From positions 1,185-65,184 of the forward strand of contig UQNF01000005.1 of NCBI GenBank assembly GCA_900542285.1: a stretch of DNA of 64,000 nt. Reading direction: 5' to 3'. This document shows, one piece after another, positions 1 through 64,000 of this stretch. The position numbers and the translations under genes were made by a program. The stretch comes from an uncultured Clostridium sp. (lineage in GTDB: Bacteria > Bacillota > Clostridia > Christensenellales > CAG-138). Every line of letters starts with the position of its first letter. Position 1 is the first letter of the stretch. The notes beneath the pieces were generated by a model, which was given only the letters and a program-made list of their open reading frames with translations, searched no databases and was not told the DNA's origin.

Positions 1-13
1 CGGTTATTAATGA

Positions 14-748
14 TTACTTAACGGGAGTGACGGAGGTAATGTGGGGATTCACGCCCTCATACCAATACAGGAATCCCTCCATGTCGATAACATCGCCGAT
101 CTTGAGGGCTTCAACGGCCTTATAGACATCGGTGGTGTTGCCGCAGAGGTAGGACTCAACGGTGAAGGTATAAACCTTATCATTGATGGATGCCTTGAAG
201 TAGAGGTCGCTGTTAGCTTCCTGAGAACCGGAACCATCATAGTTGTAAAGGAATGCTACTTCTTCGCCGTCAAGCTCGGAAGCAACGATGGTCATACCCT
301 TGAAGCATACGAACTCATTCTGATGCTTTTCAAGCTCATCGGTACCGAGCAGAGCGGTTACGTCAAGAGCCTTAGCAATATAGCTACCCTCTTCAATTTC
401 AAAGGTTGCGTCTACGATCTCGATCTCGCCGGACCATTCGGACTTAGTTCCGGTAACCTTGATCTTGGTGCCGACGTTAAGCTTTGCATAATCCGCTTCG
501 GAGCATGCCATGTTGTAGATGAAGTAAGCGCCGTCCTTATCCTGGGTGTAAACGGTTGCCTTATCCTCCCACCATGACTGCTTAGCCTGAACATAGGTTT
601 CAACAACAACCTTGCTGTCAAGCTCAGCTGCAACATACTCTGCATAGGTCATAACGCCTTCGGACTTAACGTCCTCTTTCTCATTGCTGCATCCGACAAA
701 CGCAAATACCATCACGAGAGCGAGAAGCAGTGCCATAGTCTTTTTCAT
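14..748 (-). CDS. Putative lipoprotein of unknown function
   Basis: 244-aa ORF. The N-terminal signal peptide ends in a lipobox-like FVGC. The rest is a beta-rich, two-lobed sequence with no catalytic motif recognised. Confidence 0.55.
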   Translation of the reverse strand: MKKTMALLLALVMVFAFVGCSNEKEDVKSEGVMTYAEYVAAELDSKVVVETYVQAKQSWWEDKATVYTQDKDGAYFIYNMACSEADYAKLNVGTKIKVTGTKSEWSGEIEIVDATFEIEEGSYIAKALDVTALLGTDELEKHQNEFVCFKGMTIVASELDGEEVAFLYNYDGSGSQEANSDLYFKASINDKVYTFTVESYLCGNTTDVYKAVEALKIGDVIDMEGFLYWYEGVNPHITSVTPVK

Positions 749-876
749 AGTTCAATCTCCTTAGTTTATTGCCAATGATTGGCTTACCGCATAATTTTAG
801 CACATTCTATCAAAAAATCAATCCTTGTTTCTATATATTAAATTTCGTTTGCGGCATTAACGTTTGGTTCAAAATC

Positions 877-2487
877 TCAATGCTTAGGGCGTTTTTTCAA
901 CCATTGTGAAAGGTAATAAGCACCGATAAGCACCCATGCTGCGGCTAATATAGAAAGGAACCCGATTGATATATCGGGAAGTCTTCCGAGTTCAGCCTTC
1001 CCCGAAGTGCCGCTTCCGCCGCTTGCCATGCTCTGATCCAGCCGATACAGCGAGGTCACATCGTCGAACAGAGTGTCCATATACGCATCATCAACGGTTT
1101 CATGCCTGCGCACGGATTTGGTTACATTCTCAATTAGCTGACCTGCGGCATTTCTTAATGAAGCCGAGCCGTTGTACACCGGAGTAACAAAGGTATCGTC
1201 TATATGCTCAAGCATCATCTCCGTTGCCTTCAGCTTAACCTCGTAGTGTTCGTTTGTATCCTCACCGCTGCGTGAAAGATAATCGATGTACTTTTCTGAC
1301 TGCTGCGCCTTACTCGTTACCGGGACATACCCCTCCGTCTTTGAATAGGCAATCTGGACATCATTTGTCAGAAGATATTCCGTAAACAGCCAGGAAGCCA
1401 AAACCTCCTGCGAGTCGCTCTTGTTAAAGATGCACACCGAAGGGCCTTGAGATATCATTGATGGATTCTCCGTATCGAACTGCGGTATCATCATGACCTC
1501 TGTCTCGAATTCCACAATCTTATCCTCGCTTATATCGCAAAGCGGAGCATCGCTTCCCATCCAGGTTGAACCCGCCGTGGAGTCAACAGCGAATATACAC
1601 TGTCCGGCATTCAGAAAGTTCGCAGGATAGCTTGATATTTTGAAGGTTGAGAATGCACCGGTACCCGCATGCTCGGCAATGGTATAGAGCAGTTCCCTGG
1701 TGGTTTCATTGAATATCAGCACTTCGCCTTCCGAGTTCGAATAGCCTGCGCCCTTCTGCTTAAGCATTTGGATCATCATATTGTCTGTCGACTTATAGAT
1801 GAAGGGTATCATTACGTTCTGAGAGTTAACAGAATAGGTTCCGTCCTCGTTCTTTGCGGTTGCGGCCTCTGCAACTTCCCATACGAAATCCCAAGTCAAC
1901 CTCTCTGGCAGGGTATAGCCAAGCTTTTCTACATATGTCTTATTCACATAGCAGACTTCGGTCGAGCGCATAAACGGGAGCGCATAGAGTTCGCCGTTCA
2001 AACGGCATTCGCCAAGAAATTTTGGAATGATTTCATCCTGCTTTGGAGAATCGAACCGAAGCTCGCTTCCTCCAAAGCCAAAGCGTTCATTTGAATACAG
2101 CTCATCCAGCGGCACAACGATATTAGTGCCTGTCAGATATGTTGCAATATGATCCGGATAGGTTATGCAAACATTCGGTGTTGTGTTTGTCGAGATGTTG
2201 GTTATTACATCGTTATAAATCTTTCCGTAATCAGTGTACAGCCGCAGGGTGACATGAATATTCGGATACAGCTGCTGAAAATCCGCTATAGCCTTTTCAT
2301 AAATTTTGACCTGCGTCCTATTGGTGTCGTTCTTCGCCCAAAAGGTGATATCGTAATCCCTCGTTGTATCGAACTCCTCCGGCATGACAAACTCATCAAG
2401 GCTTCTCGAGCCATGGCAGGCGGACAGTACCGGAAGTACTGCCATCAAAAAAGCTATCGAAAGCAATACGGATATAAGCTTTTTCAT
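877..2487 (-). CDS. Sugar ABC transporter substrate-binding lipoprotein (family 1 SBP) with extra C-terminal TM segment
   Basis: 536 aa. The signal peptide has the lipobox LSAC. Length and composition are typical of large Clostridial sugar SBPs. It is last in an operon with two permeases and an ATPase. The C-terminus has a hydrophobic helix plus a KKRPKH tail. Confidence 0.75.
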   Translation of the reverse strand: MKKLISVLLSIAFLMAVLPVLSACHGSRSLDEFVMPEEFDTTRDYDITFWAKNDTNRTQVKIYEKAIADFQQLYPNIHVTLRLYTDYGKIYNDVITNISTNTTPNVCITYPDHIATYLTGTNIVVPLDELYSNERFGFGGSELRFDSPKQDEIIPKFLGECRLNGELYALPFMRSTEVCYVNKTYVEKLGYTLPERLTWDFVWEVAEAATAKNEDGTYSVNSQNVMIPFIYKSTDNMMIQMLKQKGAGYSNSEGEVLIFNETTRELLYTIAEHAGTGAFSTFKISSYPANFLNAGQCIFAVDSTAGSTWMGSDAPLCDISEDKIVEFETEVMMIPQFDTENPSMISQGPSVCIFNKSDSQEVLASWLFTEYLLTNDVQIAYSKTEGYVPVTSKAQQSEKYIDYLSRSGEDTNEHYEVKLKATEMMLEHIDDTFVTPVYNGSASLRNAAGQLIENVTKSVRRHETVDDAYMDTLFDDVTSLYRLDQSMASGGSGTSGKAELGRLPDISIGFLSILAAAWVLIGAYYLSQWLKKRPKH

Positions 2488-3371
2488 CCCTTGGTACCTC
2501 CCCTTGAGACGCCCTCCATTATCTTTTTCCTAAACACCAGGAACAGAACTATCAGCGGAACCGAAATGACCACGACCGCGGCCATCATAGCAGGGATGTT
2601 CTCCCTGCCGAAGCCGTTTTCACGAATGGCCTGTATTCCGTTGGAAACGAGATAATAAGCCTCATCGTCGGTTATCAGCCTCGGCCATACATATGAATTC
2701 CAGCACTCAATAACCTTTAGTATCACTATCGTGATAATGGTCGGACGGCATACGGGAACCATAACCTTCATAAGGTACTTGAAGTCGGATGTGCCGTCCA
2801 CTTTGGCGGCATAATAAAGTTCGTCCGGGATCTGCGAAAAATTCTCCGTAAGAAGATAGATATAGAACACCGATGTTGCCGACGGCAATATGAGGCCTGT
2901 AAAGGTGTTTCGAAGATCGAGGTCGGTTATCGTTACAAAATTCGTGATGATGACAAGCTCGGTGGGGATCATCATCAGCGAGAGCATGATTGCGAACGCA
3001 ATATTCTTGCCCTTGAAATTAAGCCTCGAAAAGGCAAACGCAGCGAGAGTTATGACTATCATCATTATCGCCGTCGTTGCCACGGTGAATATGGCGGTGT
3101 TAACGAGATACTTTCCAAGCGGTACGGCAGTGAACGCCTCTGCGTAGTTTTCAAGCGTCGGAGAGAGCGTAAAGAACTTGGGTATGTATTCTGAATTATA
3201 TGCGCCATAACTTTTGAGCGAAGTCAGTATCATCCAATAGAACGGAAACAGCACTATCAGCGCCCAAATGGTCAGGAAAGTATAAACCACGGTATTATAG
3301 ATGCGTTTTCTGGCCTTGGATGACCGCTTTATTGTGATATAATCCATCTGCTTATCCATAGTACACCTCAT
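2484..3371 (-). CDS. Carbohydrate ABC transporter permease (MalG-type)
   Basis: 295 aa with six hydrophobic segments and an EAA-like loop (AAKVDGTSDFKYLMKVMVP). It overlaps its neighbours by 4 nt. Confidence 0.85.
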   Translation of the reverse strand: MRCTMDKQMDYITIKRSSKARKRIYNTVVYTFLTIWALIVLFPFYWMILTSLKSYGAYNSEYIPKFFTLSPTLENYAEAFTAVPLGKYLVNTAIFTVATTAIMMIVITLAAFAFSRLNFKGKNIAFAIMLSLMMIPTELVIITNFVTITDLDLRNTFTGLILPSATSVFYIYLLTENFSQIPDELYYAAKVDGTSDFKYLMKVMVPVCRPTIITIVILKVIECWNSYVWPRLITDDEAYYLVSNGIQAIRENGFGRENIPAMMAAVVVISVPLIVLFLVFRKKIMEGVSRGGTKG

Positions 3372-4261
3372 CTATAATAGACATGCTTCCTGCTGATCAT
3401 CAGATTGATGCATGTGATGGTCAGCACGATCAAGAACAGGAGTATCGCCGCCGCAGAAGCGAAAGACGGATAGCCCCCGCTGTTGCCATACAGCATATCG
3501 TAGACATAGCCGACGATTGTATTCATTCCTGCTGCATTAAGATCGGTTCCAAAGAGCGCAACAGCATCGCTGTAAGCCTTAAACGCACCGATAAAGCCCG
3601 TTATGACCAGATAAAACAGCATCGGTGAGATCATCGGAAGCGTGATCCTAAAGAATATTCTGGGTTTCGAAGCGCCATCAACCCTTGCAGCATTATAATA
3701 GTTCTGATTAACGGACGCCAATGCGCTTGTCAGGATAAGCACCTTAAACGGCATGACCACCCAAATGGTGTAGAAGCATAGAACGAACATCTTAGCCCAA
3801 TGCGGACCGTCAATAAAGTCTATCGGCCCGGCTTTGAAAATGCTGAGCATTAGATTAATGAGACCGTCTGTGTATGCGCTCTTTTTGAACAGTATCATGA
3901 ACACAAGACCGACTGCCAGGGTATTTGTGACATATGGGAGAAAGTAGATGGTCTGATACAGGCTCTTCAGCTTGGGGATTGAGCTCAAAGCAACGGAAAT
4001 TAAAAGAGCAATGCCTGTTGAAAGCGGTACCGTGATTGCGACCAGTACCAATGTGTTTTCAAGAGCCTGCAGGAAATACGGATCGTGCAGGACATAGGAA
4101 TAGTTGTAAAGCCCTACTCCCGAAAAGGTCTGCGAGGCTGAATTATATCCCTCCTCGAACGAATAGACAAAAACATCTATTAGCGGATAGATCATGAACA
4201 CGCCGAGGAACAGCAGGGCAGGCAGCAGGTACAGCCACCCTTTGAAGCTTTTTTTCTCCAT
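3368..4261 (-). CDS. Carbohydrate ABC transporter permease (MalF-type)
   Basis: 297 aa, polytopic, with an EAA loop (AARVDGASKPRIFFRITLP). Confidence 0.85.
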   Translation of the reverse strand: MEKKSFKGWLYLLPALLFLGVFMIYPLIDVFVYSFEEGYNSASQTFSGVGLYNYSYVLHDPYFLQALENTLVLVAITVPLSTGIALLISVALSSIPKLKSLYQTIYFLPYVTNTLAVGLVFMILFKKSAYTDGLINLMLSIFKAGPIDFIDGPHWAKMFVLCFYTIWVVMPFKVLILTSALASVNQNYYNAARVDGASKPRIFFRITLPMISPMLFYLVITGFIGAFKAYSDAVALFGTDLNAAGMNTIVGYVYDMLYGNSGGYPSFASAAAILLFLIVLTITCINLMISRKHVYYR

Positions 4262-4266
4262 AAGCC

Positions 4267-5370
4267 TTATTCTGCCACAAAGGGTATCCTTTCTTCATTT
4301 TGCTTATCGAAGACAAACACCTTATGCGGCTTGACATCGAAGCGGATGTGCTTATCACCGGTATTGACTTTGTTATCGGAATTGATAATACTCCTTATGC
4401 ACTCGCCGATAAACGCAGGATGCCTCGAGATAATGCTGATATCTCGCCCCATGACCTCAACACGGTCGAGCGTGCAGGACAGCCTGCCGTTTTCCAAGAG
4501 CACGAAGCCTTCCGGACGGATGCCAACATATACTTCCCTATCGGCAATTCCGGCGACATCAAGTATGGCATCATCACCGATGAAGAGCTTCCCTCCGCTC
4601 ACCCTGCTTGAAAAGACGTTTATCGGAGGGGTTCCCAGGAATTTGGCTACAAAAAGATTGGCGGGCTCGTCATATACATCCTGCGGCTTTCCTATCTGCT
4701 GTATCACCCCTGCCTTCATTACCACTATCATGTCGGATATGCTCATGGCCTCCTCCTGATCATGGGTAACGAATACCGTAGTAATCTTTGTTTCGCTCTG
4801 GATACGGCGCAGTTCTTCACGGGTTTGAAGTCTTAACCTTGCGTCAAGGTTGGAAAGCGGTTCATCCAATAGCAGCACCTTCGGAAGCTTCACAAGCGCA
4901 CGGGCAATCGCTACACGCTGCTGCTGGCCTCCGGATAGCTCGCTTGGCTTGCGCTCCAGCAACTCCTCTATCTGAACCAGTTTTGCCGCATTCATGACCC
5001 TCTCCTGCATCTCAGGCTTGTTCAGTTTGGCTTCGCCCTTTAGGTTTTCAAGAGGGAACATAATGTTCTTTCGAACGGTAAGATGCGGATAAAGAGCATA
5101 GTTTTGGAAAACAAGACCCACTCCCCTCTTTTCCGGAGGTATGTCGGTGACATCATCATCCTCAAAGAATATCCTTCCGCTTGTCGGAGCCAAAAGTCCG
5201 CTTATCAGATTCAGCGCAGTGCTTTTTCCGCAGCCCGATGGACCGAGAAGACCTATAAGCTTGCCGTCTGGAATCTCAAAGTTGAAATCGTTAACGGCAA
5301 TTACATCACCGCTTGCATTTTTTCCTCTTGCCGGGAATCGCTTGGTAAGGTTCTTAAGTACAATTTTCAT
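4267..5370 (-). CDS. Sugar ABC transporter ATP-binding protein (MalK/UgpC/MsmX family)
   Basis: Walker [10 protein letters not shown], signature LSGGQQQR, Walker B LLLDEPLS, and a C-terminal regulatory/TOBE-like domain. Confidence 0.9.
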   Translation of the reverse strand: MKIVLKNLTKRFPARGKNASGDVIAVNDFNFEIPDGKLIGLLGPSGCGKSTALNLISGLLAPTSGRIFFEDDDVTDIPPEKRGVGLVFQNYALYPHLTVRKNIMFPLENLKGEAKLNKPEMQERVMNAAKLVQIEELLERKPSELSGGQQQRVAIARALVKLPKVLLLDEPLSNLDARLRLQTREELRRIQSETKITTVFVTHDQEEAMSISDMIVVMKAGVIQQIGKPQDVYDEPANLFVAKFLGTPPINVFSSRVSGGKLFIGDDAILDVAGIADREVYVGIRPEGFVLLENGRLSCTLDRVEVMGRDISIISRHPAFIGECIRSIINSDNKVNTGDKHIRFDVKPHKVFVFDKQNEERIPFVAE

Positions 5371-5504
5371 ACATGCTTCCTCTCACCGTTATTTCGTATA
5401 TATCGGCCGGACGAACAGCCGCAGAGTACTATATTATTTTAGCATGTTGGCGATAATTTTTCCACCATTATCACACAATATACGCTTAGCTTCGCGTATT
5501 AGGA

Positions 5505-5542
5505 CAAAAAAGGATTCCACCGCCCATCGGGCAATGGAATCC
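5505..5542 (-). terminator. Intrinsic terminator after the MsmX-like ATPase gene
   Basis: On the minus strand: GGATTCCATTGCCC-GAT-GGGCGGTGGAATCC followed by TTTTTT. Confidence 0.75.
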
Positions 5543-5560
5543 CAACATCAATTCATACAG

Positions 5561-6751
5561 TTAGATAAGGTTGCGCTCCGTCTCGGGGTCAAAGATATGA
5601 ATGAGCCTTGCGTCGAACATGAGCTTGACCCTTGCATGTCTTGCAAATGCATCGAAGCTTAGGTTTGCGGTAGGCACAACGGCAACTATATCCTTGCCGC
5701 CTGCGTTCAGATGCAGGTGCATCTCGCTGCCCATGAGCTCGGAAACATCAACCTCGGCGGCGATACCGTCAGAACCGATGTTCATATGAACAGGACGAAC
5801 GCCGACGGTCACGAACCTATCACCAACACCGGTTTTCTTGAGCTCTGCGTTTTGCTCATCGGAAAGCTCGACGATATAGCCAAGAACATTAACGATGTAT
5901 CTGCCCTGTGCGAAGCTTAGGCGGCAGTTCTCGAAGAAATTCATCTGCGGTGTGCCGATAAAGCTTGCTACGAACAGGTTGGCAGGATGATTGAAAACCT
6001 CCTGCGGCGTGCCGATCTGCTGAATGAAACCATCACGCATTATGACAATCCTGTCGCCAAGCGTCATCGCCTCAACCTGGTCGTGGGTGACATAGATGAA
6101 TGTCGTATCAATTTTCTCACGGAGCTTGATAAGCTCGGCGCGCATCTGATTGCGAAGCTTAGCGTCAAGGTTGGAAAGTGGTTCGTCCATCAGGAAAACC
6201 TTGGGGTGACGCACGATTGCTCTGCCGATGGCTACGCGCTGGCGCTGTCCGCCCGAAAGAGCCTTCGGTTTTCTGTCAAGATACTCGGTAATGTCAAGTA
6301 TCTCGGCGGATTCGCGTACGATGCGATCTATCTCTGCCTTCGGATACTTCTTGAGCTTCAATGAGAATGCCATATTCTCGTACACGGTCATATGGGGATA
6401 GAGCGCATAGTTCTGGAATACCATGGCGATATCCCTATCCTTGGGAGCTACATCGTTCATCAGTTTGCCATCGATATAGAGTTCACCTTCGGAGATCTCC
6501 TCGAGCCCCGCAATCATTCTCAGGGTCGTGGATTTTCCGCAGCCGGACGGGCCAACGAGCACGATGAACTCCTTGTCTTTGATGTCAAGGTTGAATTCCT
6601 GAACAGCAACAACACCCTTATCGGTTATCTGAAGATTTGATTTCTTCTCGGGTTCGGCATCTTCACCCTTTTTCTTCTTCTTTTTCTTCTTGCCCTCTCC
6701 GGAGATGAAGGGATAGATCTTCTTTACATTTTTAAGGGTTACTTCTGACAT
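5561..6751 (-). CDS. Sugar ABC transporter ATP-binding protein (MsmX/MalK-like) with lysine-rich N-terminal insert
   Basis: Walker [26 protein letters not shown]. An insert [24 protein letters not shown] lies ahead of the Walker A region. Confidence 0.9.
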
Positions 6752-6766
6752 AATGTTACCTCCCAG

Positions 6767-8251
6767 TTATTTTATGCGACCGTAAATACGGGCCATCTCA
6801 TGTATTTTTTCTGCCAACTCATTGCAAAGCTCACCATTTAGCATACGCCAAGTCCAATTTCCGCTCTGCGTGCCGGGAGTATTCATTCGGTTTCCGCTCC
6901 CGAGTCCAAGATAGTCCTGCATCTGAGCAACAAAGAGCTTGGCTACCGAGCTCATGCCTCCGCGGATAATACCGAAATCAAAGCCTTCCTCTTCGTTAAG
7001 CCCGAGGTACTTTTTCGCAAATTCGATATCCGCATCGGACGCTTTCTCACGCCAAAGCGCAAGCGGCGGATTATCATGCGTTCCGGTATAGCAAATACAG
7101 TTTTCACAATAATTATGCGGCAGATAATCGCTGGGTTCATGGGCATCAAACGCAAACTCAAGCACCTTCATTCCGGGCATTCCGGAATCATGGAGAAGCT
7201 TGCTGACCTCCGGAGTGGGATAACCAAGGTCCTCTGCGATAAACTCTATACCGCTGAAGGTCTCTGTAAGCCTGCCAACCAGATCCATGCCGGGGCCTTT
7301 GACCCAGCGTCCGTTTCTTGCGGTGTTCTCTCCGTTGGGAACTGCCCAATAGCTTTCAAAGCCACGGAAATGGTCTATCCTGATCACATCATAGAGCTTG
7401 GTATAGCCATTTATCCTGTTTATCCACCAGCTGAAGCCATCCTTCCGCATTCCTTCATAATCGTACAGCGGATTTCCCCAAAGCTGTCCGTCAGCGCTGA
7501 AATAATCCGGCGGAACGCCTGCAACTTCAACCGGAACGTTCCGCTCGTCCAGCTGAAAGTTCTGTGGGCCTGCCCAAACATCAGCGGAATCAAGCGCTAC
7601 ATATATGGGAACGTCTCCGATAAACTGAATACCGTTTTTATGCGCATATTCTTTAAGCTCGTTCCACTGCTTAAAGAATAGATACTGAATATAGACGAAC
7701 AGCGTAACGTCTTCATTCAAAAGCTGCGAATACTTATCAACCGCCTCGCTCTTGTGAAGTCTTATCTCTTCATCATTCCATTCAGTCCAAGACTTCATTC
7801 CGAAATACCGCTTGACGGCCATGAACAGCGCATAGTCCATGAGCCAATGGCTGTTCTCATCAGCAAACGCTTTGATTTTTGCTTCATCACGCTCCCAGCC
7901 GCGCTGTTTGGCAAGCTTGAGCACATTATAGCGGTTTGAATATATCTTTCCGTAATCAACGCATCTCGGATCACTGCCCCAATCGATGGACTTTACCTCA
8001 TCCTCGGTGAGCAGACCTTCCTCGATCAGCATGTCAAGGTCTATCAGATATGGGTTCCCGGCAAACGTTGAAAAGCTTTGGTACGGTGAATCTCCATAGC
8101 TGGTCGGCCCAAGCGGCAATAGCTGCCAGTAGCTCTGCCCTGCCGCTCTCAAAAAGTACACAAATTCATACGCAGACTTGCCGAGAGTTCCGATGCCATA
8201 CGGAGAAGGCAGGGAAGAAATTGCCATTAATATCGCAGATGAGCGTTTCAT
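6767..8251 (-). CDS. malQ: 4-alpha-glucanotransferase (amylomaltase, GH77)
   Basis: 494 aa. GH77 hallmarks are GIGTLG, SPYQSFS, IRIDHFRGF, IAEDLG and YTGTHDN. Confidence 0.92.
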   Translation of the reverse strand: MKRSSAILMAISSLPSPYGIGTLGKSAYEFVYFLRAAGQSYWQLLPLGPTSYGDSPYQSFSTFAGNPYLIDLDMLIEEGLLTEDEVKSIDWGSDPRCVDYGKIYSNRYNVLKLAKQRGWERDEAKIKAFADENSHWLMDYALFMAVKRYFGMKSWTEWNDEEIRLHKSEAVDKYSQLLNEDVTLFVYIQYLFFKQWNELKEYAHKNGIQFIGDVPIYVALDSADVWAGPQNFQLDERNVPVEVAGVPPDYFSADGQLWGNPLYDYEGMRKDGFSWWINRINGYTKLYDVIRIDHFRGFESYWAVPNGENTARNGRWVKGPGMDLVGRLTETFSGIEFIAEDLGYPTPEVSKLLHDSGMPGMKVLEFAFDAHEPSDYLPHNYCENCICYTGTHDNPPLALWREKASDADIEFAKKYLGLNEEEGFDFGIIRGGMSSVAKLFVAQMQDYLGLGSGNRMNTPGTQSGNWTWRMLNGELCNELAEKIHEMARIYGRIK

Positions 8252-8253
8252 AT

Positions 8254-9117
8254 TTATCCTTTCACTGCGCCGGCTGCAACGCCCTTGATGATGTACTTCT
8301 GACAGAGCAGATAGAAGATAATGACGGGGAGTATGCCGAGCACAATAAGCGCCATCGTAGCTCCGAGGTCAACGGTACCATAACTGCCCTTGAGGTATTG
8401 AATATGAATCGGTATCGTCATATAGAGGTTGCGGTCGAGTACAAGATACGGGAGCAGGAAGTCGTTCCATATCCACATTATCTCCAGAATGCCGACGGAA
8501 ATCATCGTAGGCTTCATCATAGGAAGCACAACGCTGAAGAAGGTGCGTACAGGGCTGCAGCCGTCGATTGCTGCCGCCTCTTCAATCTCGATGGGTATGG
8601 ACTTAACAAAGCCGACAAACATGAATACGGCAAGGCCTGCGCCAAAGCCCAAATAGATTATCGGTATTGTCCAAGGAGTATTGAGGTGCAGGGCGTCCGC
8701 AGTCCTCGACAGTGTAAACATTACCATCTGGAACGGGACGACCATGGAGAATATGCAGAGATAGTAGACTATTTTGCAGATAGGACTTCCTACACGAGCG
8801 ATGTACCACGCTGCCATAGATGTGCAGAGTAGAATGAGCGCGGTTGAAACGATCGTGATGAAAAAGCTGAAGAATACGGATTTATAGAAGGGATAATTTC
8901 CGAAGGTCATTCCCTTGATATAATTCTTGAACCCGACAAATGTATCGCTGTTGGGGAAGGCAAATGTATCGGTATTGACCGAAGCATTCGTCTTAAACGA
9001 GTTCATCAGCACGACGAGTATCGGCATGATATAGATGATACATATTATTGCCAGGACGATGGATAGGACGGTTTTATTGCGTTTTTCACGCTTGATGGTC
9101 ATTTCTCGATGCTGCAT
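8254..9117 (-). CDS. Maltodextrin-type sugar ABC permease (MalG-like)
   Basis: 287 aa, polytopic, EAA loop EAAAIDGCSPVRTFFSVVLP. Confidence 0.85.
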   Translation of the reverse strand: MQHREMTIKREKRNKTVLSIVLAIICIIYIMPILVVLMNSFKTNASVNTDTFAFPNSDTFVGFKNYIKGMTFGNYPFYKSVFFSFFITIVSTALILLCTSMAAWYIARVGSPICKIVYYLCIFSMVVPFQMVMFTLSRTADALHLNTPWTIPIIYLGFGAGLAVFMFVGFVKSIPIEIEEAAAIDGCSPVRTFFSVVLPMMKPTMISVGILEIMWIWNDFLLPYLVLDRNLYMTIPIHIQYLKGSYGTVDLGATMALIVLGILPVIIFYLLCQKYIIKGVAAGAVKG

Positions 9118-10043
9118 TATTGCTGTACCTCCTTTGAACGGGTAGCGCGGAGCTGGAACAGGCCTATTGCTACGACAAGAATAAAGAACAGAACCGCCTT
9201 GGCCTGACCAATACCGCGGTTGGTAAGGTTGGTGTAGAAGGAGTTGTAAATATTCAGCGCAAGCATTTCGGTCGTCTTTATGACCGTACCGTCTGCAAGC
9301 ATTTCAAAAGGCCTTCCGCCGGTAAGCGCAAAGTTCTGATCGAAAAGCTTAAATGAATTGGTGAGCGTAAGGAATGTACAGATGGTGATGGATGGCATGA
9401 TGTTTGGAATGGTGACGCGGGTGAGCGTCTGCCATTTTGTTGCGCCGTCGATCTTGGCGGCCTCGATCATGTCCTCGGGCACTGCCTGCAAACCGGCGAT
9501 ATAGATTATCATCATATAGCCTATCTGCTGCCAGCACATGAGAATGATCAATCCCCAGAATCCGAACGAAGTCTTCAGCAATATGCTTGTTCCGTAAGCG
9601 ACCAGAATACCGTCAAAGATCATTGACCAGATAAAGGCAAGCACGATGCCTCCGATAAGGTTCGGCATGAAGAAAACGGTACGGAATATGTTCGTACCCT
9701 TAATACTCTGTGTGAGCGCGTATGCCGCTGCAAACGCAAGCACGTTTATTGCAATCAGCGATACAACAGCAAACAGAGCGGTGTACCAGAAAGCGTGCAT
9801 AAACGACGGATCCGAAAAGGCTTTAGCATAGTTGTCAAAGCCGACCCATTCCCACTGGCTCGTTATCTTGAACTTACAGAAGGACAAGAACAAGCCCTGA
9901 GCAAAGGGCCACAGGAATCCGATGCAGAATGCAGCAAAGGTTGGCAGCAGGAACAGCCAACCCCAATGCTGAATGGGTCGCCTGATAAGCTTTGAATTCA
10001 GCGAACCGTCAGATGGTTTTCGGGTAAACACACTCATTTTCAA
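9117..10043 (-). CDS. Maltodextrin-type sugar ABC permease (MalF-like)
   Basis: 308 aa, polytopic, EAA loop EAAKIDGATKWQTLTRVTIP. Confidence 0.85.
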   Translation of the reverse strand: MKMSVFTRKPSDGSLNSKLIRRPIQHWGWLFLLPTFAAFCIGFLWPFAQGLFLSFCKFKITSQWEWVGFDNYAKAFSDPSFMHAFWYTALFAVVSLIAINVLAFAAAYALTQSIKGTNIFRTVFFMPNLIGGIVLAFIWSMIFDGILVAYGTSILLKTSFGFWGLIILMCWQQIGYMMIIYIAGLQAVPEDMIEAAKIDGATKWQTLTRVTIPNIMPSITICTFLTLTNSFKLFDQNFALTGGRPFEMLADGTVIKTTEMLALNIYNSFYTNLTNRGIGQAKAVLFFILVVAIGLFQLRATRSKEVQQ

Positions 10044-10118
10044 AACACCTCATGGTATATTTTGCTCTGAGGGCTACGCTATCCGCCATTGAACATAGCA
10101 TATCCCTCAAAGCAAATG

Positions 10119-10146
10119 AGGGCCGGGCGATAATGCCCGCCCCTCG
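10119..10146 (-). promoter_or_regulatory. GC-rich hairpin after the SBP gene (partial terminator or mRNA stabiliser)
   Basis: The minus strand reads GAGGGGCGGGC-ATTATC-GCCCGGCCCTC, then ATTTGCTTTG. It sits in the 170-nt gap between the SBP and permease genes. Confidence 0.5.
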
Positions 10147-10213
10147 AATGATCTTCTGCACAAACCATAGCTCATATGCTATGGATATGTTTCAGTTTTG
10201 CTTCTTGAGCTTA

Positions 10214-11506
10214 TCAGCCTGCATTCTCAGCCTGATACTGGGTTGCCCAACCGTTTACGAAGGCATTAACGACTGCTTCCCAATCGCCGGTGCCGGAAAC
10301 GTACTTGGAGAGAGCATCAACAACGCCTGCACGCCAGTTGTCAACGGAGGGGGTGTAGTTGAATGCCCAGGTTACAACATAGTTGCCGTTTGCAATGTAC
10401 TTGTTTGCATCTGCAAAGAATACATTCTCGGGCTCCTTTGCCTTCTTGAAGGGGCAGGGACCAAACTGCTCTGCCATCATGGTGGTTCCCTCCTCAGAGG
10501 TTACGACCCACTTCATGAACTCAAGAGTAGCTTCGATATCTTCTTCGGCAGCGTTCTTGTTTACGCTCCAGCAGTTCTCGGTGCCGCAGCAGAGAGCAGC
10601 CTTCTCTTCGCCTTCAACGCCGCAGTAGATGGGGATCATCGCGAGATCTTCGGGCTTCATGTTGAAGTTGCTGATGAGGTTGGAATACTCCCAGGTACCG
10701 TTCTGATAGAACACAGCCTGGCCGTTGCCGAACTGAGCGGTGGACTCGTCGCCGGTGGAGGTCAGAAGAGCAGCGCCGGTGGTTGCGGAATCGGTGGTGT
10801 AGAGATCCCAGATGTTCTTGAAGTTGTCAAGATAAGCATCGGTGATGGTTGCGGGCTGGGACTTGATGTTGTCATCGCGGAACTGATAGAACAGAGGCAT
10901 GTTCGCAAGGTGACCGGAGAAACGCCAAGAGGAGGAACCGTCGAGACCTGCTGCGGAGAAAGCGTCGAAACCGAGCTCTTCTGCACGAGCATGGATATCG
11001 TCTGCGATCTGCTTTAGGGAAGCAAAGTCCTTGATGTCGGTGATCTCATAGCCTGCCTGCTTGAGCAGAGCCTTGTTTACGATGATGCCGAATGCTTCGT
11101 AGCAGTAGCCTGCTGCAAGCAGTTCGCCGTTTTCACCGTAAAGGTTGAAATCATCGGTGGTCATTTCCTTGTAGAAATCGGTCTTGGAGAGGTCATAGCA
11201 GAACTCACCCCATGTCTTGATTGCGCCTGCGTTACCGCACTGGAAGAGGGTAGGAGGATTCTCCTTGTCCATCTCTGCGGTGAGGACATCGTTGTAGGTG
11301 CCGGATGCTGCGGTGACGACCTTAACGTCGACACCGGTCAATTCGGTATACTTCTGTGCAAGTGCCTGCCATGCGGCATCTGCTTCGGGCTTGAAGTTCA
11401 GGTAATATACGCTGCCTTCTTTATTGGTCTTTGTGCAGCCGGTGAGGCCGACGACCATGGAAAGCGAAAGTACTATTGCCAGAACAAGAGCAAGATACTT
11501 TTTCAT
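10214..11506 (-). CDS. Sugar (maltodextrin-type) ABC transporter substrate-binding lipoprotein
   Basis: Start chosen at MKKYLALV (GGAG RBS upstream) rather than the longer track ORF. Lipobox LTGC. Family-1 SBP-like sequence in a malQ-containing operon. Confidence 0.85.
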   Translation of the reverse strand: MKKYLALVLAIVLSLSMVVGLTGCTKTNKEGSVYYLNFKPEADAAWQALAQKYTELTGVDVKVVTAASGTYNDVLTAEMDKENPPTLFQCGNAGAIKTWGEFCYDLSKTDFYKEMTTDDFNLYGENGELLAAGYCYEAFGIIVNKALLKQAGYEITDIKDFASLKQIADDIHARAEELGFDAFSAAGLDGSSSWRFSGHLANMPLFYQFRDDNIKSQPATITDAYLDNFKNIWDLYTTDSATTGAALLTSTGDESTAQFGNGQAVFYQNGTWEYSNLISNFNMKPEDLAMIPIYCGVEGEEKAALCCGTENCWSVNKNAAEEDIEATLEFMKWVVTSEEGTTMMAEQFGPCPFKKAKEPENVFFADANKYIANGNYVVTWAFNYTPSVDNWRAGVVDALSKYVSGTGDWEAVVNAFVNGWATQYQAENAG

Positions 11507-11561
11507 TGTGATAGCTCCTTTAGTATTTTTTATTTTCACGCATAAAGCGGGAAAATCATCG

Positions 11562-12563
11562 TCATATGCTGCGCACCGACTCGCCTGTGCGCAGTACCGT
11601 GCTGAGCGTCACATGCTGCTGCTCTCCGCCGTTGATAAGTTCGAGCAGAATCTGTACGCTGTGGCTTCCCAGCTCCTCAACGGGCTGGCAGAGCGTTGTA
11701 AGCATGGGCTGAATATACTCGGAAACCGTTATTCCATCGATTGAAATAATCGAACAGTCCTCCGGAACTCTAATTCCGTTTTCGCGGAGCGCTCGCATTG
11801 CACCAATGGCCATATCATCGGCAATTACGAACAATGCGGTGCAGTCAAAGGGCTGTTTCAATCTTTCTTTCATAGCATAGTATCCGTTTTCTATGCTGTA
11901 ATCATTCGTGCTAATAATTTCAGCAGTGTCGATTCCGAAATCCTTGAGCGCTTTTACATATCCTTGGCTCCTAAGCTGCGATACCGACGAATCCTCCGTG
12001 CCTGCGTTGAGCGCAGCGATCTTCCTGTGTCCGTTTTTCAGGAGATACTCGACAGCACGCTTTGCTTCAAGCTCGTCCACTATCGATACCGATGAGTATT
12101 CCCCGGGGCTAAGCGTTCCGAATGCATTCGTATATGTACAGCACACAAACGGAACATTTATGAGTGCGATCTCTTCCCTTGAATAATCCGAGCGTCCGCC
12201 CAAAAAGATTATGCCGCGCAGTCGCTTTTCACGTTCCATGATGGCGCCGCTTTTAATCTCGTCTGCATTTGACTCTATCTGGCGCATGACCATGGTAAAG
12301 CCCGAAGCATCCAAATCGCGTTCTATCGAACGAATGATGCCTGTAAAAAACGGATTCTGAAGTCCCCTGACAATAACGCCGACGGCATCTATCTTGGTTC
12401 TTACCAGATCACGTGCCGAATTGTTCGGCACATAATTATACTTCTTGATTACCTCGAGTACCTTTTTGCGGCTTGCATCACTGACATCAGGACTATTGTT
12501 CAAAACCCTTGACACCGTGCTTACACCAACGCCGCTGAGCTTGGCAATATCCTTGATAGTCAT
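11562..12563 (-). CDS. LacI family transcriptional regulator
   Basis: Start at MTIKDIAKLSGVGVSTVSRVLNN (classic LacI HTH) with a GGAGGG RBS. The C-terminal part is a periplasmic-binding-protein-like sugar-binding domain. Confidence 0.9.
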   Translation of the reverse strand: MTIKDIAKLSGVGVSTVSRVLNNSPDVSDASRKKVLEVIKKYNYVPNNSARDLVRTKIDAVGVIVRGLQNPFFTGIIRSIERDLDASGFTMVMRQIESNADEIKSGAIMEREKRLRGIIFLGGRSDYSREEIALINVPFVCCTYTNAFGTLSPGEYSSVSIVDELEAKRAVEYLLKNGHRKIAALNAGTEDSSVSQLRSQGYVKALKDFGIDTAEIISTNDYSIENGYYAMKERLKQPFDCTALFVIADDMAIGAMRALRENGIRVPEDCSIISIDGITVSEYIQPMLTTLCQPVEELGSHSVQILLELINGGEQQHVTLSTVLRTGESVRSI

Positions 12564-12596
12564 CAGAGCCCTCCGCTCAACAGTGAAAGTGTGCTT

Positions 12597-12610
12597 TGGA
12601 AACGTTACCA
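12597..12610 (-). promoter_or_regulatory. Candidate LacI/CcpA-type operator (cre-like palindrome)
   Basis: TGGAAACGTTACCA matches TGNAANCGNTTNCA in 13 of 14 positions. It lies just downstream of the predicted promoter of the lacI-mal operon. Confidence 0.5.
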
Positions 12611-12623
12611 ATCCTTTGCTTAT

Positions 12624-12652
12624 ATTTTAACAATTTCTCTGAAAAATGTCAA
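12624..12652 (-). promoter_or_regulatory. SigmaA-type promoter of the lacI-maltodextrin operon
   Basis: Minus strand: TTGACA, 17-nt spacer, TAAAAT. Confidence 0.55.
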
Positions 12653-12772
12653 CCGTTTTTTTACTCTTTTTTTGCCATAATTTCCGCAAAAATACATTTT
12701 CCCCGATATTTCATTGATTACTTATGAATTCAGTGCTATAATCCATTGGACTGTTTTGAGCAAGAGGAAGCT

Positions 12773-14080
12773 ATGACTGAAGTTATTATCACTGCAATAC
12801 TGAGCTGTTCGGCTCTGGCTGCGCTTGTACTGATAAAGCCCAGCATTGAGATCAAGGGTAAGCGAATAAGCATCTATTGGCTGGCTCCGCTGACCGGCGC
12901 GCTTGTTCTGCTCTTTTCAGGACTCATCACCCCCGGCGAGTTCATAGCAGGGTTAACTTCATCAGGCGAAATGAACCCGGTCAAAATCCTGATACTGTTT
13001 CTGTCGATGACGATAATCTCCGTCTTTCTCGATAACGCAGGCTTTTTCCGTTATCTCGCCGGAAAGGCGCTTGCAAGATCGAAGGGAGGCCAAAAGAGCC
13101 TGTTCAACATGCTCTATCTTATGGTATCGGTGCTGACCGTATTTACCTCCAACGATATTATCATACTGACCTTTACCCCGTTCATCTGTTATTTTGCCTT
13201 TAATGCCGAGATCGATCCGCTTCCCTATCTTATCGCCGAATTTATTGCTGCCAACACTTGGAGCATGGTATTAATAATAGGAAATCCGACTAATATCTAT
13301 CTTGCTTCATCCGCCGGCATTTCATTTTTCCGGTACGTTATGACGATGATTCTGCCGACTATTGCCGCCGGCGCAGTCTCATTCCTTCTTCTCAGGCTCA
13401 TTTTCGCAAAAAAGCTTGATAAGCCCATAGCGCATACGAATTCAAATGCACAGTTTGAGGACAAGGGTCTTGTGGTCATCGGCCTAATTCACCTTATCGG
13501 ATGCATGGTGCTGCTTAGCATAGGCTCGTACATCAGCCTTCCCATGTGGATCATCGCATTCGGATTCTGCATTAGCCTGCTGCTGGTAACTATGCTGTAT
13601 CTGTTCATAACCTCGACAAAGGAACCTATCATCTCAAGCACTCTTAAGCGCGCTCCGCTGGATGTGATACCCTTCGTGCTTTCCATGTTTGCGCTGGTAC
13701 TCGCCTGTGATAAATTCGGGATAACCGAAGCTCTCGCCGGCTTCCTCGACACAGGAAGCAGGGCGAACATATTTACCTTCGGCGCTGCATCGTTTTTGAC
13801 CGCAAATGTTATTAACAATATTCCCATGAGCGTGCTATTCTCTTCAATTATCGAGAATGTATCGATGACGGGCAGGACCTCAGCGCTGTATGCTTCCGTT
13901 ATCGGCTCAAACATCGGCGCATTCTTCACGCCTATGGGCGCGCTTGCAGGAATAATGTGGATGGATCTGCTGAAGCATCACAAGGTCAGATTATCGTTTT
14001 TACAGTTCATTAAGTATGGTGCAGTTATCGCAGTGCTTACGCTGGCAGCGGCGCTCGGCACATTGTATCTTCTATCATAG
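12773..14080 (+). CDS. ArsB/NhaD-superfamily (citrate transporter-like) anion permease
   Basis: Polytopic membrane protein of about 435 aa. ATG at 12773 follows a GAGGAA RBS and a TGcTATAAT promoter, and the TTG at 12746 would lie upstream of that promoter's start site. Family assignment is by general resemblance only. Confidence 0.6.
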   Translation: MTEVIITAILSCSALAALVLIKPSIEIKGKRISIYWLAPLTGALVLLFSGLITPGEFIAGLTSSGEMNPVKILILFLSMTIISVFLDNAGFFRYLAGKALARSKGGQKSLFNMLYLMVSVLTVFTSNDIIILTFTPFICYFAFNAEIDPLPYLIAEFIAANTWSMVLIIGNPTNIYLASSAGISFFRYVMTMILPTIAAGAVSFLLLRLIFAKKLDKPIAHTNSNAQFEDKGLVVIGLIHLIGCMVLLSIGSYISLPMWIIAFGFCISLLLVTMLYLFITSTKEPIISSTLKRAPLDVIPFVLSMFALVLACDKFGITEALAGFLDTGSRANIFTFGAASFLTANVINNIPMSVLFSSIIENVSMTGRTSALYASVIGSNIGAFFTPMGALAGIMWMDLLKHHKVRLSFLQFIKYGAVIAVLTLAAALGTLYLLS

Positions 14081-14143
14081 CAAAAAGCACATAAAAAGCG
14101 GGCGAGCTCGTCAGAGTCCGTCCGCTTTGATTCATGTTAAGGA

Positions 14144-15787
<1,644 letters not shown>

Positions 15788-15793
15788 TTAAAC

Positions 15794-16078
15794 TTACTCA
15801 ACCACAGCGAGAATATCGCTCTGACGCACGATGATGTATTCTTCACCATCGATCTTTACTTCGTTGCCTGCGTACTTGGAATAGATCACCTTGTCGCCGG
15901 CAGTAACATGCATGGTTACTTCCTTTCCATCAACCAAACCTCCGGGGCCTACAGCAATAACCTCTGCCATCTGGGGCTTTTCCTTTGCGCTTCCGGTAAG
16001 GATAAGGCCGCTCTTTGTGGTCTCTTCGACCTCTACGCTCTTAATCACGACTCTATCTGCTAAGGGTCTGAGTTTCAT
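15794..16078 (-). CDS. groES: Co-chaperonin GroES (Cpn10)
   Basis: 94 aa beginning MKLRPLADRVVIK, immediately upstream of groEL. Confidence 0.97.
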   Translation of the reverse strand: MKLRPLADRVVIKSVEVEETTKSGLILTGSAKEKPQMAEVIAVGPGGLVDGKEVTMHVTAGDKVIYSKYAGNEVKIDGEEYIIVRQSDILAVVE

Positions 16079-16166
16079 AGATACTACCTCCTATGTAAAT
16101 CTATCAGGTCAGGATCTCAATACTTAGAAATCCTCCTTGATAGTTATAATATTACCCATATTTGGA

Positions 16167-16194
16167 ATTATACTCAACCATCTATTCATGTCAA
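16167..16194 (-). promoter_or_regulatory. SigmaA-type promoter of groES-groEL
   Basis: Minus strand: TTGACA, 16-nt spacer, TATAAT, about 90 nt upstream of the groES ATG. Confidence 0.6.
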
Positions 16195-16235
16195 GTGTGG
16201 TGTACTATCTGTTTTTAATATATTTGCGTTTTCTC

Positions 16236-16264
16236 TTGCATTATTATCGATGATGCTGTACAAT
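16236..16264 (+). promoter_or_regulatory. SigmaA-type promoter driving the uORF and ABC exporter leader
   Basis: TTGCAT, 17-nt spacer, TACAAT. Confidence 0.55.
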
Positions 16265-16297
16265 GGTCTGGAAAAATAAAGAAAGGAGGTCGCAGCT

Positions 16298-16360
16298 ATG
16301 CGCAAAATCAGAACTTACAAGCCCAATACCGTCAAATGTGCAGCTGTGATCTCAGTCTAG
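16298..16360 (+). CDS. 20-codon upstream ORF (candidate leader peptide) MRKIRTYKPNTVKCAAVISV
   Basis: ATG preceded by AAAGGAGGT at 7-nt spacing. Followed by an intrinsic terminator and then the ABC exporter genes. Confidence 0.4.
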   Translation: MRKIRTYKPNTVKCAAVISV

Positions 16361-16391
16361 CCGTAGGGTTTTACGTATGTAGATTTTTCCG

Positions 16392-16420
16392 GAGCTGTAC
16401 AGGGTGTACAGCTCTTTTTT
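16392..16420 (+). terminator. Intrinsic terminator/attenuator in the ABC exporter leader
   Basis: Perfect 10-bp stem GAGCTGTACA-GGG-TGTACAGCTC followed by TTTTTT. Confidence 0.75.
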
Positions 16421-16461
16421 GCTGCCCTAAAATCGAATAATTGTATAAGAAGGAACAAAGT

Positions 16462-18321
16462 GTGAAAAACAGAGAAAAGACAAAGAAAAAGAAAACCAAT
16501 TGGAAGCTGGTTGGCGAATTCATGCGCGGTTCGTATAAGCATTTTGTGCTTGGAGGCATAGGCCTTCTTGTTGCCGTGCTAACATCGTACATCATTCCTC
16601 AGATTACGGGCTTTACCATAGACTATGTGCTCATTGAGCATGCGGAAATAGGCTATGACGGAGGAATGGCCGTCGCCCCTTGGATCGAAAACCTCGTTAA
16701 CAGCATCGGAGGTAAGGGGTTTATTGAAAGTCATCTATATATCATGGGCATAATACTCGTGCTCGTGACGGCACTCAACGCGTATTCTTCATACCTTCGT
16801 ACCAGCCAGGTGGCTTACGGTTCGGAGATAATGAACTATAATATGAGGACAACGCTGTATTCTCACCTCGTTGCAATGCCATATGACTACTATAAGCATG
16901 TATCGAGCGGTGACATTCTGCAGCGCTGCACCTCCGATGTCGGCACCATAGGAAGATTCGTTCAGAATCAGCTTCTCGGAATCATCAGAACGATCGCAAT
17001 GGTCATCATCGCGGCGGTGTTTATGCTGAGCATGAATCCAAAACTGACCCTCTATTCGGTCATGCTTATGCCGCTCATCATAGTTATTGCTTTCGTCTAC
17101 TTCAAAAATGTGACCAAGTACTTCACCTATGCCGATGAATCGGAGGGAATGCTGAGCGCATGTATTCAGGAAAACGTCTCCGGAATGCGCGTTGTGCGCG
17201 CTTTCGGACAGCAGCGCAATGAGCTTGATAAATTCACCAAGCGCAACACGGATTACAGCAGCAAGGCAATAAAGCTCAACGAGCAGCTCAGCTTTTTCTG
17301 GGGAGGCACGGATACTCTCGGCTATGCCCAGATAGCAATAAGCCTCTGCGCCGGTATCGTTATGGCTGTCCGTAAGGAGATATCCGTCGGCGAGCTCATC
17401 GTCTTTACATCTTATACCGGTATGCTGGTATGGCCCGTTCGTCAGCTGGGAAGGATGCTTGCCGACCTTGGAAAAGCAAACGTTTCACTTGGCAGGCTTG
17501 ACGAGATCCTCTCCTCCCCTGTTGAAGCCGAACCCGGGCTTGCGCTTACGCCGGAGATCCGCGGCAATATCGAATTCCGCCATGTGGACTTTGGCTATGA
17601 GGACGGACAGGACGTTCTGAAGGATGTTTCATTTACCGCAAAGCGCGGAGAGACCGTTGCAATACTTGGCTCCACAGGCTCCGGAAAATCAAGCCTCGTG
17701 CAGCTCATCCAAAGGCTCTATACCTGCCGCAGCGGAGAAATACTCATCGATGGAGTCAATATCAATGACATCGAGCAGCACTATCTCAGAAAGCATGTCG
17801 GCATAGTCATGCAGGAACCCTTCCTGTACTCGAGAACCATCCTTGATAACATCAGGATTACCGACCCCACCGCCGATGAAGCGCTTGTCCATCAAATGGC
17901 AAAGATCGCTTCCGTCCATGACGCAATAATGGAGTTTGAAAACGGCTATGAAACCGTTGTCGGCGAAAAGGGCGTTACGCTGTCCGGCGGACAAAAGCAG
18001 CGCGTGGCGATTGCAAGGATGCTCATGCAGCAGACCCCTATTATCGTGCTTGACGACTCAATGAGTGCCGTCGATACCGAAACCGACGCAGCTATTCGCG
18101 ACGCGCTTCAAAGAGGAAAGCAGGACTGCACGACCTTCATCATCTCCCACAGGATAACCACGCTCTGCCGTGCCGATAAGATACTGGTGCTTGAGGGCGG
18201 CCGGCTCGTCCAGGAGGGTACTCACGAACAGCTCCTTGAGCAGGACGGACTGTACAGGCGCATTGCAGAGATCCAGAATCTGCTTGAGGATGAACTTCAT
18301 ACTGAAGGAGGTGTCGATTGA
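16462..18321 (+). CDS. ABC exporter, fused permease/ATPase half-transporter (subunit 1 of heterodimer)
   Basis: Six-TM domain plus an NBD with Walker A GSTGSGKSS, LSGGQKQR and Walker B IIVLDDSMS. GTG start at 16462 with an AAGGAA RBS is preferred over the TTG at 16441. Confidence 0.85.
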   Translation: MKNREKTKKKKTNWKLVGEFMRGSYKHFVLGGIGLLVAVLTSYIIPQITGFTIDYVLIEHAEIGYDGGMAVAPWIENLVNSIGGKGFIESHLYIMGIILVLVTALNAYSSYLRTSQVAYGSEIMNYNMRTTLYSHLVAMPYDYYKHVSSGDILQRCTSDVGTIGRFVQNQLLGIIRTIAMVIIAAVFMLSMNPKLTLYSVMLMPLIIVIAFVYFKNVTKYFTYADESEGMLSACIQENVSGMRVVRAFGQQRNELDKFTKRNTDYSSKAIKLNEQLSFFWGGTDTLGYAQIAISLCAGIVMAVRKEISVGELIVFTSYTGMLVWPVRQLGRMLADLGKANVSLGRLDEILSSPVEAEPGLALTPEIRGNIEFRHVDFGYEDGQDVLKDVSFTAKRGETVAILGSTGSGKSSLVQLIQRLYTCRSGEILIDGVNINDIEQHYLRKHVGIVMQEPFLYSRTILDNIRITDPTADEALVHQMAKIASVHDAIMEFENGYETVVGEKGVTLSGGQKQRVAIARMLMQQTPIIVLDDSMSAVDTETDAAIRDALQRGKQDCTTFIISHRITTLCRADKILVLEGGRLVQEGTHEQLLEQDGLYRRIAEIQNLLEDELHTEGGVD

Positions 18322-20189
18322 TGGAAGAACAGGTCAAGACCACGGCACTAAAAGAAGAAGAATTCAATAAGCATATAGACTTTAACGTTTGGAAGAAGCT
18401 CTTTGCCTATGTGATGAGGTATAAGGGAATGATACTGATCGTTGCGCTGTCAATGATAGTGGTCGCCGCTATCGATATCATTTATCCGCAGATAACCCGT
18501 TACGCTATCGACAATATCATCGCCGATAATGATCCCAACAGCCTTTCCAAGCTGCCGCTGTTTGCACTGTTTTACCTCGCAATGATCGTTATCCAGGGCG
18601 CGCTCGTATTGTGTTTTTGTCTGGTCTCGGGAAAGCTGGAGATGAAGGTCGCCTTCGACATACGCCAGGATGCATTTAAGAGGCTTCAGCAGCTTTCCTT
18701 CTCCTACTATGATAAAACAGCCGTTGGAAATATCATGACACGCATGGTCAGCGATATTCCAAGGCTGAGTGAGATGCTCGCTTGGAGCTTTACGGATATT
18801 TTCTGGGCAGGAGCCTTCGCTATCGGCTGCCTTATCACGATGCTGATGATGAACTGGAAGCTTGGGCTCGTCGTTCTCATTGTCGTACCGCCCATTGCCG
18901 TTGTATGCGGCTATTTTCAGAAGAAGATTCTGAAGCAGCAGCGAATTGTCAAAAAGCAGAATTCCGTCATCACCAGTGCCTATAACGAAGGCATAATGGG
19001 CGCAGTTACCACAAAAACGCTTGTGCGTGAAAGCCAAAATGACGAGGAATTCAAATATGAAGCCGGAAAGATGAAAAAAGCTTCCATCCGCTCTGCCGTG
19101 CTTTCGGCTATGTTCACCCCCGTTGTCATGGTACTTGCATCCATAGGAACTGCGATCGCACTGTACGCGGGCGGAAGCACCGTGCTTGCCCCTACCATCT
19201 TCGGTGCAAGCATGACGATCGGTGTGCTTTCCTCTTTTATCAGTTATACGACAAACATGTTCGACCCCATTCAGCAGCTTGCCGGAATCCTTGCTGAGCT
19301 GCAGAGCGCACAGGCGAGTGCCGAGCGTGTTATTTCGCTCATCGAGACCAAGAGCGACATAACCGACAGCGATGAGATAGTTGCAAAATACGGCGACTGT
19401 TTTGATCCCAAGCGTGAAAACTGGGAGGACATCAGCGGCGAAGTCGAATTCAGGAACGTTTCATTTGCATACAAAGAGGGCGAAAAAGTGCTGTCCGATT
19501 TCAATCTTCACGTTCGGCAGGGTGAAAACATAGCTCTCGTGGGCGAGACCGGCGCAGGTAAGTCCACCATCGTAAACCTCGTATGCAGATTCTATGAGCC
19601 TACCGAGGGTGAAATACTCATCGACGGCACTGACTATCGCGAACGGAGCCAGCTTTGGCTTCAATCGAGGCTTGGCTATGTGCTTCAAACTCCGCATCTG
19701 TTCTCCGGAACCATTCGTGACAACATTCGCTACGGCAGGCGTGACGCAACAGATGACGAAGTTAAGCAGGCGGCAAAAATGGTTCATGCCGACAGCTTCA
19801 TTGAGGAGCTTTCGAACGGTTATGATACCGAGGTCGGCGAGGGCGGCGTAATGCTCTCTACCGGGCAAAAGCAGCTTATTTCGTTTGCAAGGGTAATACT
19901 GGCGGATCCTAAGATATTCGTGCTCGATGAGGCTACCAGCTCCATAGATACCGAGACAGAGATGCTTATTCAGGACGCGATAAAAACGGTGCTCAAGAAC
20001 CGTACCAGCTTTATCGTTGCCCACAGGCTCTCCACAATTAGGAACGCAGACCGCATTCTCGTTATCCGCGGCGGAAGGATTACGGAGATGGGCACGCATA
20101 ATGAACTGCTGAAGCTCAAGGGCTATTACTATAATCTCTATACCACACAGTTTGCCGAAACCGGCACCAACAAGCTGCTAAACAGCTAA
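18321..20189 (+). CDS. ABC exporter, fused permease/ATPase half-transporter (subunit 2 of heterodimer)
   Basis: Walker A GETGAGKST, degenerate signature LSTGQKQL, Walker B FVLDEATS. The start overlaps the stop of the upstream gene (TGATG), with a GGAGG RBS. Confidence 0.85.
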   Translation: MEEQVKTTALKEEEFNKHIDFNVWKKLFAYVMRYKGMILIVALSMIVVAAIDIIYPQITRYAIDNIIADNDPNSLSKLPLFALFYLAMIVIQGALVLCFCLVSGKLEMKVAFDIRQDAFKRLQQLSFSYYDKTAVGNIMTRMVSDIPRLSEMLAWSFTDIFWAGAFAIGCLITMLMMNWKLGLVVLIVVPPIAVVCGYFQKKILKQQRIVKKQNSVITSAYNEGIMGAVTTKTLVRESQNDEEFKYEAGKMKKASIRSAVLSAMFTPVVMVLASIGTAIALYAGGSTVLAPTIFGASMTIGVLSSFISYTTNMFDPIQQLAGILAELQSAQASAERVISLIETKSDITDSDEIVAKYGDCFDPKRENWEDISGEVEFRNVSFAYKEGEKVLSDFNLHVRQGENIALVGETGAGKSTIVNLVCRFYEPTEGEILIDGTDYRERSQLWLQSRLGYVLQTPHLFSGTIRDNIRYGRRDATDDEVKQAAKMVHADSFIEELSNGYDTEVGEGGVMLSTGQKQLISFARVILADPKIFVLDEATSSIDTETEMLIQDAIKTVLKNRTSFIVAHRLSTIRNADRILVIRGGRITEMGTHNELLKLKGYYYNLYTTQFAETGTNKLLNS

Positions 20190-20209
20190 ACAGCCTTTTG
20201 GAGGATGAA

Positions 20210-21538
20210 ATGGAACTGCCCCAAGCCTTTGTCACCAGGATGAAAACCATGCTCGGCAGCGAATACGATGCCTATATTGCTCAATACGATCAAGAGCCCG
20301 TAAGAGGGATCAGGGTCAACACGCTTAAGCTTTCCAAGGATGAGTTCCTTGAGCTTTGTCCATGGCGCGTTGAGCAGTCCGACATCATTGACGAAGGACT
20401 GCTGCTCTGTGATGATGTTGAGCATATAGGCACCGACCCATATCACATCGCAGGCCTTTTCTATGTACAGGAGCCGTCCGCAATGAGCGTTATCGAGCAT
20501 TCCGACATACGGGAAGGCATGAAGGTTCTCGACCTATGTGCAGCGCCGGGTGGTAAGAGCGGCGGAATAGCCGCAAGGCTAAACGGAACGGGGCTTCTGG
20601 TATCCAACGAGGTCATTCCTGCACGCGCAAAGCAGCTTGCGCAGAACCTTGAACGGCTCGGAGTGATGAATGCCGTGGTCACTAATTCTCATCCCGACCA
20701 TATTGCCAAAACCCTTCCTCATTATTTTGACAGGGTCGTCGTGGATGCTCCATGCTCAGGCGAGGGAATGTTCCGAAAGGACCCTTGTGCGATCTCCGAA
20801 TGGTCAAGCGAGCATGTCAGCTCATGTGCGCTTCGCCAGAGAGCAATACTTGAGAGTGCCGCAGATTCTGTCGCTCCGGGCGGAAAGCTGATCTACTCCA
20901 CCTGTACCTTCTCCCAAGAGGAAAACGAGGGCGTTATTGAAGCATTTTTAACGGAACATCCGGATTTCTCGCTTGAAATGATGAAGCGTTACTATCCGCA
21001 TACCTGCCGCGGAGAAGGGCATTTCGTCGCACGGCTTTTGCGCTCCCACTGCATGAGTGCGCCCATATTCCGACCTCTTAACAGGAAACCTGATAAGAAA
21101 TCAAAGCTTATCGTCGATGAATTCTGCTCAAGTCAGCTGGACGGTTTCCCCTCCTTCGGCGATTTTATCATTGATAACGGAAGGGTATTCTATTCGCCGA
21201 CGGAGCTTCCGGCCGAGATAGAGAAGCTCAACATATTGAGGATCGGAGTTGATTTCGGAGAGCTCCTGAAGGGACGGTTAAAGCCGGCTCACGCCCTTTT
21301 CATGGCTATGAATGCGGCAAATGAGCTGCATTTTGATTGCAGGAACCACCTGCACCTTGGCAGGGATTCCGAGGAATTAAAACGATTCCTATCCGGAAAT
21401 ACTGTTATTGTCCCTGATGAGCTGTCAGGATTTGTATCCGTGACGGTCGACGGCTTCCCTGTCGGCTTCGGCAAGGCGGTTGACGGGACGCTGAAAAACC
21501 ACCTGCCCAAAGGTCTTAATCTTGCGTTTTTCCGCTAA
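20210..21538 (+). CDS. NOL1/NOP2/Sun-family rRNA cytosine-C5 methyltransferase (RsmF/RsmB-like)
   Basis: SAM motif DLCAAPGGKS and catalytic motifs DAPCSGEGMFRK and YSTCT. ATG at 20210 follows GGAGGA. Confidence 0.8.
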   Translation: MELPQAFVTRMKTMLGSEYDAYIAQYDQEPVRGIRVNTLKLSKDEFLELCPWRVEQSDIIDEGLLLCDDVEHIGTDPYHIAGLFYVQEPSAMSVIEHSDIREGMKVLDLCAAPGGKSGGIAARLNGTGLLVSNEVIPARAKQLAQNLERLGVMNAVVTNSHPDHIAKTLPHYFDRVVVDAPCSGEGMFRKDPCAISEWSSEHVSSCALRQRAILESAADSVAPGGKLIYSTCTFSQEENEGVIEAFLTEHPDFSLEMMKRYYPHTCRGEGHFVARLLRSHCMSAPIFRPLNRKPDKKSKLIVDEFCSSQLDGFPSFGDFIIDNGRVFYSPTELPAEIEKLNILRIGVDFGELLKGRLKPAHALFMAMNAANELHFDCRNHLHLGRDSEELKRFLSGNTVIVPDELSGFVSVTVDGFPVGFGKAVDGTLKNHLPKGLNLAFFR

Positions 21539-21653
21539 TATTCACAGAAAGTACACAATGTGCCCTTGCTTTTTGCAAGGTGCTATTATATAATATTATT
21601 ATAAGGTTTGATGTGAAGCTTTCGCATCAAAGAAAGTTACGGAGGAAAAAACG

Positions 21654-22076
21654 ATGAATAATGGTAGATCCAGACTCATTGCGGTTGCGCATGCAGACCT
21701 ATTGTGCGCTATCTTCTTTTTCCTGAGCCTCGCAATGGGAATCCTCAATTTTCTGTGGCCTTGGCTGGCGCCGATAATGCTTCTGCTTGCAATCGTTCTG
21801 TTCGTGTTTGATTCCAACTCCTTTGTGAGGAAATGCATGATTCAGATACTGGTGTTCAGCCTCATTTCAGCCCTGTCGTCCTTGATCTTCGGAAAGTGGC
21901 TTGCCTCCATCGAGGTCATCTCATGGCTGTTCAAGACGATAGATTGGATTATCCGTTCGCTTATTGCGCTGTTCACGCTTATCAGCGGTTTGCAGGCGCT
22001 GAATGGAAAACTGTTCAATCCCCCCATTATCGGCAAGCTGGTGAATGGGATATGCAATGCGCTTCGCGTATATTGA
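21654..22076 (+). CDS. Small integral membrane protein, unknown function
   Basis: 140 aa with about four hydrophobic helices and a GGAGGA RBS. Confidence 0.5.
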   Translation: MNNGRSRLIAVAHADLLCAIFFFLSLAMGILNFLWPWLAPIMLLLAIVLFVFDSNSFVRKCMIQILVFSLISALSSLIFGKWLASIEVISWLFKTIDWIIRSLIALFTLISGLQALNGKLFNPPIIGKLVNGICNALRVY

Positions 22077-22115
22077 GCGTATGAATCGAATAAATTAGTT
22101 TAGGAGGTATATGTA

Positions 22116-22661
22116 ATGGATTTTTTTGATAAAGTAAGCAGTATGGCAAAGGAGATTGCGGACGGCGCCAAGGGTGTTGCCGGCAATGCAAAGATCTCGT
22201 TCAAAATCAGCGCCATCGAGCGCAAGATATCCGAGCTTAACGAAAAGCTGGGCGCAGCCGTCTGGTCTGAGCGCAGCGGAAAGAATGAAGTCAAGACCGA
22301 TTCGGATGAAGCTGCAGAAAACATCTCTGACATTGATGCGATCTGCGCAGAAATCGATGGGCTGTACAGTCAGATAGATGAGCTCAACGCTCAGCGCGAA
22401 GCCCTTTCCAAGGAAGCGGAAAACGAAGAAGCAGAAGGCGCCGATGGTGAACCTTCAGTAAAGCGCAGCTGTGTAATGTGCGACGCCGTGCTCGAGGATG
22501 AATGGCTTTTCTGCCCGGTATGCGGTGAACCCATCGTTCCTATTGAGCCCGAGCCTGAAAAAGAGGAAGAGCCTTCCGAGCCCGAGCCCCGCACTTGCAG
22601 CTGCGGAGCGGAGGTTTGCGGCGATCATAACTTCTGCCCCTTCTGCGGCAAAAAACTGTAA
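22116..22661 (+). CDS. Coiled-coil protein with C-terminal double zinc-ribbon
   Basis: 181 aa. Motifs CVMC...CPVC and CSCG...CPFC. The central region is acidic. Confidence 0.6.
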   Translation: MDFFDKVSSMAKEIADGAKGVAGNAKISFKISAIERKISELNEKLGAAVWSERSGKNEVKTDSDEAAENISDIDAICAEIDGLYSQIDELNAQREALSKEAENEEAEGADGEPSVKRSCVMCDAVLEDEWLFCPVCGEPIVPIEPEPEKEEEPSEPEPRTCSCGAEVCGDHNFCPFCGKKL

Positions 22662-22678
22662 ACCATAGCAAACAAATA

Positions 22679-22724
22679 AGCGCACTCGATAAGAGCTCTC
22701 CTCTTTTCGGGTGCGTTTTTGTAT
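22679..22724 (+). terminator. Intrinsic terminator after the zinc-ribbon gene
   Basis: Long imperfect hairpin GCGCAC...GTGCG followed by TTTTT. Confidence 0.55.
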
Positions 22725-22794
22725 GCCTTTCTTTCAGTCACCAAAATGCATGTGGGTGAATACCTTCATAATAAGCATAATTAAGGAGGTATCT

Positions 22795-23796
22795 ATGAAA
22801 AAAGCTACCATTGCACTGCTGATATCGGTACTTGTCCTCATGTCGTTTTTCGGATGCGCACCAAGGGACAAAGAGCTGAGGCATGTTGTGCTCAACGAGG
22901 TCACGCGCTCCGTATTCTATGCGCCGCTGTATGCCGCGGTAGGGCTTGGCTTCTTTGAAGCAGAGGGCATAGAGCTTGAGATTGTTACCGGAGGGGGAAG
23001 CGACAAGAGCATGACAGCACTTCTTTCAGGTGAAGCGGAATTTGCGCTCATGGGTCCCGAAACCGGAGTGTATGTCATAAACGAAGGGGCTTCCGACCAT
23101 CCGATGATCATCGGGCAGCTAACCAAGCGTGACGGTTCATTCCTTGTGGGGCGCGAACCAACGGAGAACTTCTCTTGGGAACAGCTTCGCGGTAAATCCG
23201 TTATCGGCGGAAGAGTCGGCGGTATGCCCTACATGACGCTCATGTATGTGCTCATGCAGAATGGGCTCACCCCCGGAGAGGATGTTGAAGTCATTAGCAA
23301 CATCCAGTTTAATCTTATGGGCGGAGCGTTCGAGGGCGGAACCGGGGACTATGTAACGCTGTTTGAGCCTACTGCGACTCTATTCCAACAAAACGGCAGC
23401 GGCTATATCGTTGCTAATATCGGTCTCGAATCCGGAGAAGTTCCGTACACCACATTTATGACCATGCCTGCTACAATAAAAAACGATCCCGAACTCGTCG
23501 GCTCATTCATCCGTGCAATAGTCAAGGCACAGAAATGGGTGCAGGCTGCAACCGACGGTGAGATCGCTGAGGCAATGGCCCCCTTCTTCCCCGACGCCGA
23601 CAAGCCAACGCTTGAGATCGTTGCAAAGAGCTATCGTGAAACCGACTCCTGGATGCAGGCCCCTGTCATGACCGAAGATGCTTTTACAAGGCTTCAGGAC
23701 ATTATGGAAGCCAACGGAGAGCTTAAAGCGAGAGTGAGCTTTGACGAGCTCATCGACAACTCCTTTGCGGAGAGCATACTAAAAGAGATGGATTAG
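22795..23796 (+). CDS. NMT1/THI5-like (SsuA/ThiY-type) ABC substrate-binding lipoprotein, orphan
   Basis: Start at MKKATIALL with an AAGGAGG RBS. Lipobox FFGC. Resembles aliphatic sulfonate/HMP-binding proteins. No cognate permease or ATPase is adjacent. Confidence 0.65.
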   Translation: MKKATIALLISVLVLMSFFGCAPRDKELRHVVLNEVTRSVFYAPLYAAVGLGFFEAEGIELEIVTGGGSDKSMTALLSGEAEFALMGPETGVYVINEGASDHPMIIGQLTKRDGSFLVGREPTENFSWEQLRGKSVIGGRVGGMPYMTLMYVLMQNGLTPGEDVEVISNIQFNLMGGAFEGGTGDYVTLFEPTATLFQQNGSGYIVANIGLESGEVPYTTFMTMPATIKNDPELVGSFIRAIVKAQKWVQAATDGEIAEAMAPFFPDADKPTLEIVAKSYRETDSWMQAPVMTEDAFTRLQDIMEANGELKARVSFDELIDNSFAESILKEMD

Positions 23797-23806
23797 CGTA
23801 TCAAAA

Positions 23807-23848
23807 AAGCTTCTGCACGGCAAATTGCTTTGCAGAAGCTTTCTTTTC
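23807..23848. terminator. Bidirectional terminator between convergent genes
   Basis: AAGCTTCTGCA-N13-TGCAGAAGCTT flanked by an A-run and a T-run. Confidence 0.75.
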
Positions 23849-23860
23849 ATGTAATAACGC

Positions 23861-24997
23861 CTATCTTCCGGAAATCAGCATACGCCAAGTGTCCGGGCCG
23901 ACCTTTCCATCCGCAATCAACCCTGCCCGGCTCTGAAATGTCTTGACCGATACTTCAGTCTTGGGTCCGAAATGTCCATCTACCGATGTCGTTATTCCGA
24001 ATCTATAGTTCAGCAGCGTCTGGAGCTGTCTTGTGACTGCGTAATCATAGCTCGATTTGGACTGAACATTCTTTCTTGCAAGGCTTGTCCAGGTTTCCGG
24101 GCCTACACATCCATCGACCGTAATACCGTTCCAGGTCTGGAATCTCATGACCGCTATGGCTGTATTCGTGCCGAAATTGCCGTCAACATCGAGCCCCGCA
24201 CCGATGGTTGAATTGAGCATAGCCTGCAGTACAGCAACATTCGTTCCGCTGCTTCCCTTTTTCAGTATGGGCCATGTGCCGGTCGAAGGACCCGGTGTTC
24301 CCCCTGTTTCCGGATACTTGATGCTTACGAAGCCCGTGATGTTTGAATACAGTTCAAACCTTGAAGCGACAGCACCGTGCCAGTTGCCGTCAACCATGCA
24401 GAAGCCTGCATAGTTGATACTCGCGCCGTTATTTGTAGGATAAGCTGCATCCCTCGTGACAATGCCGATATGACTTGCCCTTGACGAGCCCGACATACCG
24501 AAGCGACAGGCAAACGAATCGGACGTCGGCCAAGTCGTAATGCTGTTGGTGTTTCTGTCGTAATAGGTCTGAACATTTCTATATATTACCAAATCCCCCG
24601 CCTTCGGTGTGTATGGATTGGCGTAGTCGTTTACCGGATGAAATTCAAGAGCCTCGTTTGAATTCTCCCAATAGTCCGCAACCCTGCCGAGGGTGCTCTC
24701 CGGAATGACGGAGGTGGGTACATTCGCCCTGCGCGCACACCATTGAACAAAGTATGCGCACCATGATCCTGAGCTGTTGCCAAAGCTATTCCCGAATGCG
24801 TTCCAGCCGTTGGGTCCTTCATGATAGCCAACCTGGGACAGCGCATGCTGCACTATATCCGCACGCATGTCGCCCATGTTCTGATAAGAATAGCTGAATG
24901 GCGGTGGACAGTTGTCCGCAGACACAGTCGTTGTGCCCAAGGCCGCAGCAACCAGAATCAACGTTGCAGCGATGAAAGCGAATAAGCGTTTTTTCAT
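23861..24997 (-). CDS. Secreted cell-wall hydrolase: CHAP-like amidase/peptidase plus two PG_binding_1 repeats
   Basis: Start at MKKRLFAFIA (signal peptide). Cys motif SWCAYFVQWC typical of CHAP. Two C-terminal repeats (VDGNFGTNT...; VDGHFGPKT...) typical of peptidoglycan-binding domain 1. Confidence 0.75.
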   Translation of the reverse strand: MKKRLFAFIAATLILVAAALGTTTVSADNCPPPFSYSYQNMGDMRADIVQHALSQVGYHEGPNGWNAFGNSFGNSSGSWCAYFVQWCARRANVPTSVIPESTLGRVADYWENSNEALEFHPVNDYANPYTPKAGDLVIYRNVQTYYDRNTNSITTWPTSDSFACRFGMSGSSRASHIGIVTRDAAYPTNNGASINYAGFCMVDGNWHGAVASRFELYSNITGFVSIKYPETGGTPGPSTGTWPILKKGSSGTNVAVLQAMLNSTIGAGLDVDGNFGTNTAIAVMRFQTWNGITVDGCVGPETWTSLARKNVQSKSSYDYAVTRQLQTLLNYRFGITTSVDGHFGPKTEVSVKTFQSRAGLIADGKVGPDTWRMLISGR

Positions 24998-25153
24998 ACG
25001 TTCTGCTTCCTTTTTTGTTTTGATACCTTTCATATTAACACATGTTTTTTGAAAGTGCAATATGTCAATGGGGTAAAAATTTGAGATTCTATGTCTTGAT
25101 TATTGTATTTGCTGCATGTATAATTCTGTTATCGAAAAGAATTGGAGTCATGA

Positions 25154-25867
25154 ATGCGGGTACTGGATATTGATTTGGATTTTTTCCTCGCGGACTGCTG
25201 TCCGCTTGCGGATATGGGCAAGCGGCCCTGTCTTGCCGGACATGAGCCTTGGAGCGAAGCGGCGGTCGTTGGATTCATGGAGAACAACTGCGGCATTACC
25301 TCCCCCATCCCCGGAAGGATATTTGAAATGCACGATGCGGCCCTGAAATTCTGGCTTGAGCTGAATGCCGACGGATTGCTTACCCTTCCGTTCCACGTAA
25401 CGCATGTCGATGCTCACAGCGATCTTGGCATAGGTAAGCCGGGGCCTGCATATGTACTGAACACCGTCCTCGCAATGGAACCCTCGCTGCGTCTGAATAT
25501 TGATAATTTTTATCGTGCCGGTCAGCTTGACGAAGCCAATTACCTGCTGTTCGCGCTTGCTCTCAGGCTTATATCTTCCCTTGATAACGTCCGAAATCCC
25601 AATTCAAGACCTGATATCCCTGCTTTTGCGCATAGGGATGCATGCGGAAAATATGATTACATACAGCTTTCTTCCTTTGTTTCCAAGCTGTTTGAAGCTA
25701 AAAACGGACCGGAACCCATAATCCCATTCATGGTATTCTCGGATTATTCAGAGTTCTGCGCCGATGCGCCGTTTGACTTCATATCGGTTGCCATATCTCC
25801 AAGATACTCCCCCAAGGAAGCGGATGAGCTGCTGCCTGTTTTATCAAGATACATAAAACAAATTTAG
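25154..25867 (+). CDS. Conserved hypothetical protein, possibly UPF0489-like (DAHxD metal-site motif)
   Basis: 237 aa with N-terminal LDIDLDFF and HVDAHSDLG motifs. Assignment is from memory of the family and is tentative. Confidence 0.4.
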   Translation: MRVLDIDLDFFLADCCPLADMGKRPCLAGHEPWSEAAVVGFMENNCGITSPIPGRIFEMHDAALKFWLELNADGLLTLPFHVTHVDAHSDLGIGKPGPAYVLNTVLAMEPSLRLNIDNFYRAGQLDEANYLLFALALRLISSLDNVRNPNSRPDIPAFAHRDACGKYDYIQLSSFVSKLFEAKNGPEPIIPFMVFSDYSEFCADAPFDFISVAISPRYSPKEADELLPVLSRYIKQI

Positions 25868-25958
25868 GCCTATCTTCGCAAATATTCGCAAGAAGGCCAG
25901 AGTTTATCACAAATGTATCTTTTGGCTTTATTCCATAGCTTAAGGAATGATCCTTTCG

Positions 25959-26612
25959 CTAAAACTTCTGATGTACCCCGGTTTCGTTATACTTGGTCCA
26001 TTCCGCCACGTTTACCGCATGGTCGCCTATTCTTTCAAGATACTTGGCGACCATCATTAGCTCAATGGCCTGATCTCCGTTATTGGCGTCCACTTTGATT
26101 AGCTCGATCAGCTCGTTCTTGACCGTAAGAAACAGCTCATCCATTTCGTCATCAAGACGAATGACCTCATCTGCAAGGGGTTCATCATTATTGATGAATG
26201 AATTTACGCTGTCCCTGACCATTTTTAACGCCAGATCGCCCATGGCGGTGATGTGCGTGAGCTTTTTGATGTATGTTTCGCCCGGCATGGTGGAGACCAA
26301 ATCACCGATATCAGCGGCCTGATCCCCAAAGCGTTCGATATCGGTTATCATTTTCAGTGCAGTCGATACGACCCTAAAGTCCTTTGCTACGGGCTGCTGC
26401 TTGAGCAGGATGCGCATGCACTTTTTTTCTATCGCCATTTCGTATTCATCAACGCGCTTATCCATATCTCCTATGCTCTTCCCAAGCTCCCTATCACGGT
26501 TGACAAGGGCGGTAATAGCATCGCCGATCATCTGCTCGGTGAGATAGCACATTTCCACAAGCTCGGTCTTAAGCTCCGCGAGTTCTTCCTCAAATACTTT
26601 CCTGATAGACAT
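25959..26612 (-). CDS. phoU: Phosphate transport system regulator PhoU
   Basis: 217 aa with two PhoU repeats carrying E(R)xGD motifs (DIERFGDQAADI, LERIGDHAVNV), downstream of pstB. Confidence 0.92.
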   Translation of the reverse strand: MSIRKVFEEELAELKTELVEMCYLTEQMIGDAITALVNRDRELGKSIGDMDKRVDEYEMAIEKKCMRILLKQQPVAKDFRVVSTALKMITDIERFGDQAADIGDLVSTMPGETYIKKLTHITAMGDLALKMVRDSVNSFINNDEPLADEVIRLDDEMDELFLTVKNELIELIKVDANNGDQAIELMMVAKYLERIGDHAVNVAEWTKYNETGVHQKF

Positions 26613-26655
26613 CTTCTATACTCCTGTTCTGCATAAAACATTCATTTGCATATCA

Positions 26656-27426
26656 TTATCCGAATCTGCCCGTGATGTATCTTTCGGTGCGCTCATCATG
26701 GGGCGAGGTGAAAATGTCGTCGGTATCGCCGTATTCAACAAGCTCTCCCAGGAGGAAAAATGCGGTCTTATCCGCTATCCTTACCGCCTGCTGCATATTG
26801 TGCGTAACGATGACAATGGTCAGCTCCTTCTTCAACTCATCCATCAGCTCCTCTATCTTGCCCGTAGAGATGGGGTCGAGAGCCGAGGTCGGCTCATCCA
26901 TCAGAAGGATCTTTGGATTCGCTGCAAGAGAACGAGCGATGCATAGCCTCTGCTGCTGTCCGCCGCTCATTCCGAGTGCGTTTTTGCGAAGGCGATCCTT
27001 CACCTCGTCCCATATGCTTGCGCGCCGCAACGACTCCTCAACAATGGCGTCCAGCTCGCTTTTCTTCTTTACGCCGAATGTTCTCGGAGCAAAGGCGATA
27101 TTGTCATAAATGCTCATCGGGAAGGGGTTTGGCTTTTGAAAGACCATGCCGACGTTCTTTCTAAGCACATTCACATCCGTATCCTTATCAAAAATGTCAA
27201 TATCACCTATCCTGTATTCTCCTTCAATGCGGCAGCCCTCAACCAGGTCGTTCATCCGGTTGAATATTTTCAGAAATGTTGACTTTCCGCATCCCGAAGG
27301 TCCTATCAGAGCCGTTACCTCTTTTTCCGGGATCTCTATATTTATATCCTTTAATGCATGAAAATCACCGTAATAAAGGTTACACGCCTTTGCGGATATG
27401 TTCATGCTGCCTGTAAACTCCTTCAT
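26656..27426 (-). CDS. pstB: Phosphate ABC transporter ATP-binding protein PstB
   Basis: Walker [35 protein letters not shown], and a PstB-typical length of 256 aa. Confidence 0.95.
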
Positions 27427-28253
27427 TTTCCGTCTCCATAAGTCGATTTTTTGATCAGCTTCCCTATCCAGCCTGCAAGCAGATTCAGCATTATTACGAA
27501 AACAAGCAACACGACCGCTGTTGCCGCCGATTCATCCGGGTATCCATGGCTTGCGAAATAATAGATATCAAGCGCCAAGCTTGTTCCCGGCGACATAAGC
27601 GTTTCGGGTACCTTGCTGACAACCATTCCGATGGTGAGAATAAGCACTGCACTTTCAGATACAACACGGCCGATAGCGAGGATAACGGCCGTTACGATGC
27701 CTCCGGCGGCAGACGGCAGGACTATCTTAAAAATCGTCCTGACCTTGCTCGTTCCGAGAGCATATGCGCCTTCTCTGAGGCCGCTCTCAACAGCAAGCAG
27801 ACTTTCCTGCGTGGATCGGACTATCGTTGGCAGTATCATTATAGCAAGCGTGATTCCGCCGCCCAGCATTGAATATCCCCATCCACACGCAACGACAAAT
27901 ACCAAATATCCGAATAATCCGTAAACGATGCTCGGAATACCTGCAAGGGTTTCCGTTGCAACCTGTACCGTGCGAACGAATTTGCCCTTGTTATTCGTGT
28001 ATTCTACAAGGAATATTGCGCTCGCAATACCGATTGGGACGGCAATGACGGACGCTATGCCGACAAGCTCCAGCGTACCTACCAGCGCAGGCAGGATCGT
28101 TGGCGACGCAGAATTATTTCCTAATAAGAGGCCTACGGATAATTTGCCCACGCCGTTTATCAGCACATAGGCTATAACCGCAATAAGAGCAATCAGCGAG
28201 ATAACGAGCGCAGCGATGCATATTATCTTCAGAGTGGAATAAAACTTCTTCAT
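27423..28253 (-). CDS. pstA: Phosphate ABC transporter permease PstA
   Basis: 276 aa, polytopic, [20 protein letters not shown] loop. Overlaps neighbours by 4 nt. Confidence 0.9.
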
Positions 28254-29158
28254 TTATTCGCACCTCGTTTCTCCCTGCTCTCGTTTTTATCCCTTTTCAG
28301 GAATGAGAAGCTGATATTCAGGATAAGTGTGAATACGAAGAGCACAACGCCGCTTGCTATCAGCGCCGAAAGCGCATCTCCCGACAGTTCCATTGCTCCC
28401 ATAGCGATATTCGCCGTCAGCGTTCTCACGCTCTGAAAGATGCTCTTGGGCATTTCGGGGCTTCCGCCTATCACCATGATGACCGCCATCGTCTCTCCGA
28501 TCGCCCTTCCTATCGCAAGCAGTACACCCGCAAGTATTCCGCTCTTCGCAGCAGGAAGCATGACCTTGAATGTCGCCTGCTCCTTCGTTGCGCCCAGTGC
28601 AAGTGCGCCTTCATAGTATGCGCCCGGAACGCTGTTCAGCGCATCAAGGCTTACGCTTACAATGGTTGGCAGTATCATCATTCCAAGCACCAATGAAGAG
28701 GACAGAATACCATAGCCCACACCTGTTGGCGAGAGATAATCCCTTACAAACGGAACTATGACTGTCATTCCAAAGAGACCGAAGATGACCGAGGGGATGC
28801 CGGAAAGCAGGTTTATCATTTGCCTGATTGGTGGGACGAGCCTCTTGGGGCAGAATTTATACAGCGCTATCGCGGTCAAAAGCCCGATGCCGATTCCGAT
28901 AACGACCGACAATGCAGTGACATAGAACGTCGCGACTATCATCGGGAAAACGCCATAGGACGGTGAATCCGACATCGGAGACCAGTCGCTTCCAAGCAAA
29001 AACTCCTTAATTCCTGTCTTGGCCATGAACGGAATGCCGCTCACAAACAGAAATACGGTGATAGTCACAAGAGCCAGAATCGAAAATACTGCGGAGAAAA
29101 GGAACACTCCACGCATTACCTTTTCTCTTGCATTGATAAACCCGTATAAGCTTTTCAT
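28250..29158 (-). CDS. pstC: Phosphate ABC transporter permease PstC
   Basis: 302 aa, polytopic, EGALALGATKEQATFKVMLP loop. Confidence 0.9.
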   Translation of the reverse strand: MKSLYGFINAREKVMRGVFLFSAVFSILALVTITVFLFVSGIPFMAKTGIKEFLLGSDWSPMSDSPSYGVFPMIVATFYVTALSVVIGIGIGLLTAIALYKFCPKRLVPPIRQMINLLSGIPSVIFGLFGMTVIVPFVRDYLSPTGVGYGILSSSLVLGMMILPTIVSVSLDALNSVPGAYYEGALALGATKEQATFKVMLPAAKSGILAGVLLAIGRAIGETMAVIMVIGGSPEMPKSIFQSVRTLTANIAMGAMELSGDALSALIASGVVLFVFTLILNISFSFLKRDKNESREKRGANK

Positions 29159-29159
29159 C

Positions 29160-30035
29160 TTACTTGGAGAGGTCGCTCCACTTGATAACCGCCTTATCGC
29201 CGGCGTTCACATCATAGATGTTTTTAAGGTCATTGAGTGAAATATCGGTTATCGGGTTTGCCGTGTTGACGATTATCGCAATACCATCCTTGGCAACCTC
29301 GTAATATGTGCAGCTTGGAGCTTTGTCCGTATGGAAGGCTTCGGATATCATACCGAAATCGGTTACGCCGTTCTCGGCATCGTTGTAGCCGGTACCGCTG
29401 CCGCCGCCGCCAACGGTTACGCTGACCTTGCTCTGAATCTTCATGAACTCAGATGCAAGTATCTCCATCAGGGGCTTAAGGGACGTGCTTCCGGAGATAG
29501 TTATCTCGCCCGAAAGCTCCGCATTCACCGTATATGCTGCGGCTCCGTCCTTGGTTGCCACATAGCCGTTATCGCTGATAATTTTCTGAGCCTCTGCGCT
29601 CTGCAGGTAGCTAAGGAATGCCGAGTTCGCAGCGTCCTCAAGACTGCTTTCCTTATACACGACATTAAGCGGACGCGCAATAGAATAGGTTCCGTTCTTA
29701 ATATTTGCTACACTTGGTTCAACGCCGTCAACGGTCAGGATCTTGACCTCATCGGTTACATAGCCCAGGCTCTCGTATGCGATGGCGATCGGGTTACCCT
29801 TAACCTCCTGCAGCACGGCCGCTGTACCGGTCGCAACAATAACGCCCGAAACATCGGATTGACCCTTGAGGCCGATGATATCCATAAACGCGGATTTAGT
29901 TCCGCTTCCGTCTTCTCGAGTTACAACGCTGATGTTTTTGCTGTCATCAAAACCCGTTTTGCCGCAGCCTGCAATTGCCGTCAGGCAACCGACAGCAAGC
30001 GCCAGTGTCATCAGAAGTGCCAATGTTTTTTTCAT
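29160..30035 (-). CDS. pstS: Phosphate ABC transporter substrate-binding lipoprotein PstS
   Basis: Start at MKKTLALLMT with an AAAGGAG RBS. Lipobox IAGC. Phosphate-binding motifs SGTK and GSGTGY. Confidence 0.9.
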   Translation of the reverse strand: MKKTLALLMTLALAVGCLTAIAGCGKTGFDDSKNISVVTREDGSGTKSAFMDIIGLKGQSDVSGVIVATGTAAVLQEVKGNPIAIAYESLGYVTDEVKILTVDGVEPSVANIKNGTYSIARPLNVVYKESSLEDAANSAFLSYLQSAEAQKIISDNGYVATKDGAAAYTVNAELSGEITISGSTSLKPLMEILASEFMKIQSKVSVTVGGGGSGTGYNDAENGVTDFGMISEAFHTDKAPSCTYYEVAKDGIAIIVNTANPITDISLNDLKNIYDVNAGDKAVIKWSDLSK

Positions 30036-30066
30036 TTTTTTATCTCCTTTTTTGGTTTGCGCCATT

Positions 30067-30132
30067 ATTATAATGCACAAAAGCGGCTCCAACTACCACA
30101 GTCGGGTATTGAGATTGTAATTTATTTGTAAA
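30067..30132 (-). promoter_or_regulatory. Candidate Pho-regulated promoter: three PhoP-box-like direct repeats plus TATAAT
   Basis: Minus strand: TTTACA-N5-ATTACA-N5-AATACC (30105-30132), then TATAAT at 30067-30072. Confidence 0.5.
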
Positions 30133-30310
30133 TTGTTCGGTCTGCAGCCGAAATGAATTTGGTTTTATAGGGCTTGAATGTGATTATATGAAAGATCATC
30201 GCGCCGACATATGGGGCAACCCCATGAGCCGACGCGATTATAAACGATATGATAATAATGCGTTAATGAGTTAATGCTTATTTTGCTTTTTCGCAATACT
30301 ATGTTGGCTG

Positions 30311-30658
30311 TTATATGCCTGTGTCGATCGCAGCCGTTCCGTCCTCGTCCTGCCCGATCGATCCTCCTGGATCATTGGTCTCGTCATCCTCTGCTAAAAA
30401 GCTGCCATATGATTCATCGGGCTTTTCCGGTTCCTTGGGCGCAAGCCTTCTCTCACGCTCGACCGCCTCGATTATGTCGGCTTCCGCAATCACGGATTCA
30501 GCGGTGCTTCCACTCAGCTCACGCTTTAACCCATCCAGCTCGGCATGCAGCCTGTCAAGCTCCTGAATTATCTCGTCCAGGTATTTATCCACCGCCGCAA
30601 TATCGTATCCAAACAGCGAGTGCGGAAACTTTTTCGTTATTAACTCGTCCCTTGTCAT
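30311..30658 (-). CDS. DivIVA-domain cell-division protein
   Basis: Start at MTRDELITKKF with a GGAGGT RBS. N-terminal motif F..SLFGYD...VDKYLDEI followed by a coiled coil. Confidence 0.75.
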   Translation of the reverse strand: MTRDELITKKFPHSLFGYDIAAVDKYLDEIIQELDRLHAELDGLKRELSGSTAESVIAEADIIEAVERERRLAPKEPEKPDESYGSFLAEDDETNDPGGSIGQDEDGTAAIDTGI

Positions 30659-30727
30659 ATTACCTCCAATATGTGAAAGCGAGGGATCGCTATTTGCAGT
30701 CCCCAATAGAATGGCTATACGGATAGC

Positions 30728-31159
30728 TTAGTATTCCAGATCGCTTCCTATGACATCGCCGCCTGCCGGTGACACAACATAGATTCTGCCATTCACCTTA
30801 TAGAGCTTTCCGTCAACTGCACAGATCGCACCAAAGACAACATCCAGGATTCGCTGAGCGACATCACGGTTAAGCTTTTCCATGTTGACTATGACCTGAC
30901 GATTATTGCGGAGATACCCGATAATGTTTACGGCGTCCTCGTAATTGATCGGTTTATAAACGATTAGTTTCAAATCGTTTATATCGGCTTTTCCTCGGAC
31001 ACTGATCACATTTCCTGAAGCAGGCTGCCTGCGTGGACGCGGACTTACGACCTGAACCGGATTCTCGGTTATTTCCTCAGCCTCTTCATGTTCCTCTTCT
31101 TCCATATCATCGACGCCCCAGCCAAAAAACCTCTTGATTGCCTGCTTAACATTTGCCAT
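30728..31159 (-). CDS. sepF: Cell division protein SepF
   Basis: 143 aa. C-terminal SepF domain (VYKPINYEDA...VIVNMEKL...RILD...G) in yggS-sepF-divIVA synteny. Confidence 0.85.
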   Translation of the reverse strand: MANVKQAIKRFFGWGVDDMEEEEHEEAEEITENPVQVVSPRPRRQPASGNVISVRGKADINDLKLIVYKPINYEDAVNIIGYLRNNRQVIVNMEKLNRDVAQRILDVVFGAICAVDGKLYKVNGRIYVVSPAGGDVIGSDLEY

Positions 31160-31203
31160 TACTTTTTCCTCCGAAAAACTGATTTCATTTGGAGTATCAA
31201 CCC

Positions 31204-31935
31204 CTATCGAAGTTGAGCCTGTCTATTGTAGTTGCGGGGGCCAAAGATAGCGCTCCCGACCCGAATATAGGTTGCTCCCTCTGCAATTGCGGCCTTATAG
31301 TCTCCGCTCATGCCCATGGAAAGCTCCTGCATACAAACGTTCTCCGATTCAAAGTTCTTCATGCGCTCGAATAGTTCCCTCATCCTCGCAAAATACGGCC
31401 TTACGGCCTCCTCGCTGCCTATGGGAGGCACGCACATCAGACCCTTTACGAGCACCCCGGGCATACCGGACGCTGTCTTTAGCAGCTCCGGAAGTGCTTG
31501 CGGCAGGATCCCCGATTTTTGCTCCTCTGCACCGATGTTGACCTCGATAAGTATCGGCTGAACGATGTTATTCTTTGCTGCTATTCGATTGACTTCGGCA
31601 AGCACCGCTTCCCTATCCACCGACTGAATGAGATCCGCCTTGCCAACAAGGTATTTGACCTTGTTCGTTTGCAGCGTTCCGATAAAGTGCTTGATTAGCG
31701 AATGTTCGGTAAAGAACCCATATTTATCGGTAAACTCCTGCGCTCTGTTCTCGCCAACCTCGGTGATCCCATCCCATACAGCCGGAAGTATCCTCGATAT
31801 TTCGACGAACTTTGTAACTGCGATCAGCCTTATTTCATCAAGGGCTCTGCCGGAAACATAAGCAGCCTCCGCCATTCCTTCACGAACCAGCCTCAATCTT
31901 TCTCGGACTTGAATATCCGCTTCTTCGGTACCCAA
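31204..31935 (-). CDS. yggS: YggS/YlmE-family pyridoxal-phosphate homeostasis protein
   Basis: LIAVTKF (PLP lysine), HFIGTLQTNKVK, and SMGMSGDY near the C-terminus. Confidence 0.88.
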   Translation of the reverse strand: MGTEEADIQVRERLRLVREGMAEAAYVSGRALDEIRLIAVTKFVEISRILPAVWDGITEVGENRAQEFTDKYGFFTEHSLIKHFIGTLQTNKVKYLVGKADLIQSVDREAVLAEVNRIAAKNNIVQPILIEVNIGAEEQKSGILPQALPELLKTASGMPGVLVKGLMCVPPIGSEEAVRPYFARMRELFERMKNFESENVCMQELSMGMSGDYKAAIAEGATYIRVGSAIFGPRNYNRQAQLR

Positions 31936-33119
31936 TATTTCACCCCCGAACTCAAATCATATTCATCGCTTGCGCTTCTGATGATTGCGGTATCACCATC
32001 CACTGCAAGCACTTCTATCTCTATTCGTTTTTTTACTCCGTCCTGCATGATATCGATAAACTGTCCGTTCTCGTCATTTATGACCGAGTCCAGCTCGACC
32101 CTTTCACCCGAAAGCACAGCGTTCACGGTGATGCTCACATTCCTTGCATACGCAAGCTCTCCAAGCTCATCGTTGACCCTGAGTATGTTCACCACCTTAT
32201 TTCCGCTTATGACGCACTTTAATGCGGTCGCACTGTACTCGCCGTAACCGCTGACGCTGATATCATAGGTTACTCCTTCTGCCAGACGAAAAGCATCATC
32301 CGAATCGGTCAGGAAAGCGCAATACCACTCATTGGGATCAATAAGCCTGTATGTGAGCGTTTCCGACTCCACCGTCCAGCTTACTGCATTCTTCTTTTTT
32401 AGCGCACCCGAGACGACAGGGGCGGAAATAATGGAGAGCTTGTCCTTGTTGAGCGCATTTTCATAGCCGTCAAAATAAAAGCTGATGATACCGCTGTCCT
32501 CCGTATCGACCTCCTCCAGCCAATTATTCAAATTGGCCTTGGCCTGCTCCTCTCTATCGTATAGGTTTTTGAGCTTTTCCGTGGGCTGAAGGATGCTTTT
32601 CAGATATTCGCTGCGTTCGTCCATCTTTTCTGAAAGCAGCTGCTCGAGCGCGATGATGGATTCCTCGCTTCCGCTGAGCGAAGCCTCAGCAATGCGCGCT
32701 TCGATGGCGTAAACTGCCTCGTTATACCCGGAGAGCGTACTATCCTTCACATCTCCGAGCTGCTCAAGCTGCGCAGCATATACCTCCTCACTGAGCTGCT
32801 GGAGCGTTATCCCCATGCCATCGCTGTAGCCGCGCTTGTAAACGTTCATTACCGGAGTACCCGGTTCGACAAGGCTTCCCTCCGGCACAAGATAATCAGC
32901 CCTCGTATAGCTGGCAGCCGTGTAAACCTTTTCATCCCTGATGATAACGGCCGAATACTTCTCGCTCACGGTCATCTCATCATGAGCCATTTCAGCGGTA
33001 AATCCGGAAAGTCTGATGATGCCGACGATAATAACGCTTATGAGAAGGATCGCAATTATCGCAAGTCCGATCCTTCTGACGCGATACTTCTTCTTGACCC
33101 TGACCCTAACTCTGTCCAT
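31893..33119 (-). CDS. Membrane-anchored HlyD-like/barrel-sandwich-hybrid protein, function unknown
   Basis: 408 aa with an N-terminal TM helix, a long coiled-coil middle and a beta-rich C-terminus. Family assignment is tentative. Confidence 0.45.
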   Translation of the reverse strand: MDRVRVRVKKKYRVRRIGLAIIAILLISVIIVGIIRLSGFTAEMAHDEMTVSEKYSAVIIRDEKVYTAASYTRADYLVPEGSLVEPGTPVMNVYKRGYSDGMGITLQQLSEEVYAAQLEQLGDVKDSTLSGYNEAVYAIEARIAEASLSGSEESIIALEQLLSEKMDERSEYLKSILQPTEKLKNLYDREEQAKANLNNWLEEVDTEDSGIISFYFDGYENALNKDKLSIISAPVVSGALKKKNAVSWTVESETLTYRLIDPNEWYCAFLTDSDDAFRLAEGVTYDISVSGYGEYSATALKCVISGNKVVNILRVNDELGELAYARNVSITVNAVLSGERVELDSVINDENGQFIDIMQDGVKKRIEIEVLAVDGDTAIIRSASDEYDLSSGVKYWVPKKRIFKSEKD

Positions 33120-33489
33120 CGATCACCTCATAGCCCTTCTTTTCGCTTCTGCCATACTGACGGTCAAAATTCTCCTTATTCTTTTCAGCATAACGCTCAA
33201 ACAGCTCGTCCGCGCTCATGCCGGAGCGAATGCACATGCTGACAAAGAAATGCAGTATGTCCACAAGTTCCCCCCTCAATGCATTGTCATCAATGGGCTT
33301 TTTGTTCTTCCACCACTTGAAGTTAACCTCATCGAGCACCTCGCTGAGCTCGCTGAGCATGGCAAGGATCTCCTTCTGCATCCATTCCTCGGTGCTGAAT
33401 TCAAGATGCCTGCGCGCTGAGATGTCATCGTCAAGCAGCTTCTGCATTTCAAAAATCTTATCAAGCTTATCCATTCTGTCTTTTCCCAT
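33106..33489 (-). CDS. All-alpha NTP pyrophosphohydrolase (dimeric dUTPase/MazG-like)
   Basis: 127 aa. Motifs AMLSELSEVLDE and ELVDILHFF are typical of the dimeric dUTPase-like fold. Confidence 0.6.
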   Translation of the reverse strand: MGKDRMDKLDKIFEMQKLLDDDISARRHLEFSTEEWMQKEILAMLSELSEVLDEVNFKWWKNKKPIDDNALRGELVDILHFFVSMCIRSGMSADELFERYAEKNKENFDRQYGRSEKKGYEVIDGQS

Positions 33490-33501
33490 ATCGAATCCGG
33501 T

Positions 33502-34776
33502 TTATAAGTTTGCAAAGGAATTTACAAGCTCCGTAAGCTCCTGCTCATACTCCTTTACCCTGCCGACAAAAACGGCGGTCATATTGCTGAAATCACAGAC
33601 GGTCGGAAGTATTTCCGCAACATCGGAAAGCCCGACGCCATCGATCTTTGCAAGCACCTCTGCCTCGCTCAGCTGCGGCACGCCCAGCAGCTCCGTCCTT
33701 CCGTTTGTGGAAGCATGAGCGGATGTGCTTTCGCTGCCAAGCAAATAGCTGCTCTTAAGCTGATTTTTGGCTCTTTCAAGCTCGGTATCCGTTATTCCGT
33801 CCCTCTTCACCCTTGCATATTCGTTGAGCATGAGCTTGGCAACATCGACCACCAGCTCCTCTCCGGTGCCTGCGTACAGGGTAAAATAGCCCGTTGTCGT
33901 GAAGAAAGCAGGTGTTGAGTAAACGGAATAAGCCAACCCATTGGACTCTCTGATGCTCTGGAAGAGGCGTGAACTCATGCTGCCGCCAACTGCGTTGTTA
34001 AGAACGAACAGCGGATATTGTCCCTTGCTCTCTCCGGGGAAGCCATTGAACGCAAGGCAGATATGCGTCTGCTCGATATCCTTTTCAATGAATCTGAGCT
34101 TAACGCCGCCTGCAGGCTGTCCGTATGCGATCTTCTCCCCATCCTTGCCGCCGCTGACCGAAAAGTATTTTTCAGCAGCCGTAATGAATTCATCCGGATC
34201 AAAGTGTCCTGCCACCGACAGCACCATATTGTCCGGACAATACAGCCTCGACATATATCCCGTGAGTGTTTCGCGAGTGAATGCGCGCACGCTCTCGGCA
34301 GTACCGAGCACGGGGTCGGCAAGAGGGTCGCCCTTGTAAAAAGTCTGGCACAATTGTTCGTGGGCAAGATCCTCCGGTGAATCCTCATTCATGGATATCT
34401 CCTCAAGCACAACACCCTTTTCACGCTCGATATCGTCGATATCGAGCTTTGGATTGCAGACGATATCCGCAAGCAGCTCCAGTGCGCGCTGTATGTTTTC
34501 GTCGATGACCTTGACATAAAAGCAGGTGCATTCCTTTGATGTGAATGCGTTAAGGTTACCGCCTATCGCGTCGCTTTGCTCCGCTATCTCGCTTGCGGTA
34601 CGCTTGTTTGTACCCTTGAACAGCATATGTTCTATGAAATGGGATACACCGCTCTCGGGCTCACGCTCATAAATGGAACCTGCGCCGATCCAAACGCCAA
34701 TGGATACCGAGCGAACTCCCTCCATGGGTTCGCATACGATACGCATTCCGTTATTCAATCTCTTCTTGATTATCAT
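33502..34776 (-). CDS. M16-family zinc peptidase (MlpA/YmxG-like)
   Basis: Inverted zinc motif HFIEH at the N-terminus, 424 aa. Synteny pnp-ylxY-mlpA as in Bacillus. Confidence 0.88.
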   Translation of the reverse strand: MIIKKRLNNGMRIVCEPMEGVRSVSIGVWIGAGSIYEREPESGVSHFIEHMLFKGTNKRTASEIAEQSDAIGGNLNAFTSKECTCFYVKVIDENIQRALELLADIVCNPKLDIDDIEREKGVVLEEISMNEDSPEDLAHEQLCQTFYKGDPLADPVLGTAESVRAFTRETLTGYMSRLYCPDNMVLSVAGHFDPDEFITAAEKYFSVSGGKDGEKIAYGQPAGGVKLRFIEKDIEQTHICLAFNGFPGESKGQYPLFVLNNAVGGSMSSRLFQSIRESNGLAYSVYSTPAFFTTTGYFTLYAGTGEELVVDVAKLMLNEYARVKRDGITDTELERAKNQLKSSYLLGSESTSAHASTNGRTELLGVPQLSEAEVLAKIDGVGLSDVAEILPTVCDFSNMTAVFVGRVKEYEQELTELVNSFANL

Positions 34777-34819
34777 ATTATTCTTCCTTCTCCGATACCG
34801 TATCGCAGCAATACGGCTT

Positions 34820-35566
34820 CTAATTGTATATTGTACTGCTAACTGTGGTAATAGTCAAGCCCTTATCGTAAAAATACGCTAATATATCCGGCAAAGCCTC
34901 CAAAAAACCCTGCGTTGGAGACACCAACAGGATATTTCCTCCGTTAGTGTTGCCTTTAATTCGGCTAAATATGTCCTCTCCTACTCCGTTTGCGCAGAGA
35001 AGATCCAATGTGCACTTGATGGGCGTAAGCTTGCACCTCCTTGCAGCGATTGCAGAAACATTCGTATTCCTGTTTCCGCAGTAGTATAGCGACACATCAA
35101 AGCCTGTTTCACTCTTTATTATTTCACATGATTTTTTCAGGTCATTCTGTATGAACGAAGCTTTCCCGTCTTTATCGGGAGAATAGCCCATTGTCGCCAG
35201 CTCATGCCCTTCGGCAAGTATCCGGCGGAGCAAATCTCCGTTGTTCTCCGCCCATTCCCCGCTGACGGCAAAGGTGATATTCACGCCGCTTTTGTTCAAC
35301 AGGTCAAGTATCTCCGGCAGTGCCTTGGCATCCCAGCTGACCGCGCATTCAAGGGCTACGCAGTCCCTATTGCTGCCCTTGTAGATGGGAAAGCCCGATA
35401 CCGCCACGGCTTCTGTGGAATACGGATGTATGAGTGCAATGTACAGCCCTGCGATTATCGCCGCAAGCAGCAGGTTTATCGTAAACATTCTCCCGACACG
35501 TTTGAACTTCGATTCTGATTTCATAAGCATACCCACTTTCTGTTGTTTATTAAGCTTATGAACCAA
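34820..35566 (-). CDS. Polysaccharide deacetylase-family protein (YlxY-like)
   Basis: An N-terminal TM helix followed by a NodB-like region. Position directly downstream of pnp matches Bacillus ylxY. Confidence 0.65.
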   Translation of the reverse strand: MVHKLNKQQKVGMLMKSESKFKRVGRMFTINLLLAAIIAGLYIALIHPYSTEAVAVSGFPIYKGSNRDCVALECAVSWDAKALPEILDLLNKSGVNITFAVSGEWAENNGDLLRRILAEGHELATMGYSPDKDGKASFIQNDLKKSCEIIKSETGFDVSLYYCGNRNTNVSAIAARRCKLTPIKCTLDLLCANGVGEDIFSRIKGNTNGGNILLVSPTQGFLEALPDILAYFYDKGLTITTVSSTIYN

Positions 35567-35622
35567 TCTGCCGGGTAATGAAAACGAGCTGCGAGGATTC
35601 GCAGCTCGAAAGGTTCTAATGA

Positions 35623-37719
35623 TTATTTGTTATCGGGAATGAGCCCCTTACGGGTAAGGTCGATCTTACCGTCAGCACGGATCTCCGTAACTCTTACAAG
35701 TATCTCATCACCGATGGATACAACATCCTCGACACGCTCAACCCGGTGATTTGCAAGCCTTGAGATATGAACAAGGCCCTTCTTGCCGGGCTTTAGCTCG
35801 ACCTGTGCGCCGATGGGAAGGATATTGACCACCTTGCCCAGGATAACATCGCCGACCTGGATATCCCGAACGATATTGTCAATGATGCTCTTTGCCTTCT
35901 CCGCCGCCGCTGCATCGGTGGAAGCGATGAATACCCTGCCGTCATCCTCGATATCGATCTTGACTCCGGTCTCAGCAACAATACCGTTGATGGTCTTGCC
36001 GCCGCTGCCAATGACCTCGCGAATCTTGTCGGGGTTGATGGTAAACTGAAGGATGCGAGGTGCGAACTCGGAAAGCTCCTTGCGAGGCTCTGCAATGGTC
36101 TCCATCATCCTGTCGAGGATGAAGAGCCTTCCCTGCCTTGCCTGCTCTAATGCGCGGGTAAGTATCTGCTCATCAATGCCCTTGATCTTAATATCCATCT
36201 GGATTGCAGTTATGCCTTCGCGAGTGCCGGCAACCTTGAAATCCATATCGCCCATGAAATCCTCAAGGCCCTGAATATCGGTGAGGATAGCGATATTTCC
36301 GGTATTATCGTCCTTGATAAGGCCCATTGCGCAGCCTGCGACCGGCGCCTTGATGGGTACGCCTGCATCCATGAGGGAAAGGGTGCTGCCGCAGATTGAA
36401 GCCTGAGAAGTTGAACCGTTGCTGGAAACAACTTCTGAAACGAGGCGGATAGCATAGGGGAATTCTTCCTCCGAGGGAAGTACGGGCAGGAGCGCACGCT
36501 CCGCAAGTGCGCCGTGGCCAATCTCACGCCTGCCGGGGCTGCCGAGACGCTTGACCTCTCCGGTGCTGTACGGAGGCATGTTATAGTGATGAATGTACCT
36601 CTTAAACTCCTCGTCGCCAATACCGTCGATGGTCTGGCCGTCACCGAGAGTGCCAAGGGTCGCAATAGTCATTACCTGGGTCTGACCGCGGGTAAATACC
36701 GCAGAACCGTGGGTACGGGGCAGGATACCGACCTCGCTCCAAATGGGGCGGATCTGGGTGTGAGTGCGTCCGTCGGGACGGATGCCCTTATTGATTATCT
36801 TATCACGAAGGATCTCCTTCATGAGATAATAGAGAATATTGTCGATATCGGCTGCGGAATCGGGATACTCCTCAGCAAAATGCTCTATGGTCTCAGCCTT
36901 TACCTGCGAGGTGCGCTGTTCGCGCTCATGTCTGTCGAAGGTATCAAGCTGCCATTCAACCTTTTCACGGGCAAACTCGATGACCTTTGCCTTAAGCTCC
37001 TCATCGGGAGTATGGATAACGGGGACAAGCTTTTCCTTGCCGATCTCCGCCTGTATCTCGGATATCCAGGCAACGATGGTCTTGATGTATTCATGACCAA
37101 GGAGGATTGCGTCGAGCATTTCCTTCTCGGTGACCTCGTTTGCGCCCGCTTCGACCATCATGACGGCGTCCTTGGTGCCTGCCACGGTAAGGTGCAGGCG
37201 GCTGGCTTCACGCTGCTTGGAATCGGGATTGATGATATAGTTGCCGTCAACATAGCCAACGCTGACCGCGCCGATGGGGCCTGCAAACGGAGCCTCGCTG
37301 ATAGACAGCGCAAGGGATGCACCGTTCATAGCAAGGATGTCGGGCTGTACGTCATTTTCAACGCTCATGCAGGTCGCAACTACCTGAACATCATTATAGA
37401 ATCCCTTGGGGAAAAGCGGACGGATCGGACGGTCGATAAGACGGCTGGTAAGTATAGCCTTTTCGGAGGGGCGGCCTTCGCGCTTGATGAAGCCTCCCGG
37501 GATCTTTCCGGCTGCATACATCTTTTCTTCATAATCACAGCTCAGAGGCAGGAAATCGGCTCCTTCCCTGGGCTGGCCGGATACGGTGGCGCATACGAGC
37601 AGGGCTGTATTGCCGCAGCTGATGAGTACCGAACCGCCTGCCTGTTCTGCATACTTGCCGGTTTCAGCGACAATGATCCTTCCGGCGAGCTCTAACGTGA
37701 ATTTTCTTTGCATGTTCAT
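35623..37719 (-). CDS. pnp: Polyribonucleotide nucleotidyltransferase (PNPase)
   Basis: 698 aa with two RNase PH domains, KH ([10 protein letters not shown]) and an S1 domain ([20 protein letters not shown]). Confidence 0.98.
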
Positions 37720-37893
37720 GCTCCTTTTATATCTTTATCTTAAATTATTAACACAGATAAACCGATGAAGGCGTACACGATGTATCTATCCCTATTTTTA
37801 ATATGCCTGCTGCGGATAATAAAAATGCCCTCTCAAGAAAACTTCCTTATTGAGGAAAACAATCGAAATATCTTGTTCTGCCGTCATCCTGTC

Positions 37894-37953
37894 AGGGAAT
37901 GGATTCAGCCGTTCCGAGGAAATATCCAAGCCGAACGGGAAAATCCATTCCCT
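37894..37953 (-). promoter_or_regulatory. Long hairpin in the rpsO-pnp intergenic leader
   Basis: A 12-bp outer stem AGGGAATGGATT/AATCCATTCCCT plus an inner 6-bp stem CCGTTC/GAACGG. Confidence 0.6.
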
Positions 37954-37957
37954 AATG

Positions 37958-37992
37958 CTTTACAAAGAAAGGCGGGTTACTCCGCCCCGCCC
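37958..37992 (-). terminator. rpsO intrinsic terminator
   Basis: Minus strand: GGGCGGG-loop-CCCGCC followed by TTTCTTTGT. Confidence 0.65.
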
Positions 37993-38008
37993 TTCATTGT
38001 AGATAAAA

Positions 38009-38272
38009 TTACTTCCTGATTCCGAGCTCAGCGATGATGGTTCTGTAACGCTCGATGTCAACTTCCTTGAGGTAGTTGAGCAGACCGCGGCGCTTACCTA
38101 CCATCTTAAGCAGACCACGACGGGAATGATTATCCTTCTGGTGGGTCTTGAGGTGCTCGGTAAGGTGGTTGATGCGCTCAGTGAGAAGAGCGATCTGAAC
38201 CTCGGGGGAACCGGTATCGCCCTCATGAAGGGCAAACCTGGTGATGATCTCGTTCTTGCGTTCTTTTTCCAT
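38009..38272 (-). CDS. rpsO: 30S ribosomal protein S15
   Basis: 87 aa. [45 protein letters not shown]. Confidence 0.98.
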
Positions 38273-38466
38273 TTTAAAGAACCTCCTGTTACTTAGTATC
38301 CCTGTAAGCTGCGTATTGCGTTGGAGTCTCGCAAAACGAAGCAGGCAGATTGCACATGGCTCTGCACCATAGCATGACTATTGTAACACATTTTTTTAGT
38401 TTGTAAAGGGATAATTCGTAATATACTAATTTTTTGCATAAAAATCTTGGCATCAATAACAACCGG

Positions 38467-38501
38467 CAAAAACAAAGAAGCAAGCCGTAAAAGCTTGCTT
38501 C
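38467..38501 (-). terminator. Intrinsic terminator after tRNA-Trp
   Basis: Minus strand: GAAGCAAGC-TTTTACG-GCTTGCTTC followed by TTTGTTTTTG. Confidence 0.75.
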
Positions 38502-38506
38502 GTGTT

Positions 38507-38580
38507 TGGCAGGGGCACTAAGATTCGAACTCAGAAGAACGGTTTTGGAGACCGCTATGTTACCATTACATCATGCCCCT
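38507..38580 (-). tRNA. tRNA-Trp (anticodon CCA)
   Basis: Minus strand AGGGGCATGATGTAATGGTAACATAGCGGTCTCCAAAACCGTTCTTCTGAGTTCGAATCTTAGTGCCCCTGCCA. It has a 7-bp acceptor stem, anticodon loop CTCCAAA, T-loop GTTCGAATC and an encoded CCA. Confidence 0.9.
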
Positions 38581-38596
38581 CCGCTGCAACGTTTGT

Positions 38597-38625
38597 ATTC
38601 TATCATTTGATAGATGGTTTGTCAA
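38597..38625 (-). promoter_or_regulatory. SigmaA-type promoter for tRNA-Trp
   Basis: Minus strand: TTGACA, 17 nt, TAGAAT. It ends about 17 nt upstream of the mature tRNA 5' end. Confidence 0.6.
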
Positions 38626-38759
38626 GCACTATTTTTCCGCTTTCTCAAAAAAGTTTGCCGTTCAAATTCCCTTCCGCATTATCTCCGGGGATTCATTAAT
38701 AGTTCGTTGTTAATGCTGCAAGGGTCTGAAGCGCAGACCCTGCAGCATATCTCTCTCTT

Positions 38760-39749
38760 TCAATCGTTATTCTTGGTGTACTCTATGCCGTTGACATAGA
38801 ATATGACCTCATCGACACTCCCAAAGCCCTGTGCTGTGAGCATTGCGCTGTTAACGGCAAGCTCATACAGGCCCGGTGTTTCCGAAATTGCAACGAAATC
38901 CTCGGTCAAATTGATCCTTAGCACCCCATTTTCGAGCGTTGCACCGAGAACGATGGTGTCCGTCGGGAAACAGCTTACCAGATTCGGAAGGTCGGTTCCC
39001 GAAACCAGCTCGCTTATGCACGAGTATAGGTCGGTACTGCCCTGGACATAGCGCGTGACGGGAATATTCAGGCTGCCCGACGAGTTCGGGAAGTATAGTG
39101 TAATGGCATTGGCGCTGCCGGAGGTTGCAACGGAGTTCTGCTCGACATTCACCCTATACGCAGCGTGATTGCTGGGTAGTGCGCTGCCGTTCACGGTCCT
39201 TCCGTCCTTACCGTCCAGAAGAATGGTCACCTCATTAATGCTGTCAAACTCCGTAAGCGTGTTTACTATCGACACGAACATCAGCTGCTCGGCCTCTGCA
39301 TCGGGAAGCGCCGGCATATGCTTCAGATTCACGATAGCATGGCCTTCAACGATGTTGAGTTCTATCTCAGTACCGTCCGGTATCACTCCTACTATTCCTT
39401 GCTGTTGGAATTCAAGCCTATTGGCTTCATTCTTAACAAGCTTGTTTAGGCATGCCTTTGCAATACCGGTCTCCCACGGAATTGAGACAGAAACCGGGAT
39501 GGTGTATCCCTCATCGGAGCTGAAGTACAGCGTTGAGCGGCGCGTTCTTTCGAGAGACGCCTCGGGTGTCGGTTCGATACTCGGCAGCGGCGTCGGTTCC
39601 TGCGTCGGCTTCGCCGTTCCCTGCTCGGGAGCTTCTGTTACCGGCTGCGGAGTGATGTCCCCCTTATTGCAGCCTGCAAGCATCATTATGCACATTGAAA
39701 GCATCAAAACAAATGAGATAGTTCTGAAAAAACCAAGGTATTTCTTCAT
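38760..39749 (-). CDS. GerMN-domain lipoprotein (GerM-like)
   Basis: 329 aa. Lipobox LAGC, a Pro/Thr/Glu-rich linker, and two tandem repeats with a GerMN-like pattern (TLYF...ALP... twice). Confidence 0.65.
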   Translation of the reverse strand: MKKYLGFFRTISFVLMLSMCIMMLAGCNKGDITPQPVTEAPEQGTAKPTQEPTPLPSIEPTPEASLERTRRSTLYFSSDEGYTIPVSVSIPWETGIAKACLNKLVKNEANRLEFQQQGIVGVIPDGTEIELNIVEGHAIVNLKHMPALPDAEAEQLMFVSIVNTLTEFDSINEVTILLDGKDGRTVNGSALPSNHAAYRVNVEQNSVATSGSANAITLYFPNSSGSLNIPVTRYVQGSTDLYSCISELVSGTDLPNLVSCFPTDTIVLGATLENGVLRINLTEDFVAISETPGLYELAVNSAMLTAQGFGSVDEVIFYVNGIEYTKNND

Positions 39750-39986
39750 TCTTTCCCTCCATCGCTTTATCGCTCAATTATATGAGTGGTCGAACACAAT
39801 AATTCTCCTTTTTCCCTATTGCGATAGGAGAAATAGTATCATCGACGGAGTATTCTAAAAAACATGAGGACTCTTGCAAATAGAGCCCCCATGATTTCAG
39901 TAAAAATGGTATTATAGTTATTTGCCCGTGCCGGTTCAGCCGACAGCATCATCCGCTGTTATGGCTGCAATCGAGCAGCATTCAGA

Positions 39987-40784
39987 TCACTTGAAAACCA
40001 GATGAAAAACATTCCAGTCGAGTATCAGATATATGCCCAGAACCGCCGTATATATGGCAAAGCCCCGGAACGAATGCTTCGTTATAAGCTTTATCATAAA
40101 GCGTACCGCAAAGTATCCGCAAATGCCGGCAGCGAGGACTCCGACCAGAACTGGAAGTATTCCCCCGTTTATTCCTTCCTTTATTGCACCGGGGACCTCA
40201 AGCACAGCGCCGCCAAGAATGGCAGGTATCGAAAGCAGGAAGCTGAATTCGGCGGCATCCTCTTTCTTCATTCTGCATAGGCTTGCGCCCGTGATGGTTG
40301 CTCCGGATCGTGACACGCCAGGCAGGATAGCAATTCCCTGCATGAAGCCGATGAACAAGGCCTGATACCATTTCATCGTCTGAACGCTCAGATCTGCGCT
40401 GTAATTCTTTCTCATGACATCACATGCGGTCAAAAGAAGTGCTGTGAAAATGAAGCAGTATCCCAAATAACGCCCGTCATTCGCCGATTCAAAGAAGTCG
40501 CCCAGTACGAGCTGCATAATGACCGTCACAAGCGTGGCTGCTATCATCCATACCCAGTATTTCCAAAGCCTGACCGGATGGCATAGCATCTCGATTATGC
40601 GTTTTCTGTATACGATGAGTACCGCAAGGAGCGTACCCAGATGAAGCATTACGGTAAAGAACAGGCCGTCGGCAGTGATGCCGAACAGGTTCTGAAATAT
40701 CAGCAGATGACCGCTGCTCGAGACCGGCAGAAACTCACAGAGTCCCTGCACTATTCCGAGGATTATCGCCCGAATGTATTCCAT
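39987..40784 (-). CDS. uppP: Undecaprenyl-diphosphate phosphatase (BacA/UppP)
   Basis: 265 aa, polytopic, motifs GxxEFLPVSSSGHL and PGVSRSGATI. Confidence 0.92.
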   Translation of the reverse strand: MEYIRAIILGIVQGLCEFLPVSSSGHLLIFQNLFGITADGLFFTVMLHLGTLLAVLIVYRKRIIEMLCHPVRLWKYWVWMIAATLVTVIMQLVLGDFFESANDGRYLGYCFIFTALLLTACDVMRKNYSADLSVQTMKWYQALFIGFMQGIAILPGVSRSGATITGASLCRMKKEDAAEFSFLLSIPAILGGAVLEVPGAIKEGINGGILPVLVGVLAAGICGYFAVRFMIKLITKHSFRGFAIYTAVLGIYLILDWNVFHLVFK

Positions 40785-40832
40785 ATTCGTTCCCCCTCAA
40801 ATATTATTTCAATATTATAATTATACTCGCTA

Positions 40833-42113
40833 TCATTCCTCACGGATGCGTCTGATCCCGGCTCCCAGCGCAGTCAGCTTCTCTTCAAGCCGTTCATAAC
40901 CCCTGTCGATACTGTAAATGTTTCTGATCTTTGTGGTTCCTTCCGCCACCAGCGCCGCTACTATCATCGCTGCGCCTGCCCGAAGGTCTGTGACCTTTAC
41001 CGAGGTTCCGTACAGCCTTTCAACGCCCTCTATCGTTGCTGTTCTGCCATTTACAATAATCTTCGCACCCATTCTGACGAGTTCGTCGCAATGGTTGAAC
41101 CTGTTCTCAAACAAATTCTCCGTAACCATGCTCCTGCCCTCGGCGAGCGTTAGCATACTGCTCATGGGCTGCTGAAGGTCTGTCGGGAAGCCCGGATACG
41201 GCATCGTCTTGATGTTGACGGCACGAGGTCTTTCTGAAGCTCTGACTTGAATAACGAATTCATTACCGTCATCCCTCGTCTGAACATCGGTACCGCATTC
41301 CAAAAGCTTTGCAGTCACGGATTCCAGATGTGTTGGAATAACATTCCTGATTATCACATCGCCCTTGGTTGCGGCGGCAGCTATCATATAGGTGCCGGCC
41401 TCTATCTGATCCGGAATCACCGCATAAGTGCAGCCGTGCAGGTTCTGCCTCCCATTGATGCGGATAATGTCGGTGCCTGCACCGCGAATACTCGCACCCA
41501 TGGTATTTAGGAAGTTCGCAACATCCACAACATGCGGCTCACGCGCAGCGTTGGTAATGGTAGTTCTTCCCTCGGCGCGGCAGGCGGCCAGCATAACATT
41601 AATGGTTGCTCCGACGCTTGCCATATCGAATACTATATCGGCGCCGACCAGTCTCTCAGCCTTTGCGGAGATGACATCGCCGCGTTCGCTGACCTCTGCC
41701 CCCAGTGCGCGCATACCCTTGATATGAAAGTCCATTGGTCTTTGGCCAATCCTGCAGCCGCCGGGCTGAGTTATCTCAACCTCGCCGAAGCGCGCAAGAA
41801 GAGCACCCAGCATATAATAGGACGCACGCAGCTTGGATGCCATTTCCGGGGTCACTATTCTGCCGTTTATTGTTGATGGATCTATCTCAATGATGCTGTC
41901 TGATATTCGTTCTATACCTGCACCAAGCATTGAAAGGATCTCAAGGAGCCTGTTAATATCTTCAATATTGGGCAGATTCTCTATGCGGCACTTGTCCTCA
42001 GCGAGCACGCAGGCACATAGTATCGGAAGCGCGGCATTCTTCGAGCCGCTGATAGTCACACTGCCTCTAAGCGGTACACCGCCTCGGATCTCAAAATAAT
42101 CGTTTTCAGACAT
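40833..42113 (-). CDS. murA: UDP-N-acetylglucosamine 1-carboxyvinyltransferase
   Basis: Start at MSENDYFEIRGG with a GGAGAA RBS. Motifs ISGSKNAALP, catalytic-loop GGCRIGQRP and FPGFPTDLQ. Confidence 0.95.
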   Translation of the reverse strand: MSENDYFEIRGGVPLRGSVTISGSKNAALPILCACVLAEDKCRIENLPNIEDINRLLEILSMLGAGIERISDSIIEIDPSTINGRIVTPEMASKLRASYYMLGALLARFGEVEITQPGGCRIGQRPMDFHIKGMRALGAEVSERGDVISAKAERLVGADIVFDMASVGATINVMLAACRAEGRTTITNAAREPHVVDVANFLNTMGASIRGAGTDIIRINGRQNLHGCTYAVIPDQIEAGTYMIAAAATKGDVIIRNVIPTHLESVTAKLLECGTDVQTRDDGNEFVIQVRASERPRAVNIKTMPYPGFPTDLQQPMSSMLTLAEGRSMVTENLFENRFNHCDELVRMGAKIIVNGRTATIEGVERLYGTSVKVTDLRAGAAMIVAALVAEGTTKIRNIYSIDRGYERLEEKLTALGAGIRRIREE

Positions 42114-42169
42114 ATGCTTCTCCAATTGGTTATTCAACAATCGATTATACCATTCTGCTCTGCCGGAAG

Positions 42170-43333
42170 TCAAGTATTCCACAATTTAAATAGATAAATC
42201 CTTGGATTTCTCGGACGACCGTTGAGAATAAGTTCAAAGTGAAAAAGGCTCTCTCCTGTCACGCCTATCTGTTCGGATATGCTAAGCGTGTCTCCAACCT
42301 CCACCGTCACGCTCGCAAGACCCGAATACCTTGATATCAATCCGTTGTTATGCTCGATATCAACGGTCAGTCCATATGCGCCACGCTCCATCACGGAGAT
42401 CACCTTCCCTGCAAGCACGCTCTTGCATGGAGTATTCATGGGGCATTCATAGTCTATTCCGGGATGCATTACGCCGTTATAAAAGCCAAAATACTTTTTG
42501 AGCGTACAGCTGCGCGGATCCACGGGATAGCGGAATGCGGCGTCATAATATTCACAGTCGGATCTGCCAAAATCTCCGAAGTTCGTATCGGAGTCCGGAA
42601 CCGGGCGAGTGCCGACGATGATATTCTCCATCACGGATGAATAGAGCGTTCGGATCTCCAATATCTCGCTTCCGGTGAGTACGCCGTTCACATAAGTATA
42701 TTCAATGCTGCGCCTGTTCTTGCCGTCAATTCCGTAGGAAGCAACAAATCTGGTGCCGATGTAATAATCATCGCTTTGTAAAATACTTGTGCCATGACTT
42801 AGGCTTTCGGTTTCATAGACAAGATTCCTGCTGACAACTCTTAGCGGAGTATCATCACCCGTAAGCAGCGCATAGGCATTATCATAGCTCATGAACTTCA
42901 CCGCTTCCGTGACGGGGACTAATTCAACGCCGCCCTCTATCTCAGAATGTATTCCCGGAGCATTAAGCATTGACTCAAAGTGCTCAATAACATCGAGCAG
43001 AAGGTTTTCTGCAGCCTGACGGCTTGCAAGCGTGCATACATCATTTCCATCAACAAATATTGCTGTTGGCACATAGGGTTCAGGGGTAGGCTCCGGGGTA
43101 AAAGTCGGCTCAGCAGCCTCGGTCGGAGGGATCGGTATCGGAGTATTGTCGCGAATGAATTCGGCTGTGGGTTCGGGCGTAGGGTGCATCGAAAGCTCCC
43201 TGTCCTTGCCCGTAAGGTTCAATCCTGTAAGCAAAATCGCCGACGCAAGAAGCGCGAGCGCAAGCAGGCATAGTACCGGCCTTATCTGACCGTTGTGCTT
43301 ATTATCTCTTTTTTTGCCGCTGTCAGTTTTCAT
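42170..43333 (-). CDS. Membrane-anchored M23/LytM-domain protein (possibly SpoIIQ-like, catalytically degenerate)
   Basis: An N-terminal TM helix, a Pro/Thr/Glu linker, and a C-terminal LytM domain. HPGID is present, but RYSGL and LFHFE replace the usual His-containing motifs. Confidence 0.7.
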   Translation of the reverse strand: MKTDSGKKRDNKHNGQIRPVLCLLALALLASAILLTGLNLTGKDRELSMHPTPEPTAEFIRDNTPIPIPPTEAAEPTFTPEPTPEPYVPTAIFVDGNDVCTLASRQAAENLLLDVIEHFESMLNAPGIHSEIEGGVELVPVTEAVKFMSYDNAYALLTGDDTPLRVVSRNLVYETESLSHGTSILQSDDYYIGTRFVASYGIDGKNRRSIEYTYVNGVLTGSEILEIRTLYSSVMENIIVGTRPVPDSDTNFGDFGRSDCEYYDAAFRYPVDPRSCTLKKYFGFYNGVMHPGIDYECPMNTPCKSVLAGKVISVMERGAYGLTVDIEHNNGLISRYSGLASVTVEVGDTLSISEQIGVTGESLFHFELILNGRPRNPRIYLFKLWNT

Positions 43334-43495
43334 ATTCTAATTATACCGCATCCGGAGGGTTTCATCAATCTTCTTTGTGGCAAATTTATTAACAATGGGC
43401 TGTTTTCTCAGAAATATAGCATCATTATGAGGAATTTCAGCGCATAAAGGGGGAAGCCCCCCTTTCGGGGAGCTCCCTTATAATATCTGTTTCTG

Positions 43496-44110
43496 TTATA
43501 CTATTGCGCCTGCGATCATGATGGCTGCCATGAGCGCGACTACCGGGACGATCGTCCCTGCGATAAGCTGAGGAAGCGTGTGCCTCTTAAGCTTGATGGA
43601 TGATGCATAAACGGGAATGAGCAGCGCAAACATCAGCGCATAAAGCGGTCCCATACAGTAGACAAGCAGCGCCGCAGGCCCTGAAGTGCCGCAGGTATGT
43701 CCGCTCGCTTTAAACCCGAAGATGGTGGTCAGTGCAGTGAGCATCCCGGATATCAGGTAGGTCAGATAAAGAATGATCTCGATCCTCGTTCCCCCTCCGA
43801 AAAGGGCGAATACCGCACCCAAGACATAACCAAGCACAGAAAACACCAGCGCCAGATTTCGTTCAAGCTTTCTGCCCTTGCTCTTGAGTGAAGGTATCAA
43901 GCGGCAGGGAAGATAAGCAAGCAGAGGAAGAAGCGTCAGTGTAAATATGGCTTCTATATAATGAAGCGGTGAAACAAACGCTTCGCTCCCAAGCCCTATA
44001 TAAAGCATTGAGACCAGCAGCAGCGCCATGAACGGCGGAGCAGTAATCGTACGAATGATCTCGGCAGTCTTGCCGGACATCCTTATTCTGTCAGCTGTCA
44101 TCCTTTCCAT
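43496..44110 (-). CDS. Integral membrane protein, unknown function
   Basis: 204 aa with about six hydrophobic helices. Confidence 0.5.
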   Translation of the reverse strand: MERMTADRIRMSGKTAEIIRTITAPPFMALLLVSMLYIGLGSEAFVSPLHYIEAIFTLTLLPLLAYLPCRLIPSLKSKGRKLERNLALVFSVLGYVLGAVFALFGGGTRIEIILYLTYLISGMLTALTTIFGFKASGHTCGTSGPAALLVYCMGPLYALMFALLIPVYASSIKLKRHTLPQLIAGTIVPVVALMAAIMIAGAIV

Positions 44111-44297
44111 GAATTATGGTCCTCCGAATGTGTGGTTCGCAATTTTCCTTGCAGATATTGTTTACCACAATCCCGGCAGGAATGCACCCTATTACGCTCT
44201 TCAAATTCTCTACCCGAGCATTTTCGCCCGGTAGAGAAGAAATCAAGCCTCTCTACTGACAGTAGAGTGCTTGATTTTATTAGAAAAAATAAAGGTG

Positions 44298-44326
44298 TTG
44301 CATTTTGATATCGCCTCGTGTATAAT
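44298..44326 (+). promoter_or_regulatory. SigmaA-type promoter abutting the XRE gene start (leaderless arrangement)
   Basis: TTGCAT, 17 nt, TATAAT. The ATG at 44333 begins 7 nt after the -10 hexamer, with no Shine-Dalgarno sequence. Confidence 0.55.
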
Positions 44327-44332
44327 CTTGCC

Positions 44333-45016
44333 ATGGCTATTAGAGATGATGATAAGGTGAAGCAGCTGATTGCTTCCAACATAACCTACTACAGGAAGGA
44401 ATGCCATCTGACCCAAGCGGAGCTTGCGGAAAAGATCCACTATTCGGACAAATCCGTCTCCAAATGGGAGAGAGCAGAGGGCGTTCCCGATATCTGCGTG
44501 CTCGTTGTGCTTGCAGACCTTTTCGGAGTTACCGTGAATGATCTTCTTTCCGAAAAGCATCGGAAGAGCCGCAAGGCCGCGCCCAAGCTCAAGCACAGCA
44601 TAATAACCCTGATGAGCATCAGCCTCGTTTGGCTGATCGCTGTTATCGCATTTTTCATTATCAAGCTCGCAGCACCTGAGATAGAAAGGGCTTGGCTTGC
44701 CTTTATAGTGGCAATTCCCGTTAGTTTTATCGTAGGAACGGTGCTGAGCGCTATATGGCATCCGATCCTCGTTCAATTTTTTATGCAGGCAGGCCTGATA
44801 TGGGGGCTTGCGCTGTCGCTGCACCTGACCATAAATATCGAAAACATGTACCTCATTTATGTTATCGCAGCGGTGGTTCAGCTTCTGTTCATACTATGGT
44901 ATTTCCTCCGAAGAATGCCTGTGCTCTCAGTCAAGATCAAGGATGGCAAGCTTAGCATCAAGCGACCCGAAAAGGCTCAAAAGTCCGAGGACGACAGCGA
45001 ACAGAATGTTGAATGA
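44333..45016 (+). CDS. XRE-family HTH regulator fused to a four-helix membrane domain
   Basis: N-terminal LTQAELAEKIHYSDKSVSKWERAEGVPD (Cro/C1-type HTH), then hydrophobic helices and an acidic tail. Confidence 0.75.
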   Translation: MAIRDDDKVKQLIASNITYYRKECHLTQAELAEKIHYSDKSVSKWERAEGVPDICVLVVLADLFGVTVNDLLSEKHRKSRKAAPKLKHSIITLMSISLVWLIAVIAFFIIKLAAPEIERAWLAFIVAIPVSFIVGTVLSAIWHPILVQFFMQAGLIWGLALSLHLTINIENMYLIYVIAAVVQLLFILWYFLRRMPVLSVKIKDGKLSIKRPEKAQKSEDDSEQNVE

Positions 45017-45226
45017 AATGGGCGATCCTGCCTTGTCGGTTATCAGATCATGCCTTCACATATTTTTGCAGCTGCTATAAAAAACCACCCTTCCGCAATC
45101 TATCCGGTTAGAGTGGTTTTAAGTTTATATAGCTTGATATGAGCAGTGCCGAAACAGATCCGAGCCGCTTCACAGATGAATCTATCGACGGCTCATGCAC
45201 AATACGCATTCAGTTATGGACTATCC

Positions 45227-45718
45227 CTATTTTTGCATTTCATAGACCGTTACAGAAAAACTTTCATTGCCCGGCATTCTTCCCGAGATGGTTTTTCGAA
45301 CAGAGAAACCCTTATGCTCGTACATGGCTCGTGCGCTTTCATTGCCGACGAGTACCTCAAGGGTTAGGGGCTTTCGGGAGCGGTCACATGCTCTGTCGAC
45401 CAGTGCGCCTCCGATCCCATGTCCATGGCGAGCAGGATCAACGTACAGCCAGCCAAGTTCGCCGTCCTCATAGGCGATAAAGCCGGCGACGCTGCCGTCA
45501 AGCTCGGCAACCTCGACCGTATAATCAAAAAGCCCTTCCCTATCCGCCGCAATCCAAAGCGGAAGGAACGCCTGCTCAAGCCCGGCATATTGCAGCTCTA
45601 TCATTCTTGCTTCATCATGTATTCTGCAAATAGCTTGCCAATCCCCTTCCTCAAACGGCCGGATAATAAGCTCTCCAGTATTCTTCTCCATATTCACTGT
45701 GTAAAAATGCGACTTCAT
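45227..45718 (-). CDS. GNAT-family N-acetyltransferase
   Basis: 163 aa. Acetyl-CoA motif RHGHGIGGALV in a typical GNAT layout. Confidence 0.8.
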   Translation of the reverse strand: MKSHFYTVNMEKNTGELIIRPFEEGDWQAICRIHDEARMIELQYAGLEQAFLPLWIAADREGLFDYTVEVAELDGSVAGFIAYEDGELGWLYVDPARHGHGIGGALVDRACDRSRKPLTLEVLVGNESARAMYEHKGFSVRKTISGRMPGNESFSVTVYEMQK

Positions 45719-45789
45719 TCGAATTTCGCCCTATGCAAACCAAGCACCCATGCGCATGGGTGCTTGGATGTTATCAGGCGTGCTGACCG

Positions 45790-46446
45790 TTAATAGTTCT
45801 CTGCCCTGACTTCAAAATAACTCTGCGGATGGTTGCAGACCGGGCAAACCTCGGGAGCCTTTACTCCAACGGCGATATGTCCGCAGTTGCGGCACTCCCA
45901 GATGGTTACGCCGCTCTTTTCAAAGACGGACATGGTCTCAACATTTGCAAGCAGCTTGCGATAGCGTTCCTCATGCTCCTTCTCGATGGCGGCGACGCCG
46001 CGGAACTGAGCAGCCAAATCATGGAATCCCTCCTCATCAGCCTCGCGAGCCATACGGTCATACATATCCGTCCATTCAAAGTTTTCGCCCTCGGCCGCAT
46101 GAAGCAGATTAGCGGCGGTATCGCCTAACTCGCCAAGCGCCTTGAACCAAAGCTTTGCGTGCTCCTTTTCATTCTCAGCAGTCTTCAGGAAGAGTGCGGC
46201 AATCTGTTCATAGCCTGCCTTCTTCGCAACGGAAGCAAAATAAGTATACTTATTGCGCGCCTGGGATTCGCCTGCGAATGCTTCCCAAAGGTTCCTTTCC
46301 GTCTTGGTTCCGGCATAGGGGTTTTTCTTTTCCTCGACGAGCTTTACAAACCTGTCGGCACCCACATGGCACTTGGGGCACTTAAAATCCGGAGTAATGG
46401 GGCCTTCATGAACATAACCGCAAACCGTACATTTCCACTTTTCCAT
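45790..46446 (-). CDS. Rubrerythrin with rubredoxin-like Cys4 sites at both termini
   Basis: N-terminal CTVC...CPKC, ferritin-like ExxH motifs (EKEH twice), and C-terminal CRNC...CPVC. Confidence 0.9.
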
Positions 46447-46623
46447 AATAACAACCTCCCGGTAATAATTTACGAAAAGATATCGCTGTGATAAGCATAT
46501 CCGCTTTCGTATGTATTTATTATATCATATTATTTCGGCTTTACAAGCGGCAAAAGCAAAAAAATGTTTCTAAATAATGGAAAGCCCCTGAGCGGGGGCT
46601 TTCAAAGTTAGGCTGATATGTCT

Positions 46624-47796
46624 TTACTTTATGAACTCCAGATCCAGCTTTTCCCAGGGGAAGCATTCATCCTCGCGTCCGAAATGGCCGTACGCGGCGG
46701 TCTTTCTGTAAATGGGCTGTCTGAGTCTTAGTCGCTCTATGATAGCGGCCGGTCTGAAATCAAAGCTCCTGACCAGCATCGCTTCAATCTCGGAATCGGG
46801 GACCGTGCCTGTACCAAAGGTATCAACGCGCACGGATACGGGCTTTGCAACGCCGATCGCATAGGCAAGCTGGAGCTCGCACTTCCTGGCATAGCCCTGG
46901 GCAACGATATTCTTTGCCGCATACCTTGCGGCATATGCTGCCGAGCGGTCAACCTTGGTGGGGTCCTTGCCGGAGAAGCTGCCGCCTCCGTGCCTTCCAT
47001 AGCCTCCATAGGTATCCACGATTATCTTTCTGCCTGTAAGTCCGGAATCGCCTTGCGGACCGCCGATAACAAACCTTCCGGTTGGGTTTACAAACACCTT
47101 GGTATTCTCATCCATGAGGTTTTCCGGAATAACAGGCTTAATTACATTTTCAATGATGTCATCACGGAGCTTATCCATATCCACATCCGGATCGTGCTGT
47201 GCGGATATTACGACGGTATCGATCCTGATGGGACGATCGGATTCATCATATTCCGCGGTCACTTGGCTTTTGCCGTCGGGACGAAGATAAGGAAGCAGAC
47301 CGCTCTTGCGAACCTCGGTAAGCCTCTTTGAAAGCTTATGTGCAAGGCTTATCGGAAGCGGCATACACTCCGGGGTTTCATCGCAGGCAAAGCCGAACAT
47401 CATGCCCTGATCTCCTGCGCCGATATCATATGGATCGGTATCGCCATGCTTGGCTTCAAAGCTCTTGTCAACGCCCATTGCGATATCCGGGGACTGCCCA
47501 TTTATCGCACTGATAACTGCCAGTGTATGACCGTCAAAGCCGTATTCAGGCTTATCATAGCCGATATCCAGCACAACATCACGCACAAGCTTGGGAATAT
47601 CAATGTAGCAATTAGTAGTAACTTCTCCCATTACCATGACCATACCGGTGGTTGCACAGCATTCGCAGGCCACGCGTGAACCGGGGTCATTGGTAAGCAT
47701 TGCATCGAGGACTGCATCGGCGATATTATCGCATACCTTGTCGGGATGTCCCTCGGTTACTGATTCGGAGGTGAACAGACGTTTGATCTTTTTCAT
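46624..47796 (-). CDS. metK: S-adenosylmethionine synthetase
   Basis: 390 aa. [35 protein letters not shown]. Confidence 0.98.
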
Positions 47797-47844
47797 ATTC
47801 TATCCTTTCTTCATTGGAAAGTTCGGGGTGTAAGCGGTTTTACA

Positions 47845-48026
47845 AGAAAAAAGCGGCGCCCCGATGGAGCACCGCAAAATTACTTCTTTACTGCTCTCAT
47901 CTCCCGGAAAAGCTGAGGTTCATTGACCTCCTCTTTGCCGTCGGAATTAGCACCTTGCTGCCGGTCTGACCGGGGCAGGTTGCCGTGGCTTCACAGGGCC
48001 GGTCCCTCTGCCACTCTTGATAAGGC
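47845..48026 (-). promoter_or_regulatory. SAM-I (S-box) riboswitch with terminator expression platform
   Basis: Minus strand CTTATCAAGAGTGGCAGAGGGACCGGCCCTGTGAAGCCACGGCAACC...GGTGCTAATTCC...AGATGAGAG matches the S-box core. It is followed by GCGGTGCTCC-ATC-GGGGCGCCGC plus TTTTTT (47845-47875). Confidence 0.88.
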
Positions 48027-48127
48027 ATATCTACTTTTCGGGGAAATTATAGCACAGCATTACGCATAATTCAATACTTGCAAGCCGGTATTTTGCTCAA
48101 AAAGCGGTTATATTTTGCCGATCTTGA

Positions 48128-49435
48128 CTAAACGAGCCTATATGCGAATATCAGCGATGCAAACAGAACAAATGCTGCCAGTATGATCGCGCATACAATA
48201 AGCCTTTGAGTCCGCGTCTTGGCGGAAGCAGCGGTCAGTATCGGAAGCGCAGGACAGATACAGACGGCATAAACCGCCATGGAAGGATCGGAGAACGCCA
48301 TCGGGGTCAGCGCAAGCCAGGCAGCCATCAGCATGTTCGTTGCAGCATCAACACGCCTCGCACATAGTATAAGCAAAAGCAGTGCGATTATTTGCGCTCC
48401 TATCGCAAAGAACATCTGAAGCGATGTCGATGGTGAAGCATTCCAGCGTGTGACCGCAGCGCTCAGCCCTTCAAAAAACCAACGGAAGCCGTCAGGGTAT
48501 ATGAGCTTTGCCGCAGGCACCGATACCACTCCTGATGCGATAAGAGCACATGCGCCTGCCACCAGCACTGTACCTATGCAGAGCGCGGCAATGGGAGCCG
48601 CAGAGCCTCTTCTCTTTACAATAAGCTTTACCGTAAACAGAATAAACGGAACGAGAAGCACAGCGCATAGCACATTTACCGTGATCGCCGCAAGCATACA
48701 GATAAGCCCCTTCACCGGATGCGAGGTCTTCATATAGTAGATGAACATCAGCGACAGCAGCATCATTGCGGCCGTGCCTGAATTAGGCATCATGAGATAC
48801 AGTATTGTCGGCGAAATGAACAGCAGCGTCACCCCGTTCATCGATGTGCGGCGGTCGCAGTCAAGGAGAAGCACTTCATAGAGCATAACGCACACAAGCG
48901 AAACCAAAACCGAATTCACAGCGAATGCAATTACAGTCGTTACCACGCTGTTGTTAATTCCTATCAGAGCAAGCAGCTCATTCCACAGCTCCGGCACAGG
49001 AATTAACGACAACTTATCCCAAGCGGCATTTGCATACATGCCGATCCCATACACGTTCTGCTGCATGAATATTGCGGAGTATTTGCTGAATACGGTCCCG
49101 GAGTAGCCGTTGACAGCAGTGAAGATCAAATAAACCAAAAAGATTATCAAAGGCTGCGCTATGAGTGATCGGATGAATATCGCTTTTTTCGGGTGCATAT
49201 GGTATGCGGTGCGTTCGCCAATAAGCTCATCCCTGCGGTTATACATGCCTACTCGGAAGAAGTTTAGCACGTTTCGTGCGCCTCTCAGCAAAAATGCGGT
49301 AAATAGAAATACCGAAACGGCACCGGTAATCACCGCTATGCTTCCTGCTCTCGGAGACAGCATTGCATAGCAGAGGAAAGCCGCAAAAATCACAATCGGC
49401 AGCACCCATATTATAATCTTTTCTGCTTTTTTCAT
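48128..49435 (-). CDS. Large polytopic membrane protein, unknown function
   Basis: About 435 aa from MKKAEKIIIW, with at least 10 hydrophobic helices. Its ATG overlaps the stop of the upstream ORF (ATGA). Confidence 0.5.
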   Translation of the reverse strand: MKKAEKIIIWVLPIVIFAAFLCYAMLSPRAGSIAVITGAVSVFLFTAFLLRGARNVLNFFRVGMYNRRDELIGERTAYHMHPKKAIFIRSLIAQPLIIFLVYLIFTAVNGYSGTVFSKYSAIFMQQNVYGIGMYANAAWDKLSLIPVPELWNELLALIGINNSVVTTVIAFAVNSVLVSLVCVMLYEVLLLDCDRRTSMNGVTLLFISPTILYLMMPNSGTAAMMLLSLMFIYYMKTSHPVKGLICMLAAITVNVLCAVLLVPFILFTVKLIVKRRGSAAPIAALCIGTVLVAGACALIASGVVSVPAAKLIYPDGFRWFFEGLSAAVTRWNASPSTSLQMFFAIGAQIIALLLLILCARRVDAATNMLMAAWLALTPMAFSDPSMAVYAVCICPALPILTAASAKTRTQRLIVCAIILAAFVLFASLIFAYRLV

Positions 49436-49950
49436 CTTCCCTTTCCTTTCCTCTTTACGATGCCCACCAGCCATATCGGGTACTCGTGCTTTTCTCTCAT
49501 TCCGGAGATGAATTCCGTGAGATCGACATGAATGGGCCTGAACGCATAGTTATACACATCAAACAATCCGTCCTCACACCTGTGAGCCGAAATATAATGC
49601 GCCCCGATTCGCTTTTTGCTGCGCCAATAATAGAAAATCAGTACCGAGCTGCAGTTCGTCATCGCGCGTCCCCTTTTCAGGAACAGAAAACGAATGCGCA
49701 GCACGAAGTATTTTGCAAGATACAGCATGAGCGAAATCAGGTTTGTCCCAAGCTTGCCAAGGCCAATCACCATGCCAAAACGCTTTCCGATGCCCTTGAC
49801 CACCTCATCAAAGCTTGTCTTGATGCCCTCGAAATTGAGTATGTTATATGCAGCGATAGCACCGCAGCCGTTATCCGAAACGTTGCCCAAAAGCCCATAG
49901 CGAGTATGCTTAAATTCATCGGTATGCTGCTTGTTTATCAGTTCATTCAT
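49432..49950 (-). CDS. Hypothetical protein with Cys/His motifs suggestive of a papain-like (C39/BtrH-like) fold
   Basis: 172 aa. Motifs DNGCGAIAAYN and GAHYIS. The assignment is speculative. Confidence 0.35.
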   Translation of the reverse strand: MNELINKQHTDEFKHTRYGLLGNVSDNGCGAIAAYNILNFEGIKTSFDEVVKGIGKRFGMVIGLGKLGTNLISLMLYLAKYFVLRIRFLFLKRGRAMTNCSSVLIFYYWRSKKRIGAHYISAHRCEDGLFDVYNYAFRPIHVDLTEFISGMREKHEYPIWLVGIVKRKGKGR

Positions 49951-50012
49951 CTATTTCTCTTCCTATATCAATGTCATTATAACATATCCAAATAGTAATT
50001 GGCAACGGCTCA

Positions 50013-53000
50013 TTACGGCTCCGATTTATTTTCGTAAACAAAGCTCATCAGGGTGTTGATGACTGATTTTGCTGCATCAAACATCTCCTCAACGCTTTTG
50101 TTTCTGCGTTTTATGACGATGGCCGTCTCGCTGCCTCCTATTACGGATGCGCCCTCGACAGAGGGAATATTTGTCACCAGCTTTACAGGATCGATATTGG
50201 TGCTGCTGTCGATCGAAATTCGAATTTCACCGGTTTTTACCGAAATCTTGGTAATACCCATATTCGATGCGCGCGCCTTATAGAGCGAGATGTCCAGCAG
50301 GTTCTGCACAGGCTTTGGAATATCGCCGAAGCGATCGATGAATTCATCCTGCACGTCGCTCATCTCGTCGATATTCGTGACCGAAGCTATGCGCCTGTAC
50401 ATCTGCATCCTTGTCTCTTCCCGGGTGATGTATTTCTTTGGAATATAGGCGTCGATCGGGATTTCCATGACGGTATCGACACTGACCTTGACAGGTTCTC
50501 CCTTGGCTTCCTTTATTGCGGAGTCTATGAGCTTGCAGTACATCTCATAGCCCACTGCCTCCATATGACCGTGCTGCTCCGCGCCCAGAAGCTCGCCGGC
50601 GCCCCTTATCTCAAGGTCGCGCATGGCAATACGGAAGCCCGAACCGAACTGCGTGAACTGCCTTATTGCCGCAAGACGTTTGGCTGCCGTTTCTGTCAAT
50701 ACCTTGTCGGCTTCGAATGTGAAGTAAGCGTAGCCAAGCCTTGATCCCCTGCCAATGCGCCCACGGAGCTGATAGAGCTGTGAAAGCCCAAAGCAGTCGG
50801 AGTTCTGCACTATGAGCGTATTTGCGTTGCGAATATCGATGCCGTTTTCTATAATCGTGCTGCAAAGGAGCACATCAAACCTATTCTCGATAAAGTCCAG
50901 CATAGTCTTTTCGAGCTGCTGCTCCGGCATCTGGCCATGGGCATAGACGACCCTTGCTTCGGGAACGAGCTTTGACAGCCTCTCTGCGAACAGGTCCATA
51001 CCCTTGACATTGTTGTATAGGTAAAACACCTGTCCTCCCCTGCCGAGCTCCTTCAATATCGCTTCACGAACAAGGCGATCGGAATACTCCGTTACATAGG
51101 TCTGTACCGGAAAGCGTTCCTGCGGTGGGGTATCAATGACGCTCATATCGCGTATTCCGCTCATGCTCATGTGAAGAGTTCGTGGGATCGGCGTTGCGGA
51201 AAGGGTCAGCACATCAACATTTTGCTTCATGTTCTTTATCTGTTCCTTGTGGTTTACGCCAAACCGCTGTTCCTCATCTATAATCAGAAGCCCCAAGTCG
51301 TAGAATTTCACGTCCTTTGCCAACAGACTGTGGGTGCCGATTATCACATCTATCTCACCGTTTTCAAGCTTGTGCTTGATCTCCCTGCTCTCCGCCGCAG
51401 TTCTGAACCTTGAAAGAAGCTCAACACGAACCGGAAAATCGGCAAAGCGAGAAGTCAAGGTGTTATAGTGCTGCTGGGCAAGGATGGTAGTCGGGACGAG
51501 AAAAGCACATTGCTTGCCGTCCATGACGCACTTGAACGCAGCACGCAGCGCAACCTCCGTCTTTCCATAGCCGACATCGCCGCAGAGCAGCCTATCCATT
51601 ATTCTATCGGACTCCATATCCTTCTTGATCTCTTCGATAGAAGAAAGCTGATCCGGAGTTTCGTTGAACGGAAAGCTGAGCTCAAGCCTGCGCTGCCAAT
51701 CGGTATCCGGTGAAAAACGAAAGCCCTTGCGCCTTGAGCGTTCGCCGTAAAGCTTAACAAGGTCAAATGCAAGATGCTTTACGCTGTCCCGGGTCCGCGC
51801 AACGGTCTTTTGCCATTCGGTTGAGCCGAGTTTAGACAGCTTTTGCTTTTCAACATCTCCGCCGATGTATTTCTGTACCCTGTCCAGCTGATCAGTCGGG
51901 ATATAGACCTTATCGCCGCCCTGATAGCAAAGCTCGATATAATCACGGGTTTTGCCGTCCACGGTCAGGGAAGATACGCCATTGAATCTTCCTATTCCAT
52001 GACGCTCATGGACTATCAAATCTCCGGGCGAAAGCTCCGCAAGCGATAGCATGTTCTTGCTGCGCTTGGGTGCTGTCGCCTGACGGCGAAACTCTGCGCC
52101 AAACAGCTCATGCTCCGAAATCACCGCAAGCGAAAGCTCCGGGTATTCGAAGCCCATCGGTATGCTCTCTCCGATTATGCTGACTTCACGAGGGATGATC
52201 TCGCGTTCCAAATGCGGAATTATAGGAGCTTCCAGGTCCAGCTCCGCAAACAGATCCTTGACCCTCTGCGCGTGCTCGCCTGCATAGACAAGCACAGAAT
52301 AATCCTTTTTCTTCCACCCGGTTATGTCCTGCCTGAGCGCATCGTCCAGGCCCTGAACACCCAGCATATACTTTGGGATCTGCATGGTCTCAAACTTGAC
52401 CACTGCGTTGGGCCTTATCAGGTTATAGCTCCGTGAAAACGCAAACAGCATTGCGCTTCTTTTGGTATTGAGCCGCTCGATCGTATAGCTTGCGGTGTGG
52501 ACAAGCCCCTCCTGAAGCGGATGCCCCTCATTCGCGGCAAGCACGTCTCCAAGCTCGTTCATAAATGAGGTGTAAACATACTTTGCGCTCTCATCGATCC
52601 TTGCAGGTTCGTCTATAAGGATAATGCTGTTATCGGGAAGGTAATCGATAAGGCAGTATTCTTGGGGACTGAACAACGGAAGCAGCGCAAGCGCATTGTC
52701 CGGCACTCCTCCGGCCCGAAGCTTCTCGGTTTCAGGCTCATATCGCGAGTATTTTCTCAGCGCTGCAATTCCCTTCTGCCGCATATCCCGTGTCAGCGGA
52801 AGCTCAGTTGCAGGCGGTATACTGATGCTCATCACGTTTTCTATTGAACGCTGCGTGAGCGGATCATACTCCCTCATGGTATCGACTTCGTCATCAAAAA
52901 ACTCGATACGAACGGGATTATCGGATGTCACCGGAAATATATCTATACAGCCTCCGCGCTGGGTGACCTGTCCCCTTCCCTCGCACACTTCAACACGCTC

Positions 53001-53489
53001 ATAGCCGGCATCGATAAAGTGCTTCAATAGGGATTTGGGTTCTATGGTCATGCCGACCCTAACGGTCCTTGAATAGCCTGCGATCGCTTCCGGCATCACC
53101 ATCCGCTGCATCAGTGCCTCGATGCTTGCGACTATCACAAAGCCGCCATCTCCATTCACAAGCCTGTTGATAACCCTCATTCGCTGCATAGTAAGCTCTT
53201 GGGACTGAACAAAGCTGTGAGCGTTCAGCGGCACTTCCCTTGCAGGAAAGAGCATTGCGTCCGGATGATATGCGGACACCGCTTCCAATGTCTGCTTCGC
53301 ATAGTGTGCGCTCGGCGCAACAAAGAGCGTTACACCGCTTAAGTCCGCGTGAAGCGCACTTGCAGCATGCATGCGCTGGGCTTCGCCAAGCCCGAATACG
53401 CTGACTGGGCCCTCGCCTTTCGCAAGTGCCTCTCTTAGCCGGACATAGTTCTGCGATCTGCCGAGTACCGAAAAGAGTGGGTTCTGCAT
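50013..53489 (-). CDS. mfd: Transcription-repair coupling factor
   Basis: 1158 aa. UvrB-homology N-terminus, CarD-like RNAP-interaction domain (GDLIVHERHGIGRF), helicase motifs GDVGYGKTEVA and DEEQRFG, and the TRG motif region. Confidence 0.96.
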   Translation of the reverse strand: MQNPLFSVLGRSQNYVRLREALAKGEGPVSVFGLGEAQRMHAASALHADLSGVTLFVAPSAHYAKQTLEAVSAYHPDAMLFPAREVPLNAHSFVQSQELTMQRMRVINRLVNGDGGFVIVASIEALMQRMVMPEAIAGYSRTVRVGMTIEPKSLLKHFIDAGYERVEVCEGRGQVTQRGGCIDIFPVTSDNPVRIEFFDDEVDTMREYDPLTQRSIENVMSISIPPATELPLTRDMRQKGIAALRKYSRYEPETEKLRAGGVPDNALALLPLFSPQEYCLIDYLPDNSIILIDEPARIDESAKYVYTSFMNELGDVLAANEGHPLQEGLVHTASYTIERLNTKRSAMLFAFSRSYNLIRPNAVVKFETMQIPKYMLGVQGLDDALRQDITGWKKKDYSVLVYAGEHAQRVKDLFAELDLEAPIIPHLEREIIPREVSIIGESIPMGFEYPELSLAVISEHELFGAEFRRQATAPKRSKNMLSLAELSPGDLIVHERHGIGRFNGVSSLTVDGKTRDYIELCYQGGDKVYIPTDQLDRVQKYIGGDVEKQKLSKLGSTEWQKTVARTRDSVKHLAFDLVKLYGERSRRKGFRFSPDTDWQRRLELSFPFNETPDQLSSIEEIKKDMESDRIMDRLLCGDVGYGKTEVALRAAFKCVMDGKQCAFLVPTTILAQQHYNTLTSRFADFPVRVELLSRFRTAAESREIKHKLENGEIDVIIGTHSLLAKDVKFYDLGLLIIDEEQRFGVNHKEQIKNMKQNVDVLTLSATPIPRTLHMSMSGIRDMSVIDTPPQERFPVQTYVTEYSDRLVREAILKELGRGGQVFYLYNNVKGMDLFAERLSKLVPEARVVYAHGQMPEQQLEKTMLDFIENRFDVLLCSTIIENGIDIRNANTLIVQNSDCFGLSQLYQLRGRIGRGSRLGYAYFTFEADKVLTETAAKRLAAIRQFTQFGSGFRIAMRDLEIRGAGELLGAEQHGHMEAVGYEMYCKLIDSAIKEAKGEPVKVSVDTVMEIPIDAYIPKKYITREETRMQMYRRIASVTNIDEMSDVQDEFIDRFGDIPKPVQNLLDISLYKARASNMGITKISVKTGEIRISIDSSTNIDPVKLVTNIPSVEGASVIGGSETAIVIKRRNKSVEEMFDAAKSVINTLMSFVYENKSEP

Positions 53490-53499
53490 CCGAATCCTC

Positions 53500-54018
53500 C
53501 TATATCAGCTCCACATAAAAAACTGCTGAAAGGGAAGCCGTTTCTTCAGTGTACTTCCCGTCCGTCATTACCGCCGCTCTTCCCTCTGACGGTGAATAGA
53601 TTACGACGAATTGCTTATCTGACAGACAAAAACTCAGCTTCTCTCCTGACGGAACAAAGCGCAGCGATCCCTTTGCCCTGCCCTTTCTGAGCATAAGGTT
53701 AAGGTCGCTTGCCCTGCCCTCGCAGTGTGTATCCGCCCCTCCGTCAAATCGATGAATGCTCGACATTGGTTTCACCCTTATGCTGTCGCCGCTATTGTGG
53801 GTGAGAAGCATTTCACCGCTTAAGCAAGCGATGAGCCTTTCGTAATCCGGAAGCGAGGTGAAATCGGAGCTGTCAAGCTCCACCTCCGCCGTGCTGATTC
53901 TGAATAGGAAATTCCTGTCCGAATACCTTTCTCCAACGGGAAAGATGAAGATCTCCGTGGTCCTGCCTCCTGACCAGCTTGATACGGGCATGGAATCCTT
54001 GCTGATAATATTGCGCAT
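53500..54018 (-). CDS. HutD/Ves-family cupin-like protein
   Basis: 172 aa. N-terminal W.GG.T.EI..P pattern (SSWSGGRTTEIFIFP) typical of HutD. Confidence 0.55.
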   Translation of the reverse strand: MRNIISKDSMPVSSWSGGRTTEIFIFPVGERYSDRNFLFRISTAEVELDSSDFTSLPDYERLIACLSGEMLLTHNSGDSIRVKPMSSIHRFDGGADTHCEGRASDLNLMLRKGRAKGSLRFVPSGEKLSFCLSDKQFVVIYSPSEGRAAVMTDGKYTEETASLSAVFYVELI

Positions 54019-54220
54019 ATTGCTGCCTTTCTTCTAAACGGCTTTTGCCCGAAAGCCTTGTGCCCCCGGGTATCAAATATGTTACATGGTGATTATACCC
54101 TCAATCCGTGTGAAATACAAGCGTTTACACGGAATATCGAATCATCAGCCTAAAAAGGAATTGCAAATTAACCGCTTGTACTCTATAATAACCAGGTGAT
54201 TTTCGATAGGAGATGAAAAC

Positions 54221-55162
54221 ATGCAGAATCGCAATGCATATAAGAAGCTTAGAAGCTCGCTGCTTCTCGTTCTGGCAGCCGTAATATGGGGCGCAACGTT
54301 TGTCGCCCAGAGCAGTGCGATGGATCACATCGAACCGTTCACCTTCAATTCAATTCGCTTCCTGATCGGGGCGATAGTACTTCTCCCGTTCATTCCGGAG
54401 CTAAGAAGAAAAAGGGATCCGAATAAGCAGACGGAAATCCTTCCTCTCCCGGCAGGCAAGAGCAGGACATGGCTTATAGTCGGCAGCATGCTTTGCGGCG
54501 CAGCTCTATTCACTGCATCAAGTCTTCAGCAGACCGGGATCTCACTCGGAGATTCCATCGGGAAAGCAGGCTTCATTACCTCGCTTTACATCATACTCGT
54601 CCCCATTTTGGGTATTCTTTTCAGGAAAAAAGCCGGATATCTTGTATGGATAAGCGCAGCGATCGCGCTTGTCGGTATGTATCTCCTGTGCGTCAAGCAG
54701 GGTTTCGCGCTCGAAGTATCCGACATTCTCTACCTGCTATGCGCATTCTTTTTTGCGATACATATCCTTCTTATTTCCGTCTATGCGCCGTACCTCAGCA
54801 GCTGTGCGCTCAGTGCGATCCAGTTTGCAACGGCTGCGGTTCTAAGCGGAATATGTATGTTTATTTTCGAAACTCCGGATATCCACGCTATTCTTGCCGC
54901 ATATAAACCCCTTTTGTATGCCGGCATATTTGCATGCGGCATAGCCTACACCCTTCAGGTGGTCGGGCAGAGGGATCTTGACCCCACGATAGCGTCTCTC
55001 ATCATGTGCCTTGAATCGGTCGTATCCGTCGTTTCCGGCGCGCTTATCTTGCATCAGACGATGACCACAAGGGAGCTTATCGGCTGCATTGTCATGCTGA
55101 TCGCGACGGTGCTTGCGCTGCTTCCGACAAAAGAAAGCAAAAAGCCTCATAAAAATGCATAA
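54221..55162 (+). CDS. DMT-superfamily (EamA-like) transporter
   Basis: 313 aa with ten hydrophobic helices in two EamA-like halves. Confidence 0.85.
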   Translation: MQNRNAYKKLRSSLLLVLAAVIWGATFVAQSSAMDHIEPFTFNSIRFLIGAIVLLPFIPELRRKRDPNKQTEILPLPAGKSRTWLIVGSMLCGAALFTASSLQQTGISLGDSIGKAGFITSLYIILVPILGILFRKKAGYLVWISAAIALVGMYLLCVKQGFALEVSDILYLLCAFFFAIHILLISVYAPYLSSCALSAIQFATAAVLSGICMFIFETPDIHAILAAYKPLLYAGIFACGIAYTLQVVGQRDLDPTIASLIMCLESVVSVVSGALILHQTMTTRELIGCIVMLIATVLALLPTKESKKPHKNA

Positions 55163-55252
55163 CAGGCGTTGGACTTGTTGCCAATTCTGCTGTTAAGTAG
55201 TATAATAGAGTATTGGGAGTGAAATACTCTTACCAAATAATTGAAGGTGTTT

Positions 55253-56635
55253 ATGAGCTATAAATTCAAAGCTAACGATAGAATACATTTTATTGGCATC
55301 GGCGGTTGTTCGATGAACGGACTGGCGCAGATCCTTCAGCACCGCGGCTGCATTGTTGAAGGCTCTGACAAGACCACTTCGCCCTTTACCCAAAGGCTTG
55401 CAGAGGTTGGTATTCCCGTTCAGATCGGACAATGTGCCGAAAACGTAAAAGACTGCGACTGCGTGGTCTATTCCGCTGCGATTAAGAGCGACAATCCCGA
55501 GCGCATCCGCGCAAGGGAGCTTGGTATTCCTGAGATCGAACGTTCGGTCGCGCTTGGCATGATAAGCGAGGGTTATAAGGATGTCATCGGAATCGCAGGG
55601 TGTCACGGCAAGACCACGATAACCTCCATGCTTGCTCTCATCAGCGAGTTTGGCGGTATTGATGCAACCGTCCATGTCGGTGGTATGGTCGATTTTCTGC
55701 ACGGCGGCATCCGTTTGGGCTCGCACGACCTTTTCATTACGGAGGCTTGCGAGTATGTGGAAAGCTTTTTGACCCTGCATCCGACGGTTGTCCTTATCAA
55801 CAACATAGATAATGACCATCTTGACTATTTCAAGACATTCGATAATATTGTCAACGCTTTCCGCAAGTTCTTGGATCGTATGCCCGAGGATGGACTTTTC
55901 ATAGGGTGTACCGATGATGCAAGCGTACGCAGACTTATCTCGGAATTCAGCGGCAGGACCATAACATATGGCCTTGACACGGAGAATGAGCCGGATTACT
56001 ACCCTGCAAATATCAGCTATGATGAGCTTGGCTGCGCAAGGTTCGACCTCATGCACAAGGGCGACGGAATCCTTGGAAGGATTATCCTTCACGTCCCGGG
56101 AAGGCATAATATGCTCGATGCCATTGCCGCTGCTTCAGCCGCACTAGCCCACGGGGCTGAATTCTCCGCCATTGCGCAGGCACTCGCGGCTTTCCGTTCC
56201 GTGCAGCGCAGATTTGAATTCTACGGCGAAAACGCCAAGGGAGTCAGGATCTACCACGATTACGCACACCACCCTGCGGAGATCCGTGCAGCGATCGACT
56301 GCGCAATGCGCACCCCTCACAATAAGCTCTATATCGTCTTCCAGTGCAACAGCTTTACAAGAGCGAAGACACTGTTCACGCAAGGTGTGGACTGTTTCTG
56401 CGGAGCGGACTATGTGCTTGTGCCGGACATTTACCCCGGAAGGGAAATAGATGACGGGAGCGTTCATGCCCGCGATATGGTTAAAGCTATCAATGATGAG
56501 ACAGATAATGCTCTTTACATTCCATCCTTTGAGCTTATCAAACAGTATTTGGACGAACATGCCGAAAAGAATGACATCGTCCTTACCTTAGGGAGCGGAG
56601 ATGTATATAAGAAAACAAGGTTGTTCCTTGATTGA
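55253..56635 (+). CDS. murC: UDP-N-acetylmuramate--L-alanine ligase
   Basis: Start at MSYKF. Motifs HFIGIGGCSMNGLA, GIAGCHGKTTITSM and DYAHHPAEI. Confidence 0.94.
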   Translation: MSYKFKANDRIHFIGIGGCSMNGLAQILQHRGCIVEGSDKTTSPFTQRLAEVGIPVQIGQCAENVKDCDCVVYSAAIKSDNPERIRARELGIPEIERSVALGMISEGYKDVIGIAGCHGKTTITSMLALISEFGGIDATVHVGGMVDFLHGGIRLGSHDLFITEACEYVESFLTLHPTVVLINNIDNDHLDYFKTFDNIVNAFRKFLDRMPEDGLFIGCTDDASVRRLISEFSGRTITYGLDTENEPDYYPANISYDELGCARFDLMHKGDGILGRIILHVPGRHNMLDAIAAASAALAHGAEFSAIAQALAAFRSVQRRFEFYGENAKGVRIYHDYAHHPAEIRAAIDCAMRTPHNKLYIVFQCNSFTRAKTLFTQGVDCFCGADYVLVPDIYPGREIDDGSVHARDMVKAINDETDNALYIPSFELIKQYLDEHAEKNDIVLTLGSGDVYKKTRLFLD

Positions 56636-56726
56636 TGCTCTCAATAGCCGCGCACGATAAGGCACGGAAACAGAAGCTCAATGCCAATTTGATGGTATCG
56701 TAAACAGAAGTATAACGAAAAAACAT

Positions 56727-56755
56727 GCTACGGCTGCATTTCTCGCAGCCGTAGC
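56727..56755. terminator. Bidirectional terminator between murC and the double-GNAT gene
   Basis: Perfect 11-bp stem GCTACGGCTGC-ATTTCTC-GCAGCCGTAGC preceded by an A-run. Confidence 0.75.
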
Positions 56756-56816
56756 TTATGTGTCAGCTGATTTATTTGGGCGGTGAGCCGGCTTTCCGAT
56801 CCCCCGCCGAATTCAA

Positions 56817-57749
56817 TTATTCTGTATGCGCAAAAGTCGATCCCAATCTGACATCAAAACCAAGCGCCCTATACATTCCTTCGTCGCAAGGAGAGCAGCA
56901 AACGGTCAGGCTTGAAACGGTATTATCACTGCACCATTGCTGTGCTGCCTGCGCAAGCTTCCTTGCCGCGCCTTTCCTGCGGAACGCAGGTTCGATATAG
57001 AAATCATCGAACACGCCGGTATCAGAACAGGCAAAAGTTGAGAAGCATTTTGCGACGCTGCACATTCCTACTGCGCGGTAGCCACGCTTCGCCATGAAGA
57101 ATGTGATTTTTCCATCTCGAATCGCCTGCTGCAGCTTCTCCTGTTTTTCCTCCGTCAGCATTTGCTCGCCGATCTCCTTTAGGAATCCATTCTCCAGCTT
57201 TTTGAGCTGCCAGTCCTCCGGGTCTGATAGGATTTCGACAGTAATGGGAACTTCATCTTTCGGGGGCAATATCATCAGCGGTTCACCCCACTCGTCGACT
57301 CCGTTTTCAACAAAGCCTAAGCTTTCCCAGAAACGGAACCGTCGCTCATTGCTGCCATAGTTCAGTTCTGCATAGAGTGCGCCGTTTTCTCTTGCCCAAT
57401 CTATGAGCACGGCAGCGCACGCTTTGCCTGTTCCGCTGCCCCGGAACTCCGGATAGACGCAGTATTCCATGATAAAACATTTGCCGTCCTCCGTGTTGAA
57501 TATGACCGGCATGGCAAAACCTATGTCTTGGCCATTCCTATGGAAGAACAGGTAATGGCAGCGATCCTGCGGCCTATCATGTATCTTTTGCATATCCGCC
57601 CGGTATTCGGTATCACTGAGGAAGTATTCTCTGTCCTCGTCCTCCGGGTTTGGAAAGATATCCCGAATAAAATAGATTCGAAGCTGCTGCCAAAACACAG
57701 CAATATCCTGTTCCGTGACTGCTTCACGGATGGTGATTTGGTTTTTCAT
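56817..57749 (-). CDS. Tandem GNAT-domain acetyltransferase
   Basis: 310 aa. Two GNAT-like halves with motifs EFRGSGTGKACAA and AFRRKGAARKLAQ. Confidence 0.7.
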   Translation of the reverse strand: MKNQITIREAVTEQDIAVFWQQLRIYFIRDIFPNPEDEDREYFLSDTEYRADMQKIHDRPQDRCHYLFFHRNGQDIGFAMPVIFNTEDGKCFIMEYCVYPEFRGSGTGKACAAVLIDWARENGALYAELNYGSNERRFRFWESLGFVENGVDEWGEPLMILPPKDEVPITVEILSDPEDWQLKKLENGFLKEIGEQMLTEEKQEKLQQAIRDGKITFFMAKRGYRAVGMCSVAKCFSTFACSDTGVFDDFYIEPAFRRKGAARKLAQAAQQWCSDNTVSSLTVCCSPCDEGMYRALGFDVRLGSTFAHTE

Positions 57750-57917
57750 TTTAGTCCTCCGATAATTCTATTGGAGGGTTATGAAGCGTGAACCCTCCGT
57801 ACACGACTCATCATCATATAAATACCACCCTTTCCGTCTATGACATTAATTTGAATTCTGCTATATTGCAGCAATGGAGCTTGCATTAGTATCGCAGCTC
57901 CATCATTCAGCTATTTA

Positions 57918-58847
57918 TCAGTCGCTTGCCAAGTCGTTGAAGTCGTTAGCCTGTTCAACTCCGACCCTTGGGCCGACGCGTCCTGCAAGCATGTATTTAT
58001 CCTTTATCGGGTCGTAGAAGAACTGCTTTATCAAGCGCAAGTTTTCTATTGCGCCCGTCGACGGAACATGCGTTCTGGGTCCGGTGCAGGCATGGACCCT
58101 ATCTCCGATCTTGATATGTCCCTCGTCCAAATAGTAGATACCGATATCCTGCTTAATTGCCTCGAGAACATCGGCTTCAAGCTTGTCTATATCAAAATCC
58201 GGCTTTTCCGTAAATTCAAGAACAAATCCGTGTTTGATATCGCCATGATGGCAATTCCTCATGTACTTCTCAGGCAGATATATCTCGCAGAGATCTTCTG
58301 CCGAATGCGCCATACGCCTGTACACGATTGATCTTGCGACCTTTCTGTGTATCTCACCCGGAAGCGGACCAAATATCGTCGGACGGTTAATGATTATTTC
58401 CTCGCCTACCCCGATCAGCAGGTTTGCATTCGTTCCGAGGAACGGGAAAATCATGTCAAAATGCTCAACTATAACACGCTTGCCATTCTTAACAGCACGC
58501 AGTATCGCTTCCGCCAGCGTATGCATCTGGGTGAAAGCGGCCTCAAAGCGAATGTCCACATGATATGTGTGCGCAGTAAAGAAGCCTTCATCGTCCTGAT
58601 CCAACAGCGGAAGCGGACGCATATTCACGCCGTTATCGTCATTGGTCAGTTCAAGCCCCGGAAACATTCCCTTGATCAGCATACTCTTACCCGATCCGGC
58701 TTCACCTATTATGCCGATGAGCTTGTCATACGGGCTCAGATACATCTGCGCTATCTGCATACCAAGATCATAGATCCTATCCCTGCCCCTTGGCGCAAAG
58801 AAGACGCTGTAATAGTGACTGTTCTGCATTTTGCCTGAAAAAGACAT
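57918..58847 (-). CDS. P-loop NTPase fused to a tRNA-SAD/AlaX-like C-terminal segment (hypothetical)
   Basis: Walker A GEAGSGKS near the N-terminus. The C-terminal HHGDIKH and VHACTGPRTHVPSTGAIENL resemble the His/Cys zinc motifs of the Ala/Thr-tRNA synthetase second additional domain. Confidence 0.45.
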   Translation of the reverse strand: MSFSGKMQNSHYYSVFFAPRGRDRIYDLGMQIAQMYLSPYDKLIGIIGEAGSGKSMLIKGMFPGLELTNDDNGVNMRPLPLLDQDDEGFFTAHTYHVDIRFEAAFTQMHTLAEAILRAVKNGKRVIVEHFDMIFPFLGTNANLLIGVGEEIIINRPTIFGPLPGEIHRKVARSIVYRRMAHSAEDLCEIYLPEKYMRNCHHGDIKHGFVLEFTEKPDFDIDKLEADVLEAIKQDIGIYYLDEGHIKIGDRVHACTGPRTHVPSTGAIENLRLIKQFFYDPIKDKYMLAGRVGPRVGVEQANDFNDLASD

Positions 58848-58906
58848 ATTCTTACCAACCTTCTATTATAACAGGGACAGCTATCCCCGATGATTCTTGC
58901 AAATTC

Positions 58907-58935
58907 ATTATAGTATAGCTATCGATTATTTGCAA
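58907..58935 (-). promoter_or_regulatory. SigmaA-type promoter for the P-loop/SAD-like gene
   Basis: Minus strand: TTGCAA, 17 nt, TATAAT. Confidence 0.55.
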
Positions 58936-58964
58936 GCCGCATTTCTTGGTAGGCTCCTGCAGTT

Positions 58965-59414
58965 CTATCTATGGACATACATCCTTGTCATTTCTTCCTC
59001 TCCATCCCCTTGGACCATACACAGGAATTCCCATCCGTAACGCTCATAGAATGAATCATGGTCTGTGACGAGGTAGAGGGTCTCTATTCCCCTATTCCTC
59101 ATATCGCTGCGAACATAATCCAGCAGTTTTCCTGCAATACCTTGCCTGCGGTATTCCTTCTCCACATACAGCGCACACAGGTTGGGCGTCAAATCAGGTC
59201 TGTCGTGAAAATCATTGGCAATTATGCCGCAGCCGGCAATTATCCTGTCCCCATCTACGACATTGTACCACTGCGGAACTGCGTTGTCGCCGCTCAGGCA
59301 ATCGTCCATGCTTTCAAGATATGCTTCGATGGGAATATTGAATTTGCTGTTAAACCATTCGGCCGCCCTCTGCTTCATTTCGGGGCAGTCAATGACCCTG
59401 ACGATCCTGTACAT
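58965..59414 (-). CDS. GNAT-family N-acetyltransferase (last gene of the RiPP-like operon)
   Basis: Start at MYRIVRV with a GGAGAAAGGG RBS. Motif YRRQGIAGKLL. It begins 42 nt downstream of the PqqD-like gene on the same strand. Confidence 0.75.
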   Translation of the reverse strand: MYRIVRVIDCPEMKQRAAEWFNSKFNIPIEAYLESMDDCLSGDNAVPQWYNVVDGDRIIAGCGIIANDFHDRPDLTPNLCALYVEKEYRRQGIAGKLLDYVRSDMRNRGIETLYLVTDHDSFYERYGWEFLCMVQGDGEEEMTRMYVHR

Positions 59415-59456
59415 CCCTTTCTCCTTTTCACGCTTCAATAACTGTTTTACTATATC

Positions 59457-59726
59457 TTACTCTATGTTAAGTATGCCTGCCTCAATCAGCTTTTCCGTGA
59501 ATTCATGTACATCAGCAGTCAATGTCTCTCTGTCGATCTCATATTCCTGCAGGAGCCTGTCGACTATTTCATGCTCCTCCAAGCCATCACAGTAAAGCTC
59601 ATATATGGCAGCGGCGGTCTCGGACATGGGAAACACACCGTTAAGCTTCATGTTTTCGCTTCCGACCGGAACCAAAACATGGTCGCCGATTATCTCCCTA
59701 TGAATAAAGCCTTTATTTATTTTCAT
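59457..59726 (-). CDS. PqqD-family protein (RiPP recognition element-like)
   Basis: 89 aa. Pattern ...HVLVPVG...LNGVFPMSETAAAIYELYCDG...EIVDRLLQEYEID...DVHEFTEKL is typical of PqqD/RRE. It overlaps the radical SAM gene by 14 nt. Confidence 0.75.
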   Translation of the reverse strand: MKINKGFIHREIIGDHVLVPVGSENMKLNGVFPMSETAAAIYELYCDGLEEHEIVDRLLQEYEIDRETLTADVHEFTEKLIEAGILNIE

Positions 59727-60831
59727 TGATCTCCTCCTTGCAGTACTTCTGCCTTATCAGGTCATGAAACGTCTTTGTAAATGTACAGACATACTCCGGC
59801 GGCTTAGAAAGATTCCCCGTCTCTGCCAATCCGCATGCGGCGCACATCACGCAATCCTTGCGATGAGAACAGCTCATGCACTCAGCGGGAAGTTCAAGTC
59901 CCTTCGCATCGGCTCTGGTCAGTTCCCACGCTTCCTCAAAGCCTCGTTTTTGAACATTATACCCTTCGCATGGAAACATTCCGCACGGAAGTATGCGGCC
60001 ATCCCAAGTTATCCAAAAAGCGGTGCGTCCTGCTCGGCAATGCATGGGTTTGCCCTCGCTTCCTGTGCACTCCTCATGCTCATCGCCTATTCCGTCGATG
60101 GATCTGATAAGCTGTTCCGGACTCATAATCTGTTCGCGACACTCCAGCATGTGCTTAGCCGCATCCTCGGCAGTGAACCTATGCGGCGCAGCTCCGAATT
60201 CGCTGCCCTCTATTCGTACCGGCGGATACATATACGCTGATGCCTGAATGCCCAGCCCCTCACTTCTGGCAAAAGCATGTATGGCTTCTATTTCAGAGAC
60301 GTTGTACGGCGTGATAGATGCGTTTATTCGTATCGGAACGCCGGCTTCATGCAGTCTTCTTATATTTTCTGCAACGACTGAGAACTTTGCATTGCCGCAC
60401 AGCCTTTCATATGCTTCTTCACTTCCGCCATAGAGGGAAATATTGAGTCTGTTTGGAGGGTTCTTGACAAACAGCTCAAACAGCTCATCGTCGATAAGTG
60501 AACCATTGGTATTTACGGATAGAACAAGCCCCATATCCTTCAATCCGCAGTAGATCTTTGGAAAGTCCGAGCGTATCAGAGGCTCTCCTCCGGTGAGAAG
60601 CAAAAACAGCATTCCTTTTTTAACAGCGGCTTCACCTATCTCCAGCCACTCGTCTGCGTTAAGCTCCGGCCTGTTTGTCGGTTGATGAATATAACACATT
60701 TTGCAATTAAAATTGCATCTGGGCGTCAGCTCAAATGTTCCCGAGATGGGCAGGCCGAGCTTTGAGCCTTTGGAGTGCAAGTAAGCAGCCCAATATGGCT
60801 CCCCGTTAATCAGTCTATCGTCAACGATCAT
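59713..60831 (-). CDS. Radical SAM enzyme with C-terminal SPASM domain (peptide-modifying type)
   Basis: CNFNCKMC (CX3CX2C) at residues about 39-46. C-terminal Cys cluster CRAGRTAFWITWDGRILPC ... CMSCSHRKDCVMCAAC fits the SPASM pattern. Confidence 0.9.
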   Translation of the reverse strand: MIVDDRLINGEPYWAAYLHSKGSKLGLPISGTFELTPRCNFNCKMCYIHQPTNRPELNADEWLEIGEAAVKKGMLFLLLTGGEPLIRSDFPKIYCGLKDMGLVLSVNTNGSLIDDELFELFVKNPPNRLNISLYGGSEEAYERLCGNAKFSVVAENIRRLHEAGVPIRINASITPYNVSEIEAIHAFARSEGLGIQASAYMYPPVRIEGSEFGAAPHRFTAEDAAKHMLECREQIMSPEQLIRSIDGIGDEHEECTGSEGKPMHCRAGRTAFWITWDGRILPCGMFPCEGYNVQKRGFEEAWELTRADAKGLELPAECMSCSHRKDCVMCAACGLAETGNLSKPPEYVCTFTKTFHDLIRQKYCKEEINENK

Positions 60832-61583
60832 AGGTACCTCTCCAGGTATTCAACGGTATTTGGGTCTAATTCGCAGTTGAATTCGATGATAGGCACGCTT
60901 GATATGAGCTTGCTCACAAGTTCAACTGTGTTTTTCATCCGATCCTCGCTGGTTCTGTCTATCATTACTTCGCTGAGAATGCGCACAAACGGTTCAACGC
61001 CGCTGACGCGGCGCGCTTGGTTCACCTTGGCCTGTCCAAGCAGTACAACCGCCTTGATCGGAGCGGTAACGTTTTTACAGTAGCCGCTTGAGCCGCTCAA
61101 AAAGCATCCGTTTGCGTAGAAAACAGTATCGCGAAGTGAAACTATCGTTCTGTCGCCGTTGATAATTTCAGCACCGCGCTGTTGTTTCCAAAACTCTGCC
61201 TGTGTACTCTTCCCAGTACCGCTCGGAGCGGAAAAAACTATAGCTTTTCCGTCCGTCAGGACGAACGAGGAATGAAGCACAAACGCACCTTTTTCAGTCA
61301 TCAGTGCAGGAGCATTAGCATCATTCAGTATGCAGAGCGGATACGCTTTCTTCGCGATAGATGGTTTGTACAGCAGCTTGATGGTATTTCCGTCACGAAT
61401 AACATGCTTGTAATCCTCTTCGTGCTCATAGTCTTCCGCTCTTCCTGCGTTCACATCTATAATGAAATCCGGTTCAACATCATGGACCTCGAAGCTGCTG
61501 AACTGTTCGGGTTCAGCCGTCTCCCAAGGCACAACTATTTTGAATACGATCCCTGCGAAGGAGTAAAGCTTATTATGCATCAT
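60828..61583 (-). CDS. HPr-kinase-like P-loop protein (putative peptide/protein kinase)
   Basis: Start at MMHNKLYSF, overlapping the upstream stop. P-loop FSAPSGTGKST followed by GAEIINGDRTIV parallels the HprK C-domain GxSGxGKSE...ADD. ATGA overlap with the radical SAM gene. Confidence 0.5.
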   Translation of the reverse strand: MMHNKLYSFAGIVFKIVVPWETAEPEQFSSFEVHDVEPDFIIDVNAGRAEDYEHEEDYKHVIRDGNTIKLLYKPSIAKKAYPLCILNDANAPALMTEKGAFVLHSSFVLTDGKAIVFSAPSGTGKSTQAEFWKQQRGAEIINGDRTIVSLRDTVFYANGCFLSGSSGYCKNVTAPIKAVVLLGQAKVNQARRVSGVEPFVRILSEVMIDRTSEDRMKNTVELVSKLISSVPIIEFNCELDPNTVEYLERYL

Positions 61584-62301
61584 AGTCAACAAACATAACC
61601 TGACTGTATCTATCGCTGAAATGGGGCGCATATCCCGTATATGTCGCACCGGCGTCAATTCCTCCATCGACTCTGACTCGATAGGTTATTCCGCCAACGA
61701 GTATTCCTGAGTCATAGTTCTTATAATAGACATAGAAGCTGCCGTCAATGCGCTCATCGGTGATGTTCTTTACATAGATTATGTTATCGCTTGCCGTTAT
61801 CTCAAGCATATCCTCATGCCTGCTCGGGGCCTTGTCAAATGCCACATATTGCTCGACAACTCCCGAAATTTTCATCGCCCTGACCGGAGCGGTCTTCCTG
61901 TTGATATCAAAGGCCCGTATAGTAGAATGCGGCGGCACAGTGCTGAGTTCAAAGCAGTACTGTACTCCGTCGCAATACAGGCTAACCTTGGCGTACTGGA
62001 TATACTGCTCCGAATTGTTCACAAATGTGGCAGAAAGGAAATTGCTGACCATATCATTGCTTCCGTCCTCAAAGAACAGACCCGAAACACGCGCAATGTA
62101 CTTGAGCTGTAAGCCATTCGTCAGGCTCAGCACGGAGCCGTTTTCTACAACGACCTGCTCCTCTTCCGGAACGAACGGGACCTCGGTAGGCTCTGGTGTT
62201 GGCTGTTTGTTGCCCGATAGGCCGCTTGCCAGCACTCCTATAAGTGCCAAAAACGCAGCTGCGGAAATAACCGCAATTATAATTCCAATTTTCTTGCTCA
62301 T
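61573..62301 (-). CDS. Single-pass membrane-anchored protein, unknown function
   Basis: 242 aa. N-terminal TM helix (IGIIIAVISAAAFLALIGVLASGL), a Pro/Glu linker and a beta-rich extracytoplasmic domain. Confidence 0.5.
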   Translation of the reverse strand: MSKKIGIIIAVISAAAFLALIGVLASGLSGNKQPTPEPTEVPFVPEEEQVVVENGSVLSLTNGLQLKYIARVSGLFFEDGSNDMVSNFLSATFVNNSEQYIQYAKVSLYCDGVQYCFELSTVPPHSTIRAFDINRKTAPVRAMKISGVVEQYVAFDKAPSRHEDMLEITASDNIIYVKNITDERIDGSFYVYYKNYDSGILVGGITYRVRVDGGIDAGATYTGYAPHFSDRYSQVMFVDYDA

Positions 62302-62313
62302 ATTAGGAATTTC

Positions 62314-62332
62314 CCCCGCCGTTTAAGCGGGG
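62314..62332 (-). promoter_or_regulatory. GC hairpin between the small ORF and downstream operon genes
   Basis: Minus strand: CCCCGC-TTAAACG-GCGGGG. The 3' arm overlaps the purine-rich RBS of the next gene. Confidence 0.45.
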
Positions 62333-62351
62333 TAATTGTCGCTATTCTAAA

Positions 62352-62591
62352 TTAGGAATGGAAAATCCTTGATCCAGCAATGGGAACATGATAGCAGAAT
62401 TCGCTTTCATCACCATTCTGCGGAGTGACCGAGCATTTATCTAACGATAGGAAAAGAAGAAATCCGCCTCCCAAGTCGTATGTGCAGGTTGAAGCACTGC
62501 CAAAGTTAGTGCTTACAGTTAACGAACAGTCCCCGGCCGCTTTTACGCCAAAATTCACGAAAGCAATTTCAGGCTTCGAATAATTCTTCAT
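62352..62591 (-). CDS. 79-aa Cys-containing small protein (candidate RiPP precursor)
   Basis: ATG preceded by GGAGGT at 5-nt spacing. Four Cys, no signal peptide, C-terminal Ser. It is the first gene of the radical SAM operon. Confidence 0.5.
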   Translation of the reverse strand: MKNYSKPEIAFVNFGVKAAGDCSLTVSTNFGSASTCTYDLGGGFLLFLSLDKCSVTPQNGDESEFCYHVPIAGSRIFHS

Positions 62592-62665
62592 TGGTTACCT
62601 CCAAATAATCGAGTAAGTACCGGGATGGGTGTTGCCCACCCCATTTTATCAGAGCATGAAACCGC

Positions 62666-64000
62666 TCAGTCAGCTCCAAGCACATGGCGCATCAGGACGA
62701 GAGCGTCATACGAGCTGACGGTTCCGTCGCCGTTAAAGTCAGCCGCCTTGAGCTTCGAGCCCTTGAGCTCTACCAATCCGAGGGCATAACGCATTACGAG
62801 AAGAGCATCAAATGTGTTGACATTACCATCTCCGTTTACATCGCCAATGGTATAGTCGCCATAGAGATAATCGAGATGCTCGACCGCAGCCTCAATGCCC
62901 CTGACATCGCAGCAGGCAACGATGGAATTTTCGTTCTCCTGAAGCAGCGCGTTCGGATCGGCGGAAGAATCGGTAGTGGTTACAAATTTAACGCCGTCAT
63001 TCGATGTCACCTTGATATTGGTAATCGAAATGACACTGCTCGTTCCCTTAGTCGCAGGATTGCTGAACATCAGATCTGAAGATACATAGTACGTCTTTTC
63101 GTTAATAGTTGTCGTTGACCATGAAATATTCTTCAGCTCATAGTACATATCGGCAGTCGTTGATAGATCGTTGACCAGAGTTAATTCGATCCAAGGATCT
63201 GTTACATAAGTCGATACATTCTTCTGCGACAGTACCAGCTTTCCGGGATTACCAAATGCAAGCTTTGTACCAATCATGAATCGAGCGTTGCTCGGATCCT
63301 TATCGGTCATGAGCCTGAAATAGACTCCTTGTCCGGGTGTGAGATAGATCTCATTGTTGGGGCTGGGATTCAGGTAATTGAATGAATAGCCTTCTGCAGG
63401 AGCAGTTACTTCGCCCATACCGTCGATAAATATCGCTCCTGTAAAGGTATATGTCGTTCCATTCTGAACACCGCTTCTGCTGAAAACGAAGTCCCTAAAA
63501 CGCACGAAGTCAGGATTTGCTTCACCATCGCTCTTGTATGCAGCTTCTGCCGTCGCATCTCCCTTTGCAGGGTCGTAAATGCGTATCGCATCGAGGTAAA
63601 CGGTGTAGCTGTCACTTCCGGTATGATTAAAGCTACTGTTATAGATTACCTTTATCGTTACGGTGTATTCGCCATAAGCGAGATCGGAAACCTTTATGAC
63701 GGGTACCTGCCAGACACCCGGCGTGCCCTCAGAGGGTACCGCAGTCCAGATACCGTTATTATATGTATAGCCATAATAAGTATCAACGATCAGGCTCTTT
63801 ACAAGCCCTCCACTGCTGTTCTCGACCTGAACGATCATAAGTCCGCTTGTGGAGTCGGTCTTGGAAATAACATCAAAGCCGGTTCCCTTGAAGGTAAAGC
63901 TTGCGGAAGGCGGGTTACTGCTATCTGTATCTGCATTAACCGTTACCTTATGATAGCCGTTCATGCTGAAGGCAAGCTCATCATCGTATATCGGATCATA
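62666..64000 (-). CDS. Dockerin-containing extracellular protein (5' end outside the window)
   Basis: The C-terminus has two calcium-binding dockerin repeats (DVNGDGNVNTFDALLVMR; DFNGDGTVSSYDALVLMR). The upstream part has beta-rich CBM/Ig-like modules. The frame stays open to position 64000. Confidence 0.8.
   Translation of the reverse strand, partial: YDPIYDDELAFSMNGYHKVTVNADTDSSNPPSASFTFKGTGFDVISKTDSTSGLMIVQVENSSGGLVKSLIVDTYYGYTYNNGIWTAVPSEGTPGVWQVPVIKVSDLAYGEYTVTIKVIYNSSFNHTGSDSYTVYLDAIRIYDPAKGDATAEAAYKSDGEANPDFVRFRDFVFSRSGVQNGTTYTFTGAIFIDGMGEVTAPAEGYSFNYLNPSPNNEIYLTPGQGVYFRLMTDKDPSNARFMIGTKLAFGNPGKLVLSQKNVSTYVTDPWIELTLVNDLSTTADMYYELKNISWSTTTINEKTYYVSSDLMFSNPATKGTSSVISITNIKVTSNDGVKFVTTTDSSADPNALLQENENSIVACCDVRGIEAAVEHLDYLYGDYTIGDVNGDGNVNTFDALLVMRYALGLVELKGSKLKAADFNGDGTVSSYDALVLMRHVLGAD

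Follow-up and report, generated by a model that had tools for sequence, protein, structure and literature searches.

We propose that the genes around the radical SAM/SPASM enzyme in the 64,000-nucleotide stretch analysed here (the window) probably form a cassette with which gut Clostridia mature a peptide and which is linked genetically to a giant protein of the cell surface. It begins with the giant secreted protein, followed by the 79-aa peptide, a hairpin, a lamin-tail-domain (LTD)-like membrane protein, an HprK/ScmC-like protein, the radical SAM/SPASM enzyme and a PqqD-family recognition element (RRE). Comparison with related loci supports the 79-aa ORF, the radical SAM/SPASM, PqqD/RRE and HprK-like genes as a conserved, co-inherited cassette of Oscillospiraceae-type gut Clostridia, and the arrangement of these genes is far beyond chance. 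That these four form one system had been suggested by a sequence-only reading of this DNA, and the set indeed recurs in dozens of species genomes. In the literature we found no paper on this combination; its parts appear uncharacterised as a system, and its likely chemistry is drawn from its kinship to known ones.

All six ORFs of the sequence-only reading, with their overlaps and the hairpin, lie as described on the minus strand (Table 1). A 50-nt spacing containing the hairpin separates the 79-aa ORF from the 242-aa gene, which overlaps the HprK-like ORF by 11 nt; the longest form of that ORF starts at 61667, and the start at 61583 agrees with homologue N-termini and with gene calls in same-species contigs. 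The HprK-like and radical SAM genes join by an ATGA overlap, the radical SAM and PqqD genes overlap by 14 nt, and 42 nt separate PqqD from the GNAT gene. Such coupling-type junctions of the cassette genes recur in many species. The small ORF had been thought to head the operon; that place belongs to the giant secreted-protein gene, which continues past the end of the window. The window contains no exporter, immunity gene or leader peptidase/protease, as the earlier reading also had it.

Table 1. Features of the cassette and its surroundings, in window positions.
Feature	Position	Strand	Remarks
Giant secreted-protein gene, 3' end	62666..64000	-	translation open to window edge
GGAGG Shine-Dalgarno of 79-aa ORF	7 nt upstream of start at 62591	-	
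Precursor-like peptide, 79 aa	62352..62591	-	Y4-x-x-P7-x-I9 leader, four Cys, C-terminal F77-x-S79
G+C-rich hairpin	62314..62332	-	7-bp stem in 50-nt gap after precursor stop codon
Membrane-anchored extracytoplasmic protein, 242 aa	61573..62301	-	predicted tandem beta-sandwich, lamin-tail-domain-like ectodomain
HprK/ScmC-like P-loop protein, 251 aa	60828..61583	-	putative peptide Ser kinase
Radical SAM/SPASM enzyme, 372 aa	59713..60831	-	Radical_SAM 3.1e-27 (Pfam)
Stand-alone PqqD-family RiPP recognition element, 89 aa	59457..59726	-	Pfam PqqD 1.4e-15
GNAT acetyltransferase, 149 aa	58965..59414	-	GNAT Pfam families; adjacent gene, outside conserved system

In tblastn searches of 80 related loci with the window proteins, HprK-like homologues were found in 72, PqqD homologues in 66 and the 242-aa protein in 56; over all counts made, PqqD occurs in 66-67 and the 242-aa family in 53-56. 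In 51 of the loci a homologue of the 79-aa ORF immediately precedes the cassette. The earlier reading had named a finding that would tell against it, maturases lacking an adjacent homologue of the 79-aa ORF; this does not hold, since 41 of the 48 loci whose upstream sequence spans 5 kb or more have one. The same 41 carry the giant module, seven carry neither and none is discordant. Three further loci, reached from precursor homologues, show the same six-gene order. In seven loci the kinase-like, radical SAM and PqqD genes occur but neither precursor nor giant gene is nearby, an observation that runs against the cassette reading. In exploratory partial Mantel tests (a liberal test, with radical SAM divergence controlled) the correlations were 0.66 for the HprK-like and 242-aa proteins, 0.45 for precursor and giant module, and 0.36 for RRE and precursor.

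The suggestion that the small Cys-bearing ORF is a RiPP precursor has gained from the discovery of a real family behind it, with at least 230 database clusters, every one 76-94 aa long and without a name. M1, Y4, P7, F14, C22, C36, C53, C66, Y67 and S79 are invariant; a YxxPx[LIVFAMY] leader motif occurs in 127 of 128 members, and the tail F-x-Ser is invariant, its Ser being last in 120 and penultimate in 8. The core, acidic and about 57 aa long in the window's peptide, is length-constrained, with the fourth Cys and the Ser always 11-12 residues apart. A second Ser (F-E-L-S), in the leader region, is conserved in most members but missing from the window's single copy. This peptide has no signal peptide, and AF2 modelling gave it no confident fold (mean pLDDT 50). 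Like a RiPP precursor, it combines the leader motif, invariant Cys, an attenuator-type hairpin after the stop codon and the lack of a confident fold. The window's hairpin is weak by itself (dG -15.2 kcal/mol, z -1.5); 46 of 51 related loci have a strong one at the equivalent site (median z -4.8), often followed by a T-run. It is probably a read-through attenuator or a transcript stabiliser.

By sequence, the nearest kin of the PqqD protein are the recognition elements of lasso peptides: its best NCBIfam matches are lasso PqqD chaperones, and among solved structures the lasso RREs TbiB1 (2e-4) and TfuB1 come nearest. Discrete lasso RREs have [Y/W]xxPx[L/V/I..] as their documented recognition motif (PMC13381572).

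Pfam and NCBIfam profile searches of the window proteins matched the Radical_SAM, PqqD and GNAT assignments; the SPASM domain fell under its cut-off (19.1 against 21.5 bits) and the HprK-like call was marginal for the single protein. The SPASM Cys pattern (C255, C265-x12-G-x4-C283, C318-x2-C321-x5-C327-x2-C330, C349) is nevertheless complete in 23 homologues of the radical SAM enzyme, in which CX3CX2C and all eight auxiliary-cluster Cys are invariant. The family comprises 4643 clusters, and 535 species genomes contain relatives. No RRE domain is fused to the enzyme, which reaches no NCBIfam equivalog cut-off; the PqqE and MftC HMMs align full-length and weakly (74 against a cut-off of 381 bits, and 71 against 265). 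Among PDB sequences, SkfB (6e-15) and PqqE (5.5e-11) come closest to the enzyme, and its AF2 model (pLDDT 84) has SkfB, SuiB, anSME, CteB and PqqE as Foldseek neighbours, so that the peptide maturases SkfB, SuiB, CteB and PqqE are among its nearest solved relatives. The top TM-scores, about 0.70, go to anSMEcpe, a protein-modifying enzyme, which speaks against the peptide maturase reading.

Although the HprK-like protein reaches no curated cut-off (ScmC 3.4e-4, HprK_rel_A 9.5e-4, HprK_rel_B 5.7e-3), its membership of the HprK/ScmC superfamily holds at family level by profile and HMM comparison: of 27 members 21 match HprK_rel_A, 20 ScmC and 16 HprK_rel_B, all under cut-off, and the best PDB matches of the family profile are the HPr kinase/phosphorylases 2qmh and 1jb1 (E 0.002). 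Its precomputed Pfam assignment is PF27840 ScmC. The sequence-only reading had held HprK-type proteins not to be standard SPASM partners; the SynChlorMet cassette, with its ScmC (Pfam PF27840), offers a bioinformatic precedent. H104, G124-K125, T127, N142 and D144 are invariant, so that the His, the P-loop Lys and one Asp of the lasso kinases' His-Lys-Asp-Asp motif are kept, but in place of its first Asp there is a Gly or Glu (N-[G/E]-D-R), so that activity as a kinase cannot be taken for granted. In lasso precursors the C-terminal Ser is phosphorylated by HprK-like kinases (PMC9266682), and the earlier analogy with paeninodin is apt: the tail of this precursor family is an invariant F-x-Ser, and in some relatives the cassette includes NTP_transf_5 and SipW-like peptidase genes, which are companions of such kinases. 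Two observations weigh on the other side: the additional residue after the conserved Ser in 8 of 128 precursors, and the F-E-L-S Ser of most members.

Two extracytoplasmic partners accompany these genes. By sequence the 242-aa protein is an Ig-like (LTD-like) membrane protein: it has an N-terminal TM segment, its homologues have such a segment or a lipobox, and Pfam LTD matches 7 of 32 family members (best 2e-8), with no PDB sequence match for the family. The giant gene encodes 1928 aa in same-species contigs. Its visible fragment consists of a conserved uncharacterised module (residues 1 to about 335) and, over the last ~60 residues, a type I dockerin (Dockerin_1 9e-17). The module, about 430 aa in full, is kept in 46 of the 80 loci and the dockerin in only 3; the module has no match in Pfam, PDB or NCBIfam and is contained in 1221 representative proteins, nearly all of 1500-3800 aa, near the C-terminus. 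These giants have Sec signal peptides and N-terminal domains that are adhesin-like (vWA, tip-pilin Ig) or GH20. Their link to the cassette is purely genomic: the giant gene sits 15-74 nt from the precursor gene, and in loci L031 and L047 it lies downstream of PqqD.

Considering alternatives, a self-contained six-gene RiPP operon, in which the upstream gene would play no part and the product, for instance a bacteriocin, would be crosslinked, phosphorylated and acetylated by the GNAT, is very improbable. The GNAT gene does lie on the same strand as PqqD, 42 nt behind it, and has a Shine-Dalgarno of its own; it is kept in same-species contigs, but it is found only there: none of the 80 loci (tblastn) and none of the three precursor-centred loci has a homologue, and the region beyond it varies between strains, with a GmrSD gene in same-species contigs that is absent from the window (an indel). 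The giant gene, meanwhile, accompanies the precursor without exception. GNAT is a bystander, and the acetylation proposed earlier therefore falls outside the system. We also doubt that the radical SAM/SPASM enzyme matures the giant's module before Sec export, with the 79-aa protein an accessory rather than a substrate. The giant's linkage, on either side of the cassette, the anSMEcpe TM-scores and the absence of a fused RRE, as in anSME, would suit this; however, the cassette includes a discrete lasso-type RRE and small proteins with the matching leader motif, the module's invariant columns hold no Cys or sulfatase-like motif, and kinase-like/radical SAM/PqqD trios occur with no giant gene nearby. 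anSME systems are not known to use PqqD.

It is rather unlikely that the 79-aa peptide is the precursor of a crosslinked small subunit or peptide-derived cofactor that docks in the giant module, by analogy with QhpC, crosslinked by QhpD (quinohemoprotein amine dehydrogenase), PQQ and mycofactocin. The PqqE/PqqD architecture likewise pairs a SPASM enzyme with a discrete PqqD, and the full-length HMM alignments, the strict linkage and partial co-divergence of precursor and module, the long, length-constrained core and the missing exporter, immunity and protease genes all agree with it. Yet the PqqE and MftC scores are far under cut-off, and the giants' N-terminal domains are not those of redox enzymes; the giants carry Sec signal peptides whereas the 79-aa peptide lacks one, so the two would need to be exported separately before assembly. 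Among described systems, the linear polyphosphorylated peptides (LPP, 2026) and paeninodin-type lasso peptides come closest, and neither has a radical SAM enzyme, unlike this cassette. LPP clusters share an RRE, HprK-like kinase, SipW-like peptidase and NTP_transf_5 with some relatives, and their phospho-site, Ser3 of the core, phosphorylated by LppK (PMC13381572), resembles the F-E-L-S Ser in position. We give little credence to an LPP-type pathway here, in which (poly)phosphorylation, perhaps sugar-extended, would be primary, the radical SAM enzyme would perform secondary non-thioether chemistry (epimerisation, or a C-C or C-O crosslink at Tyr67) and the Cys would form disulfides after export. 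This parts list, the capsule, LCP or sortase surroundings of some relatives and the invariant Tyr67 beside Cys66 are consistent with it, and disulfides are possible because the partners are extracytoplasmic. Nevertheless, most loci, like the window, have neither SipW-like peptidase nor NTP transferase, the precursor family matches the LPP leader motif only in YxxPx[LIV], and it is the radical SAM enzyme, not the peptidase, that is the universally conserved partner of kinase-like protein and RRE. Strictly anaerobic gut Clostridia have little oxidative folding, which argues weakly against disulfides.

Our preferred reading is thus of a peptide-maturation cassette whose giant and peptide genes would be co-transcribed, with the hairpin reducing read-through into the enzyme genes. 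Like its lasso-peptide counterparts, the RRE would bind the YxxPx[LIV] leader; it would then offer the acidic core to the enzymes. By analogy with known systems we infer thioether crosslinking and phosphorylation: the three-cluster radical SAM/SPASM enzyme would crosslink the core, most likely by thioethers from the four invariant Cys, and the HprK/ScmC-like protein may use ATP to phosphorylate a Ser, most likely that of the F-x-S tail, as in paeninodin-type precursors. Leader removal and export would be encoded outside the window; in relatives, archaeal-type signal peptidase I (SipW-like; 12 loci), NTP_transf_5 (7) and a YaeI-like membrane phosphoesterase (6) lie beside the cassette. Outside the cytoplasm, the mature peptide would work alongside the LTD-like protein of the membrane and the giant's ~430-aa module; as it is always encoded beside the giant, it may serve in partnership with that protein and not as a free antibiotic or bacteriocin.

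The sequence-only reading had placed six closely packed ORFs on the minus strand, from a 79-aa ORF through to a GNAT gene, and the positions of these genes, their overlaps and the hairpin behind the first of them all proved accurate (see table). For the P-loop ORF a start at 61583 is preferred because the N-termini of its homologues and the gene calls in same-species contigs agree on it. The GNAT gene, taken in that reading for a member of the system and a tailoring enzyme, turned out to be a species-level neighbour, with a homologue in none of 80 related loci (tblastn).

Features of the cassette and its immediate flanks in the window
Feature	Position	Strand	Remarks
Giant-protein gene, 3' part	62666..64000	-	reading frame open at the window edge
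79-aa ORF (precursor)	62591..62352	-	GGAGG ribosome-binding site; four Cys
7-bp G+C hairpin	62332..62314	-	inside the 50-nt gap 3' of the 79-aa ORF
242-aa ORF	62301..61573	-	N-terminal transmembrane segment
P-loop HprK-like ORF	start 61583	-	11-nt overlap with the 242-aa ORF
Radical SAM gene	60831..59713	-	entered via an ATGA overlap; Radical_SAM 3.1e-27 (Pfam)
PqqD gene	59726..59457	-	14-nt overlap with the radical SAM gene; PqqD 1.4e-15 (Pfam)
GNAT gene	59414..58965	-	42 nt beyond PqqD; GNAT confirmed by Pfam

The radical SAM protein belongs to a family of 4643 clusters (E<=1e-10) that carry generic names only, and a scan of one genome per species found its relatives in 535 stretches, of which the best 80 form our locus sample. 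Almost all of these 80 loci come from Oscillospiraceae- or Clostridia-type gut and rumen MAGs, together with cultured Pseudoflavonifractor and Flavonifractor strains. By tblastn of the window proteins against the 80 loci, 72 were found to have the HprK-like protein, 66 to have PqqD, 56 the 242-aa protein and 46 the upstream ORF. Small ORFs were searched with a profile, and in 51 loci a homologue of the 79-aa ORF lay immediately upstream. All-against-all clustering found no further family conserved across the 80. On the basis of these counts, the small-ORF search and the clustering, the conserved unit is an upstream giant-protein gene, the small ORF, the 242-aa protein, the HprK-like protein, the radical SAM enzyme and PqqD. 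The same six-gene order was recovered in three look-ups begun from precursor homologues, where the giant gene lies 15-19 nt from the precursor gene.

A search with the 79-aa ORF as a single sequence, by word index, returned near-identical proteins only, and it was with a profile alone that a family emerged: at least 230 clusters in a collection of 5.8 billion proteins, all of 76-94 aa, unnamed and without a Pfam match. Across 83 of these clusters M1, Y4, P7, F14, C22, C36, C53, C66, Y67 and S79 are invariant. Where the family consensus reads YxKPxlxFExFELSxxIAxGC, the window has YSKPEIAFVNFGVKAAGDC, and of 128 distinct precursors all but one show [Y/W]xxPx[LIVFAMY] among their first 20 residues. 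The first Cys comes after about 24 residues, leaving a core of some 57 aa that is acidic (median net charge -4); exactly four Cys are found in 107 of the 128, the last of them 11-12 residues from an invariant Ser in an F-x-S tail, which is the final residue in 120 members and the penultimate one in the other 8. AF2 with 83 sequences gave no confident fold for the precursor (pLDDT 50). In RiPP operons the structural gene is typically expressed in excess over the maturation genes, and the layout seen here, with a strong hairpin, often followed by a T-run, 3' of the precursor stop in 46 of 51 loci (the version in the window is weak), is what would be expected for a structural gene expressed above its maturation genes.

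The giant protein is 1928 aa long in same-species contigs, and the window holds its tail. Its homologues, of 1500-2600 aa, have Sec signal peptides and variable N-terminal halves, made up of vWA and tip-pilin-like Ig domains or of a GH20 domain, and common to them is a ~430-aa module towards the C-terminus, for which sequence profiles found nothing in Pfam, PDB or NCBIfam. This module is present in 1221 representative proteins, almost all of them giant, and is spread over more than 1000 families of giant proteins. Of the 48 loci whose sequence reaches at least 5 kb upstream of the radical SAM gene, 41 contain precursor and module together, 7 contain neither, and not one is discordant. A Cys-bearing ORF beside the maturase, carrying the leader motif and the invariant Cys, is therefore a co-conserved feature of 41 of 48 loci, as the sequence-only reading would have it. 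The small ORF, which that reading also placed at the head of the operon, is not its head, since the giant gene lies upstream and co-occurs with it; two loci have the giant gene on the other side, downstream of PqqD.

Beyond the module the tails of the giant proteins differ, with a dockerin in the window and in two related loci (L001, L017), a C-terminal transmembrane segment in two others (L010, L012), and a short aromatic tail elsewhere; they look like interchangeable surface-attachment devices. Within the last ~150 residues of many giant proteins, after the module, there is an Ig-like repeat starting F-E-P-E-x-F-E-A-S-W; this repeat and the aromatic tail (for example ..WNNFFGKWF, ..WWNWWF or ..LNKLFSRWF) were seen in the related loci L036, L054, L058, L061, L063, L066, L068, L070, L071, L073, L074, L078 and L079, and in others. 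Possibly the aromatic tail serves as a sorting or anchoring signal of a kind not yet described. We considered F-E-P-E-x-F-E-A-S-W as a second RRE-like site and rejected it, as its spacing is unlike that of YxxPxL and it begins the downstream Ig-like repeat.

The 242-aa protein was correctly read as membrane-anchored, having an N-terminal transmembrane segment and homologues in 56 of the 80 loci, but a possible Ig-like lamin-tail domain (LTD) had been missed: weak LTD matches occur in 7 of 32 members of its family, beyond which Pfam, NCBIfam and PDB profiles gave the family no identity. Its members begin with a transmembrane anchor or a lipobox, and the body of the protein is therefore placed outside the cytoplasm. 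Co-divergence was explored with partial Mantel tests in which the divergence of the radical SAM proteins was controlled for; the residual values were highest for the kinase-like protein with the 242-aa protein (0.66), precursor with module (0.45) and RRE with precursor (0.36), all with p<=0.001. Tests of this kind are liberal, and the values are taken as no more than consistent with the linkage.

The stand-alone PqqD/RRE protein of the earlier reading was borne out: it is 89 aa long, with a Pfam PqqD match at 1.4e-15 and homologues in 66 of 80 loci. Its best curated matches in NCBIfam are lasso-peptide PqqD chaperones, and among solved structures it comes nearest to the lasso RREs TbiB1 and TfuB1. 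The motif recognised by lasso RREs of the discrete type is [Y/W]xxPx[L/V/I/A/F/Y] (PMC13381572), and the invariant N-terminal motif of the precursors matches it exactly.

The HprK-like assignment, marginal for the window protein alone (E 3e-4 to 6e-3), is solid at the family level as judged by profiles, so that the kinase homologue named in the sequence-only reading can be retained. A profile of 27 family members has HPr kinase/phosphorylase as its best PDB matches, across the His, P-loop and Asp region, and HprK_rel_A is matched by 21 of the 27 members, ScmC by 20 (all below the cut-off, best 1.2e-7) and HprK_rel_B by 16; the precomputed Pfam annotation of homologues is likewise PF27840 ScmC. 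Invariant residues of the family include His104, the P-loop Lys125 and Asp144, while the first-Asp position of HprK/P, identified by alignment to HprK/P only, is Gly or Glu after an invariant Asn. Catalysis is thus plausible, not assured.

In the radical SAM enzyme the core CX3CX2C motif (C39, C43, C46) and the Cys of the auxiliary clusters (C255; C265-x12-G278-x4-C283; C318-x2-C321-x5-C327-x2-C330; C349) show no variation in 23 homologues sharing 49-66% identity with the window protein, which confirms the radical SAM enzyme with a SPASM Cys cluster proposed from the sequence; the Pfam SPASM score, at 19.1 bits, falls just under the gathering cut-off of 21.5. Its AF2 model (pLDDT 84) superposes on the SPASM enzymes SkfB, SuiB, anSME, CteB and PqqE. 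SkfB and SuiB are the best neighbours by E-value and anSME by TM-score, and an assignment of chemistry from structure was set aside as non-discriminating, the two measures ranking different enzymes. Curated maturase models were far from reached (StsB 73 of 625 bits, SkfB 56/300, AlbA 50/850, PapB 44/340, WgkB 53/650), as were those for PQQ and mycofactocin systems (PqqE 74/381, MftC 71/265, PqqD 24.5/46), whose peptides PqqA and MftA are unlike a 79-aa four-Cys precursor. By these scores the system is outside every curated family, the equivalog models all being missed widely. Generic genome-mining tools would probably flag the region as RRE-containing or ranthipeptide-like, and full-text literature searches found no description of a cassette of radical SAM, HprK-like and PqqD proteins.

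Among known systems, close parallels are found in the clusters for linear polyphosphorylated peptides (LPP) in Bacillota (Popov et al., Nat Commun 2026; PMC13381572), with which the cassette shares a discrete lasso-type RRE, an HprK-like kinase, a YxxPx[V/L/I] precursor motif, a long core and frequent capsule or envelope surroundings. LPP precursors are 35-200 aa long, their kinase phosphorylates core Ser3, and the clusters are defined in part by a signal peptidase I of the archaeal type and an NTP_transf_5 gene (PMC13381572). No enzyme of the radical SAM type is part of them, and neither 'radical' nor 'SPASM' appears anywhere in that paper (PMC13381572). The peptidase and NTP_transf_5 are shared by 12 and 7, respectively, of the 80 present loci. 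The LPP leader motif, YxxPxVLxHQxIxFETxxS (PMC13381572), diverges from that of our family past YxxPx[LIV], the rest being unmatched; LPP cores are variable whereas here the four Cys and the F-x-S tail are invariant, and no giant-protein or LTD-protein partner is described for them.

The paeninodin-type systems (PadeK, ThcoK, PsmK) are similar in having an HprK-like kinase, a C-terminal Ser acceptor, a PqqD-like RRE, a YxxPxL leader and an optional NTP-transferase, which adds to the phospho-Ser (PMC9266682); in one case the nucleotidyltransferase-like partner PsmN puts a hexose there (PMC9266682). Their kinases, which have a His-Lys-Asp-Asp motif, phosphorylate a conserved C-terminal Ser of the precursor (PMC9266682); our precursors have a conserved C-terminal Ser as a candidate phospho-acceptor, but the HprK-like protein, by alignment to HprK/P, retains three of the four kinase residues. 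A lasso core of ~20 aa contrasts with one of ~57 aa containing four Cys, and a lasso cyclase (C) and B2 protease stand where our cassette has a radical SAM/SPASM enzyme; neither cyclase nor B2 leader protease was found among the nine ORFs from 56817 to 63964 or among the conserved neighbour families.

The SynChlorMet cassette (ScmC with ScmE/ScmF; TIGR04249-04251, PF27840) likewise joins an HprK-like protein to radical SAM/SPASM enzymes, and ScmC, the best NCBIfam match of the 251-aa protein, is by these matches the nearest named relative of the kinase-like protein. It differs in having two radical SAM genes rather than one and in its taxa, ours being gut Clostridia, and the equivalog cut-offs were missed (ScmC 20/125 bits, ScmE 70/400, ScmF 47/400). 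SynChlorMet is a family known from bioinformatics, with this pairing as its defining trait; to our knowledge it is itself uncharacterised and without an assigned precursor.

With the sactipeptide/ranthipeptide systems (SkfB, CteB, AlbA, PapB) the cassette has in common a CX3CX2C motif, a SPASM domain with two auxiliary clusters, an RRE-guided leader and an adjacent Cys-containing precursor, and SkfB is the closest solved relative of our enzyme in sequence and structure. In those systems the RRE is an N-terminal domain, whereas here it is a separate protein; the core here is much longer, there are extra kinase, LTD-protein and giant-protein partners, and, unlike there, no protease or ABC exporter is linked. 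The system thus resembles a hybrid of the lasso/LPP-type RRE and HprK-like kinase unit with a sactipeptide- or ranthipeptide-type SPASM maturase.

The membership of the cassette varies among its relatives. In the related loci L006, L035 and L060, and others like them, the HprK-like, radical SAM and PqqD trio stands alone (for example at 6081-8339 of L035, where arginine-biosynthesis genes lie upstream), with no precursor, giant or 242-aa gene within 7 kb; the substrate there must be encoded elsewhere, or be different. A YxxPx[LIV] screen of the seven loci without precursor and giant gene found no alternative precursor. A Pseudoflavonifractor/Flavonifractor clade (L018, L021, L022, L023 and L025, at ~8360-11700) is without the 242-aa LTD-like gene, and its giant protein is a GH20 enzyme, not a vWA adhesin; directly after PqqD come a membrane-anchored YaeI-like phosphoesterase, an NTP_transf_5 protein and a SipW-like peptidase, followed by sugar-transferase and GT4 capsule genes. 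Locus L023 of this clade belongs to the cultured strain Pseudoflavonifractor capillosus ATCC 29799. Over the whole sample, an archaeal-type (SipW-like) signal peptidase I is found in 12 of 80 loci (TIGR02228, E 1.9e-5), NTP_transf_5 in 7 and the membrane YaeI-like phosphoesterase in 6, with capsule, LCP or sortase genes near the cassette in a subset. By tblastn the window has none of these accessory genes: neither the signal peptidase and NTP transferase that help define LPP clusters nor an adjacent MsbA-like exporter. In two further related loci (L084 1-1415, L087 1-1478) sortase and LytR_cpsA_psr genes, or a Wzz/tyrosine-kinase-type capsule gene, lie 5' of the giant gene, which places the cassette in cell-envelope assembly surroundings, as reported for LPP clusters.

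Several other neighbours were considered and rejected. The 309-aa P-loop protein (57918..58847, minus strand), which has a Walker A motif GEAGSGKS and could be assigned to a family in neither Pfam nor NCBIfam, and the double GNAT (56817..57749, minus strand) each have a homologue in 0 of 80 loci; a promoter-like site at 58935-58907 precedes the 309-aa gene, and a strain-variable insertion parts both genes from the cassette in sister contigs. This is a 697-aa GmrSD (type IV restriction) gene lying between GNAT and the next gene in the same-species metagenome contigs L081 (12349-14442), L082 (9578-11671) and L083 (8385-10478); at this site the window has only a 117-nt gap (58848-58964) between GNAT and the 309-aa ORF, a case of a defence gene gained or lost between strains right at the cassette edge. 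Farther on, a strong palindromic terminator-like hairpin (56727-56755; 11-12 bp, 8 G-C pairs, minus-strand T-run) lies between the double-GNAT gene and a MurC-like gene (55241-56635, plus strand) and probably ends both converging transcription units. The ABC pair at 16441..20189 was considered as the missing exporter and dismissed, being 38 kb off and, with RsmB, like its counterparts in locus L001 by ordinary synteny. The plus-strand block of half-transporters (626 and 623 aa) and an RsmB-like methyltransferase at 16441-21538 is 62-77% identical to genes adjoining the L001 cassette; in the window's lineage ~38 kb of rearrangement has parted the cassette from this block, and nothing was found that ties the pump to the cassette.

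The conserved gene set, its motifs and its linkage to the giant genes are observed directly, and they suggest the following course of events. The RRE would bind the YxxPx[LIV] leader. The SPASM enzyme would introduce crosslinks into the core, and if SkfB and CteB, the nearest solved relatives of the enzyme, are a guide, these are most likely thioethers formed by the four invariant Cys. The HprK/ScmC-like protein would phosphorylate the Ser that is invariant in the F-x-S tail. For removing the leader and exporting the product, this organism would depend on unlinked genes. A SipW-like peptidase does occur in relatives, and the conserved A-x-G just ahead of Cys22 would suit such an enzyme, although this is a guess. 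The product would act extracellularly, together with the LTD-like protein and the module of the giant protein. What it does there we propose tentatively, as a reading that is possible without being probable: that the product is no diffusible antimicrobial but an extracellular partner dedicated to giant enzymes and adhesins of the cell surface. A peptide of ~57 aa, crosslinked and phosphorylated on Ser, would dock to the module, anchor it or regulate it, with the LTD-like protein as receptor or assembly factor.

The pairing of precursor and module also bears on two other readings. For the giant protein the peptide might serve as a crosslinked subunit or as a cofactor, in the manner of QhpC or PQQ. 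The radical SAM/SPASM enzyme QhpD makes several Cys thioethers in the ~80-aa protein QhpC, which then becomes a subunit of a larger extracytoplasmic protein and not a free natural product; yet QhpC systems have a dedicated protease, exporter and redox enzyme, whereas here the large partner is adhesin- or GH20-like and the link to it purely genomic. We think this unlikely. The radical SAM enzyme might instead mature the giant protein itself, as anSME does sulfatases, and anSME is its best structural neighbour by TM-score; against this, the cassette includes a discrete lasso-type RRE and the small protein bears the matching YxxPx[LIV] motif, and we regard this reading as improbable. The same can be said of one in which the peptide is chiefly modified by phosphorylation, with the radical SAM enzyme doing chemistry other than thioether formation. 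A stand-alone six-gene operon with acetylation, as in the sequence-only reading, is very improbable, being largely excluded by the absence of GNAT from the related loci.

Our interest in the cassette rests mainly on the exception-free coupling to giant surface proteins and on the existence of cultured carriers; the Pseudoflavonifractor and Flavonifractor strains are usable for experiments. Should these inferences prove right, gut and rumen Clostridia have here a pathway of peptide modification that is widespread yet unstudied, its radical SAM family being present in at least 535 species genomes. It would combine radical SAM/SPASM crosslinking with Ser phosphorylation of the HprK type, two chemistries that no characterised system is yet known to join. 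The cassette ties the kinase–RRE unit of LPP and paeninodin systems to SPASM systems, and may also account for the long-orphan ScmC-type cassettes. The strict pairing of precursor and giant protein gives a testable lead on the role of such peptides, of LPPs and ranthipeptides, and of the module. Should the peptide prove to be a partner of the giant proteins, this would be a new role for RiPP-type chemistry in the building of the cell surface of abundant gut anaerobes.

Follow-up and report, generated by a model that had tools for sequence, protein, structure and literature searches.

The small gene analysed here lies within a window of 64,000 nucleotides, by which we mean the whole stretch of DNA that was examined. 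It is situated between the 3' end of a very large surface-protein gene and a cassette of further genes (Table 1). The order of the genes that follow the small ORF in 3' direction is anchored Ig-like protein, HprK-like (ScmC-type) P-loop protein, radical SAM/SPASM enzyme and PqqD-family RRE, all encoded on the minus strand. A GNAT gene comes after the PqqD gene in the window and was not conserved elsewhere. No second member of the small-protein family was found in the window.

The original prediction had described the ORF as encoding a protein of 79 aa with a near-ideal ribosome binding site (GGAGGT, 5 nt) and with neither signal peptide nor TM helix, and this description was confirmed from the sequence. 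The 79-aa protein has no N-terminal hydrophobic stretch, signal peptide or TM helix, its longest apolar run (FLLFL) being too short for a TM helix. Potential RNA hairpins flank the small ORF on both sides. The one directly 3' of it lacks a U-tract and is therefore not a canonical terminator. No convincing promoter was found between the giant gene and the small ORF.

Table 1. Features at the small ORF and its neighbouring genes in the window.
Feature	Position	Strand	Remarks
Giant secreted surface-protein gene, 3' end	62666..64000	minus	runs off the window; frame open to 64000
GC-rich 8-bp hairpin without U-tract, between the giant-gene stop codon and the small-ORF RBS	62622..62642	minus	RNA fold of 62592..62668: -27 kcal/mol, z = -2.75
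Shine-Dalgarno sequence GGAGGT	62597..62602	minus	5 nt before ATG; read off the sequence
Small ORF	62352..62591	minus	79-aa translation exactly as quoted in the original prediction
Codons 1-21 of the small ORF, putative leader / RRE-recognition segment MKNYSKPEIAFVNFGVKAAGD	62529..62591	minus	Y4-x-x-P7-x-I9, F11, F14
Codons 22-79 and stop codon, putative core	62352..62528	minus	C22, C36, C53, C66-Y67-H68-V69-P70, F77, terminal S79
7-bp GC hairpin directly 3' of the small ORF	62314..62332	minus	overlaps the purine-rich RBS region of the next gene; RNA fold: -15.2 kcal/mol, z = -1.7
Protein with N-terminal membrane anchor and extracytoplasmic beta-rich (Ig-like) domain, 242 aa	61573..62301	minus	conserved in most loci, where it separates the small ORF from the kinase-like gene
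HprK-like / ScmC-type P-loop protein	60828..61667	minus	longest ORF 279 aa
Radical SAM/SPASM enzyme, 372 aa	59713..60831	minus	CNFNCKMC cluster motif and C-terminal Cys-rich SPASM region
Discrete PqqD-family RRE, 89 aa	59457..59726	minus	Pfam PqqD 1.4e-15

A family of small proteins with conserved cysteines and a terminal serine

The 79-codon ORF is a real gene that belongs to a conserved family. A word-indexed protein search retrieved relatives only from the same species (at least 86% identity), with the five-gene cassette kept on all of their contigs. The exact window protein is carried by 681 contigs. Exhaustive HMMER screening of 1.84 billion cluster representatives yielded 55 matches at E <= 1e-3. 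The large proteins among these (P0012, P0014, P0022, P0043 and P0060) looked like tandem-domain homologues and were discarded as low-complexity, Big-like or TPR repeats. The remaining 50 matches were full-length proteins of 77-100 aa, each representing a 50%-identity cluster. In their alignment Y4, P7, C22, C36, C53 and C66 were invariant, and K6, F14, A19, F47, Y67, P70, F77 and S79 were each at least 90% conserved (for example K6 and A19 in 45/50, F14 in 47/50 and the terminal Ser in 49/50).

In addition, one genome per species (GTDB) was scanned with a degenerate nucleotide pattern that encodes M[KR]xxYxKPx[ILVMF]xF[ED]xF. At least 120 stretches matched, and at least 107 of these encoded family members (65-100 aa with at least three Cys) in species-representative genomes. 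Because the pattern fixes N-terminal positions, conservation of Y4, K6, P7, F11 and F14 was taken only from the unbiased HMMER set. The original prediction had proposed the N-terminus as a recognition element; this could be sharpened to the motif Y4-x-x-P7-x-[I/L/V]9, with Tyr and Pro each present in 50/50 sequences of that set. The positions from C22 to S79 are not constrained by the pattern. Among 156 non-identical members listed, C22 was conserved in 155, C36 in 155, C53 in 154, C66 in 151, Y67 in 151, P70 in 130 and F77 in 147, and Ser was the last residue in 154 (about 98%). The 107 scan members listed ended with Ser in 102 cases and with F-x-S in 98. The family is thus recognizable by Y-x-x-P-x-[I/L/V] near the N-terminus and F-x-Ser at the very end, with four cysteines and a C-Y-[H/D]-V-P box in between.

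Full-length homologues (74-94 aa) were present in more than 100 genomes at species level, and conservation among them depended strongly on position, at 30-45% identity. Nearly all hosts were Clostridia (Oscillospiraceae, Ruminococcus, Acutalibacteraceae and others), represented by MAGs from the guts of humans, ruminants, horses and chickens, and cultured carriers included Pseudoflavonifractor capillosus ATCC 29799 (BACCAP_00196) and P. intestinihominis (strain CLA-AP-H29). In NCBI and UniRef, members are labelled 'hypothetical protein' (e.g. WP_006570761.1 of Pseudoflavonifractor capillosus ATCC 29799), and neither Pfam nor NCBIfam held a model matching the family. The small size and the lack of a Pfam or NCBIfam match could suggest a chance ORF that is not translated. 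The probability of this is negligible in our view, given the strong RBS, gene calls deposited in NCBI and UniRef and more than 150 distinct homologues with position-specific amino-acid conservation at 30-45% identity; the conservation of the family effectively refutes it.

The window protein contains four cysteines, the motifs CSLT, CTYD, CSVT and DLGGG, and Ser as its last residue. Three of the four cysteines are thus followed by Thr or Asp at position +3, as had been pointed out before in support of a donor-acceptor spacing for thioether formation. This holds for the window protein itself, but not for the family, in which Thr or Asp at Cys+3 was found in 15%, 31%, 24% and 6% of the 156 members listed for the four cysteines, against a background of 13%, and at three or more cysteines in only 5/156. 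At the family level the spacing was therefore not above chance; alignment bore out the conservation of the four cysteines and the terminal Ser, but not that of the Thr/Asp at +3. The GGG tract had likewise been regarded as a possible boundary between leader and core. It lies between C36 and C53 in a beta-hairpin turn predicted by AF2 (G43 being conserved in 118/156 members listed), and because two invariant cysteines are located N-terminal to it, it does not mark such a boundary. If there is a boundary, it would lie directly before C22, where the family shows [AG][GDSN]. A lipoprotein signal (…IA[AG][GD]C) at this site was considered and rejected, as the preceding segment has conserved charged residues and lacks a hydrophobic core.

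AF2 did not predict an autonomous fold of the small protein with confidence (pLDDT 56, pTM 0.26), the block with the highest pLDDT being residues 1-21 (73). This is as expected for a chain that might need modification or a partner. With four invariant cysteines in about 80 aa and anaerobes as hosts, it could also be imagined that the cysteines bind a metal or an Fe-S centre and that the small protein is a redox or metal accessory, e.g. an electron donor for the radical SAM enzyme. We consider this very improbable. CxxC pairs are absent, the four cysteines being spaced by 14, 17 and 13 residues, the AF2 model shows no fold that gathers them, and Pfam or NCBIfam matches are lacking. The cassette is, moreover, kept by members with one or three cysteines, and metal binding would leave the lasso-type leader motif and the terminal Ser unexplained. 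Variants with one or three cysteines include L086, L130, L049 and L087, of which L086 and L130 have one. Because one- and three-Cys variants still adjoin the cassette, four cross-links cannot be universal.

Pairing with giant surface-protein genes

Within the window, the giant gene codes for two modules of the jelly-roll beta-sandwich type, followed by a type I dockerin (Pfam Dockerin_1) at the C-terminus. In a contig of the same species (L001) the full protein has 1928 aa with a signal peptide, a VWA domain (Pfam VWA_2) and a C-terminal dockerin. The original prediction had missed the pairing with this gene, which lies immediately upstream of the small ORF. A very large gene ends 4-18 nt before the small one in the distant homologues that were inspected first, and its products share homology among themselves and with the dockerin protein of the window (40% identity over 731 aa between L001 and locus L017). 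A homologous giant ORF ended within 1.5 kb 5' of the small gene in 69 of 75 listed loci with at least 1.5 kb upstream. The distance between the giant stop codon and the ATG of the small ORF was 10-30 nt in most listed loci, whereas it amounts to 74 nt, including the hairpin, in the window, and many of the giant ORFs exceed 1000-2600 aa.

A region homologous to residues 1-332 of the window fragment was present in 65 of 68 listed giant proteins with at least 750 aa available. For this conserved region AF2 predicted two jelly-roll beta-sandwiches (pLDDT 76), with generic, CBM-like fold matches in the PDB at low TM-scores, and neither Pfam nor the PDB gave a sequence match. The C-termini of the giant proteins vary between a dockerin, a TM anchor and, most often, an amphipathic tail of about 20 aa. 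The idea that the small gene confers immunity to a polymorphic toxin was considered and rejected, as the small proteins belong to a single conserved family carrying an RRE motif and the giant proteins end in anchors (a dockerin, an amphipathic tail or a TM segment) instead of toxin domains.

Pairs of giant and small genes occurred several times per genome as paralogues in several genomes. The original prediction had asked whether homologues are always located 5' of SPASM maturases. Among 54 listed loci with at least 3.3 kb downstream, a radical SAM gene was found in 37 and a ScmC-like gene in 40, so that the association holds for the larger part of the loci but is not universal. The radical SAM gene was absent nearby from the other 17, i.e. 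about a third of the giant and small gene pairs, and at 14 of these 17 the ScmC-like gene was absent as well. The pairs without a nearby cassette, together with the multiple paralogous pairs per genome, indicate that the giant and the small gene together form the fundamental unit, several of which may share a single cassette. The systematic pairing of the small gene with giant surface-protein genes appears to be new.

Enzymes of the downstream cassette

The ScmC-like protein, the radical SAM enzyme and the PqqD protein are encoded 3' of the small ORF in contigs of the same species and also in relatives of 35-45% identity. Within the cassette, the gene of the anchored protein is usually the first and that of the PqqD protein the last. 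By tblastn the anchored protein was detected in most loci that carry the cassette, and complete ORFs were obtained from 55 loci. The 242-aa window protein gave no significant Pfam or NCBIfam match and no PDB relative beyond its TM segment. Some members have lipobox-like signals, and 3 of 9 showed weak matches to the Lamin Tail Domain (best E 1e-4).

The HprK-like protein of the window showed weak NCBIfam matches to ScmC, HprK_rel_A and HprK_rel_B, and its homologues carry the precomputed Pfam assignment PF27840 ScmC. Relatives called at about 251 aa suggest that its true start lies near position 61583. With the family profile, the best PDB match was HPr kinase/phosphorylase 1jb1 (E 0.024), aligned across the His, the P-loop and the Asp. 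H132, G152-K153-S154-T155 and D172 are invariant in the family, and the P-loop reads [GA]xSGxGKSTQAxLW in most loci. The similarity to HprK is nevertheless weak and remote, and the kinase activity is putative. HprK-like kinases encoded in RiPP clusters phosphorylate Ser residues of the precursor, in paeninodin the C-terminal Ser (PMC9266682) and in LPP clusters Ser3 of the core (PMC13381572). The link that had been drawn between the terminal Ser and a HprK homologue gained support, since Ser is the last residue in 49/50 and 154/156 sequences and co-occurs with the HprK-like P-loop protein.

The radical SAM enzyme matched Pfam Radical_SAM (3e-27) and SPASM (1.6e-3). Its invariant cysteines, C39/C43/C46 (CxxxCxxC), C255, C265, C283, C318, C321, C327, C330 and C349, make up a full SPASM-type set. 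The best solved relatives were SkfB (a thioether synthase and the closest), PqqE, SuiB and anSME. All curated NCBIfam maturase models (StsB, SkfB, AlbA, PapB, ScmE/F, GeoRSP) remained far under their cut-offs for the window enzyme, and it therefore represents a distinct clade.

For the PqqD protein, the best NCBIfam matches were lasso PqqD chaperones and the nearest solved relatives were the lasso RREs TbiB1 (E 2e-4) and TfuB1. Discrete RREs of the lasso type bind a [Y/W]xxPx[L/V/I/F/A] motif (PMC13381572), which is matched by Y4-x-x-P7-x-[I/L/V]9 of the small protein. Together with the recurrence of the gene order in distant relatives, this supports the earlier idea that the small ORF encodes a precursor on which the products of the neighbouring PqqD, radical SAM/SPASM and HprK-like genes are likely to act.

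With the radical SAM profile, anSME was aligned over its full length (E 1e-10), and the giant gene is the most constant neighbour of the small one. Both observations would fit a situation in which the giant protein, alone or as well, is the real radical SAM substrate and is modified before Sec export like the targets of anSME, the small protein serving as adaptor, chaperone or regulator. We regard this as improbable, since it is the small protein that has the RRE-type motif YxxPx[ILV] at its N-terminus and to which the invariant cysteines and the terminal Ser belong.

No protease or exporter gene was found between the small ORF and the PqqD gene, the one extra gene in this interval being that of the anchored Ig-like protein. 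Comparison of 65 downstream ORFs, from loci with at least 1.5 kb beyond PqqD, also revealed no conserved gene after PqqD, including any protease, ABC transporter or immunity gene. This bears on whether the locus encodes an ordinary secreted RiPP, i.e. a large sactipeptide- or ranthipeptide-like bacteriocin, whose leader would be removed and whose core would be exported by housekeeping or distant genes, and for which the adjacency to the giant gene would reflect shared transcription or regulation only. The locus indeed combines conserved cysteines and a leader-like N-terminus with genes for an RRE and for a radical SAM/SPASM enzyme, the residues before C22 loosely recall cleavage sites of the double-glycine type, and hairpins lie on both sides of the small ORF as in many RiPP operons. 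We nevertheless consider this explanation unlikely. Besides the lack of conserved processing, transport and immunity genes, the pairing with the giant gene extends across families with a typically short gap and persists where no cassette is nearby, and the whole 58-aa 'core' is conserved together with its exact C-terminus, which is unusual for bacteriocin cores. That the 79 aa might be a small protein substrate instead had already been raised, and it agrees with the conservation of the whole length and with the lack of a conserved protease or exporter in the cluster.

Proposed function and comparison with known systems

With moderate confidence, we propose that the product of the 79-aa ORF is guided by the RRE to the radical SAM enzyme and the kinase-like protein, for which it serves as substrate, and that it is functionally tied to the giant adhesin-like proteins. 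The observations from which this proposal starts are the gene family, its conserved residues, the gene order and the homologies. From these we infer RRE binding, the chemistry, the site of phosphorylation and the partnership with the giant protein. The N-terminal approximately 20 residues with Y-x-x-P-x-[I/L/V] would be bound by the discrete PqqD-type RRE, which would then present the remaining chain to the radical SAM/SPASM enzyme. The invariant cysteines and the SPASM enzyme make thioether cross-linking of the conserved cysteines the most likely reaction. No conserved acceptor spacing was found at +1 to +5. The RRE would also present the chain to the HprK-like P-loop protein, most likely for Ser phosphorylation with the near-invariant C-terminal Ser as the best candidate. 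The product may remain uncleaved, given that neither a leader protease nor an exporter is conserved.

In this proposal the small gene is, further, translationally linked to the gene of a giant secreted surface protein with VWA, jelly-roll and dockerin modules. Conservation of the pairing makes it probable that the modified small protein serves the giant protein as a dedicated partner, be it a subunit, a ligand or an assembly factor. The extracytoplasmic anchored protein encoded in the cassette was also counted in favour of such a partnership. On the other side, the small protein has neither a signal peptide nor a conserved exporter, and no evident route by which to meet a Sec-exported giant protein. 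The gap of 74 nt with a hairpin in the window and the 17 of 54 listed loci without a radical SAM gene nearby likewise argue against the proposal.

The components are of known kinds, and the small-protein family is unnamed. Searches for literature on HprK with radical SAM and PqqD, on SynChlorMet or on ScmC returned nothing relevant. Neither a paper on the small-protein family nor any account of a lasso-type leader and RRE combined with both a radical SAM/SPASM enzyme and a HprK-like protein turned up in the literature searched. Three elements that are known separately, the lasso-type YxxP leader with its RRE, the radical SAM/SPASM enzyme and the HprK-like kinase, are joined here and tied to giant VWA, carbohydrate-binding-like and dockerin proteins. 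It is conceivable, although we put this forward only tentatively, that a widespread system of gut Oscillospiraceae and other Clostridia provides each giant Sec-exported adhesin-like protein with its own partner of about 80 aa, which is cross-linked by the radical SAM/SPASM enzyme, phosphorylated by the HprK-like protein and guided by the lasso-type RRE. Maturation in the manner of RiPPs would then yield a structural or functional subunit of cell-surface megaproteins and not a free natural product. If the small protein is such a modified partner, the scope of RiPP-type chemistry would widen to include adhesion or the assembly of cell surfaces among gut microbes, and genome miners would gain a new, class-defining precursor motif. 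Well over 100 species-level genomes contain the family, from Clostridia that are abundant in the guts of humans and livestock, and because the cultured type strain Pseudoflavonifractor capillosus ATCC 29799 carries the system, the idea is directly testable.

Among known systems, the precursors of paeninodin-type lasso peptides (PadeA/PadeK, ThcoK) share with the small protein the N-terminal [Y/W]xxPx[L/I/V] leader motif and the discrete PqqD-type (B1-type) RRE. Their clusters also contain a gene for a HprK-like kinase, and the precursors end with a highly conserved Ser (PMC9266682), the phosphorylation being a prediction in the present case. In contrast, the macrolactam cyclase (C, asparagine-synthetase-like) and the B2 cysteine protease are absent from the cluster proteins and related loci studied here. 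A radical SAM/SPASM enzyme is present instead, the substrate of about 80 aa has four invariant cysteines, and a transporter is absent.

The systems for linear polyphosphorylated peptides (LPP; LppA/LppB/LppK; Popov et al. 2026, PMC13381572) likewise belong to Bacillota and combine a discrete RRE with a HprK-like kinase, and their clusters are embedded in cell-surface polymer loci (PMC13381572). LPP precursors (35-200 aa) are of comparable length and have a conserved N-terminus that starts with YxxPx[V/I/L] and includes an F-E-[T/S] element. The spacing differs, however, with YxxPxVLxHQxIxFETxxS in LPP and YxKPxIxFE[S/D]FxLS in the family described here, and the C-terminus, which is variable in LPP, is the most conserved part here. 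The SpI-like leader peptidase, the NTP-transferase and the MsbA-like exporter of LPP are absent, so that only the RRE and the HprK-like protein are shared.

As in the case of sactipeptide and ranthipeptide precursors (SkfA, subtilosin, SCIFF, PapA), an RRE-dependent radical SAM enzyme is encoded beside a Cys-containing precursor, with SkfB as the closest solved relative. The maturases of these classes (PapB, StsB, SkfB, AlbA, SCIFF maturase) reached best scores of only 44-73 bits against cut-offs of 300-850. Ranthipeptides and sactipeptides have Cys donors with conserved acceptor positions, such as CxxxD in PapA or a hairpin register in sactipeptides. The four cysteines of the small protein are invariant, and no conserved acceptor was found for them at +1 to +5, the comparison covering these short-range positions. 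They are spread over 45 residues of a longer substrate, whose gene is accompanied by a giant gene but by neither a protease nor an exporter gene.

SynChlorMet (ScmC, ScmE, ScmF) and GeoRSP, as defined in NCBIfam, resemble the cassette in that a HprK-like ScmC-type protein, a radical SAM/SPASM enzyme and a PqqD-family protein occur together. The scores were far from the cut-offs (ScmC 20 bits vs 125, ScmE 70 vs 400, ScmF 47 vs 400, GeoRSP radical SAM 75 vs 400), one radical SAM enzyme is encoded here instead of two, and both taxa and precursor differ. In the more general terms of RRE-dependent RiPP-type precursors, PqqD and Radical_SAM are encoded in the same operon as a protein with invariant Y4 and P7, and the gene order is conserved in distant relatives. 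Genes for a leader protease and for export of the core were not found at conserved positions in the loci compared.

A different kind of comparison is offered by QhpC, the gamma subunit of quinohemoprotein amine dehydrogenase, which is small (about 80 aa when mature) and has four cysteines. No sequence similarity between QhpC and the small protein was detected. QhpC systems are proteobacterial, have a dedicated protease and an ABC exporter, and contain redox partner subunits rather than adhesin-like giant proteins. QhpC is cross-linked in the cytoplasm by the radical SAM/SPASM maturase QhpD and then becomes a subunit of a much larger extracytoplasmic protein that is encoded beside it. The small protein described here, as a probable dedicated partner of the giant surface proteins, would follow a similar logic.

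Variant precursors and giant-protein C-termini

The small ORFs at two loci of the family, L086 and L130 (MKKVYQKPEIEFENF…WCYFTAYVPS), encoded precursors with a single Cys, in which the leader was unchanged and the terminal Ser was kept. These single-Cys variants still adjoined ScmC-like and rSAM genes. Three tandem precursors were found at a further locus (see table), and two of the three were without the C-Y box.

Inspection by eye of the C-terminal ends of 68 giant surface proteins encoded upstream of family members showed an amphipathic tail of about 20 aa with an aromatic end in roughly 35-40 of them, and a strict pattern for this tail gave 21 matches. Such ends (…KSLLGWLFK, …FKKLFGFLK, …IFGRWF) were seen within the C-terminal 20-25 aa; the giant proteins of L029, L045, L073 and L110 are examples. 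Others had a dockerin at the C-terminus, or else a TM anchor. The amphipathic tail may be a so far unrecognised signal at the C-terminus that serves in anchoring or sorting. A "432-aa dockerin protein" called on the same-species contig L005 (1..3168), and likewise the cluster representative P0065, was rejected as an artefact of a scaffold gap (run of N) at this gene; the gene actually encodes the giant protein of 1928 aa that L001 also carries.

Genes downstream of the GNAT gene

In the same-species contigs L001-L006 a GmrSD gene was placed between the GNAT gene and a gene encoding 303-309 aa, while the window held only about 117 nt at this site (58848..58964). Presence or absence of this defence gene differs at strain level. 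The 303-309-aa gene was kept in the window as the 309-aa protein, for which no match was found in Pfam or NCBIfam.

Features of the window and of related loci
Feature	Sequence	Coordinates	Strand	Remarks
Three tandem precursors	L049	5691..7300		Contig labelled Selenomonadaceae; C-termini NSL
309-aa protein	Window	57918..58847	-	Downstream of GNAT gene; P-loop-like GEAGSGKS motif
GmrSD_N/GmrSD_C gene	L001	12349..14442		Type IV restriction-like, 697 aa; same gene in L002-L006
Kinase-like gene	Window	60828..61667		Longest ORF
Anchored protein	Window	61573..62301		Member of alignment A6

Anchored protein and start of the kinase-like gene

Genes of the anchored-protein family follow the small ORF and precede the kinase-like gene, and some members of the family carried lipobox-like signals (LLSGCG, LSACS). 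Apart from weak matches to the Lamin Tail Domain in three of nine members, no family assignment was obtained. Read as its longest ORF, the kinase-like gene overlapped the preceding gene, that of the anchored protein, by 95 nt. Since gene calls for the kinase-like protein in relatives were 250-253 aa long, a later start near 61583 is indicated in the window, which would leave a predicted overlap of roughly 10-20 nt. Overlaps of this size between genes are typical of coupled translation.
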